Of a stretch of DNA of 64,000 nucleotides, positions 1-64,000 are shown in pieces (positions within the stretch are counted from its first letter, which is position 1; each line of letters begins with the position of its first letter). Origin of the DNA: a phage. The stretch lies in sequence record PZ151149.1; one strand, written 5' to 3'. The position numbers were made by a program, and so were the translations under genes. The notes below the pieces were generated by a model. It was given only the letters and a program-made list of their open reading frames with translations, did not search any database and was not told the DNA's origin.

Positions 1-360
1 TTAGTCACGGGAAGACAACCCAGCCATAAAACGGCTTAAAAGCGTGTCACGATAAGCAAAGCATAATTGCTTATCAGGGGCAGTATCACACAGGTTGCGT
101 TTTGTTTTAGCGAAACTGGCAATACTAAGATCCCATGCTCGATTTTTTCGTTTTTCATCTCGGCCTTGTTTATAGGCTTCGTCGAGTTCAAGTGCGATAA
201 AATCGCTACACATGTTATCATCATCACAGAAGGTTTTAATGATCTTTTTGTTGATCTCAAATCCTTTGTATTCGAACTTTGGATAAGGTCGCTCATTACT
301 AGCAAGCGCACCAGCAGAGAACATCATAGCAATCATAGCAATTATTGTCAACTTTTTCAT
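1..360 (-). CDS. hypothetical secreted protein with N-terminal signal peptide (119 aa)
   Basis: ORF with hydrophobic N-terminus MKKLTIIAMIAMMFSAGALA; stop at window position 1-3; directly downstream of the SLT gene. Confidence 0.5.
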   Translation of the reverse strand: MKKLTIIAMIAMMFSAGALASNERPYPKFEYKGFEINKKIIKTFCDDDNMCSDFIALELDEAYKQGRDEKRKNRAWDLSIASFAKTKRNLCDTAPDKQLCFAYRDTLLSRFMAGLSSRD

Positions 361-367
361 ACATTCC

Positions 368-958
368 TCAATAGCGTTTAGTTTTAAGAATGCCTTTACT
401 CTTTAGATGGTTAGCTTTTTTTAGTACGTCATCAGCATAACCTAAACCGGCTTTATAGTTCCACCCTGCATTGTAAGAAGCTAGCGCGAGTCGGATATTA
501 CCGTTTCGAACATCCAGCCAGTATGCTAACTCATCCATCGCGTAGAATGCAGAAACCTCGCGATTCATGATAAAGTTGATAGTCTGGCGATCACTCATTT
601 TAACACCGCGCTTTGCATTTTTCGCTTTCACCGTTTTAAGGTAATTTTGAAATAATCCATAAGCATGATGATTTTTCTTTGGTGATAAGTTTGCACCCGC
701 GCTTGATTCTTGCCATGCGATACCCGCCAAGATGTGACCTAAACCCTTTCCGTTATAGCGAATATTCGGATGGTCCTTTTTCAACTTACCGCTTTTCTCG
801 AATTGCTCGCCGTATTGATAGGCGAAATGTAAATTATCTAGTTGGTGTGCTGTAAAGTTGTCTATCGGCGCTTTTTTGATCGGTGCGCTAGTCGATGCGT
901 GTGTAGCACCAACGGCTAGTGACAGACTCAATACTATCGCTTTTAGAACTTTTAACAT
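368..958 (-). CDS. lytic transglycosylase (SLT-domain) with signal peptide
   Basis: Signal-peptide-like N-terminus; motifs WQESS...YGLFQ...ASYNAG typical of soluble lytic transglycosylase family; RBS AGGAG upstream. Confidence 0.6.
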   Translation of the reverse strand: MLKVLKAIVLSLSLAVGATHASTSAPIKKAPIDNFTAHQLDNLHFAYQYGEQFEKSGKLKKDHPNIRYNGKGLGHILAGIAWQESSAGANLSPKKNHHAYGLFQNYLKTVKAKNAKRGVKMSDRQTINFIMNREVSAFYAMDELAYWLDVRNGNIRLALASYNAGWNYKAGLGYADDVLKKANHLKSKGILKTKRY

Positions 959-992
959 TAATTTCTCCTGTTTGGCTTAACTTTCTGATTCC

Positions 993-1021
993 ATAATATA
1001 GCCCTATCACCAGAAAGTCAA
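993..1021 (-). promoter_or_regulatory. sigma70-like promoter (TTGACT-N17-TATTAT) upstream of the lytic transglycosylase gene
   Basis: Hexamers read on minus strand with 17-nt spacer. Confidence 0.4.
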
Positions 1022-1043
1022 GCATTAATTTAACAAATTTCCA

Positions 1044-1466
1044 TTATTGGTCTACCCTCAAAACAACAGCCGACATTTTACCCGCAAGTCGTTTTGGATT
1101 CTCTATAATCATTCGGCAGCATAGACCGTGATACGGTTTACCCTCTTCGATTAGATCTACTGTCATTCCGATCCACATGTTACCGTCAGTAATTTCTAAT
1201 CGATTAGGTCGGTCTTCCATTTTCAGGAAGTCGAAGATCTCCGGCAAACGAGTTTCTACCTTATTGAATAGTTCCATTGTCTTATGTTCATCGATATGAC
1301 GATCGGTTAATCTGTCGATCATATGTGGACTAAAGCGAATGAAAATATACTCGCCGTAACCATCATTCAAGCACTTTTCTTTGATCTGCGCATTGGTTTT
1401 GCGCATTTCGGTTTCGAAGAATCTGCGCAGCTTACTACGGCGAACATGTACGTTAATTGTTTCCAT
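1044..1466 (-). CDS. hypothetical protein (140 aa)
   Basis: ORF from ATG at 1466 with AGGAG RBS; track ORF extends upstream without RBS. Confidence 0.5.
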   Translation of the reverse strand: METINVHVRRSKLRRFFETEMRKTNAQIKEKCLNDGYGEYIFIRFSPHMIDRLTDRHIDEHKTMELFNKVETRLPEIFDFLKMEDRPNRLEITDGNMWIGMTVDLIEEGKPYHGLCCRMIIENPKRLAGKMSAVVLRVDQ

Positions 1467-1467
1467 T

Positions 1468-1806
1468 TTATTCTCCTTTCTTGAACAAATTGCGAAGCCA
1501 GTATACAAACGGGATTTCTTTAAACTTGAATTTCTCTATAGTTAATTCTTTAGTAGCAAGATGAATACCATAAGAATCATGTGTCACGATATGCCATTTT
1601 CTATAGTCCAAATGTGAACAACCATTTGAATCTAGGTTAATAATAGTTTCTCGCTCACTAGGATTGTTTTTCCACGATTTTGTAATCGGATCGCACATAA
1701 TTCGACCTAGCGTACCATGAATAATCTCGCATTTGTAAACCTTTCCGGCAGTGATATAAGCGCAACCGTCATAGTCGGTATAAACAAACACTTCTTTAAC
1801 ACTCAT
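1468..1806 (-). CDS. hypothetical protein (112 aa), member of small tandem paralog group
   Basis: ATG at 1806 with AGGAG RBS, preceded by conserved promoter-leader module; shares CSHLD..W motif with next two ORFs. Confidence 0.5.
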   Translation of the reverse strand: MSVKEVFVYTDYDGCAYITAGKVYKCEIIHGTLGRIMCDPITKSWKNNPSERETIINLDSNGCSHLDYRKWHIVTHDSYGIHLATKELTIEKFKFKEIPFVYWLRNLFKKGE

Positions 1807-1837
1807 TTTAATACTCCTTTGTAGTTTCGATGGGGGT

Positions 1838-1866
1838 ATATTACTACCCCCGTTTTGACGTGTCAA
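1838..1866 (-). promoter_or_regulatory. early promoter-leader module copy 1 (TTGACA-N17-TAATAT)
   Basis: Consensus hexamers, 17-nt spacer, leader ACCCCCATCGAAAC then AGGAG. Confidence 0.6.
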
Positions 1867-2112
1867 CTACTTTTTCAAGAATTTTTTGAGTACATTCCAA
1901 AGACCTTTATTCTCGGCTTGTTTTGGTTCTTCGATCAGTGTCCATGTTCGACCGTCTAAGTGTGCACAATTTTTAAGGCAAATAAAAATCTGGTGTCCCT
2001 TATCATCACGGATATAACCACTATTCGCAAATCTTTCATGTGGTGTATATTCATACAGTGTATTCGGTGTAATATACTTGCGGTTACTATAAGGTGTCGT
2101 TACATATTTCAT
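1867..2112 (-). CDS. hypothetical protein (81 aa), tandem paralog
   Basis: ORF; motif Y.TP...GYI.DD.G..I...L..C.HLDG..W shared with 2109..2303. Confidence 0.45.
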   Translation of the reverse strand: MKYVTTPYSNRKYITPNTLYEYTPHERFANSGYIRDDKGHQIFICLKNCAHLDGRTWTLIEEPKQAENKGLWNVLKKFLKK

Positions 2113-2303
2113 GGTACTAACTCCCAACGATCACCGCGAAGATGAGAACATCCACCATCAAGAAGGATCGTAATACGAAACCCCGCATCATCTTCAATAT
2201 ACCCGATAGTCGGTGGATGTTCGTCGTCTCGTGTCGGGGTAAAATCATACATCTTTCCCGGTGTGATATCATTGCCTTTATTGCTATTGGTATAAACTTG
2301 CAT
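2109..2303 (-). CDS. hypothetical protein (64 aa), tandem paralog
   Basis: ORF; same motif as neighbour; stop overlaps next start (ATGA). Confidence 0.45.
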   Translation of the reverse strand: MQVYTNSNKGNDITPGKMYDFTPTRDDEHPPTIGYIEDDAGFRITILLDGGCSHLRGDRWELVP

Positions 2304-2324
2304 TTTCTTAATCTCCTACATTAA

Positions 2325-3023
2325 CTAACCACGGGTATAGTGTTCCAGAACAACGGTCAGATGAATATATTCTAATAAATCTTTCCAAAAGTCAACATCT
2401 GGTTCTTCCGGCATACCGTTTTTCTTTGCCTCTTCACGCGCGAGTTTAACACGCTCGTAGAGATCTTTCAATTCTTCCCGCACATTATCAAAGGTTCTTT
2501 CTCCTAACTTACACGCTAAAATAGAAGAACGTCGCGCGAGAGGGAATTGTAGATCACCAGTCTGATAGATTTCAAGTAGCTGATAACCAACACGCAGAGC
2601 ATGAGAAAGGTCTTTCCAGTTACTGAAATACTTTTCAGATTTGGCTACCTGCTTTTTGAGATAACCGGAGCACCCCCACATACCAACATGATAGAATTTA
2701 TCGCGATGTGTTCGGATGTATTCCCATTCTCTGGAGGATTCAATCAACATGTTACTAGGCGCGTGCACCATGTCAATAGCGCCGATATCACCTTTACATG
2801 CCAGATTGATAAACCGTTTTAGACTGAACATATTAACGTCAATATCGTCTTTGGTGTTCTTGATACCTTGACCGCTAGTGCTTTGGTCATAGTGTTCTTT
2901 CATCGATCCTAAGATAATTTCTTTCGCAGTCGGAACAAAGATACCACGATAATCTTTATCGGAATTTTCAGTATCAAGGCCGTATAAGTGAGATCCGAAG
3001 ACCATTTTAACCATTGTATGCAT
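2325..3023 (-). CDS. nucleotidyltransferase-like protein (Pol-beta-type NTase fold)
   Basis: N-terminal GSHLYGLDTENSDKDYRG motif (GS..YG...SD.D) typical of predicted nucleotidyltransferases; start may be one of three nearby Met codons. Confidence 0.5.
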   Translation of the reverse strand: MHTMVKMVFGSHLYGLDTENSDKDYRGIFVPTAKEIILGSMKEHYDQSTSGQGIKNTKDDIDVNMFSLKRFINLACKGDIGAIDMVHAPSNMLIESSREWEYIRTHRDKFYHVGMWGCSGYLKKQVAKSEKYFSNWKDLSHALRVGYQLLEIYQTGDLQFPLARRSSILACKLGERTFDNVREELKDLYERVKLAREEAKKNGMPEEPDVDFWKDLLEYIHLTVVLEHYTRG

Positions 3024-3036
3024 AATTAAACCCTCA

Positions 3037-3567
3037 TTAGTATTTTACGTTACGTCGAACGCCTTTTCGAATCTGACAAATAGCAGACGGTGAAACATTA
3101 TATTTTCTTGCAAGTTCTACACCCTTCATATGGGGAGAAGATAAAATCTCTTCCACTTGGTCGTCGGTAAGTTTTGCGTTTCCGTGGTTCTCTCCCCAAT
3201 TGTTGTTTAATCCTTCTTCCTTCGCATGAACAAGATTTCGGGTATCTGTCGTCCATTCAAGATTATAAAGGTCATAGTTTTGTTTGTTTCCATCCTTATG
3301 ATTAACTACACGGTAGTTATTTGGATTCGGAATAAACGCAACCGCCATAGCTTTATGCATGTTCACGGTTTTTCTAAATCCATCCGGCTTATAACATACT
3401 GTAAATTTAGAATAACCAGTTTTACCATAAACACTAATATAATTTCCGGTCTCTGTATTTCTAACCCTACCATGAGAGCTAATCTCAAATTGAGTGTAGG
3501 GCAACAGCGCATCAATCACTTTCCATTCTTCGACAGGATGGTCATCACAATATCTTTTAATCATCAT
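3037..3567 (-). CDS. HNH homing endonuclease (NUMOD4-like N-terminus)
   Basis: Motif VNHKDGNKQNYDLYNLEW (HNH) and N-terminal W..I....YEIS..GRVRN pattern; sits after a terminator between conserved genes. Confidence 0.65.
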   Translation of the reverse strand: MMIKRYCDDHPVEEWKVIDALLPYTQFEISSHGRVRNTETGNYISVYGKTGYSKFTVCYKPDGFRKTVNMHKAMAVAFIPNPNNYRVVNHKDGNKQNYDLYNLEWTTDTRNLVHAKEEGLNNNWGENHGNAKLTDDQVEEILSSPHMKGVELARKYNVSPSAICQIRKGVRRNVKY

Positions 3568-3575
3568 ATCACCTC

Positions 3576-3607
3576 ATAAAAATAAAGCCAACCCTTTCGG
3601 ATTGGCT
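3576..3607 (-). terminator. rho-independent terminator after the GrcA-like gene
   Basis: Hairpin GCCAATCC-GAAA-GGGTTGGC followed by T-run on minus strand. Confidence 0.5.
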
Positions 3608-3614
3608 TAAAAAA

Positions 3615-4031
3615 TTACATTGCTTCCGTAAAGGTGCGCGAAATAACGTCACGTTGTTGGTCTGGAGTCAGACTATTGAATCTTACGGCATATCCGCTAA
3701 CGCGAATGGTTAGTTGCGGATACTTATCAGGATTAGCAACCGCATCAAGAAGAAGATCGCGACTCATCACATTGATATTCGCGTGCTGACCACCTTCGAC
3801 AACCGGAGCGCCATTATCTACAACAACCGGACGGAAGCTAGTTGTGTGCAGTGCCAGCGAATCGACGTCTTCGGCGGTGATCACATGTTCTTCTGCGAAA
3901 GTTTTACTAACAATTACTTTAGCGCCGATCAGTGCTTTCGGTTCGGATACCAGAATCATAGGCGCGAAGTGTCCACCGATAATAGTACCTTTATGCTCAC
4001 CTTTCATGATTTGAATTGCTTTAAATTCCAT
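3615..4031 (-). CDS. grcA: autonomous glycyl radical cofactor (GrcA/YfiD-like)
   Basis: C-terminal glycyl-radical fingerprint [13 protein letters not shown] identical in type to pyruvate formate-lyase/GrcA; T4 is known to encode a YfiD homolog. Confidence 0.75.
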
Positions 4032-4166
4032 AATTCACCTCTTATAGATCAGGACGTTCGTCATTAACTTTTCCAACCAAAACCCCATAGAGCCTATCAG
4101 GTTGGACTTTACGATTCTTTTTAATTGTAGCACGAAATCGACGAGCTACGCTATCTTTATTTTTCA

Positions 4167-4652
4167 TCAGTTGATACCTAAGCCAATGAAAATAGGTTGG
4201 TCTTCTACATTACCCATCCCAACACTAAGTCGATTTACTTCTAAAAACTGCAATACGCTGTCAGTAAATCCTCGCATGGTAGTATCTAGGATAAAGATTG
4301 TTTTGTCAAGACTACGACCTCGCCAAGTGATCGGATTCAGGAAAGTTCGGATCGAAGTGCAATCTACATTTGAAATGTTGATATTTTCACCGCGACCGCG
4401 TTCTCGGATCGTTTTGGCATGTTCCCGCGTTGTTGAAACGATAAAAACACTATATCCTTTTCGCGTATAATGGTCATATAACTTGATTGTAGCGTCTGTA
4501 TGCCCTGTTTGACGGCCTAAATTGATTGAGACGATGGAATCTAGGTCATCAGCAAAATTACGTCGCTTACGGCGTTCTATGATGCCATCTACGGCAGATA
4601 CACACGCAGCATAAATCAAATCTTTACTTTCTAATTTTACATCAATATTCAT
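4167..4652 (-). CDS. hypothetical protein (161 aa)
   Basis: ORF with ATG start; no recognisable motif. Confidence 0.5.
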   Translation of the reverse strand: MNIDVKLESKDLIYAACVSAVDGIIERRKRRNFADDLDSIVSINLGRQTGHTDATIKLYDHYTRKGYSVFIVSTTREHAKTIRERGRGENINISNVDCTSIRTFLNPITWRGRSLDKTIFILDTTMRGFTDSVLQFLEVNRLSVGMGNVEDQPIFIGLGIN

Positions 4653-4714
4653 GGTAAAGTCTCCAGTGAACGGGGAGAGATCCTTAGATTGTCTCCCCGT
4701 TGATGGTTAATATT

Positions 4715-5104
4715 TTATTTTGGATCTGGGTATTTGCTGTGTGGCAATTGTAGATGAGGACCATCTTTGAAACTAGACCAATCCCCACCCCATTCAACAG
4801 GAACACCCAATTCTCGACCAGCTTGTTTAAATGCATCAGCGATCATGCGGTAATATTTCATGTTCCATGTATCCTTATCTTTAGGATACGCTACAACGTC
4901 AACCGCGAAACCGTGAAGATGACGAGATTTCATAGTCTTAGATTTACCTTCCGCAACATATTTCTTTTGCGTTTCTAGACTACGCACACCTTCCGTAATA
5001 CCAAAATCGACCGGAGTCAGTTCTAATGCACGATGAACGACTTTTACCAGGTCTGGATGTACACCAACAAGCCGATCTTTGCTTCTTTGAGATAATTTAA
5101 ACAT
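4715..5104 (-). CDS. L-alanyl-D-glutamate peptidase endolysin (peptidase M15, T5 Lys-like)
   Basis: Close resemblance to remembered phage T5 endolysin N-terminus (V.P.L.KV..RALEL.P.DF.I..G.R) and SRHLHGFAVDV zinc-binding motif. Confidence 0.7.
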   Translation of the reverse strand: MFKLSQRSKDRLVGVHPDLVKVVHRALELTPVDFGITEGVRSLETQKKYVAEGKSKTMKSRHLHGFAVDVVAYPKDKDTWNMKYYRMIADAFKQAGRELGVPVEWGGDWSSFKDGPHLQLPHSKYPDPK

Positions 5105-5132
5105 TATTCACCCCCTTTGTGAGTGATAATAT

Positions 5133-5324
5133 TTAGATTCCTGTGATCCTGCATAGAGTTCTTGTATTAGCACCAATCAGGATCGCATTAACGGCAACCA
5201 TTCCCCAATCAACCCACGGATTATTATAAATGCTAAATCCGTTTGCTAGGCCAAATACAAGCATTCCGGTACACATACTCAGAGCAATAATCAACATCAC
5301 GGTAAAACCAAATGCAAATCTCAT
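5133..5324 (-). CDS. small membrane protein (63 aa)
   Basis: ORF, two hydrophobic segments. Confidence 0.4.
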   Translation of the reverse strand: MRFAFGFTVMLIIALSMCTGMLVFGLANGFSIYNNPWVDWGMVAVNAILIGANTRTLCRITGI

Positions 5325-5325
5325 A

Positions 5326-5541
5326 TTATTTTCCTTTTCTCTGTTTACGTTTATAAAAGTAATACATTACCTCATCGCGTCCGGTGATCCAACATGCTAG
5401 GGCGGTAAACAGGTTTACAATTCCCAACACACCTACGGATGCGGCGCTGTCAACAGACATAGGAACAGTAAAGGCCATAACTAACATAGCAACGCCACAA
5501 ATGACATTAAGCACCATTATAATAAGACCGAAGAAAACCAT
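5326..5541 (-). CDS. holin-like small membrane protein (71 aa from internal ATG; long form starts 5592)
   Basis: Two hydrophobic helices followed by basic tail YKRKQRKGK; ATG at 5541 lies 3 nt after upstream stop. Confidence 0.4.
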   Translation of the reverse strand: MVFFGLIIMVLNVICGVAMLVMAFTVPMSVDSAASVGVLGIVNLFTALACWITGRDEVMYYFYKRKQRKGK

Positions 5542-5543
5542 TG

Positions 5544-5723
5544 TCAATCCTCCGACACAAGAAAACCAACAATCACGCCAGTGATAAGACATGATGCACC
5601 GCTAATAAGACAACCCGCGCCAAGTGATTCCCACCATATAAGGGAAGCGACGATAACACAGAGTCCCCAGACTACAGCAATCACAACATAGGCAATGGTC
5701 GCCCAAAACATATATTTGTTCAT
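5544..5723 (-). CDS. small membrane protein (59 aa)
   Basis: ORF; ATGA start-stop overlap with upstream gene. Confidence 0.4.
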   Translation of the reverse strand: MNKYMFWATIAYVVIAVVWGLCVIVASLIWWESLGAGCLISGASCLITGVIVGFLVSED

Positions 5724-5908
5724 AATAAATCCCATTCACCAAACAAATAAGAAAAAAGCCATATCAACAGAAACGAGGCGATTGATCCAGCAAGCAAAAT
5801 GATATTAGAGAATCCGCCGTCTATCCAGCCAATCAAACAGAATACGCCAGTATAGAAGCACAACCCCAGCACAAAGCATACTATAATCAACCATAGATAA
5901 AACGCCAT
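5720..5908 (-). CDS. small membrane protein (62 aa)
   Basis: ORF, strongly hydrophobic. Confidence 0.4.
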   Translation of the reverse strand: MAFYLWLIIVCFVLGLCFYTGVFCLIGWIDGGFSNIILLAGSIASFLLIWLFSYLFGEWDLL

Positions 5909-5969
5909 AGAAAGCCCTCCAGTTAGCTAATTTAGTGCGGGTAGTACATTCCCCTACCCGCTTTGTTAA

Positions 5970-6128
5970 TCAACGTAGAGCTTGTTCTAAAGCGATTCCA
6001 AACCATCCGCAAACAACACCCATACAGACAGCGACAAGAAGACTCATTCTCTCTTTAGGGATCATTGCAATCATAACAACAACCATACAGAAAGCCATTA
6101 CCATTGCAGTTAACATTTGTTCAATCAT
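5970..6128 (-). CDS. small membrane protein (52 aa)
   Basis: Minus-strand ORF MIEQMLTAMVMAFCMVVVMIAMIP...; below the ORF-track size cutoff; track shows only an antisense ORF here. Confidence 0.35.
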   Translation of the reverse strand: MIEQMLTAMVMAFCMVVVMIAMIPKERMSLLVAVCMGVVCGWFGIALEQALR

Positions 6129-6130
6129 TA

Positions 6131-6445
6131 TCACACCTTCAAAGTCATAGACGCATAGACATTAATACCAGGCCAGTTAGGATCGCAATTATACTCAACA
6201 TCCCATAGATAAAGCGGTTTAGATGTATCAGCCAGGTTTTTAAAATCTTCTACCCACATTTCAAGGCTATATGAAGGATAAACTAGGCTATCATACCCTC
6301 CGTAACGTTGGCCTACTGGTCGGTCAGTAAAGACTACCTCAAGATCCGGTAATTCTTTTTCTAGGATAACCGCCAGCGCATAAATCAGGCGGTCTTCCTT
6401 GTTACGCTGCCGTAGGACCGTTGTCAGTTGGTTCGTCTGGTTCAC
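6131..6445 (-). CDS. hypothetical protein (about 104 aa)
   Basis: ORF; likely GTG start at 6445 with GGAGG RBS 9 nt upstream; overlaps 3' end of upstream gene. Confidence 0.4.
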   Translation of the reverse strand: MNQTNQLTTVLRQRNKEDRLIYALAVILEKELPDLEVVFTDRPVGQRYGGYDSLVYPSYSLEMWVEDFKNLADTSKPLYLWDVEYNCDPNWPGINVYASMTLKV

Positions 6446-6722
6446 TAGCAACTACCTCCACATTTTCACAGAATGAAATTTTCACAGACACAATTTTACC
6501 ATAAGTGAAGAATGAATATACATTATCGAGATATTCAACGTCACCTACAATCACATCAAACTGCGGATCAGCAACTGCCGCAACATATTCTACCAGTTCA
6601 TCAAGAGAATGCAACTTAATTTCATCAATTCGGCTGTATTTGGTTGCATCTTTGATCTTAAAACCACGTTCTTTCAGTTTATCGATCAGAATTTCGCGCG
6701 GAGTTTCAAACAGTTTACTCAT
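6402..6722 (-). CDS. hypothetical protein (106 aa)
   Basis: ORF with ATG start. Confidence 0.5.
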   Translation of the reverse strand: MSKLFETPREILIDKLKERGFKIKDATKYSRIDEIKLHSLDELVEYVAAVADPQFDVIVGDVEYLDNVYSFFTYGKIVSVKISFCENVEVVASEPDEPTDNGPTAA

Positions 6723-6740
6723 AATATAATCCTCACACAG

Positions 6741-6941
6741 TTAATCAGTATAGTCAATAATCTTGCACATTACAATTGAAAGAACAAAGACCGCAACCCA
6801 CATATAGATCCCAGCAATCAATGCTACTTCAATATCACAATATCCAAGAAGTACAACAGGAATAAAAACAAACATACAGACCAGCGCAATGAAACTAGCA
6901 TATACGCTCGAAAATATGATGGCACTATTATTAATTTTCAT
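6741..6941 (-). CDS. small membrane protein (66 aa)
   Basis: ORF, hydrophobic. Confidence 0.4.
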   Translation of the reverse strand: MKINNSAIIFSSVYASFIALVCMFVFIPVVLLGYCDIEVALIAGIYMWVAVFVLSIVMCKIIDYTD

Positions 6942-6942
6942 A

Positions 6943-7125
6943 TTAACAATCCTCGCGGTTTAAGTCAACTATAATTGCATACAGCATAATGAAAACACTA
7001 GCAGATCCTAGAATCAATGCACCGTCACATTTTGAAACGCGCTCATCAAAATGTAACATTATCCATCCGAGGATGTTAAAGGCGCAGACCGCGCCTATGT
7101 TCGCTAACCAATTAATCTTTTTCAT
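6943..7125 (-). CDS. small membrane protein (60 aa)
   Basis: ORF, hydrophobic. Confidence 0.4.
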   Translation of the reverse strand: MKKINWLANIGAVCAFNILGWIMLHFDERVSKCDGALILGSASVFIMLYAIIVDLNREDC

Positions 7126-7133
7126 AATATACC

Positions 7134-7460
7134 TTAGAAAGAAACAGTTTTCAAGAAATCCAGATTTTCAGTACCGAAAACAGAAAAGTAGTGTTTTCCT
7201 TTTTCGGTTTTAGAGAAAGCGATTGTCTTCTCTACATGGTGACGGAAGCCAGACAGACGATCACCCAGGTCAAGGCGGCAAGCGTAAGTAGTGCCGTTTT
7301 CGAAAGTAACCTCGATTTGAGTTTTGTCATATTCGCTTTCATAGGCTTTTGCTGCCGCGTCCTGTGCTTTACGCTCGAAGTCTTCGAAGTGGAATACTTC
7401 GTTTGCGTTAGCGAATACAGAAGATTCAGAGAAGATAACTTTAACAGATACTGGTTTCAT
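7134..7460 (-). CDS. hypothetical protein (108 aa)
   Basis: ORF preceded by conserved promoter-leader module and AGGAG RBS. Confidence 0.55.
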   Translation of the reverse strand: MKPVSVKVIFSESSVFANANEVFHFEDFERKAQDAAAKAYESEYDKTQIEVTFENGTTYACRLDLGDRLSGFRHHVEKTIAFSKTEKGKHYFSVFGTENLDFLKTVSF

Positions 7461-7502
7461 TTTGATACTCCTTAGTAGTTCGTGTTTCGTTTCGATGGGT
7501 GT

Positions 7503-7531
7503 ATTATGATATACACCCTATCGTGTGTCAA
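7503..7531 (-). promoter_or_regulatory. early promoter-leader module copy 2 (TTGACA-N17-CATAAT)
   Basis: Consensus hexamers plus leader ACACCCATCGAAACGAAACAC. Confidence 0.6.
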
Positions 7532-7539
7532 CAACTTTT

Positions 7540-7728
7540 TTAGTCTTTTTTCATAATTTCTAGGGCAGTTTCTACCGCACCTTTCCAACCTTCCCACATA
7601 ATGGACATAGTGATGAAGGTAAAGCACCCGCAGGAATCAGCCTTTTTAGAAATAAACCATTCTACAAACTCTTCGCTCATACCATGCTCTTTAGCGGATT
7701 CGCGTAATTGTTCAATTTTGTCTTCCAT
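7540..7728 (-). CDS. hypothetical protein (62 aa)
   Basis: ORF. Confidence 0.4.
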   Translation of the reverse strand: MEDKIEQLRESAKEHGMSEEFVEWFISKKADSCGCFTFITMSIMWEGWKGAVETALEIMKKD

Positions 7729-7737
7729 AGTATCACC

Positions 7738-7926
7738 TCAACACTTAACGTTATTCAATCGATTTTGAAAGTACATATAACAAGCATAGTTCTGTTTTGG
7801 TTGTACCGTATCAGATAGACACGCTTTTACAGCCTCGCGGTCCGATGGATCTACACCCTCAGCTTTAAGTAATGCTAAAATCTGGTTATAGCGTACTCTT
7901 AGTTGTACTAATGGTTTCTCCCCCAT
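7738..7926 (-). CDS. hypothetical protein (62 aa)
   Basis: ORF. Confidence 0.4.
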   Translation of the reverse strand: MGEKPLVQLRVRYNQILALLKAEGVDPSDREAVKACLSDTVQPKQNYACYMYFQNRLNNVKC

Positions 7927-7937
7927 AATATACCCTC

Positions 7938-8165
7938 TTACAGTTGATCAGCAATGTATGCGGTGCATTTGCGGAGTTTAGCCATAGCACCACCTTTCAT
8001 GTCGCTTGCGCCTACAATGTTCATGATCTCTAAGCGATCAGCCGGATTCAGTCTAGTAGCCCAGATCTGGTTAGCCAGTTCCATTTTACCCATCTGCGGT
8101 TCCATCTCAAACAGTTCACGCTCAAAGTCGATAATTTCTTTTGCTGCGTCTTTAAAGTTAATCAT
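7938..8165 (-). CDS. hypothetical protein (75 aa)
   Basis: ORF preceded by promoter-leader module. Confidence 0.5.
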   Translation of the reverse strand: MINFKDAAKEIIDFERELFEMEPQMGKMELANQIWATRLNPADRLEIMNIVGASDMKGGAMAKLRKCTAYIADQL

Positions 8166-8194
8166 TTTGATTCTCCCGTTTCGTTGATGGTTGT

Positions 8195-8223
8195 ATTGTA
8201 GGGGAGTTATCCTCCCCTGTCAA
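8195..8223 (-). promoter_or_regulatory. early promoter-leader module copy 3 (TTGACA-N17-TACAAT)
   Basis: Consensus hexamers plus leader ATCAACGAAACGGGAG. Confidence 0.6.
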
Positions 8224-8231
8224 CACTTTTA

Positions 8232-8417
8232 TCAGAAATATGCAATATAGTTTGCCAGTCCTACAGAGTCATCATTCGGCATTGCTTTTACTGCCAGTTC
8301 AAACCCTGCTTCAACTTTCTGTTTAGCGGATTCTTCGTTATAACCCCAAATTACCAGAATAGCTACTACGTTTTCTTTGCTTACTGCTTTCAGTGCTTTA
8401 GTGATGCGACGTGCCAT
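8232..8417 (-). CDS. hypothetical protein (61 aa)
   Basis: ORF preceded by promoter-leader module. Confidence 0.5.
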   Translation of the reverse strand: MARRITKALKAVSKENVVAILVIWGYNEESAKQKVEAGFELAVKAMPNDDSVGLANYIAYF

Positions 8418-8463
8418 AATTTGATTCTCCGTTTAAGAAAGTGTGTTTCGTTTCGATGGGTGT

Positions 8464-8492
8464 ATTATGCTATAGGCGGGGTCTGGTGTCAA
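8464..8492 (-). promoter_or_regulatory. early promoter-leader module copy 4 (TTGACA-N17-CATAAT)
   Basis: Consensus hexamers plus leader ACACCCATCGAAACGAAACACAC. Confidence 0.6.
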
Positions 8493-8520
8493 CAACTTTT
8501 TTCAAAAAAATTTAGGCAAT

Positions 8521-8548
8521 AAAAAAGCCACTCCGAAGAGTGGCTTAT
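8521..8548 (-). terminator. rho-independent terminator
   Basis: Hairpin AGCCACTC-TTCG-GAGTGGCT then TTTTTT on minus strand. Confidence 0.65.
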
Positions 8549-8695
8549 AGGGGAAGGTAGCGAATCTTCCTTGTCTCCAACCTGCTAGCGGCCTAGCAAG
8601 TGAATGCTTTAGCGTACCGGATCACCCCATACGCTGCAATAAATGCGGCTAGGTGACGTCCAAATCATTCTAACCGCGCTGTCTTTAGTTCACTA

Positions 8696-8914
8696 TTATT
8701 TATATCGCTTTCTCTCGCGACGTTTTTGATCTTCTTCCTTGATAGAGTTAAATGCATCAAAAAGACACATGACACTGATCAGGAACATAACCGTATTTTC
8801 TACGATATCCCACGGCTTCGCATCAGTACAGATCCCCCAAACGGTAAGAAATGCAAATAGTGCAGAAGAGATCACAAGCATGATACTTGCTAAGATATAA
8901 AAAGTCATCTTCAT
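8696..8914 (-). CDS. small membrane protein (72 aa)
   Basis: ORF, hydrophobic with basic C-terminus. Confidence 0.4.
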   Translation of the reverse strand: MKMTFYILASIMLVISSALFAFLTVWGICTDAKPWDIVENTVMFLISVMCLFDAFNSIKEEDQKRRERKRYK

Positions 8915-9093
8915 GGTTTTACCTCAATTCTTCGATATTCATCACACATCCACGCAGTAAGCAAGAATCCCAACACATAAGCAACAAAATACGTTAATGC
9001 TTCTTCTGGTTCCGTGCTATGTGTCATCAGTAAACCAGCGAGAACAGTCTTAATAATTACATTTAAAATAATTAGCCACGCAAATAGTTTCAT
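8911..9093 (-). CDS. small membrane protein (60 aa)
   Basis: ORF, hydrophobic. Confidence 0.4.
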   Translation of the reverse strand: MKLFAWLIILNVIIKTVLAGLLMTHSTEPEEALTYFVAYVLGFLLTAWMCDEYRRIEVKP

Positions 9094-9329
9094 CGTTTGC
9101 CCAATTTCGGCCGAGTCTTTTCAAACTTATACATTCCGTAACAATCTCGAATCATCCACGTAACAAGAGCACCAGTCAACACCGACAACACACAGAAGAA
9201 GTAAAACGGTCCGGTTGCATTATCAACATGAGCAAGCCATGTAAAGAAAACACATGCTAAGAATGTAAAGAACATCATAAAGCACAAGAAAGCGAAATAT
9301 TTTATACTACTCATAGAGCCACCATACAA
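9090..9329 (-). CDS. small membrane protein (79 aa)
   Basis: ORF, hydrophobic. Confidence 0.4.
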   Translation of the reverse strand: MYGGSMSSIKYFAFLCFMMFFTFLACVFFTWLAHVDNATGPFYFFCVLSVLTGALVTWMIRDCYGMYKFEKTRPKLGKR

Positions 9330-9417
9330 CAGATCATAAGAAAACCCAACGCAATAAGAATTGCATCAAATTTAGTGAACTCAGGTCCACCTATCAACAT
9401 CATTCGTTCCTGTTCAG

Positions 9418-9615
9418 TCATAGATCACAGATCCATCTAACAACACCACATACAGCGATCAGGAGTGTAGGACCACTTGAGAAGAAAACCAATGTACAAA
9501 AATCATCTAGTGTAATACCGGAATAACTACCGACTGCAATCACACCGATGATCAGACACAGAAAGAAAACAAATGCAATCAGAAACAAAGTATTACTAAA
9601 CAGTTTAGTGATCAT
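9418..9615 (-). CDS. small membrane protein (65 aa from ATG at 9615)
   Basis: ORF, hydrophobic. Confidence 0.4.
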   Translation of the reverse strand: MITKLFSNTLFLIAFVFFLCLIIGVIAVGSYSGITLDDFCTLVFFSSGPTLLIAVCGVVRWICDL

Positions 9616-9808
9616 TAGACACCCCACGACGGTCAATTTCAAAAACTTTCTTATCACCAACGAAGCATGTCACAACTGCCTCGTTGACTTCCGCAAATTG
9701 TTGTGTTACCCACTTAAGGTCAGATCGAAACAATGTTTTGTTAATAACAAATGTTTTACCGATCTTATCCTTACCCATAAATTTTGCGTTAACCATATCC
9801 AATTCCAT
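9605..9808 (-). CDS. hypothetical protein (67 aa)
   Basis: ORF. Confidence 0.4.
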   Translation of the reverse strand: MELDMVNAKFMGKDKIGKTFVINKTLFRSDLKWVTQQFAEVNEAVVTCFVGDKKVFEIDRRGVSNDH

Positions 9809-9817
9809 ATTATAGCC

Positions 9818-9976
9818 TTATTTGCTAATCGCTAAACCTAATCCGAAGAGAGCACCCGACGCTACAGTATACCCGAAAGTTTCAAATGCAGTAAAGATAT
9901 CTAAGCCACCAGCTAACAGAGTTGCAGTAAACAGAGTACCAGCTACGAACATAAAAGTTTTACCGATAAATTTCAT
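9818..9976 (-). CDS. small membrane protein (52 aa)
   Basis: Minus-strand ORF MKFIGKTFMFVAGTLF... with GGAG RBS and promoter-leader module; below track size cutoff. Confidence 0.4.
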   Translation of the reverse strand: MKFIGKTFMFVAGTLFTATLLAGGLDIFTAFETFGYTVASGALFGLGLAISK

Positions 9977-10007
9977 CTTGATTCTCCTTTCGTTTGTTTG
10001 TGGGGGT

Positions 10008-10036
10008 ATCTTACTACCCCCGTTTCATGTTGTCAA
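10008..10036 (-). promoter_or_regulatory. early promoter-leader module copy 5 (TTGACA-N17-TAAGAT)
   Basis: Consensus hexamers plus leader ACCCCCACAAACAAACGAAAGGAG. Confidence 0.55.
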
Positions 10037-10042
10037 CTGTTT

Positions 10043-10420
10043 TTAAGAAAATTTTACTTCGTCTACAATGTCTTTCATGACATTGATTTCCATTCCGGTC
10101 AGAACACGTTGGAACATGTGCTGCACATACGCTTTCAGGTATTCATTTGATGGCTTACTATCGAAAGTCTTTTTAGTGTAGTAGTCATCACCGAAAGCTA
10201 CTGTAATTACATTTTCGTCGTCGTTCCAAGCGATATAAGCAAATTTGCCGTTATCCCAGAAGCGAGCACTAATTGCTACTTTTGTTGAATCGAATCCTAC
10301 TTCGCTGTGAGATTCAAGAACTACTTGCGTACCAGTTTCTTTATGAATGTAGTAGCGGGATACTAAGTCAAAGTTACGGGTGTAGTGACATTCGAATTTA
10401 TCTTTAAACATCATCATCAT
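10043..10420 (-). CDS. hypothetical protein (125 aa)
   Basis: ORF from ATG at 10420 with GGAG RBS downstream of promoter module; track ORF start lies inside the promoter. Confidence 0.5.
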   Translation of the reverse strand: MMMMFKDKFECHYTRNFDLVSRYYIHKETGTQVVLESHSEVGFDSTKVAISARFWDNGKFAYIAWNDDENVITVAFGDDYYTKKTFDSKPSNEYLKAYVQHMFQRVLTGMEINVMKDIVDEVKFS

Positions 10421-10457
10421 TTTGATTCTCCTAAGTGTGTTTCGTTTCGATATGTGC

Positions 10458-10486
10458 ATTATGCTATAGTCGTTTATGGTTGTCAA
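10458..10486 (-). promoter_or_regulatory. early promoter-leader module copy 6 (TTGACA-N17-CATAAT)
   Basis: Consensus hexamers plus leader ATCGAAACGAAACACAC. Confidence 0.6.
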
Positions 10487-10488
10487 CA

Positions 10489-10521
10489 ACTAAAAACAAA
10501 AAACCCCGAAAAATTTTCGGG
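10489..10521 (-). terminator. rho-independent terminator after the 57B-position gene
   Basis: Hairpin CCCCGAAAA-TTTTCGGGG followed by TTTTTTGTTTTT on minus strand. Confidence 0.6.
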
Positions 10522-10529
10522 GTATAAAA

Positions 10530-10994
10530 TTACAGTTTGGTCGTCCACTCCAGGTCTAGATCTTCGACATACTCATGAGATCGGACAATCTCTAAATCGA
10601 ACTCTAGGTCAGTGCCAAATTTACGCGCACCAACATCATAAGAAAGCGTGATATGCGGTACATATTCAGGATAATCCCACGTCGCACCTAAAGCAGTGCC
10701 GATATCGTGTCTGAATTGCATGTAGTCGCTTTCAAATGCCAACACAAGTGCATTAGTACCGGATTGAGTTTCAAACACTTTCAAATGGCATAGAGAGCCT
10801 AAGAACTTCTCCCCTTCTTCTGGGATAAACGGAACATAAACACGAGAATATAAGATAGTGCTATGCAGTTTATCACGAGTAACGGCATTAGGCAGATCGT
10901 AGAACTCCTGCAATTTTTCAATGCGGTCTAGTGTATCCTCAGTGAATTTAACCGCCGCATATGTACCTTTAACGGATTCTCGAAACGGGGTCAT
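10530..10994 (-). CDS. hypothetical protein at the T4 gene 57B position (154 aa)
   Basis: ORF with GGAGG RBS; position immediately downstream of 57A as in T4; sequence identity to 57B not verified. Confidence 0.5.
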   Translation of the reverse strand: MTPFRESVKGTYAAVKFTEDTLDRIEKLQEFYDLPNAVTRDKLHSTILYSRVYVPFIPEEGEKFLGSLCHLKVFETQSGTNALVLAFESDYMQFRHDIGTALGATWDYPEYVPHITLSYDVGARKFGTDLEFDLEIVRSHEYVEDLDLEWTTKL

Positions 10995-10996
10995 AA

Positions 10997-11257
10997 TCAA
11001 GCCTCCGTGATCAGTTCTACTTCCTCTTTAGCGTCTTCTGCTGCTTCGTCTTTAGGGAGAAGTTCTTTTACTTCTTCGACAATAGCATCAAGGGAAACAG
11101 TGCCATTTTCATCTGGCTGAATACCCAGAATGCGTACCAGTTCCATCAAGACACGCTCACGATCTTTCAGTTGGCCTTCTAAGAATGCGGCTTTTTCTTG
11201 AGTGTCGAACAGACGTACTTTCAGGACATTAATCATTTGTTCATGCTGATTGGACAT
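10997..11257 (-). CDS. 57A: tail fiber assembly chaperone gp57A
   Basis: Size and pattern (..DTQ..AA.L...GI..D....EEIVE.VK.L) match remembered T4 gp57A; synteny next to gene 1. Confidence 0.7.
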   Translation of the reverse strand: MSNQHEQMINVLKVRLFDTQEKAAFLEGQLKDRERVLMELVRILGIQPDENGTVSLDAIVEEVKELLPKDEAAEDAKEEVELITEA

Positions 11258-11289
11258 ATTCACATCTCCTACTTGTTGATAACTTTTTA

Positions 11290-11946
11290 TTAAATGTTCG
11301 CGAGAATCGCGCTTTCAAATTCTTCTAATGTACCATTATTTATGATAATGGTTTCACCGTCAATAGGCAAAATTCCTTTTTCGGTGGAGTGAGTCGATAC
11401 AATACCGGTATCACGCTGAATATGCAACACCTTAGCACGCATAGCACGCATGAGAGCAATTTCAATAGGCTGACGCACATCAACTACTACAAAATACCCT
11501 TCTTCACTTTTGCGCTTCATAAACTCATTCACGAAGAGATTACACCAATAAAGCGGATTAATCAAGTTAACCATTATCTCAGTACCGAGAGTGGTTAACA
11601 TAAGACGAATAGACCAGACGTTATTATGTTTTTCGCCGATCTCATTAACGACCTTGTAAATCTCAGCCAGACTATCACAAGTAAAGGAACTACCGCCATA
11701 CTTCGAATCTAGCATAAGCAGACACTGAATAAACCACTTATGCGCGGTATAGGTATCAATACCTAGATCGGCTTCTCTGTCACGCCCCAACCCGTCAAAG
11801 TCAAGATAAGTCAGACCTAAGTCTGGTTGGCATTCGCATAAGATTTCTTTGATCGGTGCTGCCAGTTGATAACTGTGTCCATCAATGATTAACGCGGCAG
11901 TGTCTTTTCCTACGCGCTTTTTACCACAAAGTGCAATCAATTTCAT
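11290..11946 (-). CDS. 1: deoxynucleoside monophosphate kinase gp1
   Basis: N-terminus MKLIALCGKKRVGKDT matches T4 gp1 MKLIFLSGVKRSGKDT P-loop; synteny. Confidence 0.9.
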   Translation of the reverse strand: MKLIALCGKKRVGKDTAALIIDGHSYQLAAPIKEILCECQPDLGLTYLDFDGLGRDREADLGIDTYTAHKWFIQCLLMLDSKYGGSSFTCDSLAEIYKVVNEIGEKHNNVWSIRLMLTTLGTEIMVNLINPLYWCNLFVNEFMKRKSEEGYFVVVDVRQPIEIALMRAMRAKVLHIQRDTGIVSTHSTEKGILPIDGETIIINNGTLEEFESAILANI

Positions 11947-11961
11947 AATATAAGCCTCTTG

Positions 11962-12552
11962 TTACTTTCTAAATGCAGGGTGCATAGCTTTAATACCTTC
12001 CACTCGCTGACGATCCGCCGCCTGAATTGCTGGGCGAGGAACGATCAGTTGACCATCACGTTCAATGCTCATTGTTTTAAATGGAAGAATTGCAGTACAC
12101 ACCAGAGATTCATGCATGTCATCGGTGTATGTTAACTCAAGTTCCCCCAATTGTGAACACCAACAACCATAAAAGTTAAAGGTGCATACAATGTTACGGC
12201 GTTCATTGTCCAGCATGTGAACTTGAACGGCTTCCGGCATTGAATCCTTCCACGCGGTGGAGTTACCGTTATTGTAGTCTACTATAGAAAGCATCCATGT
12301 GTAAAGGTTTAGATAGCTTTCCAAATGCTCATCGACAATAAACCGGACTACCAACGGGTCAAACTCTACATGACTGGAAGGATAATCAGCGACCGCCAAA
12401 CCATATTGACCAGCAACTTGTTTAGTCGGTGGAATGGTTATAGCCGGAAGTGTAACACCTTGACAGTTTAAAGTAAAGCCTTTTGTTAGTTGACCATCTG
12501 GAATGGCAATCTGCCAGTTGCTAGGGTTAGCATAGTTAAAGAGATTGGACAT
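11962..12552 (-). CDS. 3: tail completion / sheath stabilizer protein gp3-like
   Basis: Position between genes 1 and 2 as in T4; size close to gp3; identity not checked residue by residue. Confidence 0.6.
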   Translation of the reverse strand: MSNLFNYANPSNWQIAIPDGQLTKGFTLNCQGVTLPAITIPPTKQVAGQYGLAVADYPSSHVEFDPLVVRFIVDEHLESYLNLYTWMLSIVDYNNGNSTAWKDSMPEAVQVHMLDNERRNIVCTFNFYGCWCSQLGELELTYTDDMHESLVCTAILPFKTMSIERDGQLIVPRPAIQAADRQRVEGIKAMHPAFRK

Positions 12553-12582
12553 TACGATTCCTTAAATGAAAATATTTATCAA

Positions 12583-13116
12583 CTAAAAATTTAAACTAGC
12601 ATAATCTCCAAAATGTTCCTTTGCTGCTTCGTCATAAGCCTTTGCAGCATCAACTTCGTCAAGAAAGACGCCCAAATGGACCTTTCTACGATTGATTGAT
12701 ATCTGAGCACACCATTTGTTATTCTGTGTTCTAATCACTCCTTTATACTTACTCTTACAACCATCAAGTTTTCCGCGATTGAATGCATTTTCCTGAGAAG
12801 TGGATTCTCTCAAGTTATCCGGTGCATTATTTTCTCGGTTTCTATCTATATGGTCGATCATTTTAACTTGCGTACCATGTTCAAGATACCAAACAACCCT
12901 ATGAACTTTAATGACCAAAGAATAGCCATCACTGCGCCAAAACTTAAAACATAGATAACCTCGACTATTTTTATAAACTTTAACCGGGTCTCCTGCCTTA
13001 TACCATCGACCATTCTTTCCACTATCTTTCAAATGGTACAATATACCATTAACGTGTTTATACTTATCTCTAATTTCTTTTTGTGTAAAATCATCCCACA
13101 TCTTAAACCCAGACAT
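12583..13116 (-). CDS. HNH homing endonuclease with C-terminal AP2 DNA-binding domain
   Basis: HNH motif IDHIDRNRENNAPDNLRESTSQENAFN; AP2-like YKGVIRTQNNKWCAQISINRRKVHLGVFLDEVDAAKAYDEAA; inserted between genes 3 and 2. Confidence 0.7.
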   Translation of the reverse strand: MSGFKMWDDFTQKEIRDKYKHVNGILYHLKDSGKNGRWYKAGDPVKVYKNSRGYLCFKFWRSDGYSLVIKVHRVVWYLEHGTQVKMIDHIDRNRENNAPDNLRESTSQENAFNRGKLDGCKSKYKGVIRTQNNKWCAQISINRRKVHLGVFLDEVDAAKAYDEAAKEHFGDYASLNF

Positions 13117-13152
13117 ACATTTTCTCCTGATAATATTATTAATAACAACATC

Positions 13153-13182
13153 AATCTAACATATCTAGTATATAATGTCAAT
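13153..13182 (-). promoter_or_regulatory. possible sigma70-like promoter (TTGACA-N18-TAGATT) for the AP2-HNH gene
   Basis: Hexamers on minus strand; 18-nt spacer. Confidence 0.35.
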
Positions 13183-13232
13183 TGTCGCTTTGCGACGTGC
13201 CGTAGGCACTGACTACTTTTTAACCGAAACAA

Positions 13233-13267
13233 ATTTTCTATATTCTAAAGATCTTTCTTCGTTTTGG
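13233..13267. repeat. intergenic repeat copy A (ATTTTCTATATTCTAAAGATCTTTCTTCGTTTTGG)
   Basis: About 33 of 35 nt identical to 50186..50220; contains palindrome AAAGATCTTT. Confidence 0.6.
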
Positions 13268-13336
13268 TTATGTTTTAACCAATAACTATATTTTTATACA
13301 GTAATAAATAAAACTGGTACTATACGAGGACTTCTT

Positions 13337-13591
13337 ATGACAGAAGACATTTTGTTAAAACTCTATGATCGTTTGGATAACGAATTAGCAACATTGCGGG
13401 GTGAAGTTCTCTATTTGTCTAAATGCAATACAGATCTGATTAAGCAGATTGCCGAAAGGGATGACCAAATAAAATCCCTTTCAGGCGCATTACGTGATCG
13501 CGACAAGGCATTAGAGATTTTACAGCGTGTAACCAATAAAGAAGAGTTGAAAGACTTTCTACATGGTTATGCTCACGCCATCGATCTATAA
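13337..13591 (+). CDS. hypothetical coiled-coil protein (84 aa)
   Basis: ORF with GAGGA RBS; heptad-like charged sequence; followed by strong terminator. Confidence 0.5.
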   Translation: MTEDILLKLYDRLDNELATLRGEVLYLSKCNTDLIKQIAERDDQIKSLSGALRDRDKALEILQRVTNKEELKDFLHGYAHAIDL

Positions 13592-13592
13592 T

Positions 13593-13622
13593 AAAAAGCC
13601 CGTCAATGACGGGCTTAATTTT
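13593..13622. terminator. bidirectional rho-independent terminator
   Basis: Hairpin AGCCCGTC-AATG-ACGGGCT flanked by A-run and T-rich run; convergent genes on both sides. Confidence 0.6.
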
Positions 13623-14649
13623 AATATGTATCAGCTAATTTAATTATGTTATCAAGTTCCGTGATTGGTAAAGTTTCTGTGTATCCATCTTTCAACATGG
13701 ATTTATCAACAACGCCACAATGATAAGTTCTCTTTATTTCCTTTTCAAGTTCCCACGGAATCCAGCCATCAACACTTTGTTTGACGTAAACAAGTTTGTG
13801 AACAAACTTAGATTTCTGCATATGTTGTTTCATTCTGGTTTCCGGTAATTCATTGGTTACACCAAACTTTATAAATTTATCATCTAACGTCTGGATATAA
13901 AAATATCCCATCTCAGATGGACGATAGCCAGAAGAACTACATTTCGGACACCCTTTAGCATTTCTGTTGAACGTACAATATCTTACAGAAAATTCGGCGT
14001 CATGTTTTGTACATTTAAGTTTTATCCATGAATTTGCAGTACCTATCCATTCACCATCGACACCTATATATTCATACCCTAACTTTTTACATTTATCTTC
14101 TATTCTAGATAGTGCATCTTCCACGGGAACGACATATTCCGTCTTAAATTGTTCAGCCGCACATTTCTTACAACCACATGTACCATGATTTTTAAAATCA
14201 AAGAACTTTGTATTCTTCCAAATATGGTCATGTTTCTTGCATCTAAGAATCATCTTAGTAATTTGTGATTTCCAGCCACCAACAAATCCCAAAAATTCAT
14301 AATCAAGATCTTTACATTTTTCTTCAATGAATTTGGTTGCTTCATCTTCTGTCATAACTCCCCTACATTGAGGGCAACCAACAATAACCTTTTTAGCATA
14401 GAAACTATTACTGGAAACATCATAGACAGTTCCATGCTTATTGCATTGGATAACAGATCTAGTCAATTTTCCTTTCCATTCTCCAGTAAATCCTAAGAAT
14501 GTATGGTCGACAAGTTTACATCTTTCAATAACTTTATCTGCAAACTCTCTAGGAGATTTTGTTACCTTGTTTACTCTGTATTCTATTTCTTCCGGTTGAC
14601 GAAGATCATAAACGTGGGGATTTCTCCCCACGGAATTAATATTAAGCAT
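13621..14649 (-). CDS. putative endonuclease-like protein: three tandem Cys-containing repeats plus C-terminal GIY-YIG-like (T5orf172-like) motif
   Basis: Three roughly 85-aa repeats each with FLGF.GEWKG...C.KH...W...GC..C pattern; C-terminal GYFYIQ...KFGVT...R..H resembles a GIY-YIG core; ATG at 14649 just after gene 2 stop. Confidence 0.5.
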   Translation of the reverse strand: MLNINSVGRNPHVYDLRQPEEIEYRVNKVTKSPREFADKVIERCKLVDHTFLGFTGEWKGKLTRSVIQCNKHGTVYDVSSNSFYAKKVIVGCPQCRGVMTEDEATKFIEEKCKDLDYEFLGFVGGWKSQITKMILRCKKHDHIWKNTKFFDFKNHGTCGCKKCAAEQFKTEYVVPVEDALSRIEDKCKKLGYEYIGVDGEWIGTANSWIKLKCTKHDAEFSVRYCTFNRNAKGCPKCSSSGYRPSEMGYFYIQTLDDKFIKFGVTNELPETRMKQHMQKSKFVHKLVYVKQSVDGWIPWELEKEIKRTYHCGVVDKSMLKDGYTETLPITELDNIIKLADTY

Positions 14650-15463
14650 CTTTCCACACCTTCCTTGCATCATAGTTTTTACCTTTAGAAACAAATTTAT
14701 ATGTGTTAAGGTAGATAATATTGCTCCAGTCTTTCGGGCTAATCTCAACAAGTTTTGTTTTAATGTGTCCCGGTAGATATGCTTTGATCATGTGGTCACT
14801 ACCACGCATACCTTTTACATCACTCCATTTAATCTTCAAGCGTGTTTTATTGCTCAAGGTAGGAGTAGATGCATATTGCTTTAAAAGTGCTTCCAGAAAC
14901 TGCTGACGGGCTTTAGGCGTTACATAGTGTAAGTTAAGACCCAGCATTACAGTATTACCCGCCTTTGTCTTAGAATCACCCAGACAAATGATCAGCGGGA
15001 AAACATCCCAATATGGCAAAGTATCTTTATACTTCGCATCATACATAAAGGTATAGATTCGCCCTACTTGCGGTTTTACAATCTGGTGTCCCTTTATTCC
15101 AGCTTTTATTGTTTTAGTAAACCACTCCTGTGATTTTTCTTTAGGACGACTCTTTGATACAGCACGCATAGACGCACGAAAATCATTAATCATCATCATT
15201 GCGCGTTGCTGCTTATTGAGACCCTTTGCACCTTTCCCTTTTAGTTTTTCAACTTCTATTGCTGTTTTAATTTCGCTGGCATAACGAGACATACTTTTAG
15301 TGAAAGTCGCATAGGCTATTCCCTTAGAATCTGCAAATGCTTTAGCTGTCATTCCTTTGGCTTTTGCTTTCGCAAATTCTACACCCAATTCGACCCACTG
15401 TTTAGACTTTCGCTTTTGGGGAGACGGCTTTTCGTCTTCTGTGATTATTTCAAATACGCTCAT
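14642..15463 (-). CDS. 2: DNA end protector protein gp2
   Basis: 273 aa from ATG at 15463 (T4 gp2 is 274 aa); basic N-terminus; position between gene 3 side and gene 4 as in T4. Confidence 0.7.
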   Translation of the reverse strand: MSVFEIITEDEKPSPQKRKSKQWVELGVEFAKAKAKGMTAKAFADSKGIAYATFTKSMSRYASEIKTAIEVEKLKGKGAKGLNKQQRAMMMINDFRASMRAVSKSRPKEKSQEWFTKTIKAGIKGHQIVKPQVGRIYTFMYDAKYKDTLPYWDVFPLIICLGDSKTKAGNTVMLGLNLHYVTPKARQQFLEALLKQYASTPTLSNKTRLKIKWSDVKGMRGSDHMIKAYLPGHIKTKLVEISPKDWSNIIYLNTYKFVSKGKNYDARKVWKDA

Positions 15464-15497
15464 AATATTGTCCTCTATGTTTATGTTTGTTACACAC

Positions 15498-15526
15498 TTG
15501 ACAATCCTCTTTGCTATTGCTAAAAT
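15498..15526 (+). promoter_or_regulatory. sigma70-like promoter (TTGACA-N17-TAAAAT) for the HNH-NUMOD3 gene
   Basis: Hexamers with 17-nt spacer about 65 nt upstream of ATG. Confidence 0.5.
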
Positions 15527-15589
15527 GCAGACGAAAATAAACAGCGATACTTGTTGATAAATATCATTATAACACAGGAGGAACATTAG

Positions 15590-16612
15590 ATGCAAGATAT
15601 TAAGAACAAAATTTTGATGCAGTTTCCGAATGCAGATATCAAGTATTTAGAAAAGTATCTAGAAATTTGTGCAAACCCAGATAAGGATGGGGAATTAGAG
15701 AGGCATCATATTCTACCAAAATCAATTTGGAAGGAATATGAAGACCTTAAAATTCATGATTTTAATGCTGTTCACTTGAACACCGTTCGTCATATGATGG
15801 CACACTACTATTTCAGTAAAGCAACAAATTCCATTTGGAAGTCTGTTGTTATGATGTTTAATACCAGAATTGATATTATGAAGGAATTGCCAGAAGATAT
15901 TGTGTTGAAACTTGCTGGTATATCAGAAGAGGCAAAGCGAAAACATGTATACACGGAAGAATCTAGACTGAAAATGTCGGAATCACAAAAACGTTTCATG
16001 GCTTCTCTTGATGAAGAAGAATTAAAACGTCGCCATAAGAAAAGAACTGATTCCGTTAAAGAACATTTTAGAAACTTGAGCGATGAAGAACGAGAAAGAA
16101 AGTATAAAGAACGTGGCAAGAAAATATCAAAGGCGTTAAGTAATAGATCAGAGGAAAAACTTAAATTACGAAGAGAAAGGCTTCTACAAACTATAAACTC
16201 AAAGTCAGACGAAGAAAAACAAAGAATCGCCAAACTACTTTCAGATTCACAAAAACCGAAAGAAACATGGGGAAAATTTGATGAGTTATATGCATTATGG
16301 ATTGATCTGAATATGCCGGGTCAATATGTATTCAAGCGCGAGGCCATTAAACGTGGATACCCAGATAGGTCATATGATTACATCGTTAAAGAAATGAAAA
16401 ATAAGTACATAAAGGAGAATGGAAACGACATAATAAAATTAAATCCCAGAAAAAATTCTGGTGTCTGGGTATATTATGACGAAATATATAAGCTGTGGAA
16501 AGAAAATGGTATGCCTAGCGATAGAAAAACAAGAAAAATAGCGGTCGAGAATGGTTATCCCGACCAATGCTATCAAACTATAGTAAAAGACTTTAAGAAC
16601 TCACTTATTTAA
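15590..16612 (+). CDS. HNH homing endonuclease with NUMOD3-like repeats
   Basis: HNH motif ERHHILPKS...N.V.L....H..H; several S/T-EE-x-[RK]-x-K-x-S repeats resembling NUMOD3; opposite strand to flanking genes 2 and 4; own sigma70-like promoter and AGGAGG RBS. Confidence 0.7.
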   Translation: MQDIKNKILMQFPNADIKYLEKYLEICANPDKDGELERHHILPKSIWKEYEDLKIHDFNAVHLNTVRHMMAHYYFSKATNSIWKSVVMMFNTRIDIMKELPEDIVLKLAGISEEAKRKHVYTEESRLKMSESQKRFMASLDEEELKRRHKKRTDSVKEHFRNLSDEERERKYKERGKKISKALSNRSEEKLKLRRERLLQTINSKSDEEKQRIAKLLSDSQKPKETWGKFDELYALWIDLNMPGQYVFKREAIKRGYPDRSYDYIVKEMKNKYIKENGNDIIKLNPRKNSGVWVYYDEIYKLWKENGMPSDRKTRKIAVENGYPDQCYQTIVKDFKNSLI

Positions 16613-17074
16613 ACCTTTAAAACCGAACACCTTTTTTAATGTGTGTTCGGTTATGATTTTAAATTCCATATTATGTTTTTTACACAATGCTACTGCCGCT
16701 GCCCACTTTTCGGTATTTTTCGTCCACGTCCAAGCCTCCATCATATAACGCTGCTTTGTTTTAGTCGTTAATCGCTTTGGCTTTTCTGGTGGTCTAGTCT
16801 CTTTGGCTGGCTTAATTTCCCATAAATGCTCTTTTCCATCATCAAACTTAACATAAACATCAACAAAATATCTGTGACGCTTACCGTCTGTTGATGAATT
16901 GTAAGGAATTACAACGGTCTCAGATCCCCATTTAACCACATGAGGATTACGGTCACACCATTTAAAAACATGCAATTCCCAGCTTGAACGGTATGTGATT
17001 TTCCGTATATCCCCTTTATACTTTTCCTTATTCTCAGGAACATACTTGCCCTTATAAGTGTTAGATCCTCCCAT
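16601..17074 (-). CDS. 4: head completion protein gp4
   Basis: Size (157 aa) and divergent position next to gene 53 as in T4. Confidence 0.75.
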   Translation of the reverse strand: MGGSNTYKGKYVPENKEKYKGDIRKITYRSSWELHVFKWCDRNPHVVKWGSETVVIPYNSSTDGKRHRYFVDVYVKFDDGKEHLWEIKPAKETRPPEKPKRLTTKTKQRYMMEAWTWTKNTEKWAAAVALCKKHNMEFKIITEHTLKKVFGFKGLNK

Positions 17075-17089
17075 TTTAGCACCCTTTAT

Positions 17090-17097
17090 TATAAATA
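17090..17097 (+). promoter_or_regulatory. T4-type late promoter TATAAATA upstream of gene 53
   Basis: Exact TATAAATA 33 nt before ATG. Confidence 0.6.
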
Positions 17098-17129
17098 CAT
17101 AATACTATTTATCAATTGAGGGTGCTAAA

Positions 17130-17684
17130 ATGCTCTTTTCTTTCTTCCCTGCCATTGAATACAACGGCAAGATGATTACTGACATTGTGCGCAATTACCG
17201 CGCATATTTCAATGCAATAATTTCTGATTATAACATACAAACATATTACATTCAAGGTAGTCCACGACCGGAACAGGTTGCATATGAAGTATACGGAAAC
17301 CAGCAACTTTATTGGATCTTGCTGATGCTTAATGACGTATACGATCCGTTTCATGACTGGATCACCGATCAAGAGACAGCATACGAATCAGCCGAACAAC
17401 GATATGCAAACGTAGGAGGAAATCAAGTATTATACCACGTTGATATTGACGGAAACAAGTATTGGAATCTTACCGAATATCCGAAAGGATCAAGCAATTG
17501 GTATGATAAAGGGGATATTCATCATCGTCATTTGCAGTTTCATGGTGCACTGTCGGCGGTAGACACACTGGAAGATGCGATCCTCCGCAACGAGGAACGA
17601 CGCAAGATCAAGATCATAGATCCTACACAAATTAAACAATTTATTAACGCATTCATTCGAGAAATGGAAAAGGCTGATGTGTAA
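17130..17684 (+). CDS. 53: baseplate wedge protein gp53
   Basis: Synteny and size (184 aa vs 196 in T4). Confidence 0.8.
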   Translation: MLFSFFPAIEYNGKMITDIVRNYRAYFNAIISDYNIQTYYIQGSPRPEQVAYEVYGNQQLYWILLMLNDVYDPFHDWITDQETAYESAEQRYANVGGNQVLYHVDIDGNKYWNLTEYPKGSSNWYDKGDIHHRHLQFHGALSAVDTLEDAILRNEERRKIKIIDPTQIKQFINAFIREMEKADV

Positions 17685-17695
17685 GGTGATTAATT

Positions 17696-19495
17696 ATGCT
17701 AATGTTTAATAACTCCGTTAAATGGTTTACCGGAATTGTAGAAAACAGGGAAGATCCATTAATGCTGGGGCGCGTTCAGGTTAGGATTCATGGTATACAT
17801 CCTTCGCTATCCGCACACGGTGACATTCAAGGTCTCCCAACCGAAGATCTATTATGGATTACGCCAGTACAAGACATTACAAGCGCGGCGATCTCCGGTA
17901 TAGGTCAAAGTCCTACTGGTATTGTTGAAGGTTCAATGGTATTTGGATTGGCTTTAGATGAACGTTATTTAAACTGCGTTATTCTGGGTACTATTGCCGG
18001 ACAATATACAGAGAAACCACTCACTACAGAAGGTTTTTGTGACCCTTCGGGTGCATATCCTCGTTATATTGGTAATGATGTTAATATTCTTGCCCGTGGC
18101 GGTATTAACCCAGAAACCGGACAAACAACAAAACCTGATAGTGTCTATATTCGAGATGAAAACACTGGAGTTGCAGTAAATCCAGACGACGAGCCATTAG
18201 ATCAAATTCCGGTTGATGATAATCCTGATTTTACAATAGAAAAAATGCTTCGTGGCGATGAGGGATATCGTGAGAAATGGTATCTTGATTCAGAAGGATA
18301 TCCGACAATAGGCATCGGGCATTTGATCATTTATAAGAAAACCAGTGATCTGGGTATTATCAATAATGAACTTTCTAAGCTGGTAGGGCGTGAAGTTACA
18401 AACGGAAGACTTACCGCCGAAGAAGTTAGTAAAGTATTTGCCGACGATATAGAAAAGACCCGTCGTGATATGCGCAAACATCCACGAATTGCACCTGTCT
18501 ATAATAAATGTAATGCTTCTCGTCGTATGGCATTAGAAAATATGGCGTTTCAAATGGGCGTTGGTGGATTGGGTAAATTTAAGAATAGCCTTGCTGCAAT
18601 GCTAGCAGAAGAATGGAAACAAGCCTATGATGGATTACGTCAATCGGTATGGGCTAACCAAACTCCAGGACGCGCCAACCGTGTTTCTAAAATTATTCTT
18701 ACTGGTAACTTAGAATCATATGGCGTAATTGCTCCTAAGAAAGAGGAATCAATTTCTGATGATCCGAGAGCACGTTTGAGAAAAACCCGTATTGCTGCAT
18801 ATAAGACGCAGAGAGCAGAAGAAGACCCAGAAGCACCGTTTACCCCACAAGATACACGAATCATGTTTAAAGAGCCTAAGAGTTCGTATTCTGCAAGGTA
18901 TCCATATAACCATGTGTACGAGTCAGAGAGCGGTCATATTATCGAGATTGATGATACTCCTTCTCATGAGCGATATCATCGTAAACATCCTTCTGGTACA
19001 TTTGAAGAAACCAGACCGGACGGAACGAGGGTAGAAAAGATTGAAGGTGATGATTATCTGATCGTTAAACAAGGCCGGAAAGTAAACGTTAAGGGTAATT
19101 TGCAAGTTGTTGTTGAAGGTGACGCGCAAGTTTATTATATGGGTAATGTGATGCAAACCGTTGATGGTAACGTCACGGAATTTATTCGTGGTAATGTTAA
19201 TCAGACCGTTGAGGGTACAGCTAATATGCATGTTGTAGGTGATGTTACCGCTCAGCTTGACGCTAATTTAACGGCTAATGTCAAGGGTAATGCTGAATTA
19301 ATGATCGAGGGTAACACTACCGAAACAATTAAAGGTAACTATGATTTAACCGTTGAGGGTAATTTTAATATGACCGTCAATGGCACTAAATCAGATCAGG
19401 TTAATGGTGACTGGTCCCGTAATTGTGGTGCAAGCGTTAAAGATATTGCATCGGGTACAGTTAAAATTGATGGTAGCCGTATTGATCTTGGGTGA
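17696..19495 (+). CDS. 5: baseplate hub / tail lysozyme gp5
   Basis: Lysozyme core YLDSEGYPTIGIGHLI; C-terminal V.G repeats of a beta-helix; size 599 aa. Confidence 0.9.
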   Translation: MLMFNNSVKWFTGIVENREDPLMLGRVQVRIHGIHPSLSAHGDIQGLPTEDLLWITPVQDITSAAISGIGQSPTGIVEGSMVFGLALDERYLNCVILGTIAGQYTEKPLTTEGFCDPSGAYPRYIGNDVNILARGGINPETGQTTKPDSVYIRDENTGVAVNPDDEPLDQIPVDDNPDFTIEKMLRGDEGYREKWYLDSEGYPTIGIGHLIIYKKTSDLGIINNELSKLVGREVTNGRLTAEEVSKVFADDIEKTRRDMRKHPRIAPVYNKCNASRRMALENMAFQMGVGGLGKFKNSLAAMLAEEWKQAYDGLRQSVWANQTPGRANRVSKIILTGNLESYGVIAPKKEESISDDPRARLRKTRIAAYKTQRAEEDPEAPFTPQDTRIMFKEPKSSYSARYPYNHVYESESGHIIEIDDTPSHERYHRKHPSGTFEETRPDGTRVEKIEGDDYLIVKQGRKVNVKGNLQVVVEGDAQVYYMGNVMQTVDGNVTEFIRGNVNQTVEGTANMHVVGDVTAQLDANLTANVKGNAELMIEGNTTETIKGNYDLTVEGNFNMTVNGTKSDQVNGDWSRNCGASVKDIASGTVKIDGSRIDLG

Positions 19496-19500
19496 GGTAA

Positions 19501-20070
19501 TTGATGGTTGAAATTCTTCCTATGAGTTCAAAATTGGAGGATATCAGCGAGCGAGAAATCTTTGAGGTGGTGTTCTCTTATAAAGCAACGCCACCGGATG
19601 CAAATACCACATACACGATTAAAGAGTTTAAGATCAGCGAGTATCGCCCTAATAAGGGCGTTACCGTTGAAGAAACTAAAATATCTGGTGAGTATCGGGA
19701 TAGTTTTTCGCTTGGCGCGGATTCTCTTAAATATATAACGAAAGATAGAATTAAAAAATCTGCCGGAAGTTTTGACGATTTACCAGATCCAACTACAGCA
19801 GATCTATATTATTTTAACGCTCCTACACGTCTACAGGAGGTTTATACTTATAAAGTAACCCTAACCTATATCCAATCTGTTTCAGAGTCTTCTGGCGGTT
19901 CTGGTGAAGGAAATAGTGGTGGTTCCAATAGCCGAGAGGGTGCTGGTGAAACTAATACTCCTCCGGTAGTAACCGAGCACACAATAGAGAAAGTTTATAC
20001 TCAAACCGTTTTTGGAAATTGGGATGTGTGGGCGCAACAACTAAGAGATTATGTACATAGGGGTGTTTAA
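19501..20070 (+). CDS. 5.1: gp5.1-like protein
   Basis: Position between 5 and 5.4. Confidence 0.6.
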
Positions 20071-20363
20071 TGGCTGGATTATCCTACGATAAAGCTAAAA
20101 CTACAGGGCATGGTAATTACGGTCCTACGGTAATTAATGCAACTCAATCTAAGGTATTTGTTGAGGGTATCCCTGTATTAGTCGAAGGAGACCCAATTAC
20201 ACCACACACAAAAACAACAAAGCCTTATGATACACACGGGGGAACTACGGTCGCCAGTACCCCGAAAGTATTTGTTACCGGAAAGAAAGCAATTCAAATG
20301 GCAGATCGTATTAGCTGTGGCGATACCGTCGCTATGGCATCACCGAAGGTATTCATAAAATGA
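20070..20363 (+). CDS. 5.4: PAAR-repeat spike tip protein gp5.4
   Basis: 97 aa exactly as T4 gp5.4; Gly/Pro/His-rich PAAR-like sequence. Confidence 0.8.
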
Positions 20364-22264
20364 CAAAGCAAAAGATTACACAAATTCCTGATATTTTTAA
20401 TGCTGCTACATTCGATGAAATTAAAAGCGCATTAACAGACTGGATGAGAAACCAGGAAGAATTTAAAGATTTTGATTTTAATGGTGCTGGTATTAACGTA
20501 TTGATGGACTTGCTCGCATATAACACTCTGTATATTCAGCAATTCGCTAACGCCGCGCTATATGAATCTTTTATCAGAACGGCAATTAAGCGTAGTTCAG
20601 TTGTTCAAGCCGCGCAAGATTTAGGATATTTGCCAGCGAGTAAAACTAGTGCATCAACTACTATTATGTTGCACGTATCACATCCACGAAATCCGGCAAG
20701 TATTCGAATCCCACGAGGAACTAAATTTATTGCAAGTGTGGATCGCCAGACGTCTTACCCGTTTGTGACTACAGAAGACGTCGTGAGTGTTTTAGGTTCA
20801 AATGGTTTATATACGCCTATGCTTAAAGTCGCACAAGGTCGTATTGTTCGTACAGAAATGTTATTTGATCCGAAGAAACAAATTCTGATCCGCGATCCTG
20901 ATATTGACCGCGCTCAGGTTAAGTTGTGGGTAGACGGTGCTGAATGGAAAGACTGGACACGAGAAAGTATTGTTAATGCAACTGGTGCAAGCAATATTTT
21001 CTATATGCGTGAAACCGTAGACGGTCATACAGAAATCTTCTTTGGTGAAGGTGAATCAACTTTATCTGCTGCTGGCGGTGCACTGGAAGCAAATTATATT
21101 GGTGGACTTAAGCCGTCAACTGGTGCTAATATTGTTATCGAATATATCAGCACTAAAGGCGCGGAAGCAAACGGTTCAGTTAATTTCACATACGCGGATA
21201 CCCTTGCATCTATCTCTATTGTTACAATTATTGAGAATCCGACAAATGACCGTGATTATGTCGGTGCAGATGGTGGCGGTGATCCTGAATCAATCGAACG
21301 TATCCGTGAACTTGCTCCGGTAATGCGTGAATCTCAGCGTCGTTGTGTTACTGCTTCCGACTATGAGGCTTTTGTGTCTAGCCGTTTTGGTAGTATTGTT
21401 CAGGCGGTACAATGTTTCACCGACCGAGAAAAACCGGGTTATGCTTTTGTTGCTGTTAAGCCGAAATCTGGCTTGCGCTTGACAACTGTTCAAAAAGAAG
21501 ATATGCGTGATTATCTGGCAAAATATAACCTTGCCCCTATCACACCGAGCATCATTGACCCCAGCTATCTGTATATTAAACAGAATATTAAAGTTTCCTA
21601 TTCGATCAATGACTTATCAGAATCAGAGCAGTGGTTGCGCGGTGCGGTTATTGATCAGATTGACGCATATTATACCGACGAAGTGGAAATTTTTAACCAG
21701 ACCTTTAGTAAGTCTAAAATGCTTGCGCGTATTGACAAAGCTGATGTATCGGTGATAGGTTCTAGTGCAGAGATCGAGATGGTGCGAGAGATCGACAACT
21801 TCTATAAAGCGCCTATGGCTGGAATCAAGTTTTTAAACCAGTATAAGAGCGGAATCAAGTCTAGTTCATTCAACTTCGAAAAGGACGACAAGCAATATCC
21901 GATCCATTATGTAAGTACAGAAATGAACAAAGAATCCGGTTTAGCTAAATTGCTGGTTGGACCTTTCCCTGTTGGTTCTGTAATCGCTTTACCGCACTAT
22001 TCCGGCACTGATTTTGATAAAGAGGTTATCGACGGTGCGGACCTATACTTTGAGGTTGGAGAGGTTCAGCATTATGAAGACCTTATTTCATGGGATCTGG
22101 GTAAACTGAATATCAATAGCGATCGCTTTACTGGTTCATATATTGAGTTGACAGCTAAACCGATTGCTGATAACATCTTTACTAAAGACGGTTCTTTGAT
22201 CGTGTTTGAAAACGATCTCCGTCCTCAGTACACAACTATTAGTCTGGAGGCAATTGCTCAATGA
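20360..22264 (+). CDS. 6: baseplate wedge protein gp6
   Basis: Synteny, size 634 aa. Confidence 0.85.
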
Positions 22265-25200
22265 TTAAAGCGCCTAGTGTAACTAGCTTGACAATAGAAA
22301 AATTGTCTGCTAATCAGGCGTATATCACATGGGATGACGTAGGTGAAAACTTCTTTTATTTTGTGGAGTTAGCCGAAACCAGAACACGAGACGGGGAGAT
22401 CATCCCCGTCGATGAGTTAAGCTGGGTAAACCTGGGATATACTGCCGAACAAAACTGGTTTGAGGATAAAAACCTTTTTCCAGAATATTATTACAAGTTT
22501 CGTGTAGCAGTAGCCGCAGAAGGATTTGAACAAAGTAAATGGGTTGAGACAGAAGAGTTTCAGACATTTAAAACAAACGCATATAATTTTTCTATGATGC
22601 GAGAGTTCAACCTTGCAAACGAGTTTATAAAGGAAAAATTTACATACGATAATCGAGAGTATGTCAAGTTTAATACCGACCTTATTCAAGCATCATTGAT
22701 GAAGGAAGATTTTGTCTTTAGTCCTGAATATGCAAACATGACAAATATCTCAAACTACATTGTAGTTGATGAGAACTTTCATGAAATACAGGACCACATA
22801 GAAAAAGTTTGTACCGATATAAACCGCACCATGTTAGCGGAAATGAACGGTGTTTTGTACCTTTTCGAAAGGTTTCAGCCGATCGTGAAAGTATCAAACG
22901 ATAAAGGTCAATCATGGAAAGCATACAAGGCTTTTAATGACCGTGTAGGCAATCCGGTTTCCAGTACATGCGTTTATCAGTCTAAGACTACTACTTACGT
23001 TTTAGGTTATGACCGAATCTTTTACGGACGACAAGCGAGCGATACCCGATGGAGTGCGGACGATGTTCGATTTAGTGATGATACGATCACTTTTGCAAAG
23101 GTTGGTGACGAAAACGACTTAGGGTTTGATGTTGAGGTCTTTGGTGTATTTTCCAGATTAACAGGTGATACCACAAAATACGCCGAAGCTATGGCGTGTA
23201 GTGACGATTATTTGTGGGTTGGTGCTAAAGATGTTATTCGCCGGATTCGTCTTAAGAATACTCCTGTTGATACCGTACAGGGTTCGCCTACGTTTGGAGA
23301 AAAAATATTCGATCCTGATGTTATCCGAGTAACAGGAAATGATAAAGCTGTCATTCAGAAAATGGATGTGATCGACGGTAAATTGCTTGTATTTGTTACT
23401 GGTGAAGTTAAACAGCGTTATCAAGATCCAACTAAACCAGAAAACGTTGTTCCGTCAGATGATGCGGGTGTATACTTAATCGAGAGTGATGGTCTGTCTT
23501 TTCAGAGAGTATTTGGCAACACTCCGCAGGAAAGGGAATATATTCAGCATGGGTTCAGTAATATGTCAACCAATGGTGATGAGGTGTTCATAAGCCATTA
23601 TAATCATCACTTCGAAAGCATTTTACCTGATCCAGAAACTGCCGCGAAATATGAATTAAGCGAAGCTGTAAAATATTCTCAGGAGCCAACTTATCTAACT
23701 GATAAGAAAATACATCAAACTACTTTCAGGGCAAGTTATGATGATTTGCGTATCTGGGAGTTAGGACCGCAAGCGTATTATAATGAGGCCGATTATACAT
23801 GGATGCGTCGAAACGGTGTCCGTGTGTGGATCACAAATGATAATCGCCCGTTGGTTGTTTATCCAGAGGTTATCTATACTCAAGAAGTTGATACGTCTGG
23901 CATTCTTGACCAAAATAGGGTTAACCGAGAAGTTTATGATAAAGGGACCGTGACCTGTTATCTGAACAATGTTAAATTTGAAGGATTCAAACAATATGCA
24001 TCCGGCGTAATGTTCCATAAAAACACGGGAGAGATCATAGGATTCTATCAATTTAATTACCGTGTTCGTGATCAAGTTGGTGTATATTGGAAGCCAACAA
24101 ATGTAGCATTTGTTGCAGAACTGCAAAATCAGGTTCGGGAGGTTCCCTGGGTTCCGGTTCACTACGATCAAGAGCAAGTTCCAGATTTACGGCCTTTATT
24201 GAATAAAATGACGCCGGACAGCTTTTTGCTTGAAAATGAAAATTTCAGAAAATTCTCTGAATATTATCTGCAATTCTTAAGTGATGGTTCAGGAACATAT
24301 TATAATAAACTAAAAAATCTGATTAAAAACAAATACCCACGCGAGCAAGATGCATATGAGTATCTTTGGTCAGAGATGAACAAACGAAACATCTATGCAG
24401 ATAAAAACAAGCGAGATGCGGTAGTAAGATTCTTTGAATCCCGCAAATCAGATTTTTATTCCACTAAGGGCGTGGAGGCTTCTTATAAGTTCTTGTTTAA
24501 GTTACTTTATAATGAAGATGTGGAAATTGAGGTTGAATCACAAGCCGGACTAGAGTATGATATTGTTGTTAGTTCAACGAACATTGACGAGGATATCGTA
24601 GGTCGCACTATTTATACTCCAACCGGACGGGCTAACGTGACGTATCTTGAAAGGGAATATGAAGGTGGTCGCCTACGCTGGCGAGTAACCATTCATAACC
24701 TGATCGGGCGGTTTGAAGAAGGTCAAGTGATCAAATCAGAGAAAACAGCGTTTGAGGGGATGATCCTTGTTGGTGTACGTGGTAAAGAGTTGTTGAGTAG
24801 TTCAATCGACTATATCAACCGCTCACGAAGCCAATACACCATGAAGATTAAAAGTGCATTGCCAGTTTCTCGCTATGCAAATGATGTAATGCGATTCGTT
24901 CATCCTGTCGGCTTTGGGTTTATCGGTGTTACCCTGCTTACGATGTTCATTAACAGCGGGTTAAGCATGAAACACACAGAGACGATAATTCAATCTCTAA
25001 AAAATTATAAGTTTGACAGCGGATTGCCTAGCGTGTATCCTGATCGGGTGGCAGACCTTGACGTTGACGGAAACATTAAGAAAGACCCGCTTACCGGAAA
25101 AGCATTATATTTGACTTCACCTTTAATTGGTGAAGAATTTCCGGTTCCCCCTGAATATGATCAGGAGAACAGCGAATTGTTCCACGGACTTAAAGCAAGC

Positions 25201-25347
25201 GAACGAAGATTTGCAATGAGTCCACTGTTTGACCAGTCGGCGGTAACATTCTCTATGTTCCGTGAACTTGTAGATAAACGGTTGAAGGATAATATAGGGA
25301 ATCCACGCGATCCGAAGAATCCGACACAGAGGAAAATTAATGGCTAA
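22261..25347 (+). CDS. 7: baseplate wedge protein gp7
   Basis: Synteny, size 1028 aa (T4 1032). Confidence 0.85.
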   Translation: MIKAPSVTSLTIEKLSANQAYITWDDVGENFFYFVELAETRTRDGEIIPVDELSWVNLGYTAEQNWFEDKNLFPEYYYKFRVAVAAEGFEQSKWVETEEFQTFKTNAYNFSMMREFNLANEFIKEKFTYDNREYVKFNTDLIQASLMKEDFVFSPEYANMTNISNYIVVDENFHEIQDHIEKVCTDINRTMLAEMNGVLYLFERFQPIVKVSNDKGQSWKAYKAFNDRVGNPVSSTCVYQSKTTTYVLGYDRIFYGRQASDTRWSADDVRFSDDTITFAKVGDENDLGFDVEVFGVFSRLTGDTTKYAEAMACSDDYLWVGAKDVIRRIRLKNTPVDTVQGSPTFGEKIFDPDVIRVTGNDKAVIQKMDVIDGKLLVFVTGEVKQRYQDPTKPENVVPSDDAGVYLIESDGLSFQRVFGNTPQEREYIQHGFSNMSTNGDEVFISHYNHHFESILPDPETAAKYELSEAVKYSQEPTYLTDKKIHQTTFRASYDDLRIWELGPQAYYNEADYTWMRRNGVRVWITNDNRPLVVYPEVIYTQEVDTSGILDQNRVNREVYDKGTVTCYLNNVKFEGFKQYASGVMFHKNTGEIIGFYQFNYRVRDQVGVYWKPTNVAFVAELQNQVREVPWVPVHYDQEQVPDLRPLLNKMTPDSFLLENENFRKFSEYYLQFLSDGSGTYYNKLKNLIKNKYPREQDAYEYLWSEMNKRNIYADKNKRDAVVRFFESRKSDFYSTKGVEASYKFLFKLLYNEDVEIEVESQAGLEYDIVVSSTNIDEDIVGRTIYTPTGRANVTYLEREYEGGRLRWRVTIHNLIGRFEEGQVIKSEKTAFEGMILVGVRGKELLSSSIDYINRSRSQYTMKIKSALPVSRYANDVMRFVHPVGFGFIGVTLLTMFINSGLSMKHTETIIQSLKNYKFDSGLPSVYPDRVADLDVDGNIKKDPLTGKALYLTSPLIGEEFPVPPEYDQENSELFHGLKASERRFAMSPLFDQSAVTFSMFRELVDKRLKDNIGNPRDPKNPTQRKING

Positions 25348-26335
25348 TGAAAATAGTGTGATCTATCGCTCAATCATTACTAGTAAATTCAGAACGGAAA
25401 AACTTCTGAATTTCTATAATTCTGTAGGCGATGGAGCAAATCAAATTACAATTTATGGAACGTTTGGACGTTCGGAGCCGTGGTCAGAAAACGAAAAAGA
25501 GGTGGGCTTTGCCCCACCTTATCCGACCGATTCAACGGCTGGCGTTGTTGATATGTGGACCCATATGATGGGTGCGGTTAAGATTAACAAATCACTTCTT
25601 GATGCGGTCATCCCCCGTAAAGATTGGGGTGATACCGGACAGGATAACCCGCGCACGTTCTTTATCAATGACATTGTTGTTGTAAACTCAGCACCATATA
25701 ACCGTACAGATGTTGGTAGCGGCTGGATGGTGTATCGCGTAACCGATGTTCCTGATCGCGGTTACTGCTCGATTTCAAGCATTGATGCTAAAGTAGAGTG
25801 TTTGAAGTTGGGCGGAAAGTGGACCCCAACTCATGAATCAATTGCGCCACCTGTAGGAAAGGGCGATTCTATTGATATGGGTGATGGGTATCGTTGGGAA
25901 TATCTGTACACAATTCCACCTGATGCGGCGATCAACCGTTGCACCAATGAACATATTGTTGTACCGTTCCCCGATGAACTGCGACAAGATCCGGCGCGTT
26001 GGGGCTATGACAATGTGATCACCTGGTATAATGACTATAATCTGCTTTATCGGCTGAAAGTAGTAACTTTGCGTTTTCAGGCTTATATGGACTCTGCGCA
26101 ATTCCCAACTACCGCGTTAGTGGGTAATACTGGTTTCCGTCAGTTAAGCATTATCCTTAACCCATTGGAAAAGAAAGCACGCCCTAGCGATCCAGACGTT
26201 AAAGCGGTTAACGATAAGTACCGACCGCAAGACTTAGAGCCACACTCAGGAGAAATGATCTACATGGAAAACCGACAACCTATCGTTCGTTCACTGGATC
26301 AAACAGAACTTGTTTCTGTATTATTTGAGTTCTAA
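25340..26335 (+). CDS. 8: baseplate wedge protein gp8
   Basis: Synteny, size 331 aa (T4 334). Confidence 0.85.
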   Translation: MANENSVIYRSIITSKFRTEKLLNFYNSVGDGANQITIYGTFGRSEPWSENEKEVGFAPPYPTDSTAGVVDMWTHMMGAVKINKSLLDAVIPRKDWGDTGQDNPRTFFINDIVVVNSAPYNRTDVGSGWMVYRVTDVPDRGYCSISSIDAKVECLKLGGKWTPTHESIAPPVGKGDSIDMGDGYRWEYLYTIPPDAAINRCTNEHIVVPFPDELRQDPARWGYDNVITWYNDYNLLYRLKVVTLRFQAYMDSAQFPTTALVGNTGFRQLSIILNPLEKKARPSDPDVKAVNDKYRPQDLEPHSGEMIYMENRQPIVRSLDQTELVSVLFEF

Positions 26336-26348
26336 GTATATGATTTTA

Positions 26349-26376
26349 AAGCCAATTCGTGAGAATTGGCTTTTTC
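26349..26376 (+). terminator. rho-independent terminator after gene 8
   Basis: Hairpin AGCCAATTC-GTGA-GAATTGGCT then TTTTTC. Confidence 0.65.
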
Positions 26377-26387
26377 TATTTTGGGTG

Positions 26388-26415
26388 TTGACAATCTTGT
26401 CTGGTGAGGTATAAT
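26388..26415 (+). promoter_or_regulatory. sigma70-like promoter (TTGACA-N16-TATAAT) for the methyltransferase cassette
   Basis: Consensus hexamers just downstream of the gene 8 terminator. Confidence 0.55.
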
Positions 26416-26444
26416 GCTCACATCTAAACAACGGAGGATAAATT

Positions 26445-26702
26445 ATGGCACGTCGTAAATTTACAGATAATTGTGAAGCAATTCAGGTATCCCCTTGCGG
26501 TTGGGATGTGATTGCGAACGGTGAAAAGATCGGAGAGATCATCGATCATACTCATTCATCATTAGCTGATTACACCGATGAACTGTGGGAAGGTATCAAC
26601 TTCATGAATGACACTAAGCGATTCAAGACTATTGACGAAGCTATCTATTTTGTATACAATCCAACTTTCGGTATGTGGAGTGATAGAAAATGGCACGCGT
26701 AA
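26445..26702 (+). CDS. hypothetical protein (85 aa), first gene of inserted cassette
   Basis: ORF downstream of sigma70-like promoter. Confidence 0.5.
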   Translation: MARRKFTDNCEAIQVSPCGWDVIANGEKIGEIIDHTHSSLADYTDELWEGINFMNDTKRFKTIDEAIYFVYNPTFGMWSDRKWHA

Positions 26703-27022
26703 ATATTAAATTGCATTACACAATGAATAAAGCTAAGTTCCCAATGCAAAAGCATTACTATGGTCTACGTGCACAAGATCCTAAACTCTATGGTACTCAT
26801 TGGTTTTGTAAACATGATAACCAATGGCACACATACGAAGAAATGCACGAGATGATGAAACAGGGTATTGAATTTAGTTATTCTAATTATGACCATCGTA
26901 TAACTTGCATTCGAAAATTGAAACGATGGATTCGTAAGAATCCGCAATTTAAAAACTATGTGTTCTTTATGTCTCATACTTATCTGGGGCATAGCGTTAC
27001 CGTAACAGCAAAGGTTAAATAA
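26690..27022 (+). CDS. hypothetical protein (110 aa)
   Basis: ORF, His/Cys-containing; overlaps neighbours. Confidence 0.5.
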   Translation: MARVNIKLHYTMNKAKFPMQKHYYGLRAQDPKLYGTHWFCKHDNQWHTYEEMHEMMKQGIEFSYSNYDHRITCIRKLKRWIRKNPQFKNYVFFMSHTYLGHSVTVTAKVK

Positions 27023-27861
27023 TGGCACGACTTTCTAAACAAGAACAAAAATTACACGACCGAGCAATGGAGTTGATTAATTCAGATCGTCCATTGACAT
27101 TTGAAGAAAAAGAATTTTGCTATAATAACTATCATGGCGATGGGCTAGGTGGTTCCGGTGCATTCTTTACCCCAGAATGGCTTGCCTGGGATTTTACCAT
27201 TGACGCACACTGCACAGGAAAAGTATTGGACCTTTGTGCTGGGATCGGTCGTTTATCTTTTTGTATGTTGCATCGTTGTAAGCCAGAAAAGATCGTATGC
27301 GTCGAACTCAATCCAGAATTTGCGCGGATTGGCAAGCGACTATTACCGGAGGCAGAATGGATCACCAGCGATGTATTCGAATTTGAGTCAAACGAGAAAT
27401 TCGATGTTGTAATTAGCAATCCACCTTTCGGGAAAATCAATACTACCAACACAAAGGATGTATTTGAATATACTGGCGGTGAGTTTGAATTTAAGGTTAT
27501 GACGTTAGGCCAGAAGTTTGCCGATGTAGGTTACTTTATTGTTCCTTCTAGTTCCGCTGGTTTTGCCTATTCCGGCAGACCTTATTATGATGAATCAGTG
27601 AAGTCTAATAAATATCTAAAATGGAGCAAACAAACTGGTTTGGTGACTTATGCCGGATGTGGGATCGATACATCAGTCTATCGCGATGAATGGCATAATA
27701 CCAACGTTTTAACAGAAGTGGTTGAGGTTCGGTATTACGAGAAAGAAGCCGTAGAAGCGCCTAAATCGCGTCCTAACGAACAAATAGAAGAAAGTAAGGA
27801 GATTACCTTACCGAAACAGGAAAGCGAGTCTGGGACGCTCTCAGATTTGTTTGACATTTAA
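27022..27861 (+). CDS. SAM-dependent methyltransferase, probable N6-adenine DNA methyltransferase (gamma-class motif order)
   Basis: Motif X-like FFTPEW, motif I VLDLCAGIGRLS, motif IV VISNPPFGK in that order. Confidence 0.65.
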   Translation: MARLSKQEQKLHDRAMELINSDRPLTFEEKEFCYNNYHGDGLGGSGAFFTPEWLAWDFTIDAHCTGKVLDLCAGIGRLSFCMLHRCKPEKIVCVELNPEFARIGKRLLPEAEWITSDVFEFESNEKFDVVISNPPFGKINTTNTKDVFEYTGGEFEFKVMTLGQKFADVGYFIVPSSSAGFAYSGRPYYDESVKSNKYLKWSKQTGLVTYAGCGIDTSVYRDEWHNTNVLTEVVEVRYYEKEAVEAPKSRPNEQIEESKEITLPKQESESGTLSDLFDI

Positions 27862-27865
27862 TTAT

Positions 27866-27893
27866 AAGCCGTCCTTGTGGGCGGCTTTTTTGT
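27866..27893 (+). terminator. rho-independent terminator after the methyltransferase gene
   Basis: Hairpin AGCCGTCC-TTGT-GGGCGGCT then TTTTTTGT. Confidence 0.65.
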
Positions 27894-27901
27894 ATGTATT
27901 T

Positions 27902-27909
27902 TATAAATA
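27902..27909 (+). promoter_or_regulatory. T4-type late promoter TATAAATA upstream of gene 9
   Basis: Exact TATAAATA 28 nt before ATG. Confidence 0.6.
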
Positions 27910-27936
27910 ATACATCATAACATGAGGAATTAAACA

Positions 27937-28791
27937 ATGGCACAAGTTCCAAAGAAAAGAATAGACACAGGTACGGTCGGCAATCCATCGACTGGCGATA
28001 TCTTATATGATGGCGGTAATAAAATTAACGATAACTTTGATTCAATATATGACGCATTTGCTGATCAACGGTTTAAAGACGTAGACCACGGCGTAGGAAG
28101 AATGGTTATTCATGCAACCGGATACTATCAGAAGCATCCACGTCAAAGCTACTCGGGTTCCGCTGTTGAGATTGGGAGTCTACACGATATCGATACAACT
28201 CAAGGCGCACTTATTGCTATTCTACCTAAAGCAAAGGTCGGAGAGGGTGTTGTATTCATAAATAGTAACGGTAGCCTTTCAACGACGACACCGCTCAATA
28301 TTCGAACTCAAGCAGGTGATTCTATTAGCGGTTATTCCGGTGATGCTACAATAACACAACCATTTTCAAAAGTCACTGTTTGGTGTACTGCCGTTGAAGG
28401 TAGTCGCGTAACATGGCGATTGGGTATCGAAAGTATGTTTACCGATACAACAACGCCAGTAGATAAAACTGTTAACGTAACTGGAGTAGCAACAAACGTT
28501 GCTATTGCCGCAAAAACAGAATATGTTTCCATCAAATTATTAACTACCGCTAGCAATACATCCGGTTCAAAAATGCGTTCAAGTGAAACGCTACTGATGA
28601 TTGATTCTAAAGCCGGAAAAGTTTATGCGACGGAATATGCAGTTTTGCAGAAGACAGAAGATGAACTATACACGGTTCGTTATTTCATCGGTTCCGGCGA
28701 TAAAGTATATGCAGAGTATAAGGCTACTGGCGAAAATATTCGTTTAGCAGTTAAAGCCGTAGACACTATTAAAATCGGGGTTGCTACATGA
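27937..28791 (+). CDS. 9: baseplate wedge tail fiber connector gp9
   Basis: Synteny, size 284 aa (T4 288); late promoter upstream. Confidence 0.85.
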   Translation: MAQVPKKRIDTGTVGNPSTGDILYDGGNKINDNFDSIYDAFADQRFKDVDHGVGRMVIHATGYYQKHPRQSYSGSAVEIGSLHDIDTTQGALIAILPKAKVGEGVVFINSNGSLSTTTPLNIRTQAGDSISGYSGDATITQPFSKVTVWCTAVEGSRVTWRLGIESMFTDTTTPVDKTVNVTGVATNVAIAAKTEYVSIKLLTTASNTSGSKMRSSETLLMIDSKAGKVYATEYAVLQKTEDELYTVRYFIGSGDKVYAEYKATGENIRLAVKAVDTIKIGVAT

Positions 28792-30590
28792 AACAATTAA
28801 TTAATATCGGTAACGTTGTTGATGACGGTACAGGTGATTATCTAAGAAAAGGCGGTCAAAAGATTAATGACAACTTTTCTGAACTTTATACTAAGCTGGG
28901 GGATGGTGATATCCCTCACGCATCCGGTGCATGGAAAACGCACACAGATCCATTATTAAAGCCTAATTTTGGTGATGCGTGGGCGATTAATACAACGAAC
29001 AACGCTGTTTCTGTTGAATTGCCTAAAGGAAGCGCGAGTGATTACAATAAAACAATTAAACTTCGTGATGTTTGGCGCTCATGGGCTGCACATAACGTAA
29101 CATTGAAGCCAGCACAAGGTGATACCATTAAGGGATCTCCAATCGACCGTGAGTTGTATAAAGATTTTATGGATGTTGAACTGGTTTATTGTGCGCCTGG
29201 ACGTTGGGAATATATCGAAAACAAGCGAGTTGACACGATCACCACGTCTGACCTAAGCACAGTTGCTAAGGAAGTTTATATTGCAACCGAAGGACAAACA
29301 GACTTCCCTAATGTATTTGGTTCTAACACATATAACATTCGAAATGTTGAAGTATATTATCGAGGAAACCTTTTATATTATGGCAAGTCTTTTAGTGATG
29401 ACTCTAACTACGGTTCAATTGGCGAGGATGGATCACTTGTTGAACTTGATGGCAAAAGTATAAAACTTCGTTTTCCTTGTTCGGCTGGGGATACCGTTCA
29501 AATCATCACATATATGGATGGAATTGCGTCTTTCCGTTCTAGTTATATCACACACACAATTAGAGTGTATGATACCGGAATGACAGCACTAGAAACTATT
29601 CCGGGTGAAGTGTGGGTAGGTGATTTATCGACGAAAAAAGAATTTACCAATGCTGATTTGGGAGTTAGTAAACGTGATATAATTAACCCAAATTCATTTG
29701 AGTTATTAATAAATGGTACTCAAATGATTAAAGCTGGTGATGCTGATCTTCCTTCGTTTGTTTGTGAAGGTGCTGACGGAGAAACCGAAGAGAGTTGCGC
29801 ACTTGCTGGCGGTCAGTGGGTACAGTCTGGAGAAGATTATTCACTGGTATTTGATGAGAATAGCATTGTAACAGGGATTAAATTAGCTAAAGCGTTGGAC
29901 AATAGAGATACTATAACAATTCGTTGGTTTAATAACGATATCGGAACTCTATTAGAATGGGATGGTGTCGGCGGAATTAAAGAAAAAGCAGACAAGATTT
30001 ATCTCAATAACGAAGACGAAGTTAATTTAACAAAACAAATTGAATATACCGACTTCCAGAATCCTAGCCAGAAAAACACTCGTCCGGCAGAAGAGTATTC
30101 AGGTCGAATTATGGATATATATGCACTGTTTGATATTTTCCATCCAATCGGCACGATATACGAAAACGCACATAACCCAGCTAACCCAGCGACATATATG
30201 GGTATTGGTATCTGGGTTCGGTATGCGGAAGGAGAATTTCTTGCTGGTTGGTCTTCCGATGCCAGCGACCAGAATTTTGCATTAAACAATAACGATCTTG
30301 ATATTCATGGACAACCTACACACACCGCTGGTGGTACTGGTGGTGAAGTTGCCTATCAAATCAAGAAAGATATGATTCCTGAATTACAATCCAGCGATCG
30401 TGTTTTGGTGAAAGACGATACAGGGTCAATTATCATTGGTGGCTGTCAAGTTGATCCTGATGCGGCAGGTCCAGCGTTTACGAAATATAGAGAGGATATC
30501 GTAAAAGTTAATTCTGGAAATGCTGATCCATCAATGATGGGTATTCTTCCTCCATATCGCACCGTTCATCGCTGGTTAAGGGTAGGTTAA
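28788..30590 (+). CDS. 10: baseplate wedge protein gp10
   Basis: Synteny, size 600 aa (T4 602). Confidence 0.85.
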   Translation: MKQLINIGNVVDDGTGDYLRKGGQKINDNFSELYTKLGDGDIPHASGAWKTHTDPLLKPNFGDAWAINTTNNAVSVELPKGSASDYNKTIKLRDVWRSWAAHNVTLKPAQGDTIKGSPIDRELYKDFMDVELVYCAPGRWEYIENKRVDTITTSDLSTVAKEVYIATEGQTDFPNVFGSNTYNIRNVEVYYRGNLLYYGKSFSDDSNYGSIGEDGSLVELDGKSIKLRFPCSAGDTVQIITYMDGIASFRSSYITHTIRVYDTGMTALETIPGEVWVGDLSTKKEFTNADLGVSKRDIINPNSFELLINGTQMIKAGDADLPSFVCEGADGETEESCALAGGQWVQSGEDYSLVFDENSIVTGIKLAKALDNRDTITIRWFNNDIGTLLEWDGVGGIKEKADKIYLNNEDEVNLTKQIEYTDFQNPSQKNTRPAEEYSGRIMDIYALFDIFHPIGTIYENAHNPANPATYMGIGIWVRYAEGEFLAGWSSDASDQNFALNNNDLDIHGQPTHTAGGTGGEVAYQIKKDMIPELQSSDRVLVKDDTGSIIIGGCQVDPDAAGPAFTKYREDIVKVNSGNADPSMMGILPPYRTVHRWLRVG

Positions 30591-30591
30591 T

Positions 30592-31236
30592 ATGATTTCT
30601 AAAACACGTTCTAAAGCAAGCGTATTTTCTAGCGACGCAGCATTCATTTCATACGATCCGGGGTCTAAAGACCCCGTTATTGGCGACATTCGCCCAATTG
30701 GTGGATTAAACGTAGACCAATCTCGCAAAGGTTCTTTTATTAACAACGTACAATCAGCCATTGATGATTTGTATAGCATTTCTATGCTTAATGTCGGTGA
30801 TGTATTGGTAACTACAAATTCAACTCCACCGGAAGCGGCGGGACAAATAGAAACTCTTTCTTTCACTGGAACGGTAACAAATAAACACGATCCAGCCGCG
30901 ACAAAAGTTGTAATTGAAGTTTTGGGTTATCCATTTGTTGTTAATGTTGGAACATCGAATGTTGCATTATGCGAAATGGTCACAACAAAATTTACTGAAT
31001 TGAAAGACAAAAGTATTCTGTTCTCTAAAGTTGAGAGGAAAGGTACTGGCAACGATCAAATAGAGATTCAGTATATTGATTCAAACGCACACGAAGCAAC
31101 GGTCGTAGAAAAATATGGTATTAGCGTTCGTGGGGAAATAAATTCCCCTGCTCGTTATGGTTATGGTGCATGGTCCAGATTGGGAACGGAAGAAAAATTT
31201 GATTCAACACTATTTTATTTTAAGCGTATTGCGTAA
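30592..31236 (+). CDS. 11: baseplate wedge protein gp11
   Basis: Synteny, size 214 aa. Confidence 0.85.
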   Translation: MISKTRSKASVFSSDAAFISYDPGSKDPVIGDIRPIGGLNVDQSRKGSFINNVQSAIDDLYSISMLNVGDVLVTTNSTPPEAAGQIETLSFTGTVTNKHDPAATKVVIEVLGYPFVVNVGTSNVALCEMVTTKFTELKDKSILFSKVERKGTGNDQIEIQYIDSNAHEATVVEKYGISVRGEINSPARYGYGAWSRLGTEEKFDSTLFYFKRIA

Positions 31237-31247
31237 GGTGTAAAATT

Positions 31248-32651
31248 ATGAATAACACTATTAATCACGTAAAAGACGATGCACAGTATGTTAAGTTTGA
31301 CCCTACCGGAAATTGGCCTAGCAATATAAAAAACGTACAAGCGGCATTAGCCGCTATTCAGGGATTTGCTATTGCAGGTCTTCCAACGGCAACCGAAGAA
31401 ACAGCGGGTATTGCTGAAATTGCTACTCAACAAGAAGTAGATGATGGGTTGGATGGAACTAAAATTGTTACCCCCAAAACATTGGCTGTTAAGCTGTCAA
31501 GACCGGACGCAACAAAACTTGCCAAAGGGATCACTCGCTATGCTAATAACGATGAAGCTATGGGCGATACTCCAAATATTGCAATTGGTCCTGATACATT
31601 AACCCATGTATTCGAGAATAAGAAAGCAACGGAAACCGTACAGGGTACAATTAAAATCTGTTCTATGGATGCTGCAAAAATTGGTAGTGATGACACTATG
31701 GCAGTAACGCCTAAAAAGATGCACGCTGCTATTGCTCAGATTGTTCCTGGGTTGATTCCAGAACAAAACACGGCGACCGAGTCCCGTGAGGGTTTAGTTA
31801 GACTGGCGACAAGCCAACAAACGCTTGCTGGTACTATCAGAGAAGGATTTGCCGTTAGTCCATATGCATTTTCCAACGCAAGAGCCAATGAAAATCAGGC
31901 GGGTACGGTTAAAATTGCCTCATCCCAACAAATGATTGACGGTAATGACAACACAGTAGTAGTATCAGCACAAAAATTTGCGAACACTAAAGCAACCACT
32001 GGACAATTCGGTGTTGTTAAGCTAACAGATAACCCAGGATCAGGCGAGGCAAACGCAGCACTGTCGGCAAATGCTCGTGTATTGCCTCTAAGTGGTGGTG
32101 TCGTTACTGGCGATGTGTATCGTCATAGTGGAGGCGACGGAAACCAGTTTATCATTAAAAATGAACTGGATGGTCTTTGTATGCCTATTGGTGGCATCAT
32201 TCTTACAGCATTTAACAGTTTCGACCACGCACAATTCAAAATCTGCAACGGTCAATGGTTAAATAAACACCAATATCCAGTATTATTTTCACGAATCGGT
32301 TTCACTTACGGCGGAGATGGCGGAGACAACTTTGCTCTACCAGATATGCGAGGGCTTGTTGCTAGAGGATGCGACCACGGTCGAGGACTAGACCCAGGTC
32401 GCGGATTTGGTACTTATCAAGACGACACCATGCAACATATGACAGGTAACTTCCCTGTAGCTAACCGTTGGCGCGGTTGGACTGGTGGTGTATTTGCCAT
32501 CACAGGCGGTCAATGGAGCACGAACTATAAAAACGGTGGTGGTGATGATTGGGGTAGTATTGTTAACTTTGACAGCGCAAGACAGGTTAGAACGTCTGGC
32601 GAAACTCGCGTTAAAAGCCTTGCATTAAACTACATGATAAGGGTACAATAA
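31248..32651 (+). CDS. 12: short tail fiber protein gp12
   Basis: Synteny; C-terminal collar/receptor-binding-like region with FALPDMRG motif. Confidence 0.85.
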   Translation: MNNTINHVKDDAQYVKFDPTGNWPSNIKNVQAALAAIQGFAIAGLPTATEETAGIAEIATQQEVDDGLDGTKIVTPKTLAVKLSRPDATKLAKGITRYANNDEAMGDTPNIAIGPDTLTHVFENKKATETVQGTIKICSMDAAKIGSDDTMAVTPKKMHAAIAQIVPGLIPEQNTATESREGLVRLATSQQTLAGTIREGFAVSPYAFSNARANENQAGTVKIASSQQMIDGNDNTVVVSAQKFANTKATTGQFGVVKLTDNPGSGEANAALSANARVLPLSGGVVTGDVYRHSGGDGNQFIIKNELDGLCMPIGGIILTAFNSFDHAQFKICNGQWLNKHQYPVLFSRIGFTYGGDGGDNFALPDMRGLVARGCDHGRGLDPGRGFGTYQDDTMQHMTGNFPVANRWRGWTGGVFAITGGQWSTNYKNGGGDDWGSIVNFDSARQVRTSGETRVKSLALNYMIRVQ

Positions 32652-34420
32652 TGATCGAACAGTTAAACATTCGAAAGATCCCTAACGTCGATGGTGTCCC
32701 TGGAGAGGGACAGCATTCTATTAGCTGGATTAAAAATGGTGAATGTCTAAGCGCAGCAACCACAGAAACAGGACACGAGGGGACGCTTAACCGCGCCCCT
32801 TATGCTATTCAAGAAAATATTGTTCGTCTGGATGAAAATTCTAAGACAACGGTAACAAAAGTTAACGAAGTTGTTACCGCAGTTAATGATATTAAAACTA
32901 CTTTAGGCGCGGTTTCTGATGGTAGTATTATTGATATTGTCAATCAAACTATTGCAAAGGTTGAGTCTGTAGAAGAAAATTTAGGAGAAACTTCAAGGAC
33001 ATTACAAACCACAGTAGATGAACTGGCGGAGACAGGAAAGAAAATTGGTGTTCGTCCGGCAGCAGATCCGAGTACACGAACAATATATGATGATATTTCT
33101 TTCATCAAACAAGAATTGGGCGCTTTCCCTAACTTCAATATCAACGGTTATCCAGATCCAGGTAGTTCCGGTTCCGGTATCAAATATCGAGTTATCCAGA
33201 ATACGGAAGCATTAAACAACCACGGTCAGCGAATCCTCCAACTAGAAAACGACTGGCAAGATTCTGACGTTGGAGAGCTAACAAAACAAGTTAACAAAAT
33301 GCGAAGCGAGCTAGGCGATACATCACTAGCAACACAGGACAATGTTTATCTTCGTCTTCGCACAAATACTCGCAATATCGCTAGTATATCAAACGAAGTT
33401 CAGGAAGTAAAGAAAGCGATTCTATTTGAATCAATTCCTGATATCGGGACTAAAGTAACTAAGCTACAATCTGATTATACACAGCTTAATGATGAAGTCA
33501 ACGGCGTTGACGCTGGTATCCGTCCTCGTTTAACTCTTCTGGAAAATACGATTGGCAGTCCTCAAGCCGCTGGAAGTATTGATTATCGATTGACTAATCA
33601 AGAACGGGAATTTGTAGATCTTAAATCTATTGTCGGTGTTAGTGGTGCTGATGGTCTACGTGGTGAGGTTGCACGAATCTCTAACACAGTTGGTACTGAT
33701 AGTGAGCGTCATACTATCGCAGGTCGTCTAAAAATTGTAGAAAACACACAGGGACGACTAGAAGCTAGCGTACAGGATATCGAGCAAATGATCGGCGATC
33801 GAGATTCCGGTCTAACCGCTGGGGTTATTAAGCTGTCAAGCGACATGTACGGCAATCCAGAAGGAAGCACGCAGCTTGAACAAGATGGGATCGTGAAAAC
33901 TGTTAAGGAATTGAGCACATCAAATGCAAGCAAGGTAACAGACGTTCCTGATGATGGTTTCCATTATCTACGTAAGCACGGGGAATGGGTTCAGGTCGCA
34001 TGGGCGGCTGGTGCATTTAAAAACACCGCTCAGATTGATATTACTCTCGACGGACAAGATCAATACAAAGGAATCCCGCTAAACGATATGACCGAAGAAG
34101 TTCCTGCGCGTGGAATGGTTAAGAGCGAATCTCTTGTTACGGTTAACGACAAAGGCTTATTCCGTTGTGATTTCCGTTGTTCTGTAAATGCGGCACATAA
34201 CGCTACTTTCGTAGTCGGTATTGCTAAAAATGGTCTGATTGTACATGAGGTACGAAATGGTCATTATGGACCTGATGATTTAATTAGCTATTCTACCAGT
34301 GCTTTCCTAAATATTGAAAAGGGCGACCGGATCGATATTCGCATTAAGGGCGTATCCGAAGAAGCATTAGCGCAACAGCTACAAATTAAAGAGTTCCTCT
34401 TTGGAATTTCTCCGGTATAA
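32651..34420 (+). CDS. wac: fibritin (whisker) Wac with foldon and extra C-terminal domain
   Basis: N-terminus VDGVPGEGQHSISWIKNGE matches T4 Wac; foldon-like YLRKHGEWVQV near residue 440; about 138 further residues follow. Confidence 0.85.
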   Translation: MIEQLNIRKIPNVDGVPGEGQHSISWIKNGECLSAATTETGHEGTLNRAPYAIQENIVRLDENSKTTVTKVNEVVTAVNDIKTTLGAVSDGSIIDIVNQTIAKVESVEENLGETSRTLQTTVDELAETGKKIGVRPAADPSTRTIYDDISFIKQELGAFPNFNINGYPDPGSSGSGIKYRVIQNTEALNNHGQRILQLENDWQDSDVGELTKQVNKMRSELGDTSLATQDNVYLRLRTNTRNIASISNEVQEVKKAILFESIPDIGTKVTKLQSDYTQLNDEVNGVDAGIRPRLTLLENTIGSPQAAGSIDYRLTNQEREFVDLKSIVGVSGADGLRGEVARISNTVGTDSERHTIAGRLKIVENTQGRLEASVQDIEQMIGDRDSGLTAGVIKLSSDMYGNPEGSTQLEQDGIVKTVKELSTSNASKVTDVPDDGFHYLRKHGEWVQVAWAAGAFKNTAQIDITLDGQDQYKGIPLNDMTEEVPARGMVKSESLVTVNDKGLFRCDFRCSVNAAHNATFVVGIAKNGLIVHEVRNGHYGPDDLISYSTSAFLNIEKGDRIDIRIKGVSEEALAQQLQIKEFLFGISPV

Positions 34421-34426
34421 GAAATT

Positions 34427-34450
34427 AAAGGGGCGTTAAGCCCCTTTTCC
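34427..34450 (+). terminator. rho-independent terminator after wac
   Basis: Hairpin AGGGGC-GTTA-AGCCCCT then TTTCC. Confidence 0.5.
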
Positions 34451-34466
34451 GTTTATAGGTGATATT

Positions 34467-35399
34467 ATGTCAGGATATGTAACCAATAACCCAAGAGAAT
34501 TAAAAGACGCTATTCTGCGTCGTTTAGGCGCACCAGTAATTAACGTAGAAGTCACAGAAGACCAGATTTACGATTGTATTCAGAGAGCACTAGAACTCTA
34601 TGGGGAATATCATTTCGATGGTGTGAATAAAGGATATAAAGTATTTCGTGTTAGTGCAGAGCAAGCTCAACACGGGGTATTCGATTTAAGCGATTCTGGT
34701 GTATTCGCAGTAACTAAAATAATTCGAACAAACGTAGGTAGCGCGGCTACGATGGATGGCACTGCCGTTTATCCGTGGTTTACTGACTTTCTGTTGGGTT
34801 TAGCGGGTGTAAATGGCGGTTTAGGATCTGGCTGTAGTAAATTTTATGGTCCAAATGCAATGGGCGGTGATCTGGGATATTTCGAACAGCTTATGAGCTA
34901 TCGCGCAACTATGCAAAATATGCTCAATCCGCTTCCAGATTATTGGTATAATAGCGCAAACGGACAACTTAAGATTACAGGAAACTTCCGAGAAGGTGAT
35001 CTCATTGTTGTTGAATTATATGTTAAAAGCTATATAGACGTTCCTGATATGATCGGTGCGGTTGCTGGTTATGCTCATGCGGGAGGATGTTCTACCGCTG
35101 GCGGGATTAGCGCCGTTTATGATAACCCAACTGCTGGTTTAAGCGGGATTGTTGCTGGCATGGGACCGATCCGTGATAACAAGCAGGGCGCATATAATAA
35201 CCGTTGGGTTAAAGACTGCGCGACCGCGTTTACTCGTGAGCTATGGGGGCAGATCTTAGCTAAACATCAAGGGTTGCAATTACCAGGTGGTGTAACAGTT
35301 GATGGTGTCAGAATCATCGAAGAAGCACGCGCCGACATTGAGAAATTGCGACAAGAACTACTTGACTTAGATCCACCATTTGGTATACTAATGATTTGA
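34467..35399 (+). CDS. 13: neck protein gp13
   Basis: Synteny, size 310 aa (T4 309). Confidence 0.85.
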
Positions 35400-35436
35400 T
35401 TTATTGGGGGGAGTATTCCCCCATTTGGAGTAACAT

Positions 35437-36177
35437 ATGTTTAACAACACTCTTTTTGCTCGCCTTGAATCGCAAAAGGATTATGAGAATACACGACAAA
35501 CCGAGATTCTTAATCCTTACGTGAACTTTCACAAATATACAAATACTCAGACGTTAGCCGACGTTATGGTCGCCGAAGCTATTCAGATGCGAGGTGTAGA
35601 ATTATATTACATCCCTCGTGAATTTGTCAAACCAGACATGATCTTTGGTGAGGATGTTCAGAGCAAATTTACTAAAGCATGGAAATTTGCGGCCTATATT
35701 AATTCATTTGATGGTTATGAAGGTGTTGGTAATTTCTTCTCTAGTTTCGGTTATCAAGCCAATGATGAACTAACTTTTACGGTTAACCCCAACCTATTCA
35801 AGCATCAAGTAGATGGAAACGAGCCGAAAGCGGGTGATTTGATTTATATTCCTATGAGTAATGATTTATTTGAAATCAATTACTTAGAGCCATATCAGCC
35901 GTTTTTTCAGGCTGGCAAAAATGCCATGCGTAAAATCATTGCAGAGAAATTCGTGTATAGCGGTGAGGAATTGCGACCAGAATTACAACGCAACGAGGGA
36001 ATCAACGTTGATGAGTTCGCGGATCTGGATCTTGCACCGATCACTAATCTGGACGGGTTAACAGATATCAACTTAGATCAGTACAAAGAAGATAAGCAAT
36101 TCAGAAGCGAAGGACAAGATTTTATTGACCCGTTTGATCCTATTAATGGCAAGGGTTCACCTTTCGCCGATTTTTGA
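35437..36177 (+). CDS. 14: neck protein gp14
   Basis: Synteny, size 246 aa. Confidence 0.85.
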
Positions 36178-36203
36178 TAAATACTCATAAACAAGGGGGT
36201 CAA

Positions 36204-37037
36204 ATGTTCGGTTGGCACTATAATTCGTCAATTAGAAGGTATATTGTATTGCTGGGTAATTTATTCTCCGGCGTACAAATTAAAAGGGTGCGTAGTGACG
36301 GTGAGCGTTATATTAAAGTTCCAATTACCTACGCAAAGAAAGAAAAATTCATGATGAGTCTGGACAAATATAACAATATCTCCAGTGAGGAAGACGTAGC
36401 AAAGGTAGAAACTATTTTACCGCGCATGTGTCTTTCTTTGATTGATATGACATACGCCCAGAACTTTAAAACAAATATTGCAAATAAGACAGTACCAAAA
36501 TATACGGCTGATGGAATCAGGAGTGTGACACAATATAATCCTGTACCATATAAGTTTACTTTCGAGTTAGGGATTTATACGCGTAACGAAGATGATATGT
36601 TTCAGATAATTGAACAGATTCTTCCTTACTTCCAGCCTCATTTTAACTGTAAGATTAAAGAACTACACGGTAATGATGTATGGATTGATCGAGATATTCA
36701 GGTCACAATTAGTTCTATTACTCCAGATGAACAGGTAGGCGAAGATAAGTTTTCTCGTCGTCGTCTTGAGTGGACCATTATGTTTGAGTTCATCGGGTTT
36801 ATCTATCCTCCAGCTACCGACGTTAAGGGGGAAATTAGAACGATTTATCTTGATTTTCATGCCAATTCTCGTGAATTGAATCCTAGCGGTAATTTTGAAT
36901 CTGTGGATCACGAGGTCGTTAAACGTGACGTCGAGCAAGAAGAATGGGACGGAACTATCAAAGAATCATATTCTAGTGATATTCCAATACCAGTTGCACC
37001 GACTCCACCAGGTCCACGTATTGTAAGAGAATTTTAA
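36204..37037 (+). CDS. 15: tail sheath stabilizer gp15
   Basis: Start MFGWHYNSSIRRY matches T4 gp15 MFGYFYNSSFRRY; RBS AAGGGGG. Confidence 0.9.
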   Translation: MFGWHYNSSIRRYIVLLGNLFSGVQIKRVRSDGERYIKVPITYAKKEKFMMSLDKYNNISSEEDVAKVETILPRMCLSLIDMTYAQNFKTNIANKTVPKYTADGIRSVTQYNPVPYKFTFELGIYTRNEDDMFQIIEQILPYFQPHFNCKIKELHGNDVWIDRDIQVTISSITPDEQVGEDKFSRRRLEWTIMFEFIGFIYPPATDVKGEIRTIYLDFHANSRELNPSGNFESVDHEVVKRDVEQEEWDGTIKESYSSDIPIPVAPTPPGPRIVREF

Positions 37038-37050
37038 GAGGTAATTTATT

Positions 37051-39371
<2,321 letters not shown>

Positions 39372-39402
39372 CGATAATGCATAAAAAGATGAGGAAATTC
39401 TA

Positions 39403-41406
39403 ATGACTCTATTATCACCGGGTTTCGAAACGAAAGAAACTACTCTCTCCACTACCATTGTGCAATCTGCGACTGGTCGCGCGGCGCTGGTAGGTAAATT
39501 TCAATGGGGTCCAGCTTTCCAGATTGTTCAAGTAACTAATGAAGTTGAATTAGTTAATAAATTTGGTCAGCCGGATAATAACACCGCAGACTATTTCATG
39601 AGCGGGGCTAACTTCCTCCAGTATGGCAATGACCTGCGTGTTGTTCGTGTACTCAATAAAGAAAAAGCAAAAAACGCAACTGCCCTAGCTGGTAACGTCG
39701 AGTTTGAAATCACAAACGAAGGTTCAAACTATGAAGTAGGCGATACCATCAAGATTAAACATAACCGTCAAGATATTGAAACGGCAGGTAAAGTAACTAA
39801 AGTTGATGGTGATGGTAAAGTTAAGGGAGTATTTATCCCAACTGGTAAAATTATCGCTCACGCTAAAGCAATTGGTGTTTATCCAGAACTTGATGGCGGT
39901 TGGACGGCAGAGTTCACTTCTTCGTCAGGTAACGGTAGTGCGGCGCTGTCAGTAACTAAAATTGTTACTGATTCCGGTCTTCTGTTAACGGATCTGGAAA
40001 CTTCCCGAGCCAATATCACAAATCAAACTTTCTTGACTAAACTCCAGAAGTATGATATGCCAGCGGTAAGCGCGATCTATGCTGGTGAGATTGGCAACTC
40101 GCTGGAAGTTGAAATTCTGGCACGTAGCTCGTTCAGTGGCGCGGTAGCACCTGAATTAACTATGTATCCGTTCGGCGGAACTCGTGCCGCAGCACGCAAC
40201 CTAATTCCATATGCACCGCAGAATGATAATCAATATGCGTTTATTGTTCGTCGAGATGGTGTTGTGGTAGAATCCTATGTACTGTCTACTCTGAAAGGGG
40301 ATAAAGACGTATACGGCAATTCTATCTACATGGACGACTTCTTTGCTCGTGGTTCTAGCCAGTACATCTATGCAACCGCTCAGGGCTGGGTCGATGGTTT
40401 CAGTGGCGTTATCTCTCTTGCTGGTGGCGTTTCTGCTAACGAAGCAACGACTGGTGGAGTTGGTGCTGATCCGTTCATCGGTGCGATGATGCAAGGTTGG
40501 GATCTGTTTGCTGAACGTGAATCTATTCACGTAAACCTGTTGATCGCTGGTGCATGTGCTGGCGAAGGCGATGCGTTCTCTACCGTACAGAAACATGCTG
40601 TTTCCATCGGTGATGAGCGTCAGGATTGCTTAGTAATGGTTTCTCCGCCGCGTAGCACTGTTGTTAATATTCCGGTGACTACTGCAATTGATAACCTGAT
40701 TGCATGGCGCGAAGGTTCAGGAAACTATAATGAAAACAACATGAACATTAATACCACTTACGCGGTTATTGATGGTAACTACAAATATCAGTATGACAAA
40801 TACAACGACGTAAACCGTTGGGTTCCGTTGGCTGCTGATATTGCTGGTTTGTGCGCTCGTACTGATGCTGTATCCCAGCCGTGGATGAGTCCGGCAGGTT
40901 ATAACCGTGGTCAGATCATGAACGTGGTTAAACTGGCAATTGAGCCTCGCAAGGCGCACCGCGATCGTCTGTATCAGGCCGCAATTAACCCGGTGATCGG
41001 TGCTGGTGGTGAAGGGTTTATCCTGATGGGTGATAAAACAGCTACGACTGTTCCTAGCCCGTTTGACCGCATTAACGTTCGTCGTCTATTTAACATGCTG
41101 AAAAAGAATATCGGCGATTCAAGCAAATACAAACTGTTTGAAAACAACGATAACTTTACTCGCGCTTCCTTCCGTATGGAGGTTTCGCAATATCTCAGCA
41201 CGATTCGCTCTCTGGGTGGCATTTATGACTTCCGAGTACAATGCGACACCACGAACAACACGCCGGATGTAATTGATCGTAATGAATTTGTTGCTAGTAT
41301 GTTCATCAAACCAGCAAAATCGATCAACTATATCATGCTCAATTTCACTGCTGTTGCAACTGGTGCTGATTTTGACGAAATTATCGGTCCAGCTAACCAG
41401 GCATAA
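39403..41406 (+). CDS. 18: tail sheath protein gp18
   Basis: Synteny, size 667 aa, late promoter upstream. Confidence 0.9.
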   Translation: MTLLSPGFETKETTLSTTIVQSATGRAALVGKFQWGPAFQIVQVTNEVELVNKFGQPDNNTADYFMSGANFLQYGNDLRVVRVLNKEKAKNATALAGNVEFEITNEGSNYEVGDTIKIKHNRQDIETAGKVTKVDGDGKVKGVFIPTGKIIAHAKAIGVYPELDGGWTAEFTSSSGNGSAALSVTKIVTDSGLLLTDLETSRANITNQTFLTKLQKYDMPAVSAIYAGEIGNSLEVEILARSSFSGAVAPELTMYPFGGTRAAARNLIPYAPQNDNQYAFIVRRDGVVVESYVLSTLKGDKDVYGNSIYMDDFFARGSSQYIYATAQGWVDGFSGVISLAGGVSANEATTGGVGADPFIGAMMQGWDLFAERESIHVNLLIAGACAGEGDAFSTVQKHAVSIGDERQDCLVMVSPPRSTVVNIPVTTAIDNLIAWREGSGNYNENNMNINTTYAVIDGNYKYQYDKYNDVNRWVPLAADIAGLCARTDAVSQPWMSPAGYNRGQIMNVVKLAIEPRKAHRDRLYQAAINPVIGAGGEGFILMGDKTATTVPSPFDRINVRRLFNMLKKNIGDSSKYKLFENNDNFTRASFRMEVSQYLSTIRSLGGIYDFRVQCDTTNNTPDVIDRNEFVASMFIKPAKSINYIMLNFTAVATGADFDEIIGPANQA

Positions 41407-41479
41407 TCAGTAAATTAGCATAGATTAAAAGTTAAATCAAGCGGGGATTTTCTCCCCGCTCTATTAAGGAATATCAATT

Positions 41480-41974
41480 ATGGCACTCGATTTGAATGAT
41501 ATTACACGCGGTTTCGAGTCTGGCGATTTTGCTCGTCCTAACCTGTTTGAAGTTGAGATCCCGTATCTGGGGCAAAACTTTAAGCTGATGTGTAAGGCTG
41601 CGACTGTCCCGGCTGCAACCGTAGAAAAAATTGCTGTAGGCTATCAAAACCGTAAAATTAACATCGCTGGCGACCGTGTATACGACGACTGGACCATCAC
41701 TGTATTCAACGATGACGCACACAAGATCCGTGATGCTATCGTTGCATGGAGCGATCAGACACACGGCACTGGTTCGGCGATCACTGGTGCAACTCCTGCA
41801 CAATATAAGAAACAAGCTATTGTTCGTCAACTTAACCGTAACACCGAATCAACTAGCGAAAAAACATTGTACGGTATTTTCCCGACCAACGTTGGTGAAG
41901 TAACCCTCGATTGGGAACAAAACAACGAAGTTGAAACGTTTGAAGTTACTTTTGCTATCGATTGGGTAGAATAA
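41480..41974 (+). CDS. 19: tail tube protein gp19
   Basis: Strong match to T4 gp19 (TRGFESGDFARPNLF, KINIAGDR). Confidence 0.95.
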   Translation: MALDLNDITRGFESGDFARPNLFEVEIPYLGQNFKLMCKAATVPAATVEKIAVGYQNRKINIAGDRVYDDWTITVFNDDAHKIRDAIVAWSDQTHGTGSAITGATPAQYKKQAIVRQLNRNTESTSEKTLYGIFPTNVGEVTLDWEQNNEVETFEVTFAIDWVE

Positions 41975-42032
41975 ATATATTATCATGCGGGGAGAAGTTC
42001 CCCGCTTAATTTCTCCCAATTCGAGGTGAATA

Positions 42033-43598
42033 ATGTTTAGTAGATTAAAAATGCTTGCGCGTTGGGCTGATTTTGACAACGACAAATACGAAGAACAAAT
42101 TAAAGATAAAGCAGAGTCTATCGCCGCACCTAAAAACAATGATGGTGCTACGGAAGTAGAAATTAATGATAATTTACCTGCTAGCTCGTGGAACTCTCTT
42201 ACCCAGCAATTTTACAGCACCGACCAGAAAATCAGCACAACTAAGCAATTAGTTAACACATATCGCGGTTTGATGAATAACCATGAAGTCGAAAACGCTG
42301 TACAAAATATAGTTAACGATGCGATTGTATTTGAAGAAGGTCATGAAGTTGTTTCATTAAATCTTGAGGCGACTGGCTTTAGTGAATCTGTAAAAGAGCG
42401 CATTCATGAAGAATTTAAAGATCTTTTAAACACTATCCAGTTTGATAAGCGTGGTCAGGATATGTTCCGTCGCTGGTATGTCGATTCTCGTATTTTCTTC
42501 CATAAAATCATCGGCAAAAATCCAAAAGATGGTATCATAGAATTACGCCAGCTTGACCCACGTAATCTTGAATACGTTCGAGAGATCATTACAGAAGACA
42601 CACCGGAAGGTAAAATTTATAAAGCAACGAAAGAATATTTCATTTACACTGTAGGCAATAGCTCTTATTGCGCAGGTGGTCAAGTATTCTCTCCTAATAG
42701 TCGCGTTAAAATCCCGCGTAGTGCTATTACATACGCTCACAGCGGCTTGATGGATTGTGATGATAAATATATCATTGGTTATTTGCATCGGGCTGTTAAG
42801 CCAGCAAACCAGCTTAAATTGTTGGAAGACGCAATGGTCGTTTATCGTATCACGCGTGCACCGGAACGCCGAGTGTTCTTTATTGATACCGGAAACATGA
42901 ACAACCGCAAGGCTGCACAGCACATGAACTCAGTGGCACAGTCTTTTAAAAACCGCGTTGTTTATGATGCATCGACTGGTAAACTTAAAAACCAGCAAGC
43001 AAATCTATCAATGACAGAGGACTACTGGTTACAGCGTCGAGATGGTAAAGCAATCACCGACGTTACTACTTTACCGGGTGCATCCGGTATGAGTGATATC
43101 GATGATATTCGCTACTTTAACCGTAAATTGTATGAAGCGTTGCGTGTGCCATTGTCACGCAGCAATCTCTCCGATGCTAATATGGTGATCGGTGGTGACG
43201 GTTCAGAAATTACTCGCGATGAGTTGGAATTTTCGAAATTCATTAGAACTCTGCAATCACAGTTTTCGGAAGTATTGCGCGATCCGCTTAAATACAATCT
43301 GATTCTCAAAAATGTAATTACGGAAGACGATTGGGATCGTGAAATAAATAATATCAAGGTGGTTTTCCATCGGGACTCTTACTATACAGAAGTTAAAGAC
43401 GCGGAAATTTTAGAGCGTCGAATCGGTCTAATCGAACGTATTACACCTTACATTGGTAAATATTTCTCTAACCAGACAGTGATGCGTGACATTCTGAAAT
43501 ATACCGATGACCAGATGGACACCGAGAAGAAACAGATCGAAGAAGAAGCGAACGATCCGCGCTTTAAACAAACTCCCGATGAAATAGAGGATTTTTAA
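42033..43598 (+). CDS. 20: portal vertex protein gp20
   Basis: Strong match to T4 gp20 (HFRRWYVDSRIFFHKII, YLHRAVKPANQLKLLED). Confidence 0.95.
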   Translation: MFSRLKMLARWADFDNDKYEEQIKDKAESIAAPKNNDGATEVEINDNLPASSWNSLTQQFYSTDQKISTTKQLVNTYRGLMNNHEVENAVQNIVNDAIVFEEGHEVVSLNLEATGFSESVKERIHEEFKDLLNTIQFDKRGQDMFRRWYVDSRIFFHKIIGKNPKDGIIELRQLDPRNLEYVREIITEDTPEGKIYKATKEYFIYTVGNSSYCAGGQVFSPNSRVKIPRSAITYAHSGLMDCDDKYIIGYLHRAVKPANQLKLLEDAMVVYRITRAPERRVFFIDTGNMNNRKAAQHMNSVAQSFKNRVVYDASTGKLKNQQANLSMTEDYWLQRRDGKAITDVTTLPGASGMSDIDDIRYFNRKLYEALRVPLSRSNLSDANMVIGGDGSEITRDELEFSKFIRTLQSQFSEVLRDPLKYNLILKNVITEDDWDREINNIKVVFHRDSYYTEVKDAEILERRIGLIERITPYIGKYFSNQTVMRDILKYTDDQMDTEKKQIEEEANDPRFKQTPDEIEDF

Positions 43599-43841
43599 AT
43601 GAAACAATTTATCGAAGCAATTAAAACTCGCGATCTAACGCTGATCGAAAAAGAATTTGATAAGATCATGGAGGCTAAAAAAGCCCAGATCATCGAATCC
43701 CAGCGTGTCGAAATCGCATCCAGTATCATGATCGAAGGTGAAGAAGAAAAAGACCGCGATGATGAAGAAGATATGGAAGATGAGGACGACGAAGACGAAG
43801 ATCGCAAAGACGATAAAAAAGACAAAGAAGACGACGAATGA
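43599..43841 (+). CDS. 67: prohead core protein gp67
   Basis: 80 aa as in T4 gp67; acidic C-terminal tail; synteny. Confidence 0.8.
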   Translation: MKQFIEAIKTRDLTLIEKEFDKIMEAKKAQIIESQRVEIASSIMIEGEEEKDRDDEEDMEDEDDEDEDRKDDKKDKEDDE

Positions 43842-43853
43842 TAGGAAGCCAAC

Positions 43854-44261
43854 ATGATTAAAGATTTTACTCCTAAAGCTGACTTAGAAACTTTTCTGCC
43901 GGAAGCACAGGAAAAATTAGACATGTTGGCTATGTTTGAGTCAGAAGAACTATTGAAAATCGTTGAAGGTATCTCCGAGGATGAGCCGGAACTGGCGGTA
44001 GCAATGCTGTCTATCATCGACGGAATTACTGTAAATGAAGCAATGGTTAAACATGTAAACGCACGCGGGGAAGTTGCACGTAAGAAAGATCGCAAAACCC
44101 GTGAGCGTAATGCTTACATGACTACTGGCCTAAGCAAAGCTAAACGCCGTCAAATTGCCCGTCGTGCTGCAAAAACCAAACGTGCAAATCCATCTATCGA
44201 ACGTCATGCGGAACGTAAGCGCAAAAAAGCAATGCGTAAACGTAAGGCGTTAGGATTATAA
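43854..44261 (+). CDS. 68: prohead core protein gp68
   Basis: Synteny, size 135 aa, basic C-terminus. Confidence 0.8.
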   Translation: MIKDFTPKADLETFLPEAQEKLDMLAMFESEELLKIVEGISEDEPELAVAMLSIIDGITVNEAMVKHVNARGEVARKKDRKTRERNAYMTTGLSKAKRRQIARRAAKTKRANPSIERHAERKRKKAMRKRKALGL

Positions 44262-44272
44262 CAGGAAACAAC

Positions 44273-44968
44273 ATGGAAAAGAACGAATTACTGATCGAAC
44301 AATGGGGCGTTCCTTGTGCTCGCGGTAGTTCGTCATTGCTTGAATCATTTGATGATAAGGCTACAGGAAATCTCTATATTCAAGGGATTTTCCTGCAAGC
44401 CGAAACGGTAAACCGCAATAAACGCTGGTATCCTCGCAGTGTTCTAGAAAATGCGGTTACTAAATACATACATGAACAAGTTGAGACACATCAAGCTCTA
44501 GGCGAACTTAATCACCCAGCAAGAGCAATGCCAGATCCATCTAATGCTTGCATCATAATTGAAAAATTATGGTGGGAAGGTAATAACGTGATGGGTAAAG
44601 CCCGTGTTATTGAAGGGGATAAAGGCGCAGGTGATAAACTTGCTGCACTGATTCGCGCTGGCTGGATTCCTGGCGTTTCCTCCCGTGGGTTGGGTCGGTT
44701 GAAAGACTCTGGTCGCGGATACAATATTGTACAGGAAGGTTTTGTGTTGACGGTTGGTGTTGATGTTGTTTGGGGTCCGAGCGCACCAGATGCGTGGGTA
44801 ACTCCGGTGGTTGAGTCAACGGATAGCGATTCTAGCGCGTCAGACGCACCAGAAAGCGATAAAACCGAAAAAGTGACTAACCCTACAGCCTCACAACAAA
44901 ACATCGTAGAATCGAATAATAGCGCGTTTATGGCGCTCGCAGAAGCGTTATCTAAACGCTATAAATAA
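44273..44968 (+). CDS. 21: prohead core protein and protease gp21
   Basis: Strong match to T4 gp21 (ALGELNHP, AGWIPGVSSRGLG, WGPSAPDAWVTP). Confidence 0.95.
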   Translation: MEKNELLIEQWGVPCARGSSSLLESFDDKATGNLYIQGIFLQAETVNRNKRWYPRSVLENAVTKYIHEQVETHQALGELNHPARAMPDPSNACIIIEKLWWEGNNVMGKARVIEGDKGAGDKLAALIRAGWIPGVSSRGLGRLKDSGRGYNIVQEGFVLTVGVDVVWGPSAPDAWVTPVVESTDSDSSASDAPESDKTEKVTNPTASQQNIVESNNSAFMALAEALSKRYK

Positions 44969-44999
44969 TAACGTCGTTATCAACAAGAAGGTTATAACC

Positions 45000-45794
45000 A
45001 TGCTTAAAGAAATGCTGCTCGAAGAAGCAAAACAGATCACCGTAGACGTTGCTCTCGATGACCTGTTTGAATCCGTCGAACTGTCGCCGGAAGTAAAAGA
45101 AAATTTTGGTGCTATCTACGCTCAGGCGGTAAAAGCTAATGCTGTTGCACTGGCAGAAAGCCACATTGAAAAAATCGCCGCTAAAGCCGATGAACTGGTA
45201 GAATCAAAGGTCGAAGAAGCACGCACCGAGATTGAAACCAAACTGTACGAAGATGCAGATAAATTCCTGAATCACTTAGGCGCTAAATGGCTGGCAGAAA
45301 ATAAAGAAGCCGTCACCCGTAATATTAAAGCGGATCTGTGCGAATCCCTGATTGGTTCTCTGAAAGATGTTTTCGTTACTCACAATGTTGTAGTACCGGA
45401 AGAATCTGTAGACGTTGTTGCTGAACTTGACGAAGCACTCAAAGAAGAAAAAGAAAAAACCTCTGAACTCTTTGATGCCAAACTGCAACTTGAAAGCGAA
45501 ATTCGTGGCATGAAGCGCGAACAAGCGATCAATGAAAGCACTCGTGATCTTTCCGATACTCAGAAAGAAAAAGTAACCGCGCTGATTGAAGGTCTGGAAT
45601 ATAGCGAAACTTTCGATAAGAAATTAACTGCAATTGTCGAAATGGTTGCTAAGAAAGAAGACAAACCAGCGAAGATTGAAGAATCACTAAATACTGATGC
45701 TGACAAGCTGAATGTTATTGCAGAAGCTGTCGAAAAATCAGATAAAAAGGCAACTGTAGATTCCGGCGTATCCCGCTACCTGAATTTCATCTAA
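45000..45794 (+). CDS. 22: prohead core scaffold protein gp22
   Basis: Synteny, size 264 aa, acidic coiled-coil composition. Confidence 0.85.
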   Translation: MLKEMLLEEAKQITVDVALDDLFESVELSPEVKENFGAIYAQAVKANAVALAESHIEKIAAKADELVESKVEEARTEIETKLYEDADKFLNHLGAKWLAENKEAVTRNIKADLCESLIGSLKDVFVTHNVVVPEESVDVVAELDEALKEEKEKTSELFDAKLQLESEIRGMKREQAINESTRDLSDTQKEKVTALIEGLEYSETFDKKLTAIVEMVAKKEDKPAKIEESLNTDADKLNVIAEAVEKSDKKATVDSGVSRYLNFI

Positions 45795-45812
45795 TGTAAT
45801 TCAAATCTACTT

Positions 45813-45820
45813 TATAAATA
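45813..45820 (+). promoter_or_regulatory. T4-type late promoter TATAAATA upstream of gene 23
   Basis: Exact TATAAATA 34 nt before ATG. Confidence 0.65.
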
Positions 45821-45853
45821 CTTTAGGTTAACAACAAACAAGGTTTAAAGAAC

Positions 45854-47440
45854 ATGAAAACTACCAAAGAACTGATGGAAAAATGGTCCCCGCTGCTGGA
45901 GAACGAAAAACTGCCGGAAATCGCAACTGCGTCTAAGCAGAAACTGGTTGCTAAAATTCTGGAATCTCAGGAAGCGGACTTTGCTGTAGACCCGATCTAT
46001 AAGGATGAAAAAGTTGTTGAAGCATTCGGTGGCTTTATCGCAGAAGCCGAAGTTGCTGGCGACCACGGTTATGATGCATCTCAGATCGCGGCTGGTCAGA
46101 CTACTGGTGCAATCACCAACGTAGGTCCGGCTGTTATCGGTATGGTTCGCCGTGCTATCCCTAACCTGATCGCATTTGATATTTGTGGCGTTCAGCCGAT
46201 GAGCACCCCGACTAGCCAGATCTTTGCAATCCGTTCTGTATACGGTCCTAACCCGCTGGCATCTCAGGCTAAAGAAGCATTCCATCCGATGTATGCTCCT
46301 GATGTGTTCCATAGCTCTCTGGCTGCTAAAGGTGCAACCACTGGTTCCCCGACTGGTACTCCGTTTGCTAAACTGGCAATCGGTACTCAGATTGCAGCGG
46401 GTGATATTGTTCACCACACCTTCGCAGAAACTGGTATTGCATATCTGCAAAACGTTACCGCAGACGCAGTAACCCCTACCAAAGCAGGTCAAGAAACCGC
46501 AGACGAAACTGTTATGAAGCTGATGGAAGAAGGTAAGCTGGCTGAAATCGCTTATGGTATGGCTACTTCCATCGCGGAAATTCAGGAAGGCTTTAACGGT
46601 TCTCAGAATAACCCGTGGGCTGAAATGTCAATGCGTATTGACAAACAGGTTGTTGAAGCGAAATCTCGCCAACTGAAAGCCCGTTACTCTATCGAAGTTG
46701 CACAGGATCTGCGTGCTGTACATGGTATGGACGCTGACGCTGAACTGAATGCGATCCTGGCTAACGAAGTTCTGCTGGAAATCAACCGTGAAATCGTTGA
46801 TGTAATCAACTTTACCGCTCAGGTTGGTAAAACTGGTATGACTCAGACCGTTGGTTCTAAAGCTGGTGTATTTGACCTGCAAGACCCGATCGATACTCGC
46901 GGTGCTCGTTGGGCTGGTGAATCCTTCAAATCTCTGATCTACCAGATCGACAAAGAAGCTGCTGAAATCGCTCGTCAGACTGGTCGCGGTGCTGGTAACT
47001 TTGTTATCGCTTCCCGTAACGTTGTAAACATTCTGGCTTCTGCTGATCAGGGTATCAGTCTTGCTATGCAGGGTGCTGCAAAAGGTCTGAATACCGACAC
47101 CACTAAAGCTGTTTTCGCTGGTGTTCTGGCTGGTAAGTACAAAGTATTCATCGACCAGTATGCTCGTCAGGACTACTTCACCGTAGGTTACAAAGGCGAC
47201 AACGAAATGGATGCTGGTATCTACTATGCTCCGTATGTTGCTCTGACTCCGCTGCGTGCAACTGATCCGCAGTCTTTCCACCCGGTTCTGGGCTTCAAGA
47301 CTCGCTACGGCATCGGTATTAACCCGTTTGCAGACAGCAAATCCCAGGCACCGTCCGCTCGCATCACCTCCGGTATGTTGAGCAAAGACAGCGTAGGTAA
47401 AAACGCATACTTCCGTCGTGTATGGGTTAAAGGTTGCTAA
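45854..47440 (+). CDS. 23: major capsid protein gp23
   Basis: Strong match to T4 gp23 throughout (GMVRRAIPNLIAFDICGVQPM, YYAPYVALTPLR); late promoter TATAAATA upstream. Confidence 0.97.
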   Translation: MKTTKELMEKWSPLLENEKLPEIATASKQKLVAKILESQEADFAVDPIYKDEKVVEAFGGFIAEAEVAGDHGYDASQIAAGQTTGAITNVGPAVIGMVRRAIPNLIAFDICGVQPMSTPTSQIFAIRSVYGPNPLASQAKEAFHPMYAPDVFHSSLAAKGATTGSPTGTPFAKLAIGTQIAAGDIVHHTFAETGIAYLQNVTADAVTPTKAGQETADETVMKLMEEGKLAEIAYGMATSIAEIQEGFNGSQNNPWAEMSMRIDKQVVEAKSRQLKARYSIEVAQDLRAVHGMDADAELNAILANEVLLEINREIVDVINFTAQVGKTGMTQTVGSKAGVFDLQDPIDTRGARWAGESFKSLIYQIDKEAAEIARQTGRGAGNFVIASRNVVNILASADQGISLAMQGAAKGLNTDTTKAVFAGVLAGKYKVFIDQYARQDYFTVGYKGDNEMDAGIYYAPYVALTPLRATDPQSFHPVLGFKTRYGIGINPFADSKSQAPSARITSGMLSKDSVGKNAYFRRVWVKGC

Positions 47441-47524
47441 TATAAGCCATTCCTGAAAACTCCTGTCGGGTGCAATGCCCGACTTATCATAAACCTTATG
47501 ACAGTGTAAAGTGTTAATTCCAAA

Positions 47525-47555
47525 GGGAAGACTCGAAAGGGTCTTCCCTTTTTGC
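47525..47555 (+). terminator. rho-independent terminator after gene 23
   Basis: Hairpin GGGAAGAC-TCGAAAG-GGTCTTCCC then TTTTT. Confidence 0.7.
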
Positions 47556-47569
47556 GTATCATACCCCGT

Positions 47570-47577
47570 TATAAATA
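47570..47577 (+). promoter_or_regulatory. T4-type late promoter TATAAATA after the gene 23 terminator
   Basis: Exact TATAAATA; long leader to gene 24. Confidence 0.5.
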
Positions 47578-47842
47578 AGGTTGCAAGCCTATATTCTATT
47601 GGGAGCGAAAATAGATACACACAACAAACAATTCCACCAATTTTCGTAGTAACTGCATGGCAAAGGGACCAATGAATGAAATGAGCGTTCATGTTGATAT
47701 TGGGTCGGATAGATTTGGTAGATATACAAATCTGGTGTATGCCGACCTTGTTATGACACTCCAGCGTGACGCTAGCGGTAATTTTTGGTTTTGGTACGCT
47801 GTTCCCTGAATTAACCACAAATTCTCCATAAGGAGGAAATGC

Positions 47843-47995
47843 ATGAGTAAGAAAGAAAACAGCTATGTTATGACTCGTAAGGAATACAACGAATTGATGT
47901 TAGCATTAGCTTATGCAATTATTCGTTCTGATCATGCAATTAATCTGGTAAACAAAGTTAACCGTAGCGTTGATAATGTTTCTAGGAAGAAGTAA
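47843..47995 (+). CDS. hypothetical small protein (50 aa)
   Basis: ORF MSKKENSYVMTRKEYNELMLALAYAIIRSDHAINLVNKVNRSVDNVSRKK with strong AAGGAGG RBS 6-8 nt upstream; below track size cutoff. Confidence 0.45.
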   Translation: MSKKENSYVMTRKEYNELMLALAYAIIRSDHAINLVNKVNRSVDNVSRKK

Positions 47996-48078
47996 GTTTA
48001 TTTTGGAATCCTTCGGATTCCTTTTTCTTTTTGTATAAATATGATATATCCATTAAGGCAAATACAGGATTCATAAAC

Positions 48079-49320
48079 ATGACTCATATTTTTACTGAAC
48101 TGTTGCGGGAATCTACTTCCTCAGTAGCTAACCAGACAGCGCGACCGCAACTATTATCATTAACTCGCGCGGTAAACAACCTGATTTTCTCTGATCTGGT
48201 AGCAATCCAGCCAACGGATCAACCAGTATCTGCATTGTACGGCCTACGTTATCTTAACCGTGATGGTCAGATGACTTTCCGAACTGCTACAACCTATGGT
48301 GGCGCGGCTGGTGATCGCACAGAGATTGAAGAGTTTTCAAAAGAAAAATCTTATAACGAAGGCGCACTATTCAAATCAGACGATGTTGTATACGAAGTTG
48401 TGACCGCTGGTACAGTCGGTGAAGATGCCGAAACTCCAGAAGCTGCAATCTTTAAAGGCATAATGACAAACAAAATTCGTTTCTATAGCGATTGTGCATC
48501 GGTAGAATACTTTGAAGATAAAAACACCGAAATTTCGTCTACCTCTATGCAGTTTGATAAATGGCAGGTTAATGTAGGTTCTCGTAAACTGAAAACCTCA
48601 TTCACGACCGAATTGATGCAGGATCTTGAGGCAAGCCAAATCAACTCTGAAAACTCTGTAATTGATCTTCTGGCTACTGTTGCTTCCGAAGAGATCAACA
48701 AAGATATTATTCAGAAGTTGATCACTGTATCATCTCGCTATAAAATTAAAGGGATCACCCCTGATGGCGTACTTTCTCTCGTTAGCGTTCAGGATGCACC
48801 AACACAAGCGCGTGAACTTTACCGCTATGCTTGCGAAATGAGCAATCAAATGTTGCGGACTTCCTCCTTTGCTGGTACATACGTTTTGGCGTCTTCTCGC
48901 GTGGTTGGCCTCCTGCAATCTACCGGATGGATGGAAGAAACCGACAATGCTCTAAGCGAAGGTCGTCTACGTTGCGGTCTGGAAGTGTACGCAGACACGA
49001 CAACACCTTTCGATTATATGCTCGTTGGTTGTAAGCACATGATCGGTGATATGGAGAGTGTAGGTTCTCTGTTCTACTCCCCATATACAGAAGCCGACGG
49101 CGCTGGCGCGTATAAGAGTGTAATTGACCCTAATAGCTTCCAGCATCATGTAGCTATTATGAATCGTTATTCACTCTCTGTCAACCCATATACATCAAAA
49201 GTTGATCAGGAAGAACACCAGGTCATCAAGGGTGACGATTGGGGTAAAATGGCTGGACGTTCAGAAATGTCCTACATTTTAGGAATCGAACTGCCACCGC
49301 TTGAGATTGACAACGCTTAA
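48079..49320 (+). CDS. 24: capsid vertex protein gp24
   Basis: Match to T4 gp24 from ELLREST onward; start at ATG 48079 rather than track start 48031. Confidence 0.9.
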   Translation: MTHIFTELLRESTSSVANQTARPQLLSLTRAVNNLIFSDLVAIQPTDQPVSALYGLRYLNRDGQMTFRTATTYGGAAGDRTEIEEFSKEKSYNEGALFKSDDVVYEVVTAGTVGEDAETPEAAIFKGIMTNKIRFYSDCASVEYFEDKNTEISSTSMQFDKWQVNVGSRKLKTSFTTELMQDLEASQINSENSVIDLLATVASEEINKDIIQKLITVSSRYKIKGITPDGVLSLVSVQDAPTQARELYRYACEMSNQMLRTSSFAGTYVLASSRVVGLLQSTGWMEETDNALSEGRLRCGLEVYADTTTPFDYMLVGCKHMIGDMESVGSLFYSPYTEADGAGAYKSVIDPNSFQHHVAIMNRYSLSVNPYTSKVDQEEHQVIKGDDWGKMAGRSEMSYILGIELPPLEIDNA

Positions 49321-49907
49321 CTAAATATCTAACCAAGACAAGTCAGATCCGCCCAAGATTTTTTCGACGGCGGATCTATTTTCTTGATGATATAAGTTAA
49401 AACATGGTATCCCATGTCTACGGGCAACATAAACAGCAATTCTAGTTCCTCCCGAAACGATTCCATTAACTTCTTTCGCCCAAAATAACACACAATCTAC
49501 AGGATCATCAAGTGTCTCACCTAAGACTTGAGCAACATTTCTAGAAAACAGATTTTGCATGTATAACGGTATAGAACGAGGATTATCATAAACGTGTTCT
49601 AATTCATCCATCGCCAGATTTTTTGTTCTAAGGTTTGCCATGCAATAACATCATGACCGTTATGCTTGTGGTCATAAAACTTCCAATTTGGAATGAAAAT
49701 TTTTCTATAATCTGGATCGTAATACTTCATGAAAGCATTGTCCATACCGTAAGCCCCTCCAGAATGCGCTACAACGCGATTTTCTGACAATACCCTCCCA
49801 ATGGTACTAGCCATTATCAAAATGTCGCTAGGCGCTTTTCTAGAGCCTATTAAAGCACATCTACGAAGTGGTTTTACTCCAAATAGATCTTGTAACTGGT
49901 CAAACAT
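49321..49907 (-). CDS. DprA/Smf-like Rossmann-fold protein, split into two overlapping reading frames at an A6 run (frameshifted, possibly pseudogene)
   Basis: N half ALIGSRKAPSDI...AHSGGAYGMDNAF and C half IVSGGTRIAVYVARRHGIPCFNL together resemble one DprA/Smf-type domain; track ORFs 49599..49907 and 49321..49641 overlap around AACAAAAAATC. Confidence 0.45.
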
Positions 49908-50044
49908 AATATTTCCTCCATAGAAAGCAATATCATACTACAAGTTAATAACAAATACAAGTATCCGCGTAGCGGAAGCGAGCACAGCGAGCAATAAAAC
50001 ACTTCCAGTAATTGATTAATAAATGTTCGAAACAAATTTTTATT

Positions 50045-50100
50045 ATTCTATAAGATAAGTCTTCGTTTTGATCATAATTTAATCATACATGTAAAAACTA
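50045..50100. repeat. intergenic repeat copy C (core CTTCGTTTTGATCATAATTTAATCA)
   Basis: 25-nt core identical to 50210..50234; 149 bp spacing. Confidence 0.6.
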
Positions 50101-50185
50101 CACAAAAGGATATCGCTTCGCGAACTCCTACGGAGTATAACATTTGTGTTACAATATGTAGTGAGTAATAATTAACCAAAGATAC

Positions 50186-50245
50186 ATTTTCTATGTTCTA
50201 AAGATCTTTCTTCGTTTTGATCATAATTTAATCAAACAGTATTAA
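50186..50245. repeat. intergenic repeat copy B (ATTTTCTATGTTCTAAAGATCTTTCTTCGTTTTGATCATAATTTAATCA)
   Basis: Combines the copy A segment and the copy C core. Confidence 0.6.
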
Positions 50246-50286
50246 TATTGTGCACATGTAAACTAAAATTATGTTAATAACATATA

Positions 50287-50313
50287 CAAAAAAGCCGCCC
50301 AGAAGGACGGCTA
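50287..50313 (-). terminator. rho-independent terminator after 50321..50758
   Basis: Hairpin AGCCGTCC-TTCT-GGGCGGCT then TTTTTT on minus strand. Confidence 0.6.
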
Positions 50314-50320
50314 ATGTTAA

Positions 50321-50758
50321 TTATTTGTTGATAACGATCTGATTTCGGCGAATGGTAACATTACTCTTAGAGATGATCAGATCATCCGGCACGACGTTAG
50401 TTTTGTATGGTTGGAAGCGAACAAGCATCTGATTGCGTTTAGACCCTTCCTTAATCTTGATCTCCATCTGGATATTGTTGCCTACGTGAGCAACCGCAAT
50501 TTCACCTTTATTCTCATAGACCCACTTGATGGTAACGTCTCCAGCAAAAGCCTTAATAACTTGCAATGCTTCGTCGTATGCGGTAGAGCTGTGAACTTTC
50601 AGAAGTCCAGCCGTAGCAAGACGGGAGCAGGTGATCGCCGGAGATTGCCAAACATCAACATTAATTTGCTCAATCAGAGTAACACCGCCCTGATCAACTG
50701 CTTTGAATGCTTCGAACATTGCCTTTTTCATTGCTACGTGGTTTTTACGGAATTTCAT
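50321..50758 (-). CDS. hypothetical protein (145 aa)
   Basis: ORF; followed by rho-independent terminator. Confidence 0.5.
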   Translation of the reverse strand: MKFRKNHVAMKKAMFEAFKAVDQGGVTLIEQINVDVWQSPAITCSRLATAGLLKVHSSTAYDEALQVIKAFAGDVTIKWVYENKGEIAVAHVGNNIQMEIKIKEGSKRNQMLVRFQPYKTNVVPDDLIISKSNVTIRRNQIVINK

Positions 50759-50804
50759 AATTAGTCACCTCTATTGATTAGTTATTCAGAATATTAATTA
50801 CAAA

Positions 50805-51080
50805 TCAGGACATTGCCCGTTTGAATGCGTCCATTATAACAGTGTTATTTGGCTTGTCAACACGTTTTTGAACTTTATTTTTAAATTTTTTGTTGATGTG
50901 GTGTTTACGATAAACAACCTTTTCACGGCTGGCGTAAGCCTCGCGTGCATCTTTTACCATCAACCATGCCTTAGCCGCATCTTGTCCGCTGATCCCGCCA
51001 ATCTTTTTAGCAATATCAACAAAATTAAGACCGTGGTCTTCGCGTAGCATGTAAACCATTAACGCTGTTTTCTTGTCCAT
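50805..51080 (-). CDS. small basic protein with helix-turn-helix-like segment (91 aa; long form would start at 51188)
   Basis: LNFVDIAKKIGGISGQDAAKAW resembles an HTH; Lys-rich C-terminus; start ambiguous. Confidence 0.4.
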   Translation of the reverse strand: MDKKTALMVYMLREDHGLNFVDIAKKIGGISGQDAAKAWLMVKDAREAYASREKVVYRKHHINKKFKNKVQKRVDKPNNTVIMDAFKRAMS

Positions 51081-51277
51081 CACTTCGCCCCATTGACGAT
51101 TAACAGGATAGTGATCAGTACCGGAAACTGGATCATGACAGTACCAAAAAACCGGATAAACGCATTTTCTGATTTCCATACATGACATGCGACTAGCTGA
51201 TAGACCATTGTTGCAACCAAAGCCAGAAAATACATCTCGATTGGTGTTTCTTTGATCAATCGTACAATCTCATTCAT
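51080..51277 (-). CDS. small membrane protein (65 aa)
   Basis: ORF with GAGGTGA RBS, downstream of sigma70-like promoter; hydrophobic. Confidence 0.45.
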   Translation of the reverse strand: MNEIVRLIKETPIEMYFLALVATMVYQLVACHVWKSENAFIRFFGTVMIQFPVLITILLIVNGAK

Positions 51278-51403
51278 ACTTCACCTCATACATTCATAAA
51301 CACAACAACGAATAATACAGTAACAGTTATCAACGCCATTTTCAACCCCACATTCATAATATTTTCTTCGCCTCACTATGACAGTAGCATGTCGATGCGT
51401 GCC

Positions 51404-51431
51404 ATTATAGGCATCTAAATAGCTCTGTCAA
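51404..51431 (-). promoter_or_regulatory. sigma70-like promoter (TTGACA-N16-TATAAT) for the module downstream of hoc
   Basis: Consensus hexamers on minus strand right after the hoc terminator. Confidence 0.55.
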
Positions 51432-51451
51432 GCACTAAAAACAAAAAAGCC

Positions 51452-51476
51452 ACCCCGAAGGATGGCTGATAGATTT
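51452..51476 (-). terminator. rho-independent terminator after hoc
   Basis: Hairpin AGCCATCC-TTCG-GGGTGGCT then TTTTTTGTTTTT on minus strand. Confidence 0.65.
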
Positions 51477-51478
51477 CA

Positions 51479-52693
51479 TTAAGCAGGATGCGTTTCACGA
51501 ATGCATAGAACTCGCTCTAACGTATCTCGGTCCAGTTTATGTAAATCTTTGGAATGATACATGAAACCATTGCGAGATTCCATGCAAGTGCAATCACTAT
51601 ATTTTTCTTCCGCTGCCGCGATTGTCTCCAGATCTTTGGCGTACTTGCTGGTAGAATAAACTTCTCGGTCACGCCACTCTAACCCAGCCTCATTGAATTT
51701 AACAATCTCGTCAAATACCCACCATCCAATGTAGATAAATGAAGTTTTGCGCCACGGGATCGGGTGTACGTAACGAAACATTTTAACAACTTCAATGGAA
51801 CATTTTCTGCTTGTACTTGCTGCAACTTCTACTGTTTCATTTTCGATCTGTTGATATAGTTTAGCAACACACCAGAATTTGGCTGTGTCATCGTAAGTAG
51901 CACTCTCTTTGAACAGATGACCGTCTGGAGTGATAGAAAATCCTTCCAGTTCTTCGCCGTCCTCACTACCGATTAGAGTCGGTGACAGTTGCCCTTCGCG
52001 CTGCAAATACCAGTTATGTTTGATCGTCAATTCAGGCATACCGCTAGAATCGCCTACAATGTCCTCTGACACAACATAATTAAGTAAGATCTCATTACCT
52101 AGTGCCACGGTCTTTGATTCCACCACATCCTGATCTACGTTCATTGTTGCCAGCATGATTTTAGTCGATGCGCTATTGGCTGAATTTTCCGACTCACCCC
52201 ACACTTTTACAGTATACACGCCGTTTTTATCTGCTGTAAATTTTTGGATTGTAGTATTCTGTTTTGTGTCTATAACTTCTTCGCCCTTACTCCAACTATA
52301 ATGTAGTTCATAGTTGTCTGCTGGAGTCTTCCCACCCGAAAATTTTACTGTTGCATGTAATTCTACGTCTTTTTGTGATGATACGTAGAAATGCGGCGGT
52401 TCGGTGATATTTACGATTAATTCCGCTTCTTCCATGAGGAAAACTTCAGATTCTACTGATTCCGTCGTATCGGTATCTTGTACCGTTACTTTATAGCTAC
52501 CCGCATTTTCACTTGTTGCGCCTTCTACAGTTAGCGTAGCTGTGCTATTTTCATGCGGTTTGTCGTCTTTTGTCCATGTATATGTCAAATTGCTGGGTAA
52601 TGGTTCGTCACCCTCTACAGTCGCCGTTAAGGTGAAACCATCGCCAGCAAGAAAACATCTTTTGTCAGATTTAATTGATACTGTGAAAGCCAT
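51479..52693 (-). CDS. hoc: Hoc-like outer capsid decoration protein with Ig-like domains
   Basis: Repeated Ig-like segments (YTWTKDDKP...ATLTVEGATSENAGSYKVTV); position after gene 24 as in T4; terminator immediately downstream. Confidence 0.65.
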   Translation of the reverse strand: MAFTVSIKSDKRCFLAGDGFTLTATVEGDEPLPSNLTYTWTKDDKPHENSTATLTVEGATSENAGSYKVTVQDTDTTESVESEVFLMEEAELIVNITEPPHFYVSSQKDVELHATVKFSGGKTPADNYELHYSWSKGEEVIDTKQNTTIQKFTADKNGVYTVKVWGESENSANSASTKIMLATMNVDQDVVESKTVALGNEILLNYVVSEDIVGDSSGMPELTIKHNWYLQREGQLSPTLIGSEDGEELEGFSITPDGHLFKESATYDDTAKFWCVAKLYQQIENETVEVAASTSRKCSIEVVKMFRYVHPIPWRKTSFIYIGWWVFDEIVKFNEAGLEWRDREVYSTSKYAKDLETIAAAEEKYSDCTCMESRNGFMYHSKDLHKLDRDTLERVLCIRETHPA

Positions 52694-52788
52694 ATAAAGC
52701 CACTCCCATAGAAAATCCGAATTTAATTAATTGAAATAGTTGATTGCCATCAACCAGATAACCATTGCGAGATTCTAATACATGAGTA

Positions 52789-52953
52789 TTAGAATAGTGA
52801 TGCAACGAGGCCGAAATAGTATCGATCTCGTCTGGGTATTTGTTCTGCTATAAAGTCTGCTGTACTCACAACAATCTTTAACAGAAGTGGATGACCAACG
52901 GAGCCATAAACCGGACCTTCTGTTTGATGCAATACATTGATTTTGTTAGACAT
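52789..52953 (-). CDS. hypothetical protein (54 aa)
   Basis: ORF with GAGGA RBS. Confidence 0.35.
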   Translation of the reverse strand: MSNKINVLHQTEGPVYGSVGHPLLLKIVVSTADFIAEQIPRRDRYYFGLVASLF

Positions 52954-53032
52954 GTAGTATCCTCTTTTTAATTGCATAACGGAACTACAATTAAAATTAT
53001 AACAAATATTTCACAACTTTTATCACCCAAAA

Positions 53033-53758
53033 TTACTTGAGTGTGTGGAATTGGCTATGTTTAGTCTCTCGCACCTTGACAGACCCATCGCGTTTGATAT
53101 AATAGATCAGTGACTTGAGGGTGTCGTGTACATACGCGTGCGGGAAACGCTCTGGATACTTCTTCCAATCTGGAGTATTAACGATCCAGTCGAAGATCCA
53201 CCACGGGCAGGAGTAGTAACCACGACCGCCACCGATCAAGCAAATGGTCGGACGGAAGCCAGTAAGATCGCAAAATGAATCAGTGTCATGTGCGGGGGGA
53301 CGATGTTCTGCTTCGTCAGAGAAAATGTTTGCTACCGGAGATTCCACTTTAACTTCCGGTGCTTCTTCAACATCTGACTTAACTTCTTCAACCACTGGTT
53401 CAACTGTTGGAGATTCTTCTTTTGTTTCTTCAATGACGATCTCAGGTTCTTTCATTGCTTCAACCAGAGACGGGTCAACTTCGTCGAATACCACTTTATC
53501 ATCTGCGGTGTCTGTTGCCAGAATAAGATCGTTAATACTGGTTCCTTCTGCCGGAGTTTCTTCTTCCATTTCGGAAGCCAGTTTAGTTAATTCGGTTTCT
53601 ACGAACTCGATCATGTTCTCTAGTGATAAAGTCTTTTTGACCTTAATATCAAATTGTTTTGCGTAGTCCGCTAATTCTGTTTTAGCTGTTTTCTGTGCTT
53701 CTTTGTCGTCGGACGCCGCAATAGCGCGGAGTTCTTCGAAATATTCTTTATCAAACAT
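53033..53758 (-). CDS. hypothetical acidic protein (241 aa), at the T4 inh position
   Basis: ORF, Glu-rich central region, Trp-rich C-terminal domain; homology to Inh not verified. Confidence 0.5.
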   Translation of the reverse strand: MFDKEYFEELRAIAASDDKEAQKTAKTELADYAKQFDIKVKKTLSLENMIEFVETELTKLASEMEEETPAEGTSINDLILATDTADDKVVFDEVDPSLVEAMKEPEIVIEETKEESPTVEPVVEEVKSDVEEAPEVKVESPVANIFSDEAEHRPPAHDTDSFCDLTGFRPTICLIGGGRGYYSCPWWIFDWIVNTPDWKKYPERFPHAYVHDTLKSLIYYIKRDGSVKVRETKHSQFHTLK

Positions 53759-53784
53759 GTTATTCTCCTGATTGGGGGTGTTTG

Positions 53785-53792
53785 TATAAATA
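53785..53792 (+). promoter_or_regulatory. T4-type late promoter TATAAATA upstream of uvsW
   Basis: Exact TATAAATA 37 nt before ATG. Confidence 0.55.
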
Positions 53793-53828
53793 TTTGTATA
53801 CTGTATTTATTGAGTGAGGCTATTCGCT

Positions 53829-55331
53829 ATGCAAGATATTAAAATTCACTTTCTGAACTATTCCCATGTTCAAATTGAATGTAGCGATTCAATTTTATTA
53901 GAAATGCGAGATTATTTTAGTTTTGAAGTCGAGGGAGCAAGATTTCAAAAACGAGTAAAATACGGCGGCTGGGATGGGCGTATTCGTCTTTTAGACTACA
54001 ACGGAAAGTTGCCAATCGGCCTAACTAAAACCGTTGGCATCTTCGCTAAAAATATGGGTTATTCTGTATGGGTAGATCCTCGCTTATTCGAAAAAGAACA
54101 GGTTACAGAAGAAGAGATCACAAAATGGTGTAACGACTTGGAATTATATTCCGGTGCTAACAGGATCACCCCGCACTGGTATCAATCAAAGGCTGTCTTT
54201 GAAGGTATTCATCATAAACGCCGTATGTTAGTTTTGCCTACGTCCGCTGGTAAATCTGCAATTGCTTGTATGTTGTCTCGCTGGTACTTAGAGAACTACG
54301 AAGGGAAAGTGCTGATCATCGTTCCTACCACGTCGCTAGTGCTGCAAATGCGTGATGATTTTGTTGATTATCGCCAGTTTCCGTATGAAGCAATTCATAC
54401 TATCATGAGCGGTACTAGTAAACACGTAGGTGATCGCCTGATCGTTGTTAGTACGTGGCAATCAGCATGTAAACAGCCGAGTGAATGGTTCCAGCAATTT
54501 GGGATGGTTATTGTTGATGAATGTCACAAGGCCACTGCTAAAAACCTGCTAAACATCGTTACTGATATGGATCATTGCCAGTTTAAGATCGGTATGACTG
54601 GTTCCCCTCGTGACGGGAAAGCTAACATGATGCAGTATGTCGGTCTTTTCGGTGATATTTCTAAGATCGTGAGTATTGACCGCCTGATGGAAGAAGGTCA
54701 AGTGACGAAACTGAAAATCAACTGTCTTTTCCTTCGTTATACCGATGAGGAATGTAGCTCGGTTAAGGGTAAAGAATATGCGGAAGAGATCAAGTATATT
54801 ACGTCTAACCCACGACGTAATAAGTTTGCTTGTAATTTGGCGCTAAAACTCGCTAAGAAGGGCGAAAACGTATTCCTGATGTTCCGCAATACTAAGCACG
54901 GAAAACTTATGTATGACGCGTTACAGAAGGTACACGACAAGGTTTATTATATTGACGGTGGAGTTAAGACAGAAGAACGTGATGAATTTAAGAAATTAGC
55001 GGAAGGGGAAACAGGGATCATTTGCGTTGCATCCTATGGTGTGTTCTCTACTGGTGTTTCAATTAAGAATTTGCACCATGTTATTTTCGGTCATCCAGTG
55101 AAGGAATCAACTATCGTTCGTCAGAGTATCGGTCGTGCATTGCGTAAACATGGTTCTAAGGATATTGCAACGGTCTGGGATCTTATCGATCATTTGGCGG
55201 TTAAGACAAAGAGCAAGAATGCTAAGAAACAGTTTAGCCACCTTAATTATGCTCTTAAACATGCCCTTGAAAGAATAAAAATTTACAACACAGATCGATT
55301 CGAATATGTCACGAAAACAATCGAGATTTAA
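53829..55331 (+). CDS. uvsW: UvsW DNA/RNA helicase
   Basis: Strong match to T4 UvsW (MQDIKIHF, PTSAGKS, IVDECHKA, IATVWDLID); late promoter upstream. Confidence 0.95.
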   Translation: MQDIKIHFLNYSHVQIECSDSILLEMRDYFSFEVEGARFQKRVKYGGWDGRIRLLDYNGKLPIGLTKTVGIFAKNMGYSVWVDPRLFEKEQVTEEEITKWCNDLELYSGANRITPHWYQSKAVFEGIHHKRRMLVLPTSAGKSAIACMLSRWYLENYEGKVLIIVPTTSLVLQMRDDFVDYRQFPYEAIHTIMSGTSKHVGDRLIVVSTWQSACKQPSEWFQQFGMVIVDECHKATAKNLLNIVTDMDHCQFKIGMTGSPRDGKANMMQYVGLFGDISKIVSIDRLMEEGQVTKLKINCLFLRYTDEECSSVKGKEYAEEIKYITSNPRRNKFACNLALKLAKKGENVFLMFRNTKHGKLMYDALQKVHDKVYYIDGGVKTEERDEFKKLAEGETGIICVASYGVFSTGVSIKNLHHVIFGHPVKESTIVRQSIGRALRKHGSKDIATVWDLIDHLAVKTKSKNAKKQFSHLNYALKHALERIKIYNTDRFEYVTKTIEI

Positions 55332-55333
55332 TA

Positions 55334-55360
55334 AATAGGGGCTTTAATGCCCCTTTATTC
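55334..55360 (+). terminator. rho-independent terminator after uvsW
   Basis: Hairpin AGGGGC-TTTAAT-GCCCCT then TTATTCT. Confidence 0.5.
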
Positions 55361-55374
55361 TACGGAGATTAAAA

Positions 55375-55611
55375 ATGATTAGCTTTAAACGTTTTTTGGT
55401 TGAGGCCGCTATTGACGGTTTTATGAGTAAGATTTATTCTTGTAATACTATCGAGGGATTAAATGAACTTGAGGCATATTATGAGAAGCGCAAGAAAGAA
55501 ACAGAATTGAAACCTGCTGATGATATTTCGATCCGTGATGCCATCGCTGGACGCCGTAAGCAACTGGAAGCGGACAACGAGCCAGAAGAGGAGCCGGAAG
55601 AGGATTTTTAA
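55375..55611 (+). CDS. uvsW.1: UvsW.1-like protein
   Basis: 78 aa ORF directly after uvsW as in T4 (UvsW.1 is 76 aa). Confidence 0.75.
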   Translation: MISFKRFLVEAAIDGFMSKIYSCNTIEGLNELEAYYEKRKKETELKPADDISIRDAIAGRRKQLEADNEPEEEPEEDF

Positions 55612-55616
55612 GATAT

Positions 55617-55645
55617 AAAAAAGCCCCATCAATGATGGGGCAAAA
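55617..55645 (-). terminator. rho-independent terminator at the convergence of uvsW.1 and the uvsY operon
   Basis: Hairpin GCCCCATC-AATG-ATGGGGC; T-run on the minus strand. Confidence 0.55.
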
Positions 55646-55679
55646 TAAACCAATTAAAATCGGTTATCAACAAATTACA

Positions 55680-55851
55680 TTAACAGCATTGTTTGCTCTA
55701 CGAGTTGTTCTTGTTCTTCGCCGTTCGCATCTTCACTAATCGAACGTTCTGTTACTAGCTGTAAGCAGTAGCCAGTGTGAACAACGCCGTTTTCTGTCTG
55801 GACGGCTAACGCATCCTCGACAGGTTGTTTACAACAAATACAGATTTTCAT
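55680..55851 (-). CDS. small Cys-rich protein (57 aa)
   Basis: Minus-strand ORF MKICICCKQPVEDALAVQTENGVVHTGYCLQ...; C..CC...HTGYC suggests metal binding; below track size cutoff. Confidence 0.4.
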
Positions 55852-55872
55852 AAAAATTCCTCCTGCATGTAT

Positions 55873-56280
55873 TTAGCGACCAGATTCCAGCATACGCAAT
55901 TCTATAGCATTCTTGATCGCAAAGCCACGAGATTTAACGATATCAAGTGCGCGACCAGCAAAGTCCATTACCATCTGGTAATATGCAATTTTCGTATCAA
56001 GCGGTAAGATCTCGTCGTCTGCTGCCATGACAACTTTCAATTCTGATTTCTCATATTCAGCGCGACACCAGTCATCACTACGGTTAGTGTAAAAGTCAAG
56101 ACGATTTTTCATAGCCTTTTTCTTTTTAGCCTCAAGAGCAATCGTCTCTCTTTTCGCCTCGCTGTAAATCCTTAACCACTTTGAGTATACTACCGGATTA
56201 TTCAGCGCCTCCCATTGCAACTTAGTTGCATCGATCTTCATGTCAGCTTCTAATTGTTCTTTCAAATCGTTTAGGTCCAT
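55873..56280 (-). CDS. uvsY: recombination mediator UvsY
   Basis: Match to T4 UvsY along the length (KSRGFAIK, YSKWL). Confidence 0.9.
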   Translation of the reverse strand: MDLNDLKEQLEADMKIDATKLQWEALNNPVVYSKWLRIYSEAKRETIALEAKKKKAMKNRLDFYTNRSDDWCRAEYEKSELKVVMAADDEILPLDTKIAYYQMVMDFAGRALDIVKSRGFAIKNAIELRMLESGR

Positions 56281-56327
56281 AATATCCCCTTATTCACACT
56301 AAGACCTATATCATATCACACACAAAA

Positions 56328-56714
56328 TCACTTTGCAAGTCTTATGCGTAGTTGTTCAAGATCATCTGGGTTATCTATTACTGAAAAGTAGATTGATACT
56401 ATGATTGAGTTATCGTCGTACTGCGGAGTTACTTCTACTGTCAGGTTTCGGACCCGTGGTTCATAGTTTCGGATCGCCTCATTAATGTTTTTTGATAAGG
56501 TATCCACTGTCAGTGGGTTCATGTTCTCAAACAGTGATTTATTGAGATCGCATCCAAACAGTGGATCAAATGGACGAGATCCCTTGCGAGTAGTCACGAT
56601 CAGTAGAATAGAATCCTTAACCGCTTTAATACCTATGTTCTTTTTAACGTCGTTATTCCACGATCTGGATATATTGAGATCCAAATCAGTATACATCTGA
56701 TTAATAGTTGCCAT
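56328..56714 (-). CDS. 25: baseplate wedge protein gp25
   Basis: Near-identical motifs to T4 gp25 (TTRKGSRPFDP.FGCDL, IRNYEPR, FSVIDNPDD); ATG at 56714. Confidence 0.95.
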   Translation of the reverse strand: MATINQMYTDLDLNISRSWNNDVKKNIGIKAVKDSILLIVTTRKGSRPFDPLFGCDLNKSLFENMNPLTVDTLSKNINEAIRNYEPRVRNLTVEVTPQYDDNSIIVSIYFSVIDNPDDLEQLRIRLAK

Positions 56715-56722
56715 GTTATACC

Positions 56723-57352
56723 TCAAAGAATTTTAAGGAAACTGGATAGACCTGATAATGAATATACACCAGATTCCCCGCATTCGCACTTGATCGGTAC
56801 TGCCAGCGTGATTTGATTTCTTGTTAGCTCGTCGATCACTTCTTCCACTTTATCCGTGGTAAGCATATCCAGCACGCGGTCAAAGTCCTGTGCGTTCAGG
56901 TCGTCTATATTGAATTGCTGATCGCCGATCACGATATATTCGATACATGCAATTACCATCTGCATAATATCAACATCTTCTGTAAACTTAGGTTGACGAA
57001 ATTTGATTTTTACTTGTCCTAAGTCCAGAATATACGGTTCAACTTCTGGTATCTGTGTGCGTGAAACATCAAGAGAGTATACTTTCTCTTTATTGCATAC
57101 ACCACACACCCAAGTAGCATCAATTTTCATCTTATTGAGGCTGTGACACCATAAGAGAAGAAAAATATATTCTGCTTCGCATTTCTCTAGCTCTAATGCA
57201 TTGATCCCCGTACATTCATGTATGATCTTTATAACAACCTCTGACAGCTTGCCAGTCTCTTTTGCTGCTACCAGTTTTTGAAATTCGCCGAAGGTGAAAG
57301 CACGGGCGTGTATCAACTTTTCGCCTAATTGGATCTTGAAAAAGTATTGCAT
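56723..57352 (-). CDS. 26: baseplate hub protein gp26
   Basis: Synteny, 209 aa (T4 208). Confidence 0.85.
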   Translation of the reverse strand: MQYFFKIQLGEKLIHARAFTFGEFQKLVAAKETGKLSEVVIKIIHECTGINALELEKCEAEYIFLLLWCHSLNKMKIDATWVCGVCNKEKVYSLDVSRTQIPEVEPYILDLGQVKIKFRQPKFTEDVDIMQMVIACIEYIVIGDQQFNIDDLNAQDFDRVLDMLTTDKVEEVIDELTRNQITLAVPIKCECGESGVYSLSGLSSFLKIL

Positions 57353-57394
57353 AATAAAACACCCTTTATAAACACATAGAATTATTTAGTATTT

Positions 57395-57402
57395 TATAAA
57401 TA
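57395..57402 (+). promoter_or_regulatory. T4-type late promoter TATAAATA upstream of gene 51
   Basis: Exact TATAAATA 21 nt before ATG. Confidence 0.55.
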
Positions 57403-57422
57403 CCCGAAAGGGGGATTATACC

Positions 57423-58193
57423 ATGAATATTATCCGAATAAAACTACCGGAAGGTGTGCAGAGATTTAAACCATTCACGGTAAAAGATTATAGAGATTTC
57501 CTTCTGGTGTCAACTGAAATTAAGATGAATCCAGAAGAAGAACAAACGATTCTGGATGAGCTATTAGAAGAAATATATCCAGACGTAGATCCGGCATTTC
57601 GTGAATATATTTTCCTGAATGTCTTTACTAGTTCAATTGGTAAAACTAAGATACCGCTTTGTTTTACTTGCCCGACTTGCAACAAAGAAAGAAAAATGTT
57701 GCTTAACTTACAGGTTGAAGCACTAAAACCAATCGTTCTAGAGGCCGCAGGGCTTAAAATAACTTTCCGGTATGTTAAACCATCAACCGACTATGCAAAA
57801 ACGTTTCTGGATGCGATAGAGCGTGTATCTGATGGTGTTAATGATTATCTATGGACTGAATTACCGGAAGAAGTTAGAGAACAGGTTATAGATTCAATCT
57901 CATTTGCTGAATTTGAAGAAGTTGTTAAGCAGATGCACACAATCAAGATCGAACAAAAGATATCTTGTTGTGAAAGTCATGACCTGAAATACATAGGTCT
58001 TCTTCCATTATTCAAATTGTTGTTGAATCCAGATGAGTTATTCATCTTTTATCGAATAAACCATCTATTGGCAAAATCAAATTATTCTATCAGTGATCTT
58101 ATGGACATGTTACCCGTCGAGAGAAACATTGCACTGACACTGGTCGAGAAAGACGTAAAAGAGGCAAACAATGCAAAGAACGGGGTTTCCTAA
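57423..58193 (+). CDS. 51: baseplate hub assembly protein gp51
   Basis: Synteny, size 256 aa, late promoter upstream. Confidence 0.8.
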   Translation: MNIIRIKLPEGVQRFKPFTVKDYRDFLLVSTEIKMNPEEEQTILDELLEEIYPDVDPAFREYIFLNVFTSSIGKTKIPLCFTCPTCNKERKMLLNLQVEALKPIVLEAAGLKITFRYVKPSTDYAKTFLDAIERVSDGVNDYLWTELPEEVREQVIDSISFAEFEEVVKQMHTIKIEQKISCCESHDLKYIGLLPLFKLLLNPDELFIFYRINHLLAKSNYSISDLMDMLPVERNIALTLVEKDVKEANNAKNGVS

Positions 58194-59280
58194 TGTCTCA
58201 ATAAAACTTTATCAGGATTATGAGGCATTTCTAAATCATCGCTTTATAGAATTGGGTGCTACCTTTGTTACAATGACTCTGCGTGATTCGATTCGTGGGG
58301 TGAACGAAGGATTGTTGCAATTCTATGATAATAAGGCGATGCATACAAAATTAAATGGACGAGAGATCATTCAGATTTCGCTATCCACTGCTAATACAGA
58401 TGAAGTGTTTAACCGAATCTATGGGATCTCTCATAGTAATGTAACGATTGACCAAAAATCTGACAACATTTTAACATTCCAGTTAAAGAGCTATCACGAA
58501 ACACTAAACCTTAAATTTTCTCGCTCATTAACAAATAACGCTGTTAATAACGTAACTAGCATGATCGATGCCATCTATAAGGAAGTTCCTTTATGGAAAC
58601 CTACTATAAAGGGTGATAACGTTGTTATTCCTCGTTGTCCGTGGGTTAGTACCATAAATGACTATATGGATTTTGTTAGGGCATACGGGCAAAGCGTAGA
58701 AACCGAGTCTTTCGTGTATTGCTGGGAAGATTTTGATGGTATAACGATCGCTGGACACGATACAATATTAAAAAATGAGCCAATACCAGCTATAATCTGT
58801 GAGCCTAGACTCATGGGGCAATTTATTGATATGTCGCCTAATCTGATGGTTTTTAATTTCGAGTGGCAGACTAAGAGCAATGCTAAAGTTAAAAATTCAT
58901 TTAGCAATGTGACATACACAACTATTGATTTTGTTACTAAGCAGTATAATAAAATTGTTGTTGGTAATGGGGATAATATTGCACACTTTGCTCATGGTGG
59001 CGCTTATGGTAATTTAACTTATAAGAATGCGTTTTTGGAAGGTTCTAAACTTGCCACAATAGAACAATATGATTCATATGCTACCGCAGTGTGTCACGGT
59101 AATTTTTCGTTGCGACCCGGTATTGTTATTCGATTCTTTGATGAGAAGCAACAAGCACGCAATGATTTTATTGTTGACGAAGTGGTGCATGAAATTAGCC
59201 GAGAGCAATCATTAACTCACCTGTATATGATCGGTAACAGCGAAGAATTACAGGAAGTCAAATTTGAAGGTAAGATATAA
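58171..59280 (+). CDS. 27: baseplate hub protein gp27
   Basis: Synteny, size 369 aa. Confidence 0.85.
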   Translation: MQRTGFPNVSIKLYQDYEAFLNHRFIELGATFVTMTLRDSIRGVNEGLLQFYDNKAMHTKLNGREIIQISLSTANTDEVFNRIYGISHSNVTIDQKSDNILTFQLKSYHETLNLKFSRSLTNNAVNNVTSMIDAIYKEVPLWKPTIKGDNVVIPRCPWVSTINDYMDFVRAYGQSVETESFVYCWEDFDGITIAGHDTILKNEPIPAIICEPRLMGQFIDMSPNLMVFNFEWQTKSNAKVKNSFSNVTYTTIDFVTKQYNKIVVGNGDNIAHFAHGGAYGNLTYKNAFLEGSKLATIEQYDSYATAVCHGNFSLRPGIVIRFFDEKQQARNDFIVDEVVHEISREQSLTHLYMIGNSEELQEVKFEGKI

Positions 59281-59798
59281 TGACAGAAACTAAACCTATG
59301 TTAAAATTTGTTGTTCCTGTAAAAAAATTAGAGATAAACGGGAAACATATCAAGATCCCAAAAATGGGGATTAAGCAACATCGATTATTAAAAGATGTTC
59401 GTAGCTGTGATGAAACATTAAAGATTCTTCTTGATTCAATCTGTCCTGGGTTAAACGCTGCCGAGTCTGAATTGGTTATGCTTAACCTTTGTGCGTTTAA
59501 TGGTAAGTGTCTGGAAGAAAAAGATGGTCTTAAGCTGTCTGATGTGTATATTTGTACAGAGACTGAATTTACTTTAAATGGTAAAGTCTTTAAATTTAAA
59601 AATCCAATGTATACTTCTGACCCCATTATCGATGACGCTGATTTCTTGAGTCATCATTATCACGGTCCTAGCGTAGACTTCCATGATTTCCCAGCTTTTA
59701 TTATGGATTGGGCTACAGGATTAAGAAAAACTATTGCACTGGATACACCGGAAGGTACTATCTATGGTGGAATTAACATATTGGATCGCCTATCATGA
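59280..59798 (+). CDS. 28: baseplate hub distal protein gp28
   Basis: Synteny, size 172 aa (T4 177). Confidence 0.8.
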   Translation: MTETKPMLKFVVPVKKLEINGKHIKIPKMGIKQHRLLKDVRSCDETLKILLDSICPGLNAAESELVMLNLCAFNGKCLEEKDGLKLSDVYICTETEFTLNGKVFKFKNPMYTSDPIIDDADFLSHHYHGPSVDFHDFPAFIMDWATGLRKTIALDTPEGTIYGGINILDRLS

Positions 59799-61528
59799 AT
59801 GACGCATTAACATCATTTCGCGGGATGCGCAAGGAAGCGGAAGAAAACCCGATTGATAAACTTAACAAATTAGATAAACTTGATTCTATTGATAATTTGC
59901 AAGCCGCTACCGAATTGGTAGCGGAGACAGTAGAACAAAAATCTAATGAAGTTGTTGGAGCGGTAGAGGATAACACCGCAGCCAATGAATTGACGGCAGA
60001 AAATACACAATCTACCGCTGGCAATACCCAAAAAACTTATGAAGAATTGCAAAAACTCAATAATTTCTCTTCTCAGATGAATGAGAAATTACGTGGTTTT
60101 GGTGTTATGATGGAACGTAGATTTGGTGTTGTCAGTAAAATGGCTAGCGGTATTGGTGCGATTGAAGAAGCACTGAAAAAACCGGAACAACCGCAAACAA
60201 TGCCATCACCTCAGCCAGTTTTGCCTACTGTACCGGAACAGCCTAATAATGACAACTATCAAGGTCTTCCAAAGAAAAAACCAGATGTTGATGACCGAAA
60301 GAAAAAGAACGCCACAGATAAGCGTAATGCGGATTCTATGGAAAATCTTCTTAAAGTTGTTCGTGGAGGATTTAAAGAAACCATAAGTATCTCTAATAAG
60401 GTCTTAGGGATGTTATTTAAGATCACTTTGACCGCTATGGCAGAAGCCGCAAAATGGGGTGCTATTTTGATGGGTATTGTTTTTGTCATTGATACCCTGA
60501 TGGTTCATTTCAGATATTGGAGTGATTTATTCGAAACAAAATTCAATGAATTTATGGATAAGGCTGGAGGATGGGCTGGTCCTATTAGCGATATTTTAAC
60601 TACTGTTCGTCAGGTTCGAGATTATTGGTCTAAAGGCGAATATGGAGAGTTAATTAAATCTCTTGTTATGGGTATTGGTGATGCATTCTATAAAACCTTT
60701 ATCCAACTTGATCGAATTATCACTACGGGTATTGCTAAAATTCTTCGTATGATCCCTGGTATGGGTGATTATGCCGATAAGTTAGAATATGGTGCTTTAA
60801 AATCTGCTGTCGCTCAAGGCTATACGCCAAATGAAAGAGAACTCGAATTAATGGATAAGGTCGAGTCTGAACACGAAGAAGACAAATATGGAGAGCGTAC
60901 TGGTTGGACCGGAAAAGCCCGTGATATTGGCGAAGCTATTGGGGATTCTATTAAGGATAAAGTTAACGAAGGTCTTGTTAGTCTGGGTTGGCGAGATCAA
61001 AAGGATGTTGACGCAGAGAAACGACAAGAAGAATTAAAACGCGGGGAATACAAGTCTGTTTCTGCTGAACAACGATCTGCTAGTCGTAAACTTAGAATTA
61101 AAAGCGAGGGCGCGATCAATAATATTAATGAAGTTATGGAGAATTTGAGCGGTGACTATGACAAAGAAAGAATGGGAGAGTTGAAAAAGGATATTGATGT
61201 TTACCGTGAGCAAGTTCAAGATCCTACATTAGTTGAAAGTGATCGTTCTCAGTTAGAGCGTCTTATTGAAAAATTTGATGAGATGTATGCTGATAAAACT
61301 AAGGGTGTTGTGCAAACACAGCCGGTTCCTGCAACTGAAACGGAAACAGCAAAACAAGCGGAACGTACTGAACAAATGCAGAAACAAGCTGCAATCCAGC
61401 AACAAACGACAAATCAGACCTCAAACGTAAATAATACACAAATTGTAACAAACAATAGAACTATTAAACAGGGTGCACCAACAACTAGAATTGATGCCCC
61501 AGGTACAATTAATATGGGGAACTTTTAA
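59795..61528 (+). CDS. 29: tail length tape-measure / baseplate hub protein gp29
   Basis: Synteny, size 577 aa (T4 590). Confidence 0.85.
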   Translation: MNDALTSFRGMRKEAEENPIDKLNKLDKLDSIDNLQAATELVAETVEQKSNEVVGAVEDNTAANELTAENTQSTAGNTQKTYEELQKLNNFSSQMNEKLRGFGVMMERRFGVVSKMASGIGAIEEALKKPEQPQTMPSPQPVLPTVPEQPNNDNYQGLPKKKPDVDDRKKKNATDKRNADSMENLLKVVRGGFKETISISNKVLGMLFKITLTAMAEAAKWGAILMGIVFVIDTLMVHFRYWSDLFETKFNEFMDKAGGWAGPISDILTTVRQVRDYWSKGEYGELIKSLVMGIGDAFYKTFIQLDRIITTGIAKILRMIPGMGDYADKLEYGALKSAVAQGYTPNERELELMDKVESEHEEDKYGERTGWTGKARDIGEAIGDSIKDKVNEGLVSLGWRDQKDVDAEKRQEELKRGEYKSVSAEQRSASRKLRIKSEGAINNINEVMENLSGDYDKERMGELKKDIDVYREQVQDPTLVESDRSQLERLIEKFDEMYADKTKGVVQTQPVPATETETAKQAERTEQMQKQAAIQQQTTNQTSNVNNTQIVTNNRTIKQGAPTTRIDAPGTINMGNF

Positions 61529-62586
61529 TGAAAATTAGTGTTATCAATGATGCCGTTGATAGCTTTAAAGCGGGGGTTAAAACCTCCGCTGGTTTTACCT
61601 CAAAAAATAAAGGGAAAACATTAACCGCTCAATTCCCCGCTGAACGTGCTAGCGGTAATGATGCTAGCGGTTATTATATCAACGACTTATATAATAATGG
61701 TCTGTTATTCACTGCATACGATTACACATCTCGTACTACTGGATCGTTGCGTGATTTCAGGAAAAAGAAAAATGTTGCTAGCGGTTTTGGCGGTAGCGTT
61801 AATATCGCTGGTTTTGATTTAAATTTGGGTGGGAGAAATGCTGCATTTGACCGAGAGGCAATTGCTAATATTCTTCTTCCTCGTAGTCAATCTGACGTTG
61901 ACGCTGCCAGCCATAAGTTTAATGATGTTGGTGAATCTGTTATTTCTCGCGGCGGTGGTACTTTAGGCGGTGCTCTTTCTAATATGGCATCTACTGCCGT
62001 TTTTGGTGGTATCGAAAGTATTACTGGTGGATACCTTGCCGATCACGGTGAACAGATTTATAATACGGCGCGAAGCATGTATGCGGGTGCTGACGCACGA
62101 ACGAAAAACTACGTATGGCATCTAACCCCACGTAGTATTGAAGACCTTCGCAATATTCTGATCATATACGAAACGTTTTTAGAGTTGTCTTATGGTTCTA
62201 GTGGTATTTCCAGCACCGCAAAAGAATTAAAAGCGGAAGTTGATGCGTGGTATAAAAATACACTATTGAGCAAATCCACTCCAGCCGAGGCAAAGAGAAA
62301 TGATACGCTGTTTGAAGGGATCACCGATTTTCTATCAAACGTAATTACTGTATCTAACCCGACAATATGGATGATCTCTAACTTCGGTAAGCGTACATCA
62401 TTTGAAGGGCGTAGCGATGCATTTGGTCCCGCTCAGATCTCAAGTGTACGTCTGGACAAGTCGCCTGATGGTAAGTTTAATGGTCTTGCTATTTCTCCTA
62501 ACTTGCCTAGTACATTTGTTCTGGAAGTATCATTTAGAGAGATCTTGACACTTTCCCGTGGTACTATATTTGGGAGTGCGGCATAA
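61528..62586 (+). CDS. 48: baseplate tail-tube junction protein gp48
   Basis: Synteny, size 352 aa. Confidence 0.85.
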   Translation: MKISVINDAVDSFKAGVKTSAGFTSKNKGKTLTAQFPAERASGNDASGYYINDLYNNGLLFTAYDYTSRTTGSLRDFRKKKNVASGFGGSVNIAGFDLNLGGRNAAFDREAIANILLPRSQSDVDAASHKFNDVGESVISRGGGTLGGALSNMASTAVFGGIESITGGYLADHGEQIYNTARSMYAGADARTKNYVWHLTPRSIEDLRNILIIYETFLELSYGSSGISSTAKELKAEVDAWYKNTLLSKSTPAEAKRNDTLFEGITDFLSNVITVSNPTIWMISNFGKRTSFEGRSDAFGPAQISSVRLDKSPDGKFNGLAISPNLPSTFVLEVSFREILTLSRGTIFGSAA

Positions 62587-63518
62587 TGTTTGATTTAAAT
62601 GATTTTAACGAACAAGCCGCTAACCTTGACTTTCAGCGATCTAACTTATTCAGCGTGGCATTTGCCACCACTCCAAGTAATAAGACACAAGCGATCCTAG
62701 AAAGTATGGGTGGTGCGGTATATGATATTATACCAAATGCATTAAATGACTATTTCGGGATTACTCGTGGTGATTATACTGACGCATTAACAAATCTTGC
62801 TGTACAGGGTGTTAGGCGTGCTGTTGATTCATCCGGTGTCAAAAAGTATCTTTTAGGTGCAATGTCATCCCGTGTAGTTCAATCTCTTCTGGGGCAATTT
62901 GATGTTGGTACATATGCGCTTGACTGGTTCAATATGGCATATAAGACAAGCGGTCTTCTGGTGTATGCTGTTAAGGTTCCAGAAAACAGATTGAATTATG
63001 AAATGGACCGTAACCACAATGCGCCAAACATTCGAATTACCGGACGTGATTTTGATCCGCTTGTATTGAGCTTTAGAATGGACTCTAGCGCATCAAACTA
63101 TAGAGCAATGCAGGATTGGGTTAACTCAGTAGAAGACCCCGTTACAGGGCTTCGTGCGCTTCCTGTTGACGTTGAAGCAGATATTCAGGTTAACTTACAT
63201 AACCGAATGGGAGTTCCTCACACGATCATGATGTTTAATGGTTGTGTTCCTGTTGGTGTGAGTGCACCGGAATTAAACTATGAAAACAACAACGAAATCA
63301 CAACATTCGATGTTACTTTCGCATATCGTTCTATGCAAACTGGTGCTGTAGGAGAGCAAGCCGCGCGAGAATGGATTGAGGATAAGGCAATAAACGCAAT
63401 AACAAACACTTTCGGCAATAATTTACTTGATAGTGGGTTATCTGCTGCTGGTAATGCTTTATCGCGTCTAAATGGCGTTGGTGGGCGTGTGGTGAATACT
63501 GTCACTAACTGGTTCTGA
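62586..63518 (+). CDS. 54: baseplate tail-tube initiator gp54
   Basis: Synteny, size 310 aa (T4 320). Confidence 0.85.
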   Translation: MFDLNDFNEQAANLDFQRSNLFSVAFATTPSNKTQAILESMGGAVYDIIPNALNDYFGITRGDYTDALTNLAVQGVRRAVDSSGVKKYLLGAMSSRVVQSLLGQFDVGTYALDWFNMAYKTSGLLVYAVKVPENRLNYEMDRNHNAPNIRITGRDFDPLVLSFRMDSSASNYRAMQDWVNSVEDPVTGLRALPVDVEADIQVNLHNRMGVPHTIMMFNGCVPVGVSAPELNYENNNEITTFDVTFAYRSMQTGAVGEQAAREWIEDKAINAITNTFGNNLLDSGLSAAGNALSRLNGVGGRVVNTVTNWF

Positions 63519-63523
63519 TAATC

Positions 63524-63555
63524 GAAAGGCGGGGATAATCCCCGCCTTTTTATTT
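63524..63555 (+). terminator. rho-independent terminator after gene 54
   Basis: Hairpin GGCGGGGAT-AA-TCCCCGCC then TTTTTATTT. Confidence 0.65.
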
Positions 63556-64000
63556 GATTAAATCATCACATTGTTTGCGTAGTTTATAGCGATACTGTTT
63601 TGATTGTAGCAATTGAAGTTTTTCATAATCCCCTTCCTCATATGCAGCCGAAAGATCATCTTGATACGCTGCCTCCGTACCAATCACACATATACCAAAT
63701 TGGCGACGTTTACGCGCGTCTTCTTCTGCTTTACGGTTCATTTCTTCAATTGAATTTTCATGGCCATAATAATATTCGTAAATGCGTTTCTTCTCTGCTT
63801 CTTTATCTGCCTTAATCTTTGCGATCTGTTCTGCTGATTCCGGTTGACGACCTAAACGCTGTAATGAGGCGTCTTTCTTTTCAAGGTAGTCAATCACGCA
63901 ATCTTCAACGCTATTAAATGGAAAACGTGACTCTTTCTGCCATCGTTCACATGACCGTACAAACTCGTGTGTATTCTTAGATGCCAGTGTCAGATCATGC
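63550..64000 (-). CDS. hypothetical protein, partial (5' end beyond window)
   Basis: Minus-strand frame open to the window edge; Glu/Lys-rich. Confidence 0.45.
   Translation of the reverse strand, partial: HDLTLASKNTHEFVRSCERWQKESRFPFNSVEDCVIDYLEKKDASLQRLGRQPESAEQIAKIKADKEAEKKRIYEYYYGHENSIEEMNRKAEEDARKRRQFGICVIGTEAAYQDDLSAAYEEGDYEKLQLLQSKQYRYKLRKQCDDLIK

Follow-up and report, generated by a model that had tools for sequence, protein, structure and literature searches.

Gene content and predicted transcription of the locus

The analysed window is a 64,000-nucleotide stretch from an RB49-like (Krischvirus) T4-type coliphage. Between positions 5133 and 9976, on the minus strand, lie 21 tightly packed genes, of which 13 encode small hydrophobic proteins (m1-m13) and 8 encode soluble ones (s1-s7 and dmd). 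These limits, proposed in a first-pass annotation, hold; the m1 stop codon has its last base at 5133, and m13 starts at 9976. Hydrophobic ORFs were called by a Kyte-Doolittle scan (19-residue window, threshold 1.6), which returned 13 of 36-74 aa, all on the minus strand. This bears out the earlier estimate of at least twelve small membrane proteins of 50-80 aa, with 12 of the 13 inside that range and m11, at 36 aa, outside it. The soluble genes are interspersed, so that the array forms three clusters rather than one unbroken run.

The scan agrees with published TMHMM results for RB49, in which 13 ORFs in ORF103-124 are TM-positive, 12 of them with two TM segments, where the list counts the m6 locus as two genes (ORF110 and ORF111) and leaves out ORF105 (m3). 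About 11 of the 13 mini-proteins are predicted to be two-helix hairpins and one or two to be single-pass; GRAVY values reach 1.7 and extramembrane sequence is minimal. Modelled with AlphaFold2, m2 and m8 each form a helix-turn-helix hairpin (pLDDT 78-79; m2, 78). Both proteins carry invariant, non-hydrophobic loop and tail motifs, which indicate a sequence-specific constraint beyond hydrophobicity.

Table 1. Features of the array and its surroundings
Feature	Position	Strand	Description
endolysin	4715-5104	-	M15 L-alanyl-D-glutamate peptidase, downstream of cluster A; from annotations, PF13539 in relatives
m1	5133-5324	-	63 aa, hydrophobic; orthologue of RB49 ORF103; Kyte-Doolittle peak 2.36; 2 TM (RB49 TMHMM); PHROG 15016; pN/pS 0.21
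m2	5326-5541	-	71 aa two-helix hairpin, strongly basic C-tail; ORF104; pN/pS 0.09
m3	5544-5723	-	59 aa hairpin; ORF105; ATGA overlap with m4; pN/pS 0.23
m4	5720-5908	-	62 aa hairpin; ORF106; pN/pS 0.39
m5	5970-6128	-	52 aa hairpin; ORF107; two allele classes, ~16% nucleotide difference
s1	6131-6445	-	soluble, ~105 aa; overlaps s2; highly constrained, pN/pS 0.07
s2	6402-6722	-	soluble, ~105 aa; overlaps s1; highly constrained, pN/pS 0.09
m6	6741-6941	-	66 aa hairpin; diverged allele of RB49 ORF110 (SW Z ~9)
m7	6943-7125	-	60 aa hairpin; ORF112; pN/pS 0.35
soluble block	7134-8417	-	s3 (LPD25 domain), s4 (gp55.3-like), s5, s6, s7 (DUF7421); from Pfam and PHROGs
early promoter	7503-7531	-	in PeSL repeat 7478-7548; RB49 Pe:57746; would drive s3-m7-m6-s2-s1-m5-m4-m3-m2-m1 and probably endolysin
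early promoter for s6-s5-s4	8195-8223	-	RB49 Pe:58430
early promoter for s7	8464-8492	-	in PeSL repeat 8429-8511; RB49 Pe:58699
intrinsic terminator	8525-8546	-	end of dmd operon; from fold; TransTerm site between RB49 ORF117 and ORF118
m8	8696-8914	-	72 aa hairpin, basic C-tail; ORF118; last in dmd operon; pN/pS 0.13
m9	8911-9093	-	60 aa hairpin; ORF119; pN/pS 0.26
m10	9090-9314	-	74 aa hairpin, basic C-tail; ORF120; pN/pS 0.09
m11	9311-9421	-	36 aa, single C-terminal TM segment; ORF121; pN/pS 0.34
m12	9418-9615	-	65 aa hairpin; ORF122; most divergent alleles of the array; pN/pS 0.59
dmd	9605-9808	-	antitoxin against host RnlA/LsoA; PF17587, 51 bits; 43% identity to T4 Dmd
m13	9818-9976	-	52 aa, hydrophobic; ORF124; first in dmd operon; pN/pS 0.07
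early promoter	10008-10036	-	TTGACA-17-TAAGAT; in PeSL repeat 9973-10055; RB49 Pe:60244; would drive m13-dmd-m12-m11-m10-m9-m8

The ATGA stop/start overlaps noticed earlier number five (m12>m11>m10>m9>m8 and m4>m3), and dmd overlaps m12 by 11 nt; the junctions of the array are built for translational coupling. T makes up 37-39% of the coding strand in the membrane clusters but 25% in the soluble block. Near-consensus TTGACA-17-(C/T)ATAAT promoters sit in repeated PeSL cassettes, three of which are listed in Table 1 and a fourth of which lies at 10433-10503, and the array promoters coincide with published RB49 early-promoter predictions. Promoter and terminator activity of PeSLs has been demonstrated experimentally for other RB49/phi1 cassettes (PMC2839356).

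The mini-protein genes are thus probably expressed early, and no late promoter is predicted for them. From the predicted sigma70-type PeSL promoters and the one terminator we infer two early operons, one of which includes dmd. Host sigma70 RNA polymerase would transcribe both polycistronic units right after infection, the first from the promoter at 10036 through m13 to m8, ending at the terminator at 8546, and the second from the promoter at 7531 through s3 to m1.

Density, conservation and distribution

The concentration of small membrane genes is far above chance. On the coding strand 12 ATG-started TM ORFs of 50-100 aa are observed, against 0.62 +/- 0.73 (maximum 4) in 300 Markov shuffles. 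Within the window, small TM genes make up 13 of the 21 genes of the array but 1 of ~79 elsewhere (Fisher p = 4e-10). The density had also been thought to exceed that of T4, and it does; the positional equivalent there, the vs.8-to-57B interval, holds 4 membrane candidates among 17 CDS, with trna.4 as the only small hairpin. Small TM genes within 10 kb downstream of gene 1 number 13-14 in Krischvirus, compared with 0-5 in 36 other T4-like loci.

Every one of the 12 Krischvirus loci compared has orthologues, ungapped or nearly so, of 12 of the 13 m genes. The exception is m6, which is missing from 7 of the 12 and allelically replaced in several genomes; in RB49-type genomes an additional 2-TM gene (ORF111) occupies this locus, so that m6/ORF110/ORF111 is a variable site. 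Array genes were found by tblastn in 59 of 59 Krischvirus records, and gene content is nearly invariant across these 59 genomes. Furthermore, the entire array is syntenic in a sister metagenomic lineage at 67-97% amino acid identity. Eleven of the 13 genes have a pN/pS of 0.07-0.39 in the annotated frame (m6, 0.53; m12, 0.59), the values for endolysin and dmd being 0.27 and 0.29, whereas same-strand off-frames give ~1-3. The alleles form a mosaic, and between adjacent genes pS varies from 0.05 to 0.54. The substitution pattern indicates that the 13 ORFs are real genes under purifying selection, and the conservation in related phages, whose absence would have told against the first-pass annotation, is present. 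Its expectation that most would escape size cutoffs proved largely wrong; RB49, JSE, phiS, SSG23 and other genomes are annotated with all of them, the W115 annotation labels 11 as putative membrane proteins, and individual pipelines do drop m4, m11 or m12. The ORFs and their TM predictions have been public since 2003-2006.

The 13 proteins are mutually unrelated, and every one falls in a separate PHROG of unknown function. None scores above threshold in Pfam, none is a member of the Imm, Spackle or holin families, and the searches turned up no characterised protein that resembles them. Among 5.8e9 proteins m2 matched only relatives at >=79% identity; the matches of m8 were likewise relatives at >=82%, and an exhaustive phmmer search of 1.84e9 representatives with m10 recovered only its own clusters. 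The array genes are absent from T4-like genera other than Krischvirus, and the range of the mini-proteins, judged from these searches, is confined to Krischvirus and the sister metagenomic lineage. No expression or functional data on the 13 genes were found in the literature searched.

Comparison with known membrane proteins

The m proteins agree in size and predicted two-helix architecture with T4 Imm, the classic case of immunity to superinfection. Imm has 83 aa, is made early and binds the tape-measure protein; it has been fitted with four helices, its hydrophobic core being helices 2-4 (bioRxiv 10.64898/2026.03.06.709160). The same Kyte-Doolittle scan gives Imm (PF14373) two hydrophobic peaks, at 4-22 and 39-57. 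Like Imm, which acts purely by partner binding, the m proteins are small and, by prediction, mostly two-helix, inner-membrane and early; the four-helix fit differs from their predicted hairpins. Alignment of Imm with the m proteins gave SW Z <4, the m proteins had no match to the Imm family in Pfam even at E<=1, and tblastn of Imm in ~163 kb of Krischvirus DNA gave no match. Both imm and sp are missing from their T4 syntenic positions in RB49, the search for imm covering the syntenic site, that ~163 kb and a sample of 60 of the 989 Imm-positive records. For HK97 gp15 and similar small inner-membrane exclusion proteins, a block of genome entry that works through the tape-measure protein has been proposed (as cited in bioRxiv 10.64898/2026.03.06.709160); these are single prophage-expressed genes, in contrast to a 13-gene array in a virulent phage, and show no homology to it.

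Between its lysozyme gene and 57B, T4 likewise has uncharacterised membrane ORFs, namely trna.4 (61 aa, 2 TM) and e.2/e.3/e.4. Most T4-like genera conserve trna.4, a hairpin of ~60 aa, at +1.5 to +2.7 kb from gene 1, the position of m13, yet its profile scored <7 bits against every window protein, and genera other than Krischvirus have 0-5 such genes rather than 13-14. The hyperplastic regions of RB49/phi1 (Arbiol et al. 2010, PMC2839356) belong to the same phage group and share PeSL cassettes and genus-restricted ORFans. Unlike in that model the m genes are not individually PeSL-flanked and lie in long, translationally coupled operons; given the almost invariant gene content, the array is far less plastic than the model cases. 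Bacterial regulators such as AcrZ, MgrB and MgtS, and T4 Ac, are also membrane mini-proteins, and act by binding larger membrane proteins; for Ac (51 aa), interference with AcrAB-TolC has been suggested. They are mostly single-pass, host-encoded and without homology to the m proteins, and the analogy is functional only.

Possible roles of the mini-proteins

It is unlikely that cluster A (m1-m5), or m2, m8 and m10, serve lysis as class II holins/pinholins, antiholins or lysis-timing modulators, despite several suggestive features. The end of m1 lies 28 nt before the start of the co-directional endolysin gene, which lacks its own promoter and is apparently read from the same upstream unit as cluster A. 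Further, m2, m8 and m10, with ~70 aa, two TM helices and basic cytoplasmic C-tails of 7-8 Lys/Arg, have the classic look of class II holins such as phage 21 S68, and m2 (E 0.058) and m10 (E 0.03) have faint Pfam matches to holin superfamily III. These matches, at 14-15 bits, fall well short of the gathering thresholds (27-28), however, and since RB49 already has a canonical T4-type holin gene t (RB49p254) the array proteins are not the holin; the sister lineage also encodes an RI antiholin (PF24205). Control is predicted to be early, with no TATAAATA late promoter predicted in the right place for the array units, and a holin made early would kill the infection. Array genes occur in no lysis cassette outside Krischvirus.

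Many cloned T4 early ORFs are toxic, and the very high hydrophobicity and minimal extramembrane sequence could fit host shut-off by mini-proteins that bind no specific partners but, much as type I toxins do, oligomerise and make the inner membrane partly depolarised or permeable, so that host metabolism stops early. We consider this improbable; the invariant motifs and the strong selection on loops and tails point to specific interactions, 13 unrelated sequences for one generic effect would be unparsimonious, and phage replication requires an energised membrane. Head assembly and replication in T4 are membrane-associated, and the core-like content of the array across the genus would suit anchors or scaffolds for replication, head-assembly or DNA-packaging sites at the inner membrane. 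This is very unlikely, as other T4-like genera with the same machinery lack the array and its genes lie outside the core modules, in an early region of accessory genes that also holds dmd and Acb1. Chance hydrophobic frames in T-rich DNA, or decaying pseudogenes, might be suspected from the shortness of the ORFs, the T-rich coding strand and the few omissions by pipelines; selection in Krischvirus and the sister lineage and the shuffle statistics (0.6 against 12 observed) effectively refute this. That selection is frame-specific, frames are intact in 12 genomes and the sister lineage, and most of the genes have a Shine-Dalgarno motif or a coupled start.

The reading we prefer, with middling confidence, is that the array, conserved throughout the genus, encodes a battery of proteins that bind or inhibit inner-membrane targets, acting in exclusion, takeover or counter-defence and not in lysis. 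The array is a good experimental target. The 13 proteins would insert in the inner membrane, from their size and topology mostly N-in/C-in with periplasmic loops of 3-12 residues. Such mini-proteins would be too small for catalysis, and each would therefore have to act by binding another membrane-embedded partner. By analogy each may neutralise or redirect a different target, which is the least certain step. One candidate is the membrane-inserting DNA-delivery apparatus of superinfecting phages, compare T4 Imm and the tape-measure protein; others are host transporters, envelope proteins and membrane-anchored defence proteins. In that case the array would serve to exclude superinfecting phages, take over the envelope or counter host defences, and would not serve lysis. 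As none of the proteins belongs to the Imm, Spackle or holin families, exclusion, immunity and takeover are suggested by architecture, timing and neighbourhood.

Several observations weigh against the binder reading. Thirteen separate factors are many, when T4 manages with Imm and Sp; cluster A abuts endolysin, and m2, m8 and m10 are holin-like in look; and near-invariant content across the genus is less typical of fast-turnover conflict genes. In its favour we count the mosaic alleles, the variable m6 locus and the conflict-gene context, the array being co-operonic with dmd and adjoining 57B/Acb1 and the LPD25-domain gene s3.

Composition and density of the array

By its sequence the window is assigned to Krischvirus, as an RB49/Phi1/JSE-like 'pseudo-T-even' member of the Straboviridae; positions 5100-10000 matched 59 phage records at 92-97% nucleotide identity (Shigella phage SSG23 being the top match, 96.4%), and the structural region matched the same genus. 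The array is situated between the M15 endolysin gene (4715-5104) and the s8/57B/57A/gene 1 block, all on the minus strand. Positions 5133-9976 hold 21 genes, 13 of which (m1-m13) were hydrophobic in a Kyte-Doolittle scan with a 19-residue window and a threshold of 1.6; twelve of their products are 52-74 aa long and that of m11 is 36 aa. Soluble ORFs lie between them, namely s1, s2, s3 (LPD25 domain), s4 (gp55.3-like), s5, s6, s7 (DUF7421) and the antitoxin gene dmd. The first-pass annotation had described a dozen small hydrophobic ORFs with several ATGA start-stop overlaps and both points hold, five such overlaps being present along with one overlap of 11 nt. Other junctions inside the membrane clusters are of 1-2 nt, the exception being the 61-nt m5-m4 gap, the only sizeable gap within cluster A (m1-m5). 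This gap contains a GC-rich hairpin (GCGGGUAG...CUACCCGC; 5937-5961, minus strand, -18.3 kcal/mol) without a T-run, which could be an attenuator, an RNA-stability element or a promoterless remnant of the stem-loop of PeSL, a repeated early-promoter/stem-loop cassette.

Hydrophobic genes and predicted transcription signals of the array
Feature	Position	Strand	Basis or counterpart
m1-m5	5133-6128	minus	Kyte-Doolittle scan
m6-m7	6741-7125	minus	Kyte-Doolittle scan
m8-m12	8696-9615	minus	Kyte-Doolittle scan
m13	9818-9976	minus	Kyte-Doolittle scan
Near-consensus sigma70 promoter	10486-10458	minus	RB49 Pe:60694 prediction
Near-consensus sigma70 promoter	10036-10008	minus	RB49 Pe:60244 prediction
Near-consensus sigma70 promoter	8492-8464	minus	RB49 Pe:58699 prediction
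Near-consensus sigma70 promoter	8223-8195	minus	RB49 Pe:58430 prediction
Near-consensus sigma70 promoter	7531-7503	minus	RB49 Pe:57746 prediction
Strong intrinsic terminator	8546-8525	minus	

Chance is excluded as an explanation of the array: 12 small transmembrane (TM) ORFs were observed against 0.62 +/- 0.73 in Markov shuffles of the region, and small TM genes make up 13 of the 21 genes here as against 1 of about 79 in the remainder of the 64-kb window (p = 4e-10). Coding-strand T content is 37-39% in the membrane clusters and 25% in the soluble block; the inversions of AT skew at 5-7 and 9-10 kb reflect this difference. The array had also been said to be denser than its T4 counterpart, and this is borne out by the interval from vs.8 to 57B of T4, where 4 of 17 CDS are membrane candidates (e.2, e.3, e.4 and trna.4) and trna.4 is the only small hairpin. 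When gene-1-anchored loci were tiled with ORFs for maximum coverage, on the gene-1 strand only, the 10 kb downstream of gene 1 contained 0-5 small TM genes in other T4-like lineages (36 loci) and 13-14 in Krischvirus (two sequences analysed); with both strands allowed the tiler wrongly picked a few antisense ORFs. In most genera the place of m13 is taken by a single conserved hairpin of the trna.4 type. The density of small TM genes is unusual for this genome position; since smaller clusters of small TM ORFs are present elsewhere in other T4-like genomes (for example Aeh1 ORF281-292; Nolan et al. 2006, Additional File 2), the array is unusual in quantity, not unique. The only other small two-TM ORF called in the 64-kb window, of 65 aa (51080-51277, minus strand), is in a minus-strand island inside the late region.

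Conservation of the hydrophobic ORFs

Twelve of the 13 m genes have a full-length or near-full-length match in all 12 Krischvirus loci compared, with rare gaps; only m6 departs from this, having been replaced in several of the loci. In the sister lineage, represented by metagenomic contigs, the whole array is syntenic, with protein identities of 67-97% and pN/pS mostly 0.07-0.5. The first-pass annotation had made its claim dependent on conservation in related phages, and the array is indeed kept in both the 12 loci and the sister lineage. Within the genus, pN/pS in the annotated frame (Nei-Gojobori) is 0.07-0.39 for 11 of the 13 genes, the outliers being m12 (0.59) and m6 (0.53, from three sequences only), as compared with about 1-3 in the two same-strand off-frames; the values for the endolysin (0.27) and dmd (0.29) fall within the range of the hydrophobic ORFs. 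Constraint falls on particular sequences: m2 does not vary in its second TM segment or basic tail, nor m8 in its loop motif or tail. Most starts are preceded by a Shine-Dalgarno motif, and those that are not are overlap-coupled. An artefactual origin of the ORFs is excluded by pN/pS, by conservation in the sister lineage and by the shuffles. On these sequence comparisons the 13 ORFs are judged to be real genes, and there is high confidence that they encode real, probably early-expressed, inner-membrane proteins. Values of pS in neighbouring genes range from 0.05 to 0.54, indicating mosaic alleles.

The m6 locus (6741-6941; 2845-3239 in the related locus L007) is the only truly variable spot, carrying either an m6 allele or ORF110 together with ORF111, an additional hairpin gene of RB49-type genomes whose annotation is truncated in W115. 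The m6 gene is a diverged allele of RB49 ORF110 (weak alignment, Smith-Waterman Z about 9). In Whisky (L005, 1703-2008) a 101-aa ORF is annotated across the m4 and m3 positions, the m4 alignment having a 1-nt gap, and m10 is one codon shorter at its end in Makalu_001 and SSG23 (L003/L004); these differences are either real variants or sequencing errors.

Transcription units and neighbouring genes

All five promoters in the table coincide with early promoters already predicted in the literature for RB49. Four of the five sit within repeated cassettes of 70-80 nt, the elements that Arbiol et al. 2010 named PeSL; promoter and terminator activity has been demonstrated for other copies (PMC2839356). 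In RB49 the stretch from 54 to 61 kb has no predicted late promoter, and the only minus-strand TATAAATA lies at 8697-8704, within the 3' end of m8. The layout of promoters and terminator suggests that the membrane genes belong to two early polycistronic units, m13-dmd-m12-m11-m10-m9-m8 and s3-m7-m6-s2-s1-m5-m4-m3-m2-m1, and transcription of the latter probably continues into the endolysin gene. In the PeSL-ORFan mobile cassettes (Arbiol 2010) the ORFan is directly bordered by PeSL and its presence is polymorphic between close relatives. Here PeSL repeats flank the operons as well as two soluble genes, s7 and s8, but not individual membrane genes, and the one polymorphic spot, the m6/ORF110/ORF111 locus, has no PeSL.

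No RNA family was found by Rfam in 4500-10700. The stop codon of m8 is separated from the terminator by a non-coding stretch of 149 nt (8547-8695, minus strand) with strong structure (z = -3.25). Its identity is 95-99% in 16 of 17 related loci, sister lineage included (the truncated contig L017 ends short); of 182 alignment columns just 22 are variable, and a single GC-to-AU double change is present. Since pS of the adjoining m8 is about 0.5 in the sister lineage, the stretch is more conserved than the adjacent coding DNA, and it is a candidate for a conserved 3' UTR element or a small RNA. A AAGATCTTTCTTCGTTTTGATCATAATTTAATCA... motif of 38-57 nt occurs at three intergenic-looking sites (13233-13289, 50052-50089 and 50186-50242), about 37 kb apart, and may be a regulatory element.

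Genes of conflict lie close by, namely dmd, 57B/Acb1 (anti-CBASS family, PF23474) and the LPD25-domain protein. The 57B homologue of the window is at 10530-10994; its orthologue in relatives carries PF23474 (Acb1, anti-CBASS nuclease family), so that the array is bracketed by counter-defence genes, with Acb1 on one side and dmd inside. In RB49 (12000-30000) uvsX and gene 43 are not separated by a b-gt/42/imm/imm.1 block, and gene 41 is not followed by dmd-61.4-sp; dmd has been relocated into the membrane-gene array. The soluble s7 (8232-8417; 61 aa, DUF7421 at 136 bits) is 73-78% identical in nucleotides to genes of many T1-like Drexlerviridae siphophages, and its protein sequence does not vary, the sister lineage included. 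This pattern suggests that the gene has passed horizontally between coliphage families that are not related.

Topology, relationships and possible functions

The first-pass annotation had proposed TM prediction as a check, and the published RB49 TMHMM list agrees with the Kyte-Doolittle scan. The published list has 20 TM-positive 'novel' ORFs genome-wide, 13 of them within ORF103-124 and 12 of these 13 with two TM segments; it counts the m6 locus as two genes, ORF110 and ORF111, and leaves out ORF105 (m3) (Nolan et al. 2006, Additional File 2). AlphaFold2 modelled both m2 and m8 as helix-turn-helix hairpins (pLDDT 78-79). Across the m proteins loops are of 3-12 residues, there is next to no extramembrane mass and no extramembrane segment exceeds about 20 aa. 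The N-tails carry Lys or Arg, the loops are neutral or acidic and the tails of m2, m8 and m10 have 7-8 basic residues; this charge pattern predicts N-in/C-in hairpins.

Each m protein matched, over its full length, its own small PHROG of unknown function, and with none of the 13 did a Pfam family reach its gathering score. Expansion of a single paralogous family is rejected by these 13 separate PHROGs and by all-versus-all Smith-Waterman comparison, in which the shuffle Z-score did not exceed 3.6. When the 13 were compared by tblastn with 50,697 phage records, matches were confined to the 59 Krischvirus genomes; m2 and m8 had among 5.8 billion proteins only relatives at at least 79% identity, and an exhaustive phmmer search with m10 of 1.84 billion representatives returned its own clusters only. 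In a fold search of viral predicted structures with the m2 and m8 models the Phi1 orthologue was the only significant match, the rest being generic hairpins (E>=0.36), which made this search uninformative. By the sequence searches, the m proteins appear to be unrelated to anything characterised. That m13 might be a diverged homologue of T4 trna.4 is rejected, its score being -0.5 bits against a profile of 24 trna.4-like proteins from other T4-like genera, for which all proteins of the window scored below 7 bits.

The best precedent is T4 Imm, an early protein of 83 aa with two hydrophobic peaks in the same Kyte-Doolittle scan. A preprint reports that Imm prevents superinfection through binding to the tape-measure protein of the incoming phage, and a similar action is proposed for HK97 gp15 (bioRxiv 10.64898/2026.03.06.709160). 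The m proteins resemble Imm as small inner-membrane proteins with two or more hydrophobic helices (Kyte-Doolittle, TMHMM and AlphaFold2) and predicted early promoters. Homology to T4 Imm, Sp, 61.1, 61.4, e.2-e.4 and gp40 is rejected (all Z <4), and none of the 13 matched PF14373 (Imm_superinfect) at E<=1. The search for imm in Krischvirus covered the syntenic site, about 163 kb of Krischvirus-type DNA, where T4 Imm found nothing by tblastn at E<=10 and Dmd was recovered as a positive control, and a sample of 60 of the 989 Imm-positive records. T4 Spackle (Sp) differs in having a cleavable signal peptide and a periplasmic helical domain of about 75 aa that inhibits gp5 lysozyme; the short extramembrane segments of the m proteins and Smith-Waterman Z of 2 or less set them apart from it, and the only weak tblastn match to Spackle was inside gene 41.

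With such tiny loops and so little extramembrane mass, the m proteins would be expected to act only through contacts with other membrane components, and a battery of specific inner-membrane binders could in this way bring about superinfection exclusion, envelope takeover or counter-defence. This reading is favoured by the topology, the Imm precedent, the missing imm and sp blocks, the neighbouring conflict genes and the mosaic alleles, and is given an even chance of being correct; the similar interpretation in the first-pass annotation (exclusion, immunity or envelope takeover) is reasonable but unproven. A role in lysis might be suggested by the adjoining endolysin and by m2, m8 and m10, which, like class II holins or pinholins, have two TM helices and a charged, holin-like C-terminal tail. 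It is weakened, however, by the annotation of a canonical holin gene t in RB49, by an RI antiholin in the sister lineage, by promoters that predict early rather than late control, and by the holin profiles, membership of which is rejected at best scores of 14-15 bits against thresholds of 27-28 (m10, Phage_holin_3_6, 14.8 bits, GA 28.4; m2, Phage_holin_3_5, 14.0 bits, GA 27). Generic membrane depolarisation and a structural scaffold are both possible, but fit less well with sequence-specific constraint and restriction to the genus. Alternatively, the array may be an inhibitor toolkit, each hairpin neutralising a different sensor or effector of host anti-phage defence that is anchored in the membrane; TM effectors in systems of the CBASS, Rex, Abi or Zorya type are possible targets. 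Predicted early expression, the shared operon with dmd, mosaic alleles and sequence-specific constraint are compatible with this, though it is considered improbable. If true, it would extend soluble counter-defence (dmd, 57B/Acb1) into the membrane and define a new class of anti-defence protein.

Of the genes of a phage genus that is employed in therapy cocktails, about 5% encode these 13 membrane mini-proteins, which are conserved, under selection and probably expressed early. Cheap to synthesise and to express singly, they offer a compact, well-defined system in which to study the ways that virulent phages act on the inner membrane, whether to keep out competitors, to disarm membrane-bound defences or to rewire transport. 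Specific targets for even a few of them would mean new mechanisms in a field in which little beyond Imm, Sp and a handful of other proteins is understood, and the m proteins could also influence the behaviour of RB49-like phages in mixed cocktails, for example through mutual exclusion.

The ORFs have been public in GenBank from the RB49 genome deposit onward (ORF103-124), and in one record 11 of them are labelled 'putative membrane protein'; with the 2006 TM predictions, these entries and labels mean that the feature is already known as annotation. A literature search found no paper on the cluster and no expression or functional study of any member, the 'membrane' of Arbiol 2010 (PMC2839356) referring to ultrafiltration membranes. 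In the JEP8, AV108, ELT3 and KMB43 records, which match 5100-10000, the name 'tail length tape-measure protein' is given to one small ORF, almost certainly through a pipeline error.

What the first reader, a model, noticed from the sequence alone, without database searches (positions are those of the whole stretch)
12583..16612. Three free-standing endonuclease-like genes inserted in the 1-3-2-4 block
In T4 genes 1, 3, 2 and 4 are contiguous. Here an AP2-HNH gene sits between 3 and 2, a second unusual endonuclease-like gene precedes 2, and an HNH-NUMOD3 gene on the opposite strand with its own promoter sits between 2 and 4. Three independent mobile-type insertions in about 4 kb make this a likely homing hotspot.
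Basis: partly seen in the sequence, partly recalled or inferred. Interest (0 to 1): 0.55.

Follow-up and report, generated by a model that had tools for sequence, protein, structure and literature searches.

The report
Three homing-endonuclease genes in one phage block
Three selfish nuclease genes of three known types sit between essential virion genes of an RB49-like (T4-related) coliphage; relatives lack them at exactly the same sites, so this is an ordinary but unusually clean example of homing-endonuclease invasion.

Summary
The window is a Krischvirus (RB49-like) genome. Between genes 3, 2 and 4 lie three extra genes. The first is an HNH_3+AP2 nuclease (12583-13116, -). The second has CapR zinc-finger repeats and a GIY-YIG-fold (T5orf172/MUG113-type) nuclease domain (13621-14649, -). 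The third is a Mob-like HNH nuclease with its own sigma-70-type promoter (15590-16612, +).

RB49 and most relatives have precise empty sites. Phi1, phiS, Makalu_002 and Cognac carry one or two of the inserts in different combinations. No searched record carries all three. Each insert is tied to a one-sided tract of insert-specific substitutions in the neighbouring essential gene. The tracts are about 35 bp at the gene 3 ribosome-binding site, about 70 bp at the 3' end of gene 2, and about 370 bp (about 20% divergent) in gene 4. This pattern is expected from homing with co-conversion.

Three of the four insertions of at least 500 bp relative to RB49 in 51 kb fall within 1.3 kb of backbone, and the fourth is also HNH-like. 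A second T5orf172-family lineage occupies the gene 2 site in AV108.

All three families are described, and the genes are annotated as endonucleases in GenBank relatives. Cleavage and homing remain untested. Verdict: real, interpretation supported, modest novelty.

The parts
11962..12552 (-). Gene 3 (tail completion / sheath stabiliser), left neighbour of insert 1. Insert-1-specific changes lie at 12547, a 1-nt deletion near 12556, 12563 and 12580. They cover codon 2, the Shine-Dalgarno sequence and spacer, and the late-promoter-like GATAAATA at 12573-12580.
12584..13178 (-). Insert 1 (595 bp; the boundary is ambiguous by one C). It consists of the HNH_3+AP2 endonuclease ORF plus 62 bp of its own 5' leader. 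It lies immediately upstream of the gene 3 late-promoter-like element.
12583..13116 (-). HEG1: a 177-aa HNH_3 (residues 70-111) plus AP2 (122-167) endonuclease, with an AGGAG Shine-Dalgarno sequence 7 nt before the ATG.
13153..13181 (-). Sigma-70-like promoter candidate for HEG1 (TTGACA-17-TAGATT). The -35 hexamer spans the insert/backbone junction. Two short GC hairpins at 13183-13210 lie just upstream of it.
13337..13591 (+). ORF130-like 84-aa conserved gene (PHROG 17832, function unknown). It is present in all relatives and is not an insert.
13596..13616 (.). Bidirectional terminator hairpin that follows gene 2 directly in empty-site phages. Here it follows HEG2.
13624..14629 (-). Insert 2 (about 1.0 kb, flanked by about 15 bp of TTAAT-TTA microhomology). 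It was inserted exactly after the gene 2 stop codon and has no promoter of its own.
13621..14649 (-). HEG2: a 342-aa protein with three CapR-type Zn-finger repeats and a C-terminal GIY-YIG-fold (T5orf172/MUG113-type) nuclease domain (about residues 245-342). Its start codon overlaps the gene 2 stop (ATGCTTAA).
14613..14632 (-). Stable 8-bp hairpin with a GNRA loop, 16 nt inside the HEG2 ORF. It is terminator-like and is conserved in all HEG2 alleles, including Phi1.
14642..15463 (-). Gene 2 (DNA end protector). The tract linked to insert 2 is 14641-14711. The changes in the last nine codons are synonymous and create an AAGGTG Shine-Dalgarno sequence for HEG2.
15479..16613 (+). Insert 3 (1135 bp). 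It replaces the 9-11 bp gene 4-gene 2 spacer of RB49.
15498..15526 (+). Sigma-70-type early promoter of HEG3 (TTGACA, 17 nt, TG-TAAAAT; 11 of 12 matches). A late-promoter-like GATAAATA lies at 15556-15563 and an AGGAGG Shine-Dalgarno sequence at 15576-15581.
15590..16612 (+). HEG3: a 340-aa Mob-like HNH endonuclease. Residues H39, H40, N59, H68 and H72 are invariant or nearly so. It has a helical NUMOD3-like middle region and two C-terminal helix-turn-helix-like modules. Its last 12 nt overlap the end of gene 4 on the opposite strand.
16601..17074 (-). Gene 4 (head completion). In the tract 16607-16970, 71 of the 72 columns linked to insert 3 are found. The allele is about 80% identical to every phage that lacks the insert (48 synonymous and 21 non-synonymous codon differences versus RB49).

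Best explanation
The block holds three independently acquired free-standing homing endonuclease genes (HEGs), lodged in the spacers between essential virion genes 3, 2 and 4 of a Krischvirus.

**Inferred mechanism (intronless homing, as for T4 seg and mob genes).** During mixed infection, each nuclease cuts or nicks the HEG-less allele of the neighbouring gene. The broken genome is repaired from the HEG-bearing genome. This copies in the HEG together with a stretch of flanking sequence whose substitutions make the new allele uncuttable.

**Predicted targets.**
- HEG1: the gene 3 ribosome-binding site and start region.
- HEG2: the last ~70 bp of gene 2.
- HEG3: the 3' 370 bp of gene 4.

**Expression differs by gene.**
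- HEG3 has its own early promoter and a strong Shine-Dalgarno sequence.
- HEG1 has a Shine-Dalgarno sequence and a weak promoter formed at the junction.
- HEG2 has no promoter. It is read from the late gene 4-2 transcript and is translationally coupled to gene 2, probably damped by a hairpin at its 5' end.

**Shown here:** the anatomy, the domain content, the precise empty and filled sites, the independent distribution, and the one-sided linked tracts. **Inferred:** nuclease activity, target positions and homing itself.
For: 1. **Empty versus filled sites.** Junctions are exact to the base in 17 related genomes, and every combination occurs: none, #1, #2, #3, #1 plus another gene at site 2, and #2+#3. 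In the phage collection, full-length insert 1 is in 2 records, insert 2 in 11 and insert 3 in 3, out of about 60 Krischvirus records.
3. **Insert-linked substitutions sit on one flank only.** For #3, 71 of 72 linked columns are at 16607-16970. For #2, 7 of 7 are at 14641-14711. For #1, 7 of 10 are at 12505-12580. The gene 4 allele linked to #3 is found at >=99% identity only in the three other #3 carriers and at <=80% elsewhere.
4. **Recoding next to the junctions.** The final codons of gp4 (GLNK) and of gp2 (KVWKDA) are recoded synonymously.
5. **Large insertions are all nuclease genes.** All four window-specific insertions of >=500 bp versus RB49 in 51 kb encode HNH or GIY-YIG-type proteins, and the 31-kb structural module has none.
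6. **Published families.** T5orf172+CapR-repeat and HNH+AP2 genes are described as phage HEG families that sit next to essential genes at boundaries of allele exchange (PMC10448857, PMC8096241).
Against: - No cleavage or inheritance data exist for any of the three.
- Linkage of an insertion to nearby variants, decaying with distance, is also expected from a single insertion followed by ordinary recombination.
- HEG2's own sequence reaches only E=0.046 for GIY-YIG.
- MIZ4 carries the gene 2 tract linked to HEG2 without the HEG, so that tract is not strictly dependent on the HEG.
- Gene 4 has other divergent alleles in phages without any HEG.
- The clustering statistic is post hoc.
Confidence: 0.8

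Rival explanations
1. The genes are cassette ('moron' or PeSL-type) insertions. They were placed by homologous or illegitimate recombination at promoter/stem-loop elements, as proposed for RB49/phi1 ORFans. The nuclease played no part in their spread.
For: - Arbiol et al. attribute most RB49/phi1 gene differences to recombination between promoter-stem-loop cassettes (PMC2839356).
- HEG3 brings its own sigma-70-type promoter.
- HEG1 has two GC hairpins directly upstream of a junction-spanning -35 hexamer, which is a PeSL-like layout.
- Insert 2 is flanked by about 15 bp of microhomology.
Against: - The empty site of #3 is an 11-bp coding-to-coding spacer with no promoter or stem-loop.
- The #3 leader has no GC stem.
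- The empty site of #2 is the gene 2 stop codon.
- No second cassette copy flanks any insert.
- All inserts of >=500 bp are nuclease genes rather than random ORFans.
- The one-sided, highly divergent flank tracts fit break repair better.
Confidence: 0.1
2. The three genes are domesticated or decayed nuclease relatives that are no longer mobile. They would be kept for another role, such as excluding co-infecting phage or satellite DNA, or CapR-like transcriptional repression.
For: - CapR is a repressor derived from this kind of HEG, and Odn is a T5orf172 protein turned to anti-satellite defence (PMC8096241, PMC10448857).
- HEG2's DNA-binding repeats differ sharply between the window and Phi1 alleles while the nuclease domain is identical.
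- HEG3 carries a duplicated C-terminal DNA-binding module.
Against: - Presence is patchy and in the minority, as expected for selfish rather than useful genes.
- The ORFs are intact and the catalytic-type residues are conserved.
- The flank tracts point to recent transfer. Marker exclusion is itself the homing mechanism seen from the recipient's side.
Confidence: 0.08
3. The genes are ancestral to Krischvirus and were deleted repeatedly in most lineages.
For: MIZ4 has the gene 2 tract linked to HEG2 but no HEG, which could be a precise loss.
Against: - The empty arrangement matches T4, where genes 2 and 4 abut, and RB49, where they are 11 bp apart and coupled.
- Deletions would have to be exact to the base many times over.
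- Carriers are 2, 11 and 3 of about 60 records.
- The carrier-specific gene 4 segment is about 20% divergent in a backbone that is about 95% identical, which indicates import.
Confidence: 0.02

Closest known systems
T4 Mob-type HNH free-standing homing endonucleases (MobA-E; MobD-like genes of T4-related phages)
   Same: HEG3 aligns over about 260 residues with the MobD-like HEG of Salmonella phage Melville (26% identity, E 2e-16). The alignment includes the HHILPKSI..N.VHL..H..AH motif and the C-terminal W..FD.LY..WI module. Like mob genes, it is free-standing between conserved genes. tblastn finds 22-26% identity to HEGs annotated next to gene 56 in many T4-like phages.
   Different: HEG3 sits in a different slot (between genes 2 and 4, convergent with gene 4 and overlapping it by 12 nt). 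It is longer, with a duplicated C-terminal module. The subfamily is rare: 6 clusters in 5.8 billion proteins at E<=1e-3, and the nearest relatives are in Vibrio genomic islands. It has no Pfam HNH or NUMOD3 hit.
T5orf172/MUG113 (GIY-YIG superfamily) HEGs with CapR/DUF723 zinc-finger repeats, described in vibriophage ICP1, T5-like phages and others (Netter 2021 PMC8096241; Barth 2023 PMC10448857)
   Same: HEG2 has the same architecture: repeated CxxC...CxxC CapR-type modules at the N-terminus and a nuclease domain at the C-terminus. It lies next to an essential gene at a boundary of allele exchange. Its DNA-binding repeats are swapped between alleles.
   Different: The host is a T4-related phage, and Barth et al. 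note that T4 itself has no T5orf172 genes. HEG2 has no promoter of its own, and its start codon overlaps the gene 2 stop. Its nuclease domain is too divergent for a direct Pfam T5orf172 or MUG113 hit.
HNH+AP2 homing endonucleases of phages, cyanobacteria and protists (family cited as ref. 45 in PMC10448857); I-HmuI as structural reference
   Same: HEG1 has an N-terminal HNH_3 domain and a C-terminal AP2 DNA-binding domain. It matches I-HmuI (6e-4) and plant AP2/ERF domains (2.9e-7). Paralogous genes sit at other loci in Krischvirus and RB16-like genomes.
   Different: HEG1 is not the 'IPA-HNH' subclass, which by definition escapes the HNH_3 Pfam profile, because HEG1 hits HNH_3 strongly. It is short (177 aa) and lies immediately upstream of the gene 3 late promoter.
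Intronless homing of T4 seg and mob genes, with co-conversion of flanking markers (own knowledge of the T4 literature: SegF/gene 56, SegG/gene 32, MobE/nrdB)
   Same: A HEG sits in a spacer beside an essential gene, and a one-sided tract of HEG-linked substitutions is found in that gene.
   Different: Here this is inferred only from comparative sequence. The cleavage sites are unknown.

Membership tests
Free-standing homing endonuclease gene (functional class) | Encodes a nuclease domain joined to sequence-reading DNA-binding modules | tested here: met
   HEG1 has HNH_3+AP2. HEG2 has CapR repeats and a GIY-YIG fold. HEG3 has an HNH motif, a helical NUMOD3-like region and HTH-like modules.
Free-standing homing endonuclease gene (functional class) | Presence/absence polymorphism at one precise site among close relatives | tested here: met
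   Base-exact empty sites exist in RB49 and others, and the three inserts are distributed independently.
Free-standing homing endonuclease gene (functional class) | Flanking sequence co-converted with the gene (HEG-linked variant tract next to the insert) | tested here: met
   One-sided linked tracts lie at 12547-12580, 14641-14711 and 16607-16970. This is indirect: ordinary linkage could contribute.
Free-standing homing endonuclease gene (functional class) | Cleaves the HEG-less allele and is inherited above the input ratio in mixed infection | not testable with these tools
   Needs enzyme assays and phage crosses.
HNH+AP2 homing endonucleases | N-terminal HNH_3 domain | tested here: met
   PF13392 at 6.8e-14 (51.7 bits; cut-off 24.8). 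I-HmuI (1u3e) at 6e-4.
HNH+AP2 homing endonucleases | C-terminal AP2 DNA-binding domain | tested here: met
   Pfam AP2 is below its cut-off (20.1 vs 33.3 bits; E 8e-4). PDB AP2/ERF domains match residues 120-177 at 2.9e-7 and 7e-7.
IPA-HNH subclass (Barth 2023) | HNH domain too divergent for the HNH_3 Pfam profile | tested here: not met
   HEG1 hits HNH_3 strongly. The definition is in PMC10448857.
T5orf172/MUG113 HEGs with CapR-type repeats | One or more CapR/DUF723/DUF4379 Zn-finger DNA-binding domains | tested here: met
   CapR at 1.2e-14 with 3 stretches. Cysteine pairs are conserved in the alignment.
T5orf172/MUG113 HEGs with CapR-type repeats | Pfam T5orf172 (PF10544) or MUG113 (PF13455) hit on the protein itself | tested here: inconclusive
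   There is no direct hit. GIY-YIG scores E 0.046 on the isolated domain. 10 of 24 full-length homologues hit MUG113 and 3 of 24 hit T5orf172. The AV108 gene at the same site hits T5orf172 at 0.0075.
T5orf172/MUG113 HEGs with CapR-type repeats | GIY-YIG fold with conserved Tyr, Arg and Glu | tested here: met
Mob-type HNH homing endonucleases / 'HNH-NUMOD3' | Full-length homology to annotated Mob HEGs | tested here: met
   BLASTP to the Melville MobD-like HEG gives 2e-16 over residues 18-277. PHROG 655 matches at 6e-15. tblastn supports this.
Mob-type HNH homing endonucleases / 'HNH-NUMOD3' | HNH (beta-beta-alpha-metal) catalytic motif | tested here: inconclusive
Mob-type HNH homing endonucleases / 'HNH-NUMOD3' | NUMOD3 repeats | tested here: inconclusive
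   The window protein has no NUMOD3 hit even at E<=10. Homologues P0003 (1.3e-5) and P0056 (3.9e-18) hit NUMOD3 in the equivalent region.
PeSL promoter/stem-loop cassette (Arbiol 2010) | Sigma-70 promoter plus GC stem-loop flanking the ORF, with a resident PeSL at the empty site | tested here: not met
   - #3 has a promoter but no stem-loop, and its empty site is an 11-bp spacer.
- #2 has no promoter.
- #1 has a PeSL-like layout on one side only.

The most novel reading that the evidence does not exclude
The cluster may work as a miniature 'HEG island' and as an arms-race locus.

- Gene 2 is bracketed by HEG2 and HEG3, and ORF130 by HEG1 and HEG2. Cuts by any one nuclease could therefore drag the others and the essential genes between them into a recipient.
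- The swapped CapR repeats (the window allele versus Phi1, and the 27%-identical AV108 gene) may track changes in the gene 2 3' target. That would be retargeting of a T5orf172 nuclease against escape alleles, and the natural allele series would make it directly testable.
Probability: 0.2. Interest if true: 0.5.

Novelty: new member of a known kind. Interest (0 to 1): 0.3.

Why it matters
- **A ready-made test set.** Public Krischvirus genomes show every state of the three sites: empty, single, double and (in this window) triple. Homing, co-conversion length and immunity alleles could be tested for three HEG families, none of which was found tested in a T4-type phage in the papers read here. 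The T5orf172+CapR class rests mostly on bioinformatics.
- **Allele replacement in essential genes.** The data show that allele replacement in essential virion genes (gp4, gp2) travels with these elements. This matters for reading mosaicism in therapeutic coliphage genomes.
- **No new principle.** It adds no new principle.

Tried and rejected
- **Direct PDB sequence searches for HEG2 and HEG3.** These found nothing useful.
- **Profile of 22 HEG3 homologues against PDB.** This gave only a coiled-coil artefact.
- **Exact-sequence look-ups of HEG1 and HEG2.** No contigs were returned, so I could not find the source genome or another triple carrier.
- **Shared contig ends.** Four metagenome contigs all end at window position 13253. 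I first suspected population polymorphism at insert site 1. A 34-bp repeat shared with 50186-50219 probably accounts for the shared end (k-mer assembly break; inferred).
- **Rfam.** Nothing was found in the whole window.
- **Late-promoter search.** TATAAATA with one mismatch occurs less often than in shuffles, so the GATAAATA sites carry no statistical weight on their own.
- **One paper search failed** on a term that was too short.

Full report
**What the window is.** The 7 kb around the finding matches about 60 phage records, all Krischvirus (RB49-like, Straboviridae), at 90-98% identity. The best match is phage Cognac, at 97.9% over 92% of the query. Pfam and PHROG identify gp1 (dNMP kinase), gp3, gp2 (DNA end protector), gp4 (head completion), gp53 and gp5 at the expected places. 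In RB49 and every relative, a conserved 84-aa + strand ORF (RB49 ORF130; window 13337-13591) and a bidirectional terminator lie between genes 3 and 2. That gene is backbone, not an insert.

**The three genes.**
- **HEG1 (12583-13116, -; 177 aa).**
  - It hits HNH_3 at 6.8e-14. Its AP2 match is below Pfam's cut-off (8e-4).
  - Its C-terminus matches solved plant AP2/ERF domains at 2.9e-7, and its N-terminus matches I-HmuI at 6e-4.
- **HEG2 (13621-14649, -; 342 aa from the ATG used in relatives).**
  - It has three CapR-type zinc-finger stretches (1.2e-14).
  - The isolated C-terminal 104 residues reach only E 0.046 for GIY-YIG.
  - Of 24 aligned full-length homologues, 10 hit MUG113 and 3 hit T5orf172. 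Y251, K261/G263, R272, E302 and a DGYTE motif are invariant.
  - This is the architecture published for T5orf172 HEGs of ICP1 and other phages (PMC8096241, PMC10448857).
- **HEG3 (15590-16612, +; 340 aa).**
  - It has no Pfam hit.
  - It matches PHROG 655 'homing endonuclease' at 6e-15.
  - It aligns end to end with a MobD-like HEG at 2e-16.
  - It keeps an HH..N..H..H motif that is invariant or nearly so in 22 homologues, on a confident beta-beta-alpha element.
  - NUMOD3 is detected only in homologues.
  - The family is rare: six clusters at E<=1e-3 among 5.8 billion proteins. Apart from its own cluster (99% identical), the named relatives are all from Vibrio, and the one examined lies in a genomic island.

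**Insertion points.** The junctions against RB49 are exact.
- **Insert 1 (12584-13178, 595 bp).** It is the ORF plus a 62-bp leader. It was dropped immediately upstream of the late-promoter-like GATAAATA that precedes gene 3.
- **Insert 2 (about 13624-14629).** It begins at the gene 2 stop codon, and the HEG2 start overlaps that stop (ATGCTTAA). It therefore separates gene 2 from its terminator and has no promoter of its own.
- **Insert 3 (15479-16613, 1135 bp).** It replaces the 9-11 bp spacer between gene 4 and gene 2. It brings TTGACA-17-TG-TAAAAT (15498-15526) and an AGGAGG Shine-Dalgarno sequence. It ends 12 nt inside the gene 4 reading frame on the other strand.

**Independent distribution.** The states of the aligned genomes are as follows.

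| State | Genomes |
|---|---|
| None of the three | RB49, MIZ4, E26, KFS-EC, GEC-3S, kaaroe, G2494 |
| #1 only | phiS |
| #1 plus a different gene at site 2 | AV108 |
| #2 only | Phi1, ECD7, G2248, FL37, ELT3 |
| #3 only | Makalu_002, PHB13 |
| #2 and #3 | Cognac |

Collection-wide, full-length insert 1 is in 2 records, insert 2 in 11 and insert 3 in 3. No record has all three. Exact-sequence look-ups found HEG3 on nine contigs. All six places shown lie between genes 2 and 4 with site 2 empty. HEG1 and HEG2 were not on record. The AV108 gene at site 2 belongs to the same CapR+T5orf172 family but is only 27% identical.

**Flank signatures.** I aligned 18 genomes and asked which variable backbone columns separate carriers from non-carriers.
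- **Insert 3.**
  - 71 of 72 linked columns lie at 16607-16970, in the 3' 370 bp of gene 4. None lies on the gene 2 side.
  - This gene 4 allele differs from RB49's at 69 codons (48 synonymous, 21 not).
  - It is found at >=99% identity only in the three other carriers and at <=80% in everything else.
- **Insert 2.**
  - All 7 linked columns lie at 14641-14711, at the 3' end of gene 2.
  - The changes in the last nine codons are synonymous (AAA to AAG, GTT to GTG, AAG to AAA, GCA to GCT), and they create an AAGGTG ribosome-binding site for HEG2.
- **Insert 1.** The carrier-specific changes sit in the 36 bp to its left. They cover the gene 3 Shine-Dalgarno sequence and spacer, codon 2 and the promoter-like element.

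One-sided, abrupt tracts next to the insert are what break-repair homing with co-conversion produces. Ordinary linkage to a single old insertion could give a weaker version of the same picture. MIZ4 carries the gene 2 tract without HEG2, and gene 4 has at least three allele classes. The tracts are therefore supportive, not proof.

**Is it a hotspot?** Against 50 kb of RB49, the window has only four insertions of >=500 bp. Three are these genes. The fourth (3037-3567) encodes a NUMOD4+HNH_3-like protein. The 31-kb structural module has none. In empty-site coordinates the three points span 1.28 kb. Uniform placement puts three of four points that close with probability about 0.008, though the region was chosen because of the cluster. 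Two lineages of one HEG family at the gene 2 site add to the case.

**Rival mechanisms.**
- **PeSL cassette shuffling.** This was proposed for RB49/phi1 (PMC2839356). It fits poorly: the empty sites of #2 and #3 have no promoter/stem-loop element, and no insert is flanked by two cassettes. Only HEG1 has a one-sided PeSL-like layout.
- **Ancestral presence with repeated exact loss.** This is contradicted by the T4-like empty arrangement, the minority distribution and the imported gene 4 segment.
- **Domestication.** A repressor or exclusion role cannot be excluded, and it would not conflict with a homing origin.

**Comparison with what is known.** All three belong to described kinds: HNH+AP2 HEGs, T5orf172/CapR-repeat HEGs and Mob-like HNH HEGs. 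Relatives are already labelled 'endonuclease', 'homing endonuclease' or 'GIY-YIG nuclease family protein' in GenBank. What is new is modest:
- the triple occupancy;
- the base-level map of the sites and tracts;
- a T5orf172 HEG translationally coupled to gene 2 in a T4-related phage;
- sharp divergence confined to CapR repeats 2-3 between the window and Phi1 alleles (55-64% aa), while the nuclease domain is 100% identical.

**Verdict.** It is a new member of known kinds. Interest is about 0.3, mainly as a ready-made experimental system.

Noticed in passing
window 3037-3567 (-): This is a fourth window-specific insertion relative to RB49 (525 bp against 16 bp). It encodes a 176-aa NUMOD4 + HNH_3-like protein (HNH_3 3.7e-5, NUMOD4 5e-4, both just under the Pfam cut-offs). 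It lies between nrdC.11-like and vs.6-like genes.
   Followed up: partly
window 13225-13280, 50028-50085, 50183-50236: A ~60-bp intergenic element occurs three times, with core TTCTAAAGATCTTTCTTCGTTTTG. One copy lies between insert 1 and ORF130. The other two lie in a ~400-bp ORF-free region (49908-50320). Its function is unknown, and Rfam finds nothing in the window.
   Followed up: partly
L024-L027, each starting at window 13253: Four independent metagenome contigs end at the same base. The 34-bp repeat shared with 50186-50219 probably accounts for this (a k-mer assembly break, inferred), not a biological end or a polymorphism.
   Followed up: yes
window 14613-14632 (-): An 8-bp GC-rich hairpin with a GNRA loop (GAAA here, GCAA in relatives) sits 16 nt inside the HEG2 ORF and is followed by UUUAUGAU. 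It is conserved even in the divergent Phi1 allele. It may be a leaky terminator or attenuator that restores termination after gene 2 and limits HEG2 expression.
   Followed up: partly
window 13921-14400 vs L002 (Phi1): HEG2 is a mosaic. Its nuclease domain and first repeat are 98-100% identical in nucleotides to Phi1's. CapR repeats 2-3 are only 42-85% identical (55-64% aa). This suggests exchange of DNA-binding modules.
   Followed up: partly
L012 (MIZ4) gene 2 3' end, equivalent to window 14657-14711: MIZ4 carries the gene 2 tract otherwise linked to HEG2, but it has an empty site and RB49-type last codons. It is either a precise HEG loss or a resistant allele acquired without the HEG.
   Followed up: no
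L006 (AV108) 3121-5141: AV108 has a 380-aa CapR+DUF4379+T5orf172 gene at the gene 2 site, only 27% identical to HEG2. The gene has its own terminator-like hairpin. The 3' 500 bp of AV108 gene 2 is only 59-83% identical to the window.
   Followed up: partly
window 16601-17074; L011, L017, L005: Gene 4 has at least three allele classes in Krischvirus: the RB49 type, the HEG3-linked type, and a 477-nt type in ELT3, G2494 and phiS. The third class is not associated with any insert.
   Followed up: no
window 16268-16609 (HEG3 residues 227-339): The ~50-aa C-terminal helix-turn-helix-like module of HEG3 is duplicated in tandem (227-277 and 294-339). Homologues have one copy.
   Followed up: no
L021 (Vibrio parahaemolyticus MBTR01000002.1): The nearest non-phage homologue of HEG3 sits beside a large serine recombinase. 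It is at the edge of an island that also carries a Gp23-like capsid gene, an EcoRV-type restriction-modification pair and an antirestriction gene.
   Followed up: no
window 16446-16566 (-): Two terminator-like hairpins lie on the minus strand inside HEG3. They would stand between gene 4 and gene 2 on the late transcript. In empty-site phages these two genes are only 11 bp apart, so the insertion may have a cost for gene 2 expression.
   Followed up: no

Follow-up and report, generated by a model that had tools for sequence, protein, structure and literature searches.

An AT-rich imperfect palindrome with adjoining GC mini-hairpins, repeated in intergenic DNA of Krischvirus genomes and carried by a ycdX prophage of E. 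coli

'Mobile regulatory cassettes' were defined in RB49-like phages. These cassettes, the promoter-early stem-loops (PeSLs) of RB49 and Phi1, were described by Arbiol et al. 2010 (PMC2839356) and Comeau et al. 2014 (PMC4122927), and are defined in these phages by a near-perfect TTGACA-N17-TATAAT together with a Gn-loop-Cn stem, which lies within or across the promoter and works as terminator or attenuator (PMC4122927). In Phi1, 52 PeSLs were counted by Arbiol et al., with a few copies in the virion modules (PMC2839356). A consensus for middle promoters is absent from RB49, and MotA is absent from Krischvirus (PMC1524935). The element described here was found in a 64,000-nt stretch of phage DNA (record PZ151149.1, hereafter the window) and is classified by kind as a phage intergenic regulatory/recombination cassette.

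Positions 13233-13267 (copy A) and 50186-50220 (copy B) were compared by direct reading of both and were identical at 33 of 35 bases. The inner 33-mer of the repeat has its second occurrence with one mismatch, and 0 matches were obtained in 100 dinucleotide-preserving shuffles of the window. The ungapped similarity between copies A and B (repeat family D6) covers 57 nt at 84% identity. With a profile made from three copies, nhmmer returned 13216-13290 (E = 5e-19), 50168-50245 (E = 1e-18) and 50019-50095 (copy C, E = 9e-17), the next best match in the window reaching only E = 1.7; the profile match per copy, about 75-80 nt, extends beyond the 35 nt of the first-pass annotation. The 35-nt element which that annotation had placed at two loci is thus confirmed by the 33/35 identity and the absence of chance matches in the shuffles, and so is the tandem copy that it had noticed at the second locus (copy C). 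Its reservation that the similarity might lie below what chance would give was settled by exact alignment and shuffles, and chance similarity of copies A and B was ruled out by the shuffles and the nhmmer E-values alike. The palindrome AAAGATCTTT lies at 13247-13256 in copy A and at 50200-50209 in copy B. Copy C, found 149 nt leftward of copy B, is more diverged than A and B: it shares 28-33 of 44 core columns with the other copies and has a degenerate central dyad (TAAGATAAGT). A, B and C are all intergenic.

The 35 matching bases form the core of a non-coding cassette of about 110-125 bp, which consists of an AT-rich imperfect palindrome (about 75-85 bp) centred on AAAGATCTTT and of two adjacent GC mini-hairpins of 4-5 bp. 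TTTYGRTYA-like half-sites surround the central dyad. Read on the strand of the neighbouring genes (the minus strand of the window for A, B and C), the unit begins with the terminator of the preceding gene (in B and D, the latter being a fourth copy outside the window), which is followed by the inverted repeat TTGGTT-N7-AACCAA or TTGAT-N9-ATCAA, by CAAAACGAAGAAAGATCTTTAGAAT, by 30-60 nt of AT-rich DNA, by the two GC hairpins (4-5 bp, 3-nt loops) and finally by the promoter and SD of the next gene. In copy A, the tandem mini-hairpins at 13184-13209 (GTCGC-TTT-GCGAC and GTGCC-GTA-GGCAC) are predicted to fold on both strands, and the core at 13210-13290, an AT-rich imperfect palindrome, contains AACCGAAAC at 13222-13230, ATTCTA at 13242-13247 (TAGAAT on the minus strand), GTTTTGGTT at 13261-13269 and the inverted repeat formed by TTGGTT (13264-13269) with AACCAA (13277-13282). 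In copy B, the core lies at 50163-50245, the inverted repeat is formed by TTGAT (50217-50221) with ATCAA (50231-50235), and the tandem mini-hairpins (TCGC-TTC-GCGA and CTCC-TAC-GGAG) lie at 50113-50135. In copy C, the core at 50013-50095 is accompanied at 49964-49992 by a single hairpin (TCCGC-GTA-GCGGA, 49964-49976) and then a GCGAGC direct repeat. Tandem GC mini-hairpin pairs (stems of 4 bp or more, loops of 3-4 nt, spaced by no more than 4 nt) number three in the whole 164 kb Phi1 genome, each adjoining a copy of the element, and because they stand beside copies only, the hairpins are taken as part of the unit. The stems lie 25-60 nt outside the core and carry no U-tract. The element originally annotated amounts to one third of this unit; the hairpins, the overall palindrome and the fourth copy had been missed.

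For both loci, matches of 92-99% identity were found in 59 phage records, and every one of these is a Krischvirus (RB49/Phi1/JSE group, T4-type coliphages). With the 164 kb Phi1 genome as the reference for whole-genome comparison, four copies per genome were located at three loci, namely before gp3 (A), before ORF164 (B and C in tandem) and before gp36 (D), and the element was present in 59 of 59 Krischvirus records, at 3-4 places in each. Copy D, which came from the search for further copies that the first-pass annotation had advised, is inverted relative to A-C and lies in Phi1 between the tail-fibre genes 35 and 36. In the window, copy A has an HNH-AP2 endonuclease gene (12583-13116, minus strand) on its left and the small ORF130 (13337-13591, plus strand) on its right; in Phi1, its neighbours are gp3 and the small plus-strand ORF130. 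The spacer that holds copies B and C is bounded by ORF165 (50321-50758, minus strand) and by the DprA-like ORF164, which is also on the minus strand and starts at 49907. The intergenic position proposed for the repeat is borne out by these flanking gene coordinates at both loci. Its proposed position beside inserted non-T4 genes holds for A and for B/C but fails for copy D, which is flanked by core tail-fibre genes. The small ORFs flanking the copies had no match in Pfam or PHROGs, and no conserved small peptide ORF was found in the element, the short ORFs of some copies being in another frame or absent elsewhere.

A start codon follows each copy at 70-190 nt on the strand of the neighbouring genes, each copy adjoins a promoter or SD region, and copies B and D lie directly behind an intrinsic terminator, which for copy B is that of ORF165 (50293-50312, minus strand), directly upstream of the copy on the gene strand. 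By chance, three independent loci would share one orientation toward their genes with a probability of about 0.25. Copies A and D are homologous beyond the core, across the hairpins and as far as the late promoter (A/T)ATAAATA and the SD TTTGAGG of gp3 and gp36, an A at the first position being tolerated in RB49 late promoters (PMC1524935); ORF164, downstream of B/C, has no late promoter. In the window, the late-promoter-like motif TTGATAAATATTTT (12565-12578, minus strand) stands directly before gp3 with the HNH cassette between it and copy A, and the RB49-type late-promoter motif AATAAATA (13303-13310, plus strand) stands 27 nt before the start codon of ORF130. Copy A is thereby 0.6 kb from the gp3 late promoter, apparently harmlessly, and any effect on gp3 would therefore not be distance-critical. 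At locus D, the g35/g36 coding flanks of Phi1 and G2248 are 89-92% identical, the core is 94.7% identical, and the 81 nt with hairpins, late promoter and SD are 100% identical; conservation is higher in the element than in the coding DNA beside it.

The nearest described relative would be a PeSL, and an atypical or degenerate cassette of that type, made up of a promoter for host RNA polymerase and stem-loops, was weighed as an explanation. On the minus strand, TAGAAT would be the -10 box, and an activator acting at the conserved CAAAACGAAGA (-32 to -22) would substitute for the -35 box; the plus-strand alternative is that ORF130 would be driven by TTGGTT-17-TATATT. With a sigma-70 position weight matrix, the element reached 9.1 at most, in copy A only (plus strand, in the top 0.15% of genome positions), and the other copies scored 4-7.5, compared with 12.9-13.6 for five classic PeSLs in the first 10.5 kb of the window, which served as the control; no -35/-10 pair is conserved in position. 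A consensus promoter scan found nothing inside the core of any copy. A canonical sigma-70 promoter on either strand thus received no support from the matrix with its PeSL controls or from the consensus scan. TAGAAT on the minus strand, the only conserved hexamer, without a -35 box, is kept in A, C, D and the prophage copy described below and reads TAGAAC in B, and indels cluster just downstream of it, where promoters tolerate them. Both features favour a promoter, as does the fact that PeSLs are known in precisely these phages, a few of them in virion modules (PMC2839356). Against it, a prophage variant (L168) has lost TAGAAT by a 17 nt deletion with the rest kept, the spacing of the two motifs among three related prophage sites varies (3, 12 and 16 nt), and ORF130 has a late-promoter motif of its own. 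Moreover, Krischvirus is without MotA or AsiA (PMC1524935); the Phi1 genome has neither motA nor asiA, and there is no Mot box upstream of TAGAAT. The stems also differ from the Gn-loop-Cn form (PMC4122927), being GTCGC/GCGAC, GTGCC/GGCAC, TCGC/GCGA, CTCC/GGAG and TCCGC/GCGGA with 3-nt loops. The placement of the element is nevertheless that of a PeSL, intergenic, behind the previous stop codon and immediately before an ORF with an SD. On PeSL-style indel association the loci give a mixed picture: breakpoints or junctions fall at A and D, but B/C is syntenic in 59/59 records and D in 58/59. In sequence, the best nhmmer match between PeSLs and the element had E = 0.78. Judged by the definition of PMC4122927 and by the five PeSLs of the window, the element is not a PeSL, and a degenerate promoter cassette is unlikely.

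The mini-hairpins were also considered as intrinsic terminators and rejected, as they are without U-tracts and the terminator scan calls only those of the neighbouring genes; they would be weak terminators at best. Within the core, GTTTTGGTT is complementary to both the distal segment AACCGAAAC and the proximal segment AACCAA. In an alignment of 15 distinct variants, both inverted-repeat pairings were kept in 81-87% of cells, against 23-58% with the partner slid. One covarying pair is A:T in 8, G:C in 5 and G:T in 2 variants, and the other is CG in 6, AU in 5 and GC in 1. This covariation is supportive and not proof, the 15 variants representing few independent lineages. The G:T wobbles (12 cells) all fall on the plus strand of the window, a bias seen more typically in structures of single-stranded RNA or DNA than in duplex binding sites. 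These features might be read as the mark of a small RNA gene, or of a structured leader RNA or antisense RNA: either a minus-strand transcript running from TAGAAT to the two hairpins, or a plus-strand RNA with two alternative helices in competition for the GGTT segment. Copy A is indeed predicted to fold more stably than its shuffled counterparts, whichever strand is taken (z = -3.1 and -3.4), two mutually exclusive helices use the one GGTT segment, and the two hairpins left of the prophage element have C(UUCG)G loops on the plus strand. Folding of copies B and C and of the prophage copy is, however, unremarkable (z = -0.3 to -2.2), the hairpins carry no U-tracts, no promoter is supported, and the part common to both carrier lineages falls upstream of the putative minus-strand start and hence outside the RNA. 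Nor is there a match in Rfam 15: at the B/C locus, the best matches fall on the ORF165 terminator (E = 0.45-10, 11-18 bits against gathering thresholds of 47-111), and in the prophage region, sub-threshold unrelated families overlap the element (16-25 bits against 36-81). An RNA gene or leader is therefore regarded as very improbable.

Of the three functions offered by the first-pass annotation (regulatory site, recombination site and endonuclease target), the first two are partly supported and the third is not supported. A recognition or cleavage site of the adjacent homing endonuclease is suggested at locus A, where the copy lies in the window between the HNH-AP2 gene and a CapR-domain endonuclease-like gene, and where the HNH-AP2 cassette, which occurs in only two other records, has its edge about 5 nt from the hairpins. 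The near-consensus sigma-70 promoter of the HNH-AP2 gene (TTGACA-17-TAGATT, 13153-13181, minus strand) is formed across the insertion junction, its TTG coming from the flank of copy A. Only locus A, however, adjoins such genes; they are absent from the B/C locus in 59/59 records and from the D locus in 58/59, both loci being syntenic in these records. The element is the same in genomes with and without either endonuclease gene, and the prophage copy has no such neighbour. An endonuclease target is accordingly held to be extremely improbable.

The regulatory function fits the proximity of promoters and SDs, the conservation above the coding flanks and the covariation of the inverted repeats. 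Recombination is supported by junctions within copies A and D, by a mosaic breakpoint at the edge of copy A and by the presence of the element in an unrelated prophage. At locus A, no record spans the whole query, with mosaic breakpoints at about 13179 and about 13623. In the LF73P4 record, OZ035795, gp3 is joined via one copy of the module to inverted g35, and inverted g36 is joined via another to ORF130; the junctions, at 56.7 kb and 141.4 kb of that record, are inside copies A and D, with the switch point in 24 nt that are identical in both hairpin regions. This is the product expected from exchange between the inverted copies A and D. A second rearrangement in LF73P4 runs through classic PeSLs, and the two changes form an alternative path through one repeat graph, so that misassembly also fits; the arrangement may be a genuine A/D inversion or a misassembly. 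The records of kvi, Skers and pEJ01 start 36 nt upstream of ORF130, beside copy A. Since pEJ01 is a SPAdes short-read assembly, these starts are read as contig breaks at the repeat, and a physical genome end beside copy A was rejected in favour of that reading.

A second carrier was found outside the cultured phages. A pattern scan of IMG/VR gave about 25 contigs, roughly 17-45 kb in length, with a full-length match to the element, and these represent an uncharacterised prophage inserted in ycdX, which is present in 53-57 of 5,426 complete E. coli genomes (about 1%). This prophage is without a close cultured relative (best portal-protein identity 38%), and its region had no DNA match in INPHARED or PLSDB. 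Among the sequenced phages of INPHARED, the element occurs in Krischvirus only, and a metagenome scan returned the same two families only (Krischvirus and the ycdX prophage). In the GTDB species representatives, a strict pattern gave 0 matches and a looser pattern gave 120 chance matches, of which 0 were confirmed by nhmmer.

The prophage has a single copy of the element. It lies in a 1.4 kb non-coding region that separates divergent operons, at the right-hand end, and the first rightward gene begins about 115 nt downstream of it. The region contains about nine TTTTTGCCCCTGAAA iterons, several ACTAGATGATTCTAGA-type repeats and three related sites (ATTCTAGA... CACTTTGAAGAT...), the core being the third of these. 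A hairpin to the right of the element has compensatory variants (GGCGAAGCC, GGGCTTTGCCC, GGGCTATGCCC and GGGCTTTAGCCC). For a second full copy in the control region, alignment scores were at background level, although short related motifs do recur there. The prophage copy shares 38-39 of 44 core columns with A and B, which share 38 of 44 with each other. Krischvirus and the prophage otherwise have in common a gp37-like tail-fibre gene and a few short intergenic pieces. By tblastx and blastp, no regulator gene common to both carriers was found, the matches being limited to tail-fibre genes and a 28-aa C-terminal tail, the latter probably incidental.

The distribution of the element over two unrelated mobile genomes of one host, with the prophage copy as near to A and B as these are to each other, would agree with a selfish or neutral miniature palindromic repeat that would have spread in and among E. 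coli phages in the manner of MITE, ERIC or Correia elements. Its chief importance would then lie in offering homology for recombination and in being a hazard for assembly. As a whole, the unit forms a long imperfect palindrome of about 85-125 bp, intergenic and in several copies, and its core is imperfectly palindromic throughout, which agrees with the terminal inverted repeats of MITE-like elements. Rearrangement junctions and contig ends lie at copies, and copy A has been displaced without apparent harm. Against such a repeat, no transposase is associated, just four copies occupy the same three loci in 59/59 genomes, conservation exceeds that of the flanking genes, and the position relative to terminators and promoters is regular. 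No target-site duplication is visible, since 0 of the 59 records contain an empty site by which the boundaries could be defined. A purely selfish or neutral origin is considered doubtful.

The same prophage region, with the element beside its iterons, bears on another explanation, in which the element would be a replication-origin-like element or priming signal, with an AT-rich unwinding region, iteron-like half-sites and stable single-stranded DNA hairpins, replacing the MotA-dependent origins of T4, which are impossible in a Krischvirus without MotA. Each genome has the element at just three loci, with a different downstream gene at each, and the element combines AT-richness and dyad symmetry with strong conservation. 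Many of its hairpin loops are C(GNA)G (GAA or GTA), and DNA mini-hairpins with loops of the d(GCGAAGC) type are known for their exceptional stability in the origins of G4 and phiX174. The restriction of the G:T wobbles to one strand likewise favours a one-strand structure. The replication machinery of the two carriers is unrelated, however, so that a common origin core is not what one would expect; inspection by eye of the sequences read revealed no DnaA boxes. The feature by which T4 oriF and oriG are recognised, a MotA-dependent middle promoter with an unwinding element, is not found here, and the loci of the element presumably do not coincide with the positions of T4 oriE, oriF and oriG. 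An origin-like role is judged rather improbable.

The explanation that we favour, with a probability of about 0.35, is that the cassette acts in cis, as DNA, to control and insulate the transcription units at whose boundaries it lies, and that it is probably an array of protein-binding dyads that also provides recombination homology. For an element with the observed anatomy, copy number, distribution, sequence constraint and inverted-repeat covariation, and one that falls outside the PeSL definition, we infer from sequence comparison that it is bound by protein, that it influences transcription and that it recombines in vivo. The cassette would be placed at the upstream edge of transcription units, behind a terminator and before the promoter or SD of gp3, ORF164 and gp36, and its dyad repeats would form a binding or bending platform on duplex DNA for a dimeric factor. 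That factor would most likely be encoded by the host, because no detectable regulator gene is common to both carrier lineages. The IHF consensus WATCAANNNNTTR, with at most one mismatch, was not conserved across the copies (background 1.9 per kb), and no other E. coli factor site was recognised in the element. The hairpins would dampen transcription entering from outside, and the cassette as a whole would modulate or insulate the adjacent promoter. Being repeated homologous DNA, the control module would therefore also be a substrate for recombination, which could explain its spread to four genome places and to the prophage as well as the rearrangement junctions inside the element.

A further-reaching reading, which we regard as speculative and improbable, is that of a functional cis-element exchanged horizontally between a virulent T4-type genus and an unrelated temperate prophage, with an A/D inversion that flips a segment of about 87 kb and so produces genome isomers. 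The element could then be, for example, a platform for a host factor, or an origin-like primer or unwinding element replacing MotA-dependent origins. Genome isomers of this kind resemble the arrangement of the LF73P4 record. The repeat would be a second, structurally different cassette family in RB49-like genomes, located in conserved late/virion regions, and the first such family shown here to be common, at equal divergence, to a non-T4 prophage with a gp37-like tail-fibre gene. If binding of a host factor or a replication start proved true, the element would give an entry to late-region expression or to the origins of T4-type phages without MotA; if it supplies recombination homology only, it would still explain misassemblies, contig breaks and possible inversions in therapeutic Krischvirus genomes. 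To specialists, the surprises would be a non-coding cassette common to separate phage lineages and an 87 kb stretch of genome that may invert.

Compared with known systems, the element resembles the PeSLs in occurring as intergenic repeats of about 100 bp in the RB49/Phi1 genus, in combining AT-rich DNA with stem-loops before an ORF with an SD, and in an apparent tie to points of indel and rearrangement, PeSLs having been proposed to spread and to shuffle genes by homologous recombination. It differs from them in lacking a near-perfect TTGACA-N17-TATAAT (at most 9.1 against about 13), in having two separate 4-5 bp mixed-GC triloop hairpins outside the core and no Gn-loop-Cn stem, in the long imperfect palindrome of its core, in its four copies against about 50 PeSLs, and in its location, which is in late/virion regions and not in hyperplastic regions and includes a non-T4 prophage. 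The ERIC/IRU, Correia/NEMIS and RIP/BIME repeats are likewise imperfect palindromes of about 100 bp, intergenic, dispersed and able to mediate rearrangements, and RIP/BIME also have an AT-rich centre between GC hairpins; unlike ERIC, Correia and RIP repeats, the element has a very low copy number, fixed loci and phage rather than chromosomal carriers, and shows no IHF consensus, no sequence similarity to them and no visible signature of mobility. With T4 oriF and oriG it shares the small number of copies, a -10-like hexamer followed by 30-60 nt of AT-rich DNA, and an intergenic position in or near late regions, but those origins need MotA-type middle promoters, are without sequence similarity to it and are not orthologous in position. 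Finally, the operator and iteron arrays of temperate phages differ in that no cognate repressor is known for the element, that the virulent T4-type carrier has no immunity region and that no regulator gene is common to both carriers, but they are likewise built of dyad-symmetric repeated half-sites, and the prophage core stands in just such a setting, among three related sites and beside iterons.

In 53-57 of 5,426 complete E. coli genomes, ycdX carries an uncharacterised prophage about 35-38 kb in length, the portal protein of which reaches at most 38% identity to that of any sequenced phage. Its 1.4 kb non-coding control region, located at 3112-4500 in L018 and at 19813-21201 in L042 (NZ_CP018840), two sequences carrying this prophage, holds a single copy of the Krischvirus element, the AT-rich palindromic cassette with two GC mini-hairpins, alongside about nine iterons of the sequence TTTTTGCCCCTGAAA and repeats of ACTAGATGATTCTAGA. 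A gp37-like long-tail-fibre gene is also common to the prophage and Krischvirus, with 42% amino-acid identity over 922 aa (L042 32019-35540 versus Phi1 151643-154585). Several other short stretches, mostly intergenic, are common to both, including 34 nt at 97% identity directly after the tail-tube gene (L042 37017-37050 and Phi1 100296-100328), 56 nt at 87.5% (L042 25934-25989 and Phi1 75928-75983) and 24 nt at 100% (L042 23171-23194 and Phi1 58420-58443). The tail-fibre gene together with these short stretches suggests, on the basis of sequence comparison, that the prophage and Krischvirus lineages recombined with each other repeatedly.

Similar intrinsic terminators at window 8518-8550, 50285-50317 and 51440-51472 form a family described by AAAAAAGCC(A/G)C(C/T)C(C/A)GAAGG(A/G)(T/C)GGCT, and the near-identical 34 nt of the prophage and Phi1 (100296-100328 in the latter) appear to be the counterpart of the third member. 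The five classic PeSLs (promoter-early stem-loop cassettes) of the window were used as positive controls; they are located on the minus strand at 1803-1885, 7478-7548, 8439-8509, 9973-10055 and 10433-10503, and are characterized by TTGACA-17-(C/T)A..AT, stems of G/C runs and a common CGAAACGAAAC leader. Further near-consensus promoters were found near hoc on the minus strand at window 51431 and 50860. The DprA-like ORF164, a single gene of 588 nt in Phi1, is represented in the window by two overlapping ORFs on the minus strand (49599-49907 and 49321-49641, together 49321-49907), the split being due to a frameshift or else to an error in sequencing.

Between copy A, the element copy at window 13210-13290, and gp3 lies a homing-endonuclease cassette of HNH_3 and AP2 (window 12583-13181), which was found in only two other records, AV108 and phiS. 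This cassette has its own near-consensus promoter, TTGACA-17-TAGATT, the TTG of which is supplied by the insertion junction, and the late-promoter-like motif GATAAATA of gp3 still adjoins gp3. ORF130.1, located between ORF130 and gp2 on the minus strand (window 13621-14751), encodes 376 aa with two CapR-homology domains, is annotated as 'endonuclease' in RefSeq Phi1 and ECD7, and is carried by only some members of the genus; the breakpoint, at about 13623, lies at the bidirectional terminator 13596-13616.

The public Krischvirus record OZ035795.1 (LF73P4) is rearranged compared with Phi1. One exchange passes through the inverted element copies A and D, the latter situated between g35 and g36 (OZ035795.1 56743-56851 and about 141391-141500), and the second passes through classic PeSLs (37.7-39.8 kb and 82.9-83.2 kb), the resulting order representing a genuine double inversion or else a different route taken through the assembly graph. 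Three independent GenBank records, MN850615 (kvi), MW748999 (Skers) and OP114734 (pEJ01), have an identical first base, which corresponds to window position ~13301, 36 nt upstream of ORF130 and directly right of copy A. In the kvi record, gp3 and a portion of gp1 are also missing. The common start probably marks where contigs broke at the repeat, rather than a physical end of the genome.

Upstream of at least four early-region genes of the prophage, on both strands and at a distance of 30-90 nt, the motif TTATAAATAATAGTGA was found (L042 17101, 17931, 19874 and 21149, and also 19518 and 19932). No -35 box accompanies this motif, within which the T4 late-promoter octamer TATAAATA occurs; the pattern may be a coincidence or may mark a candidate special class of promoter.
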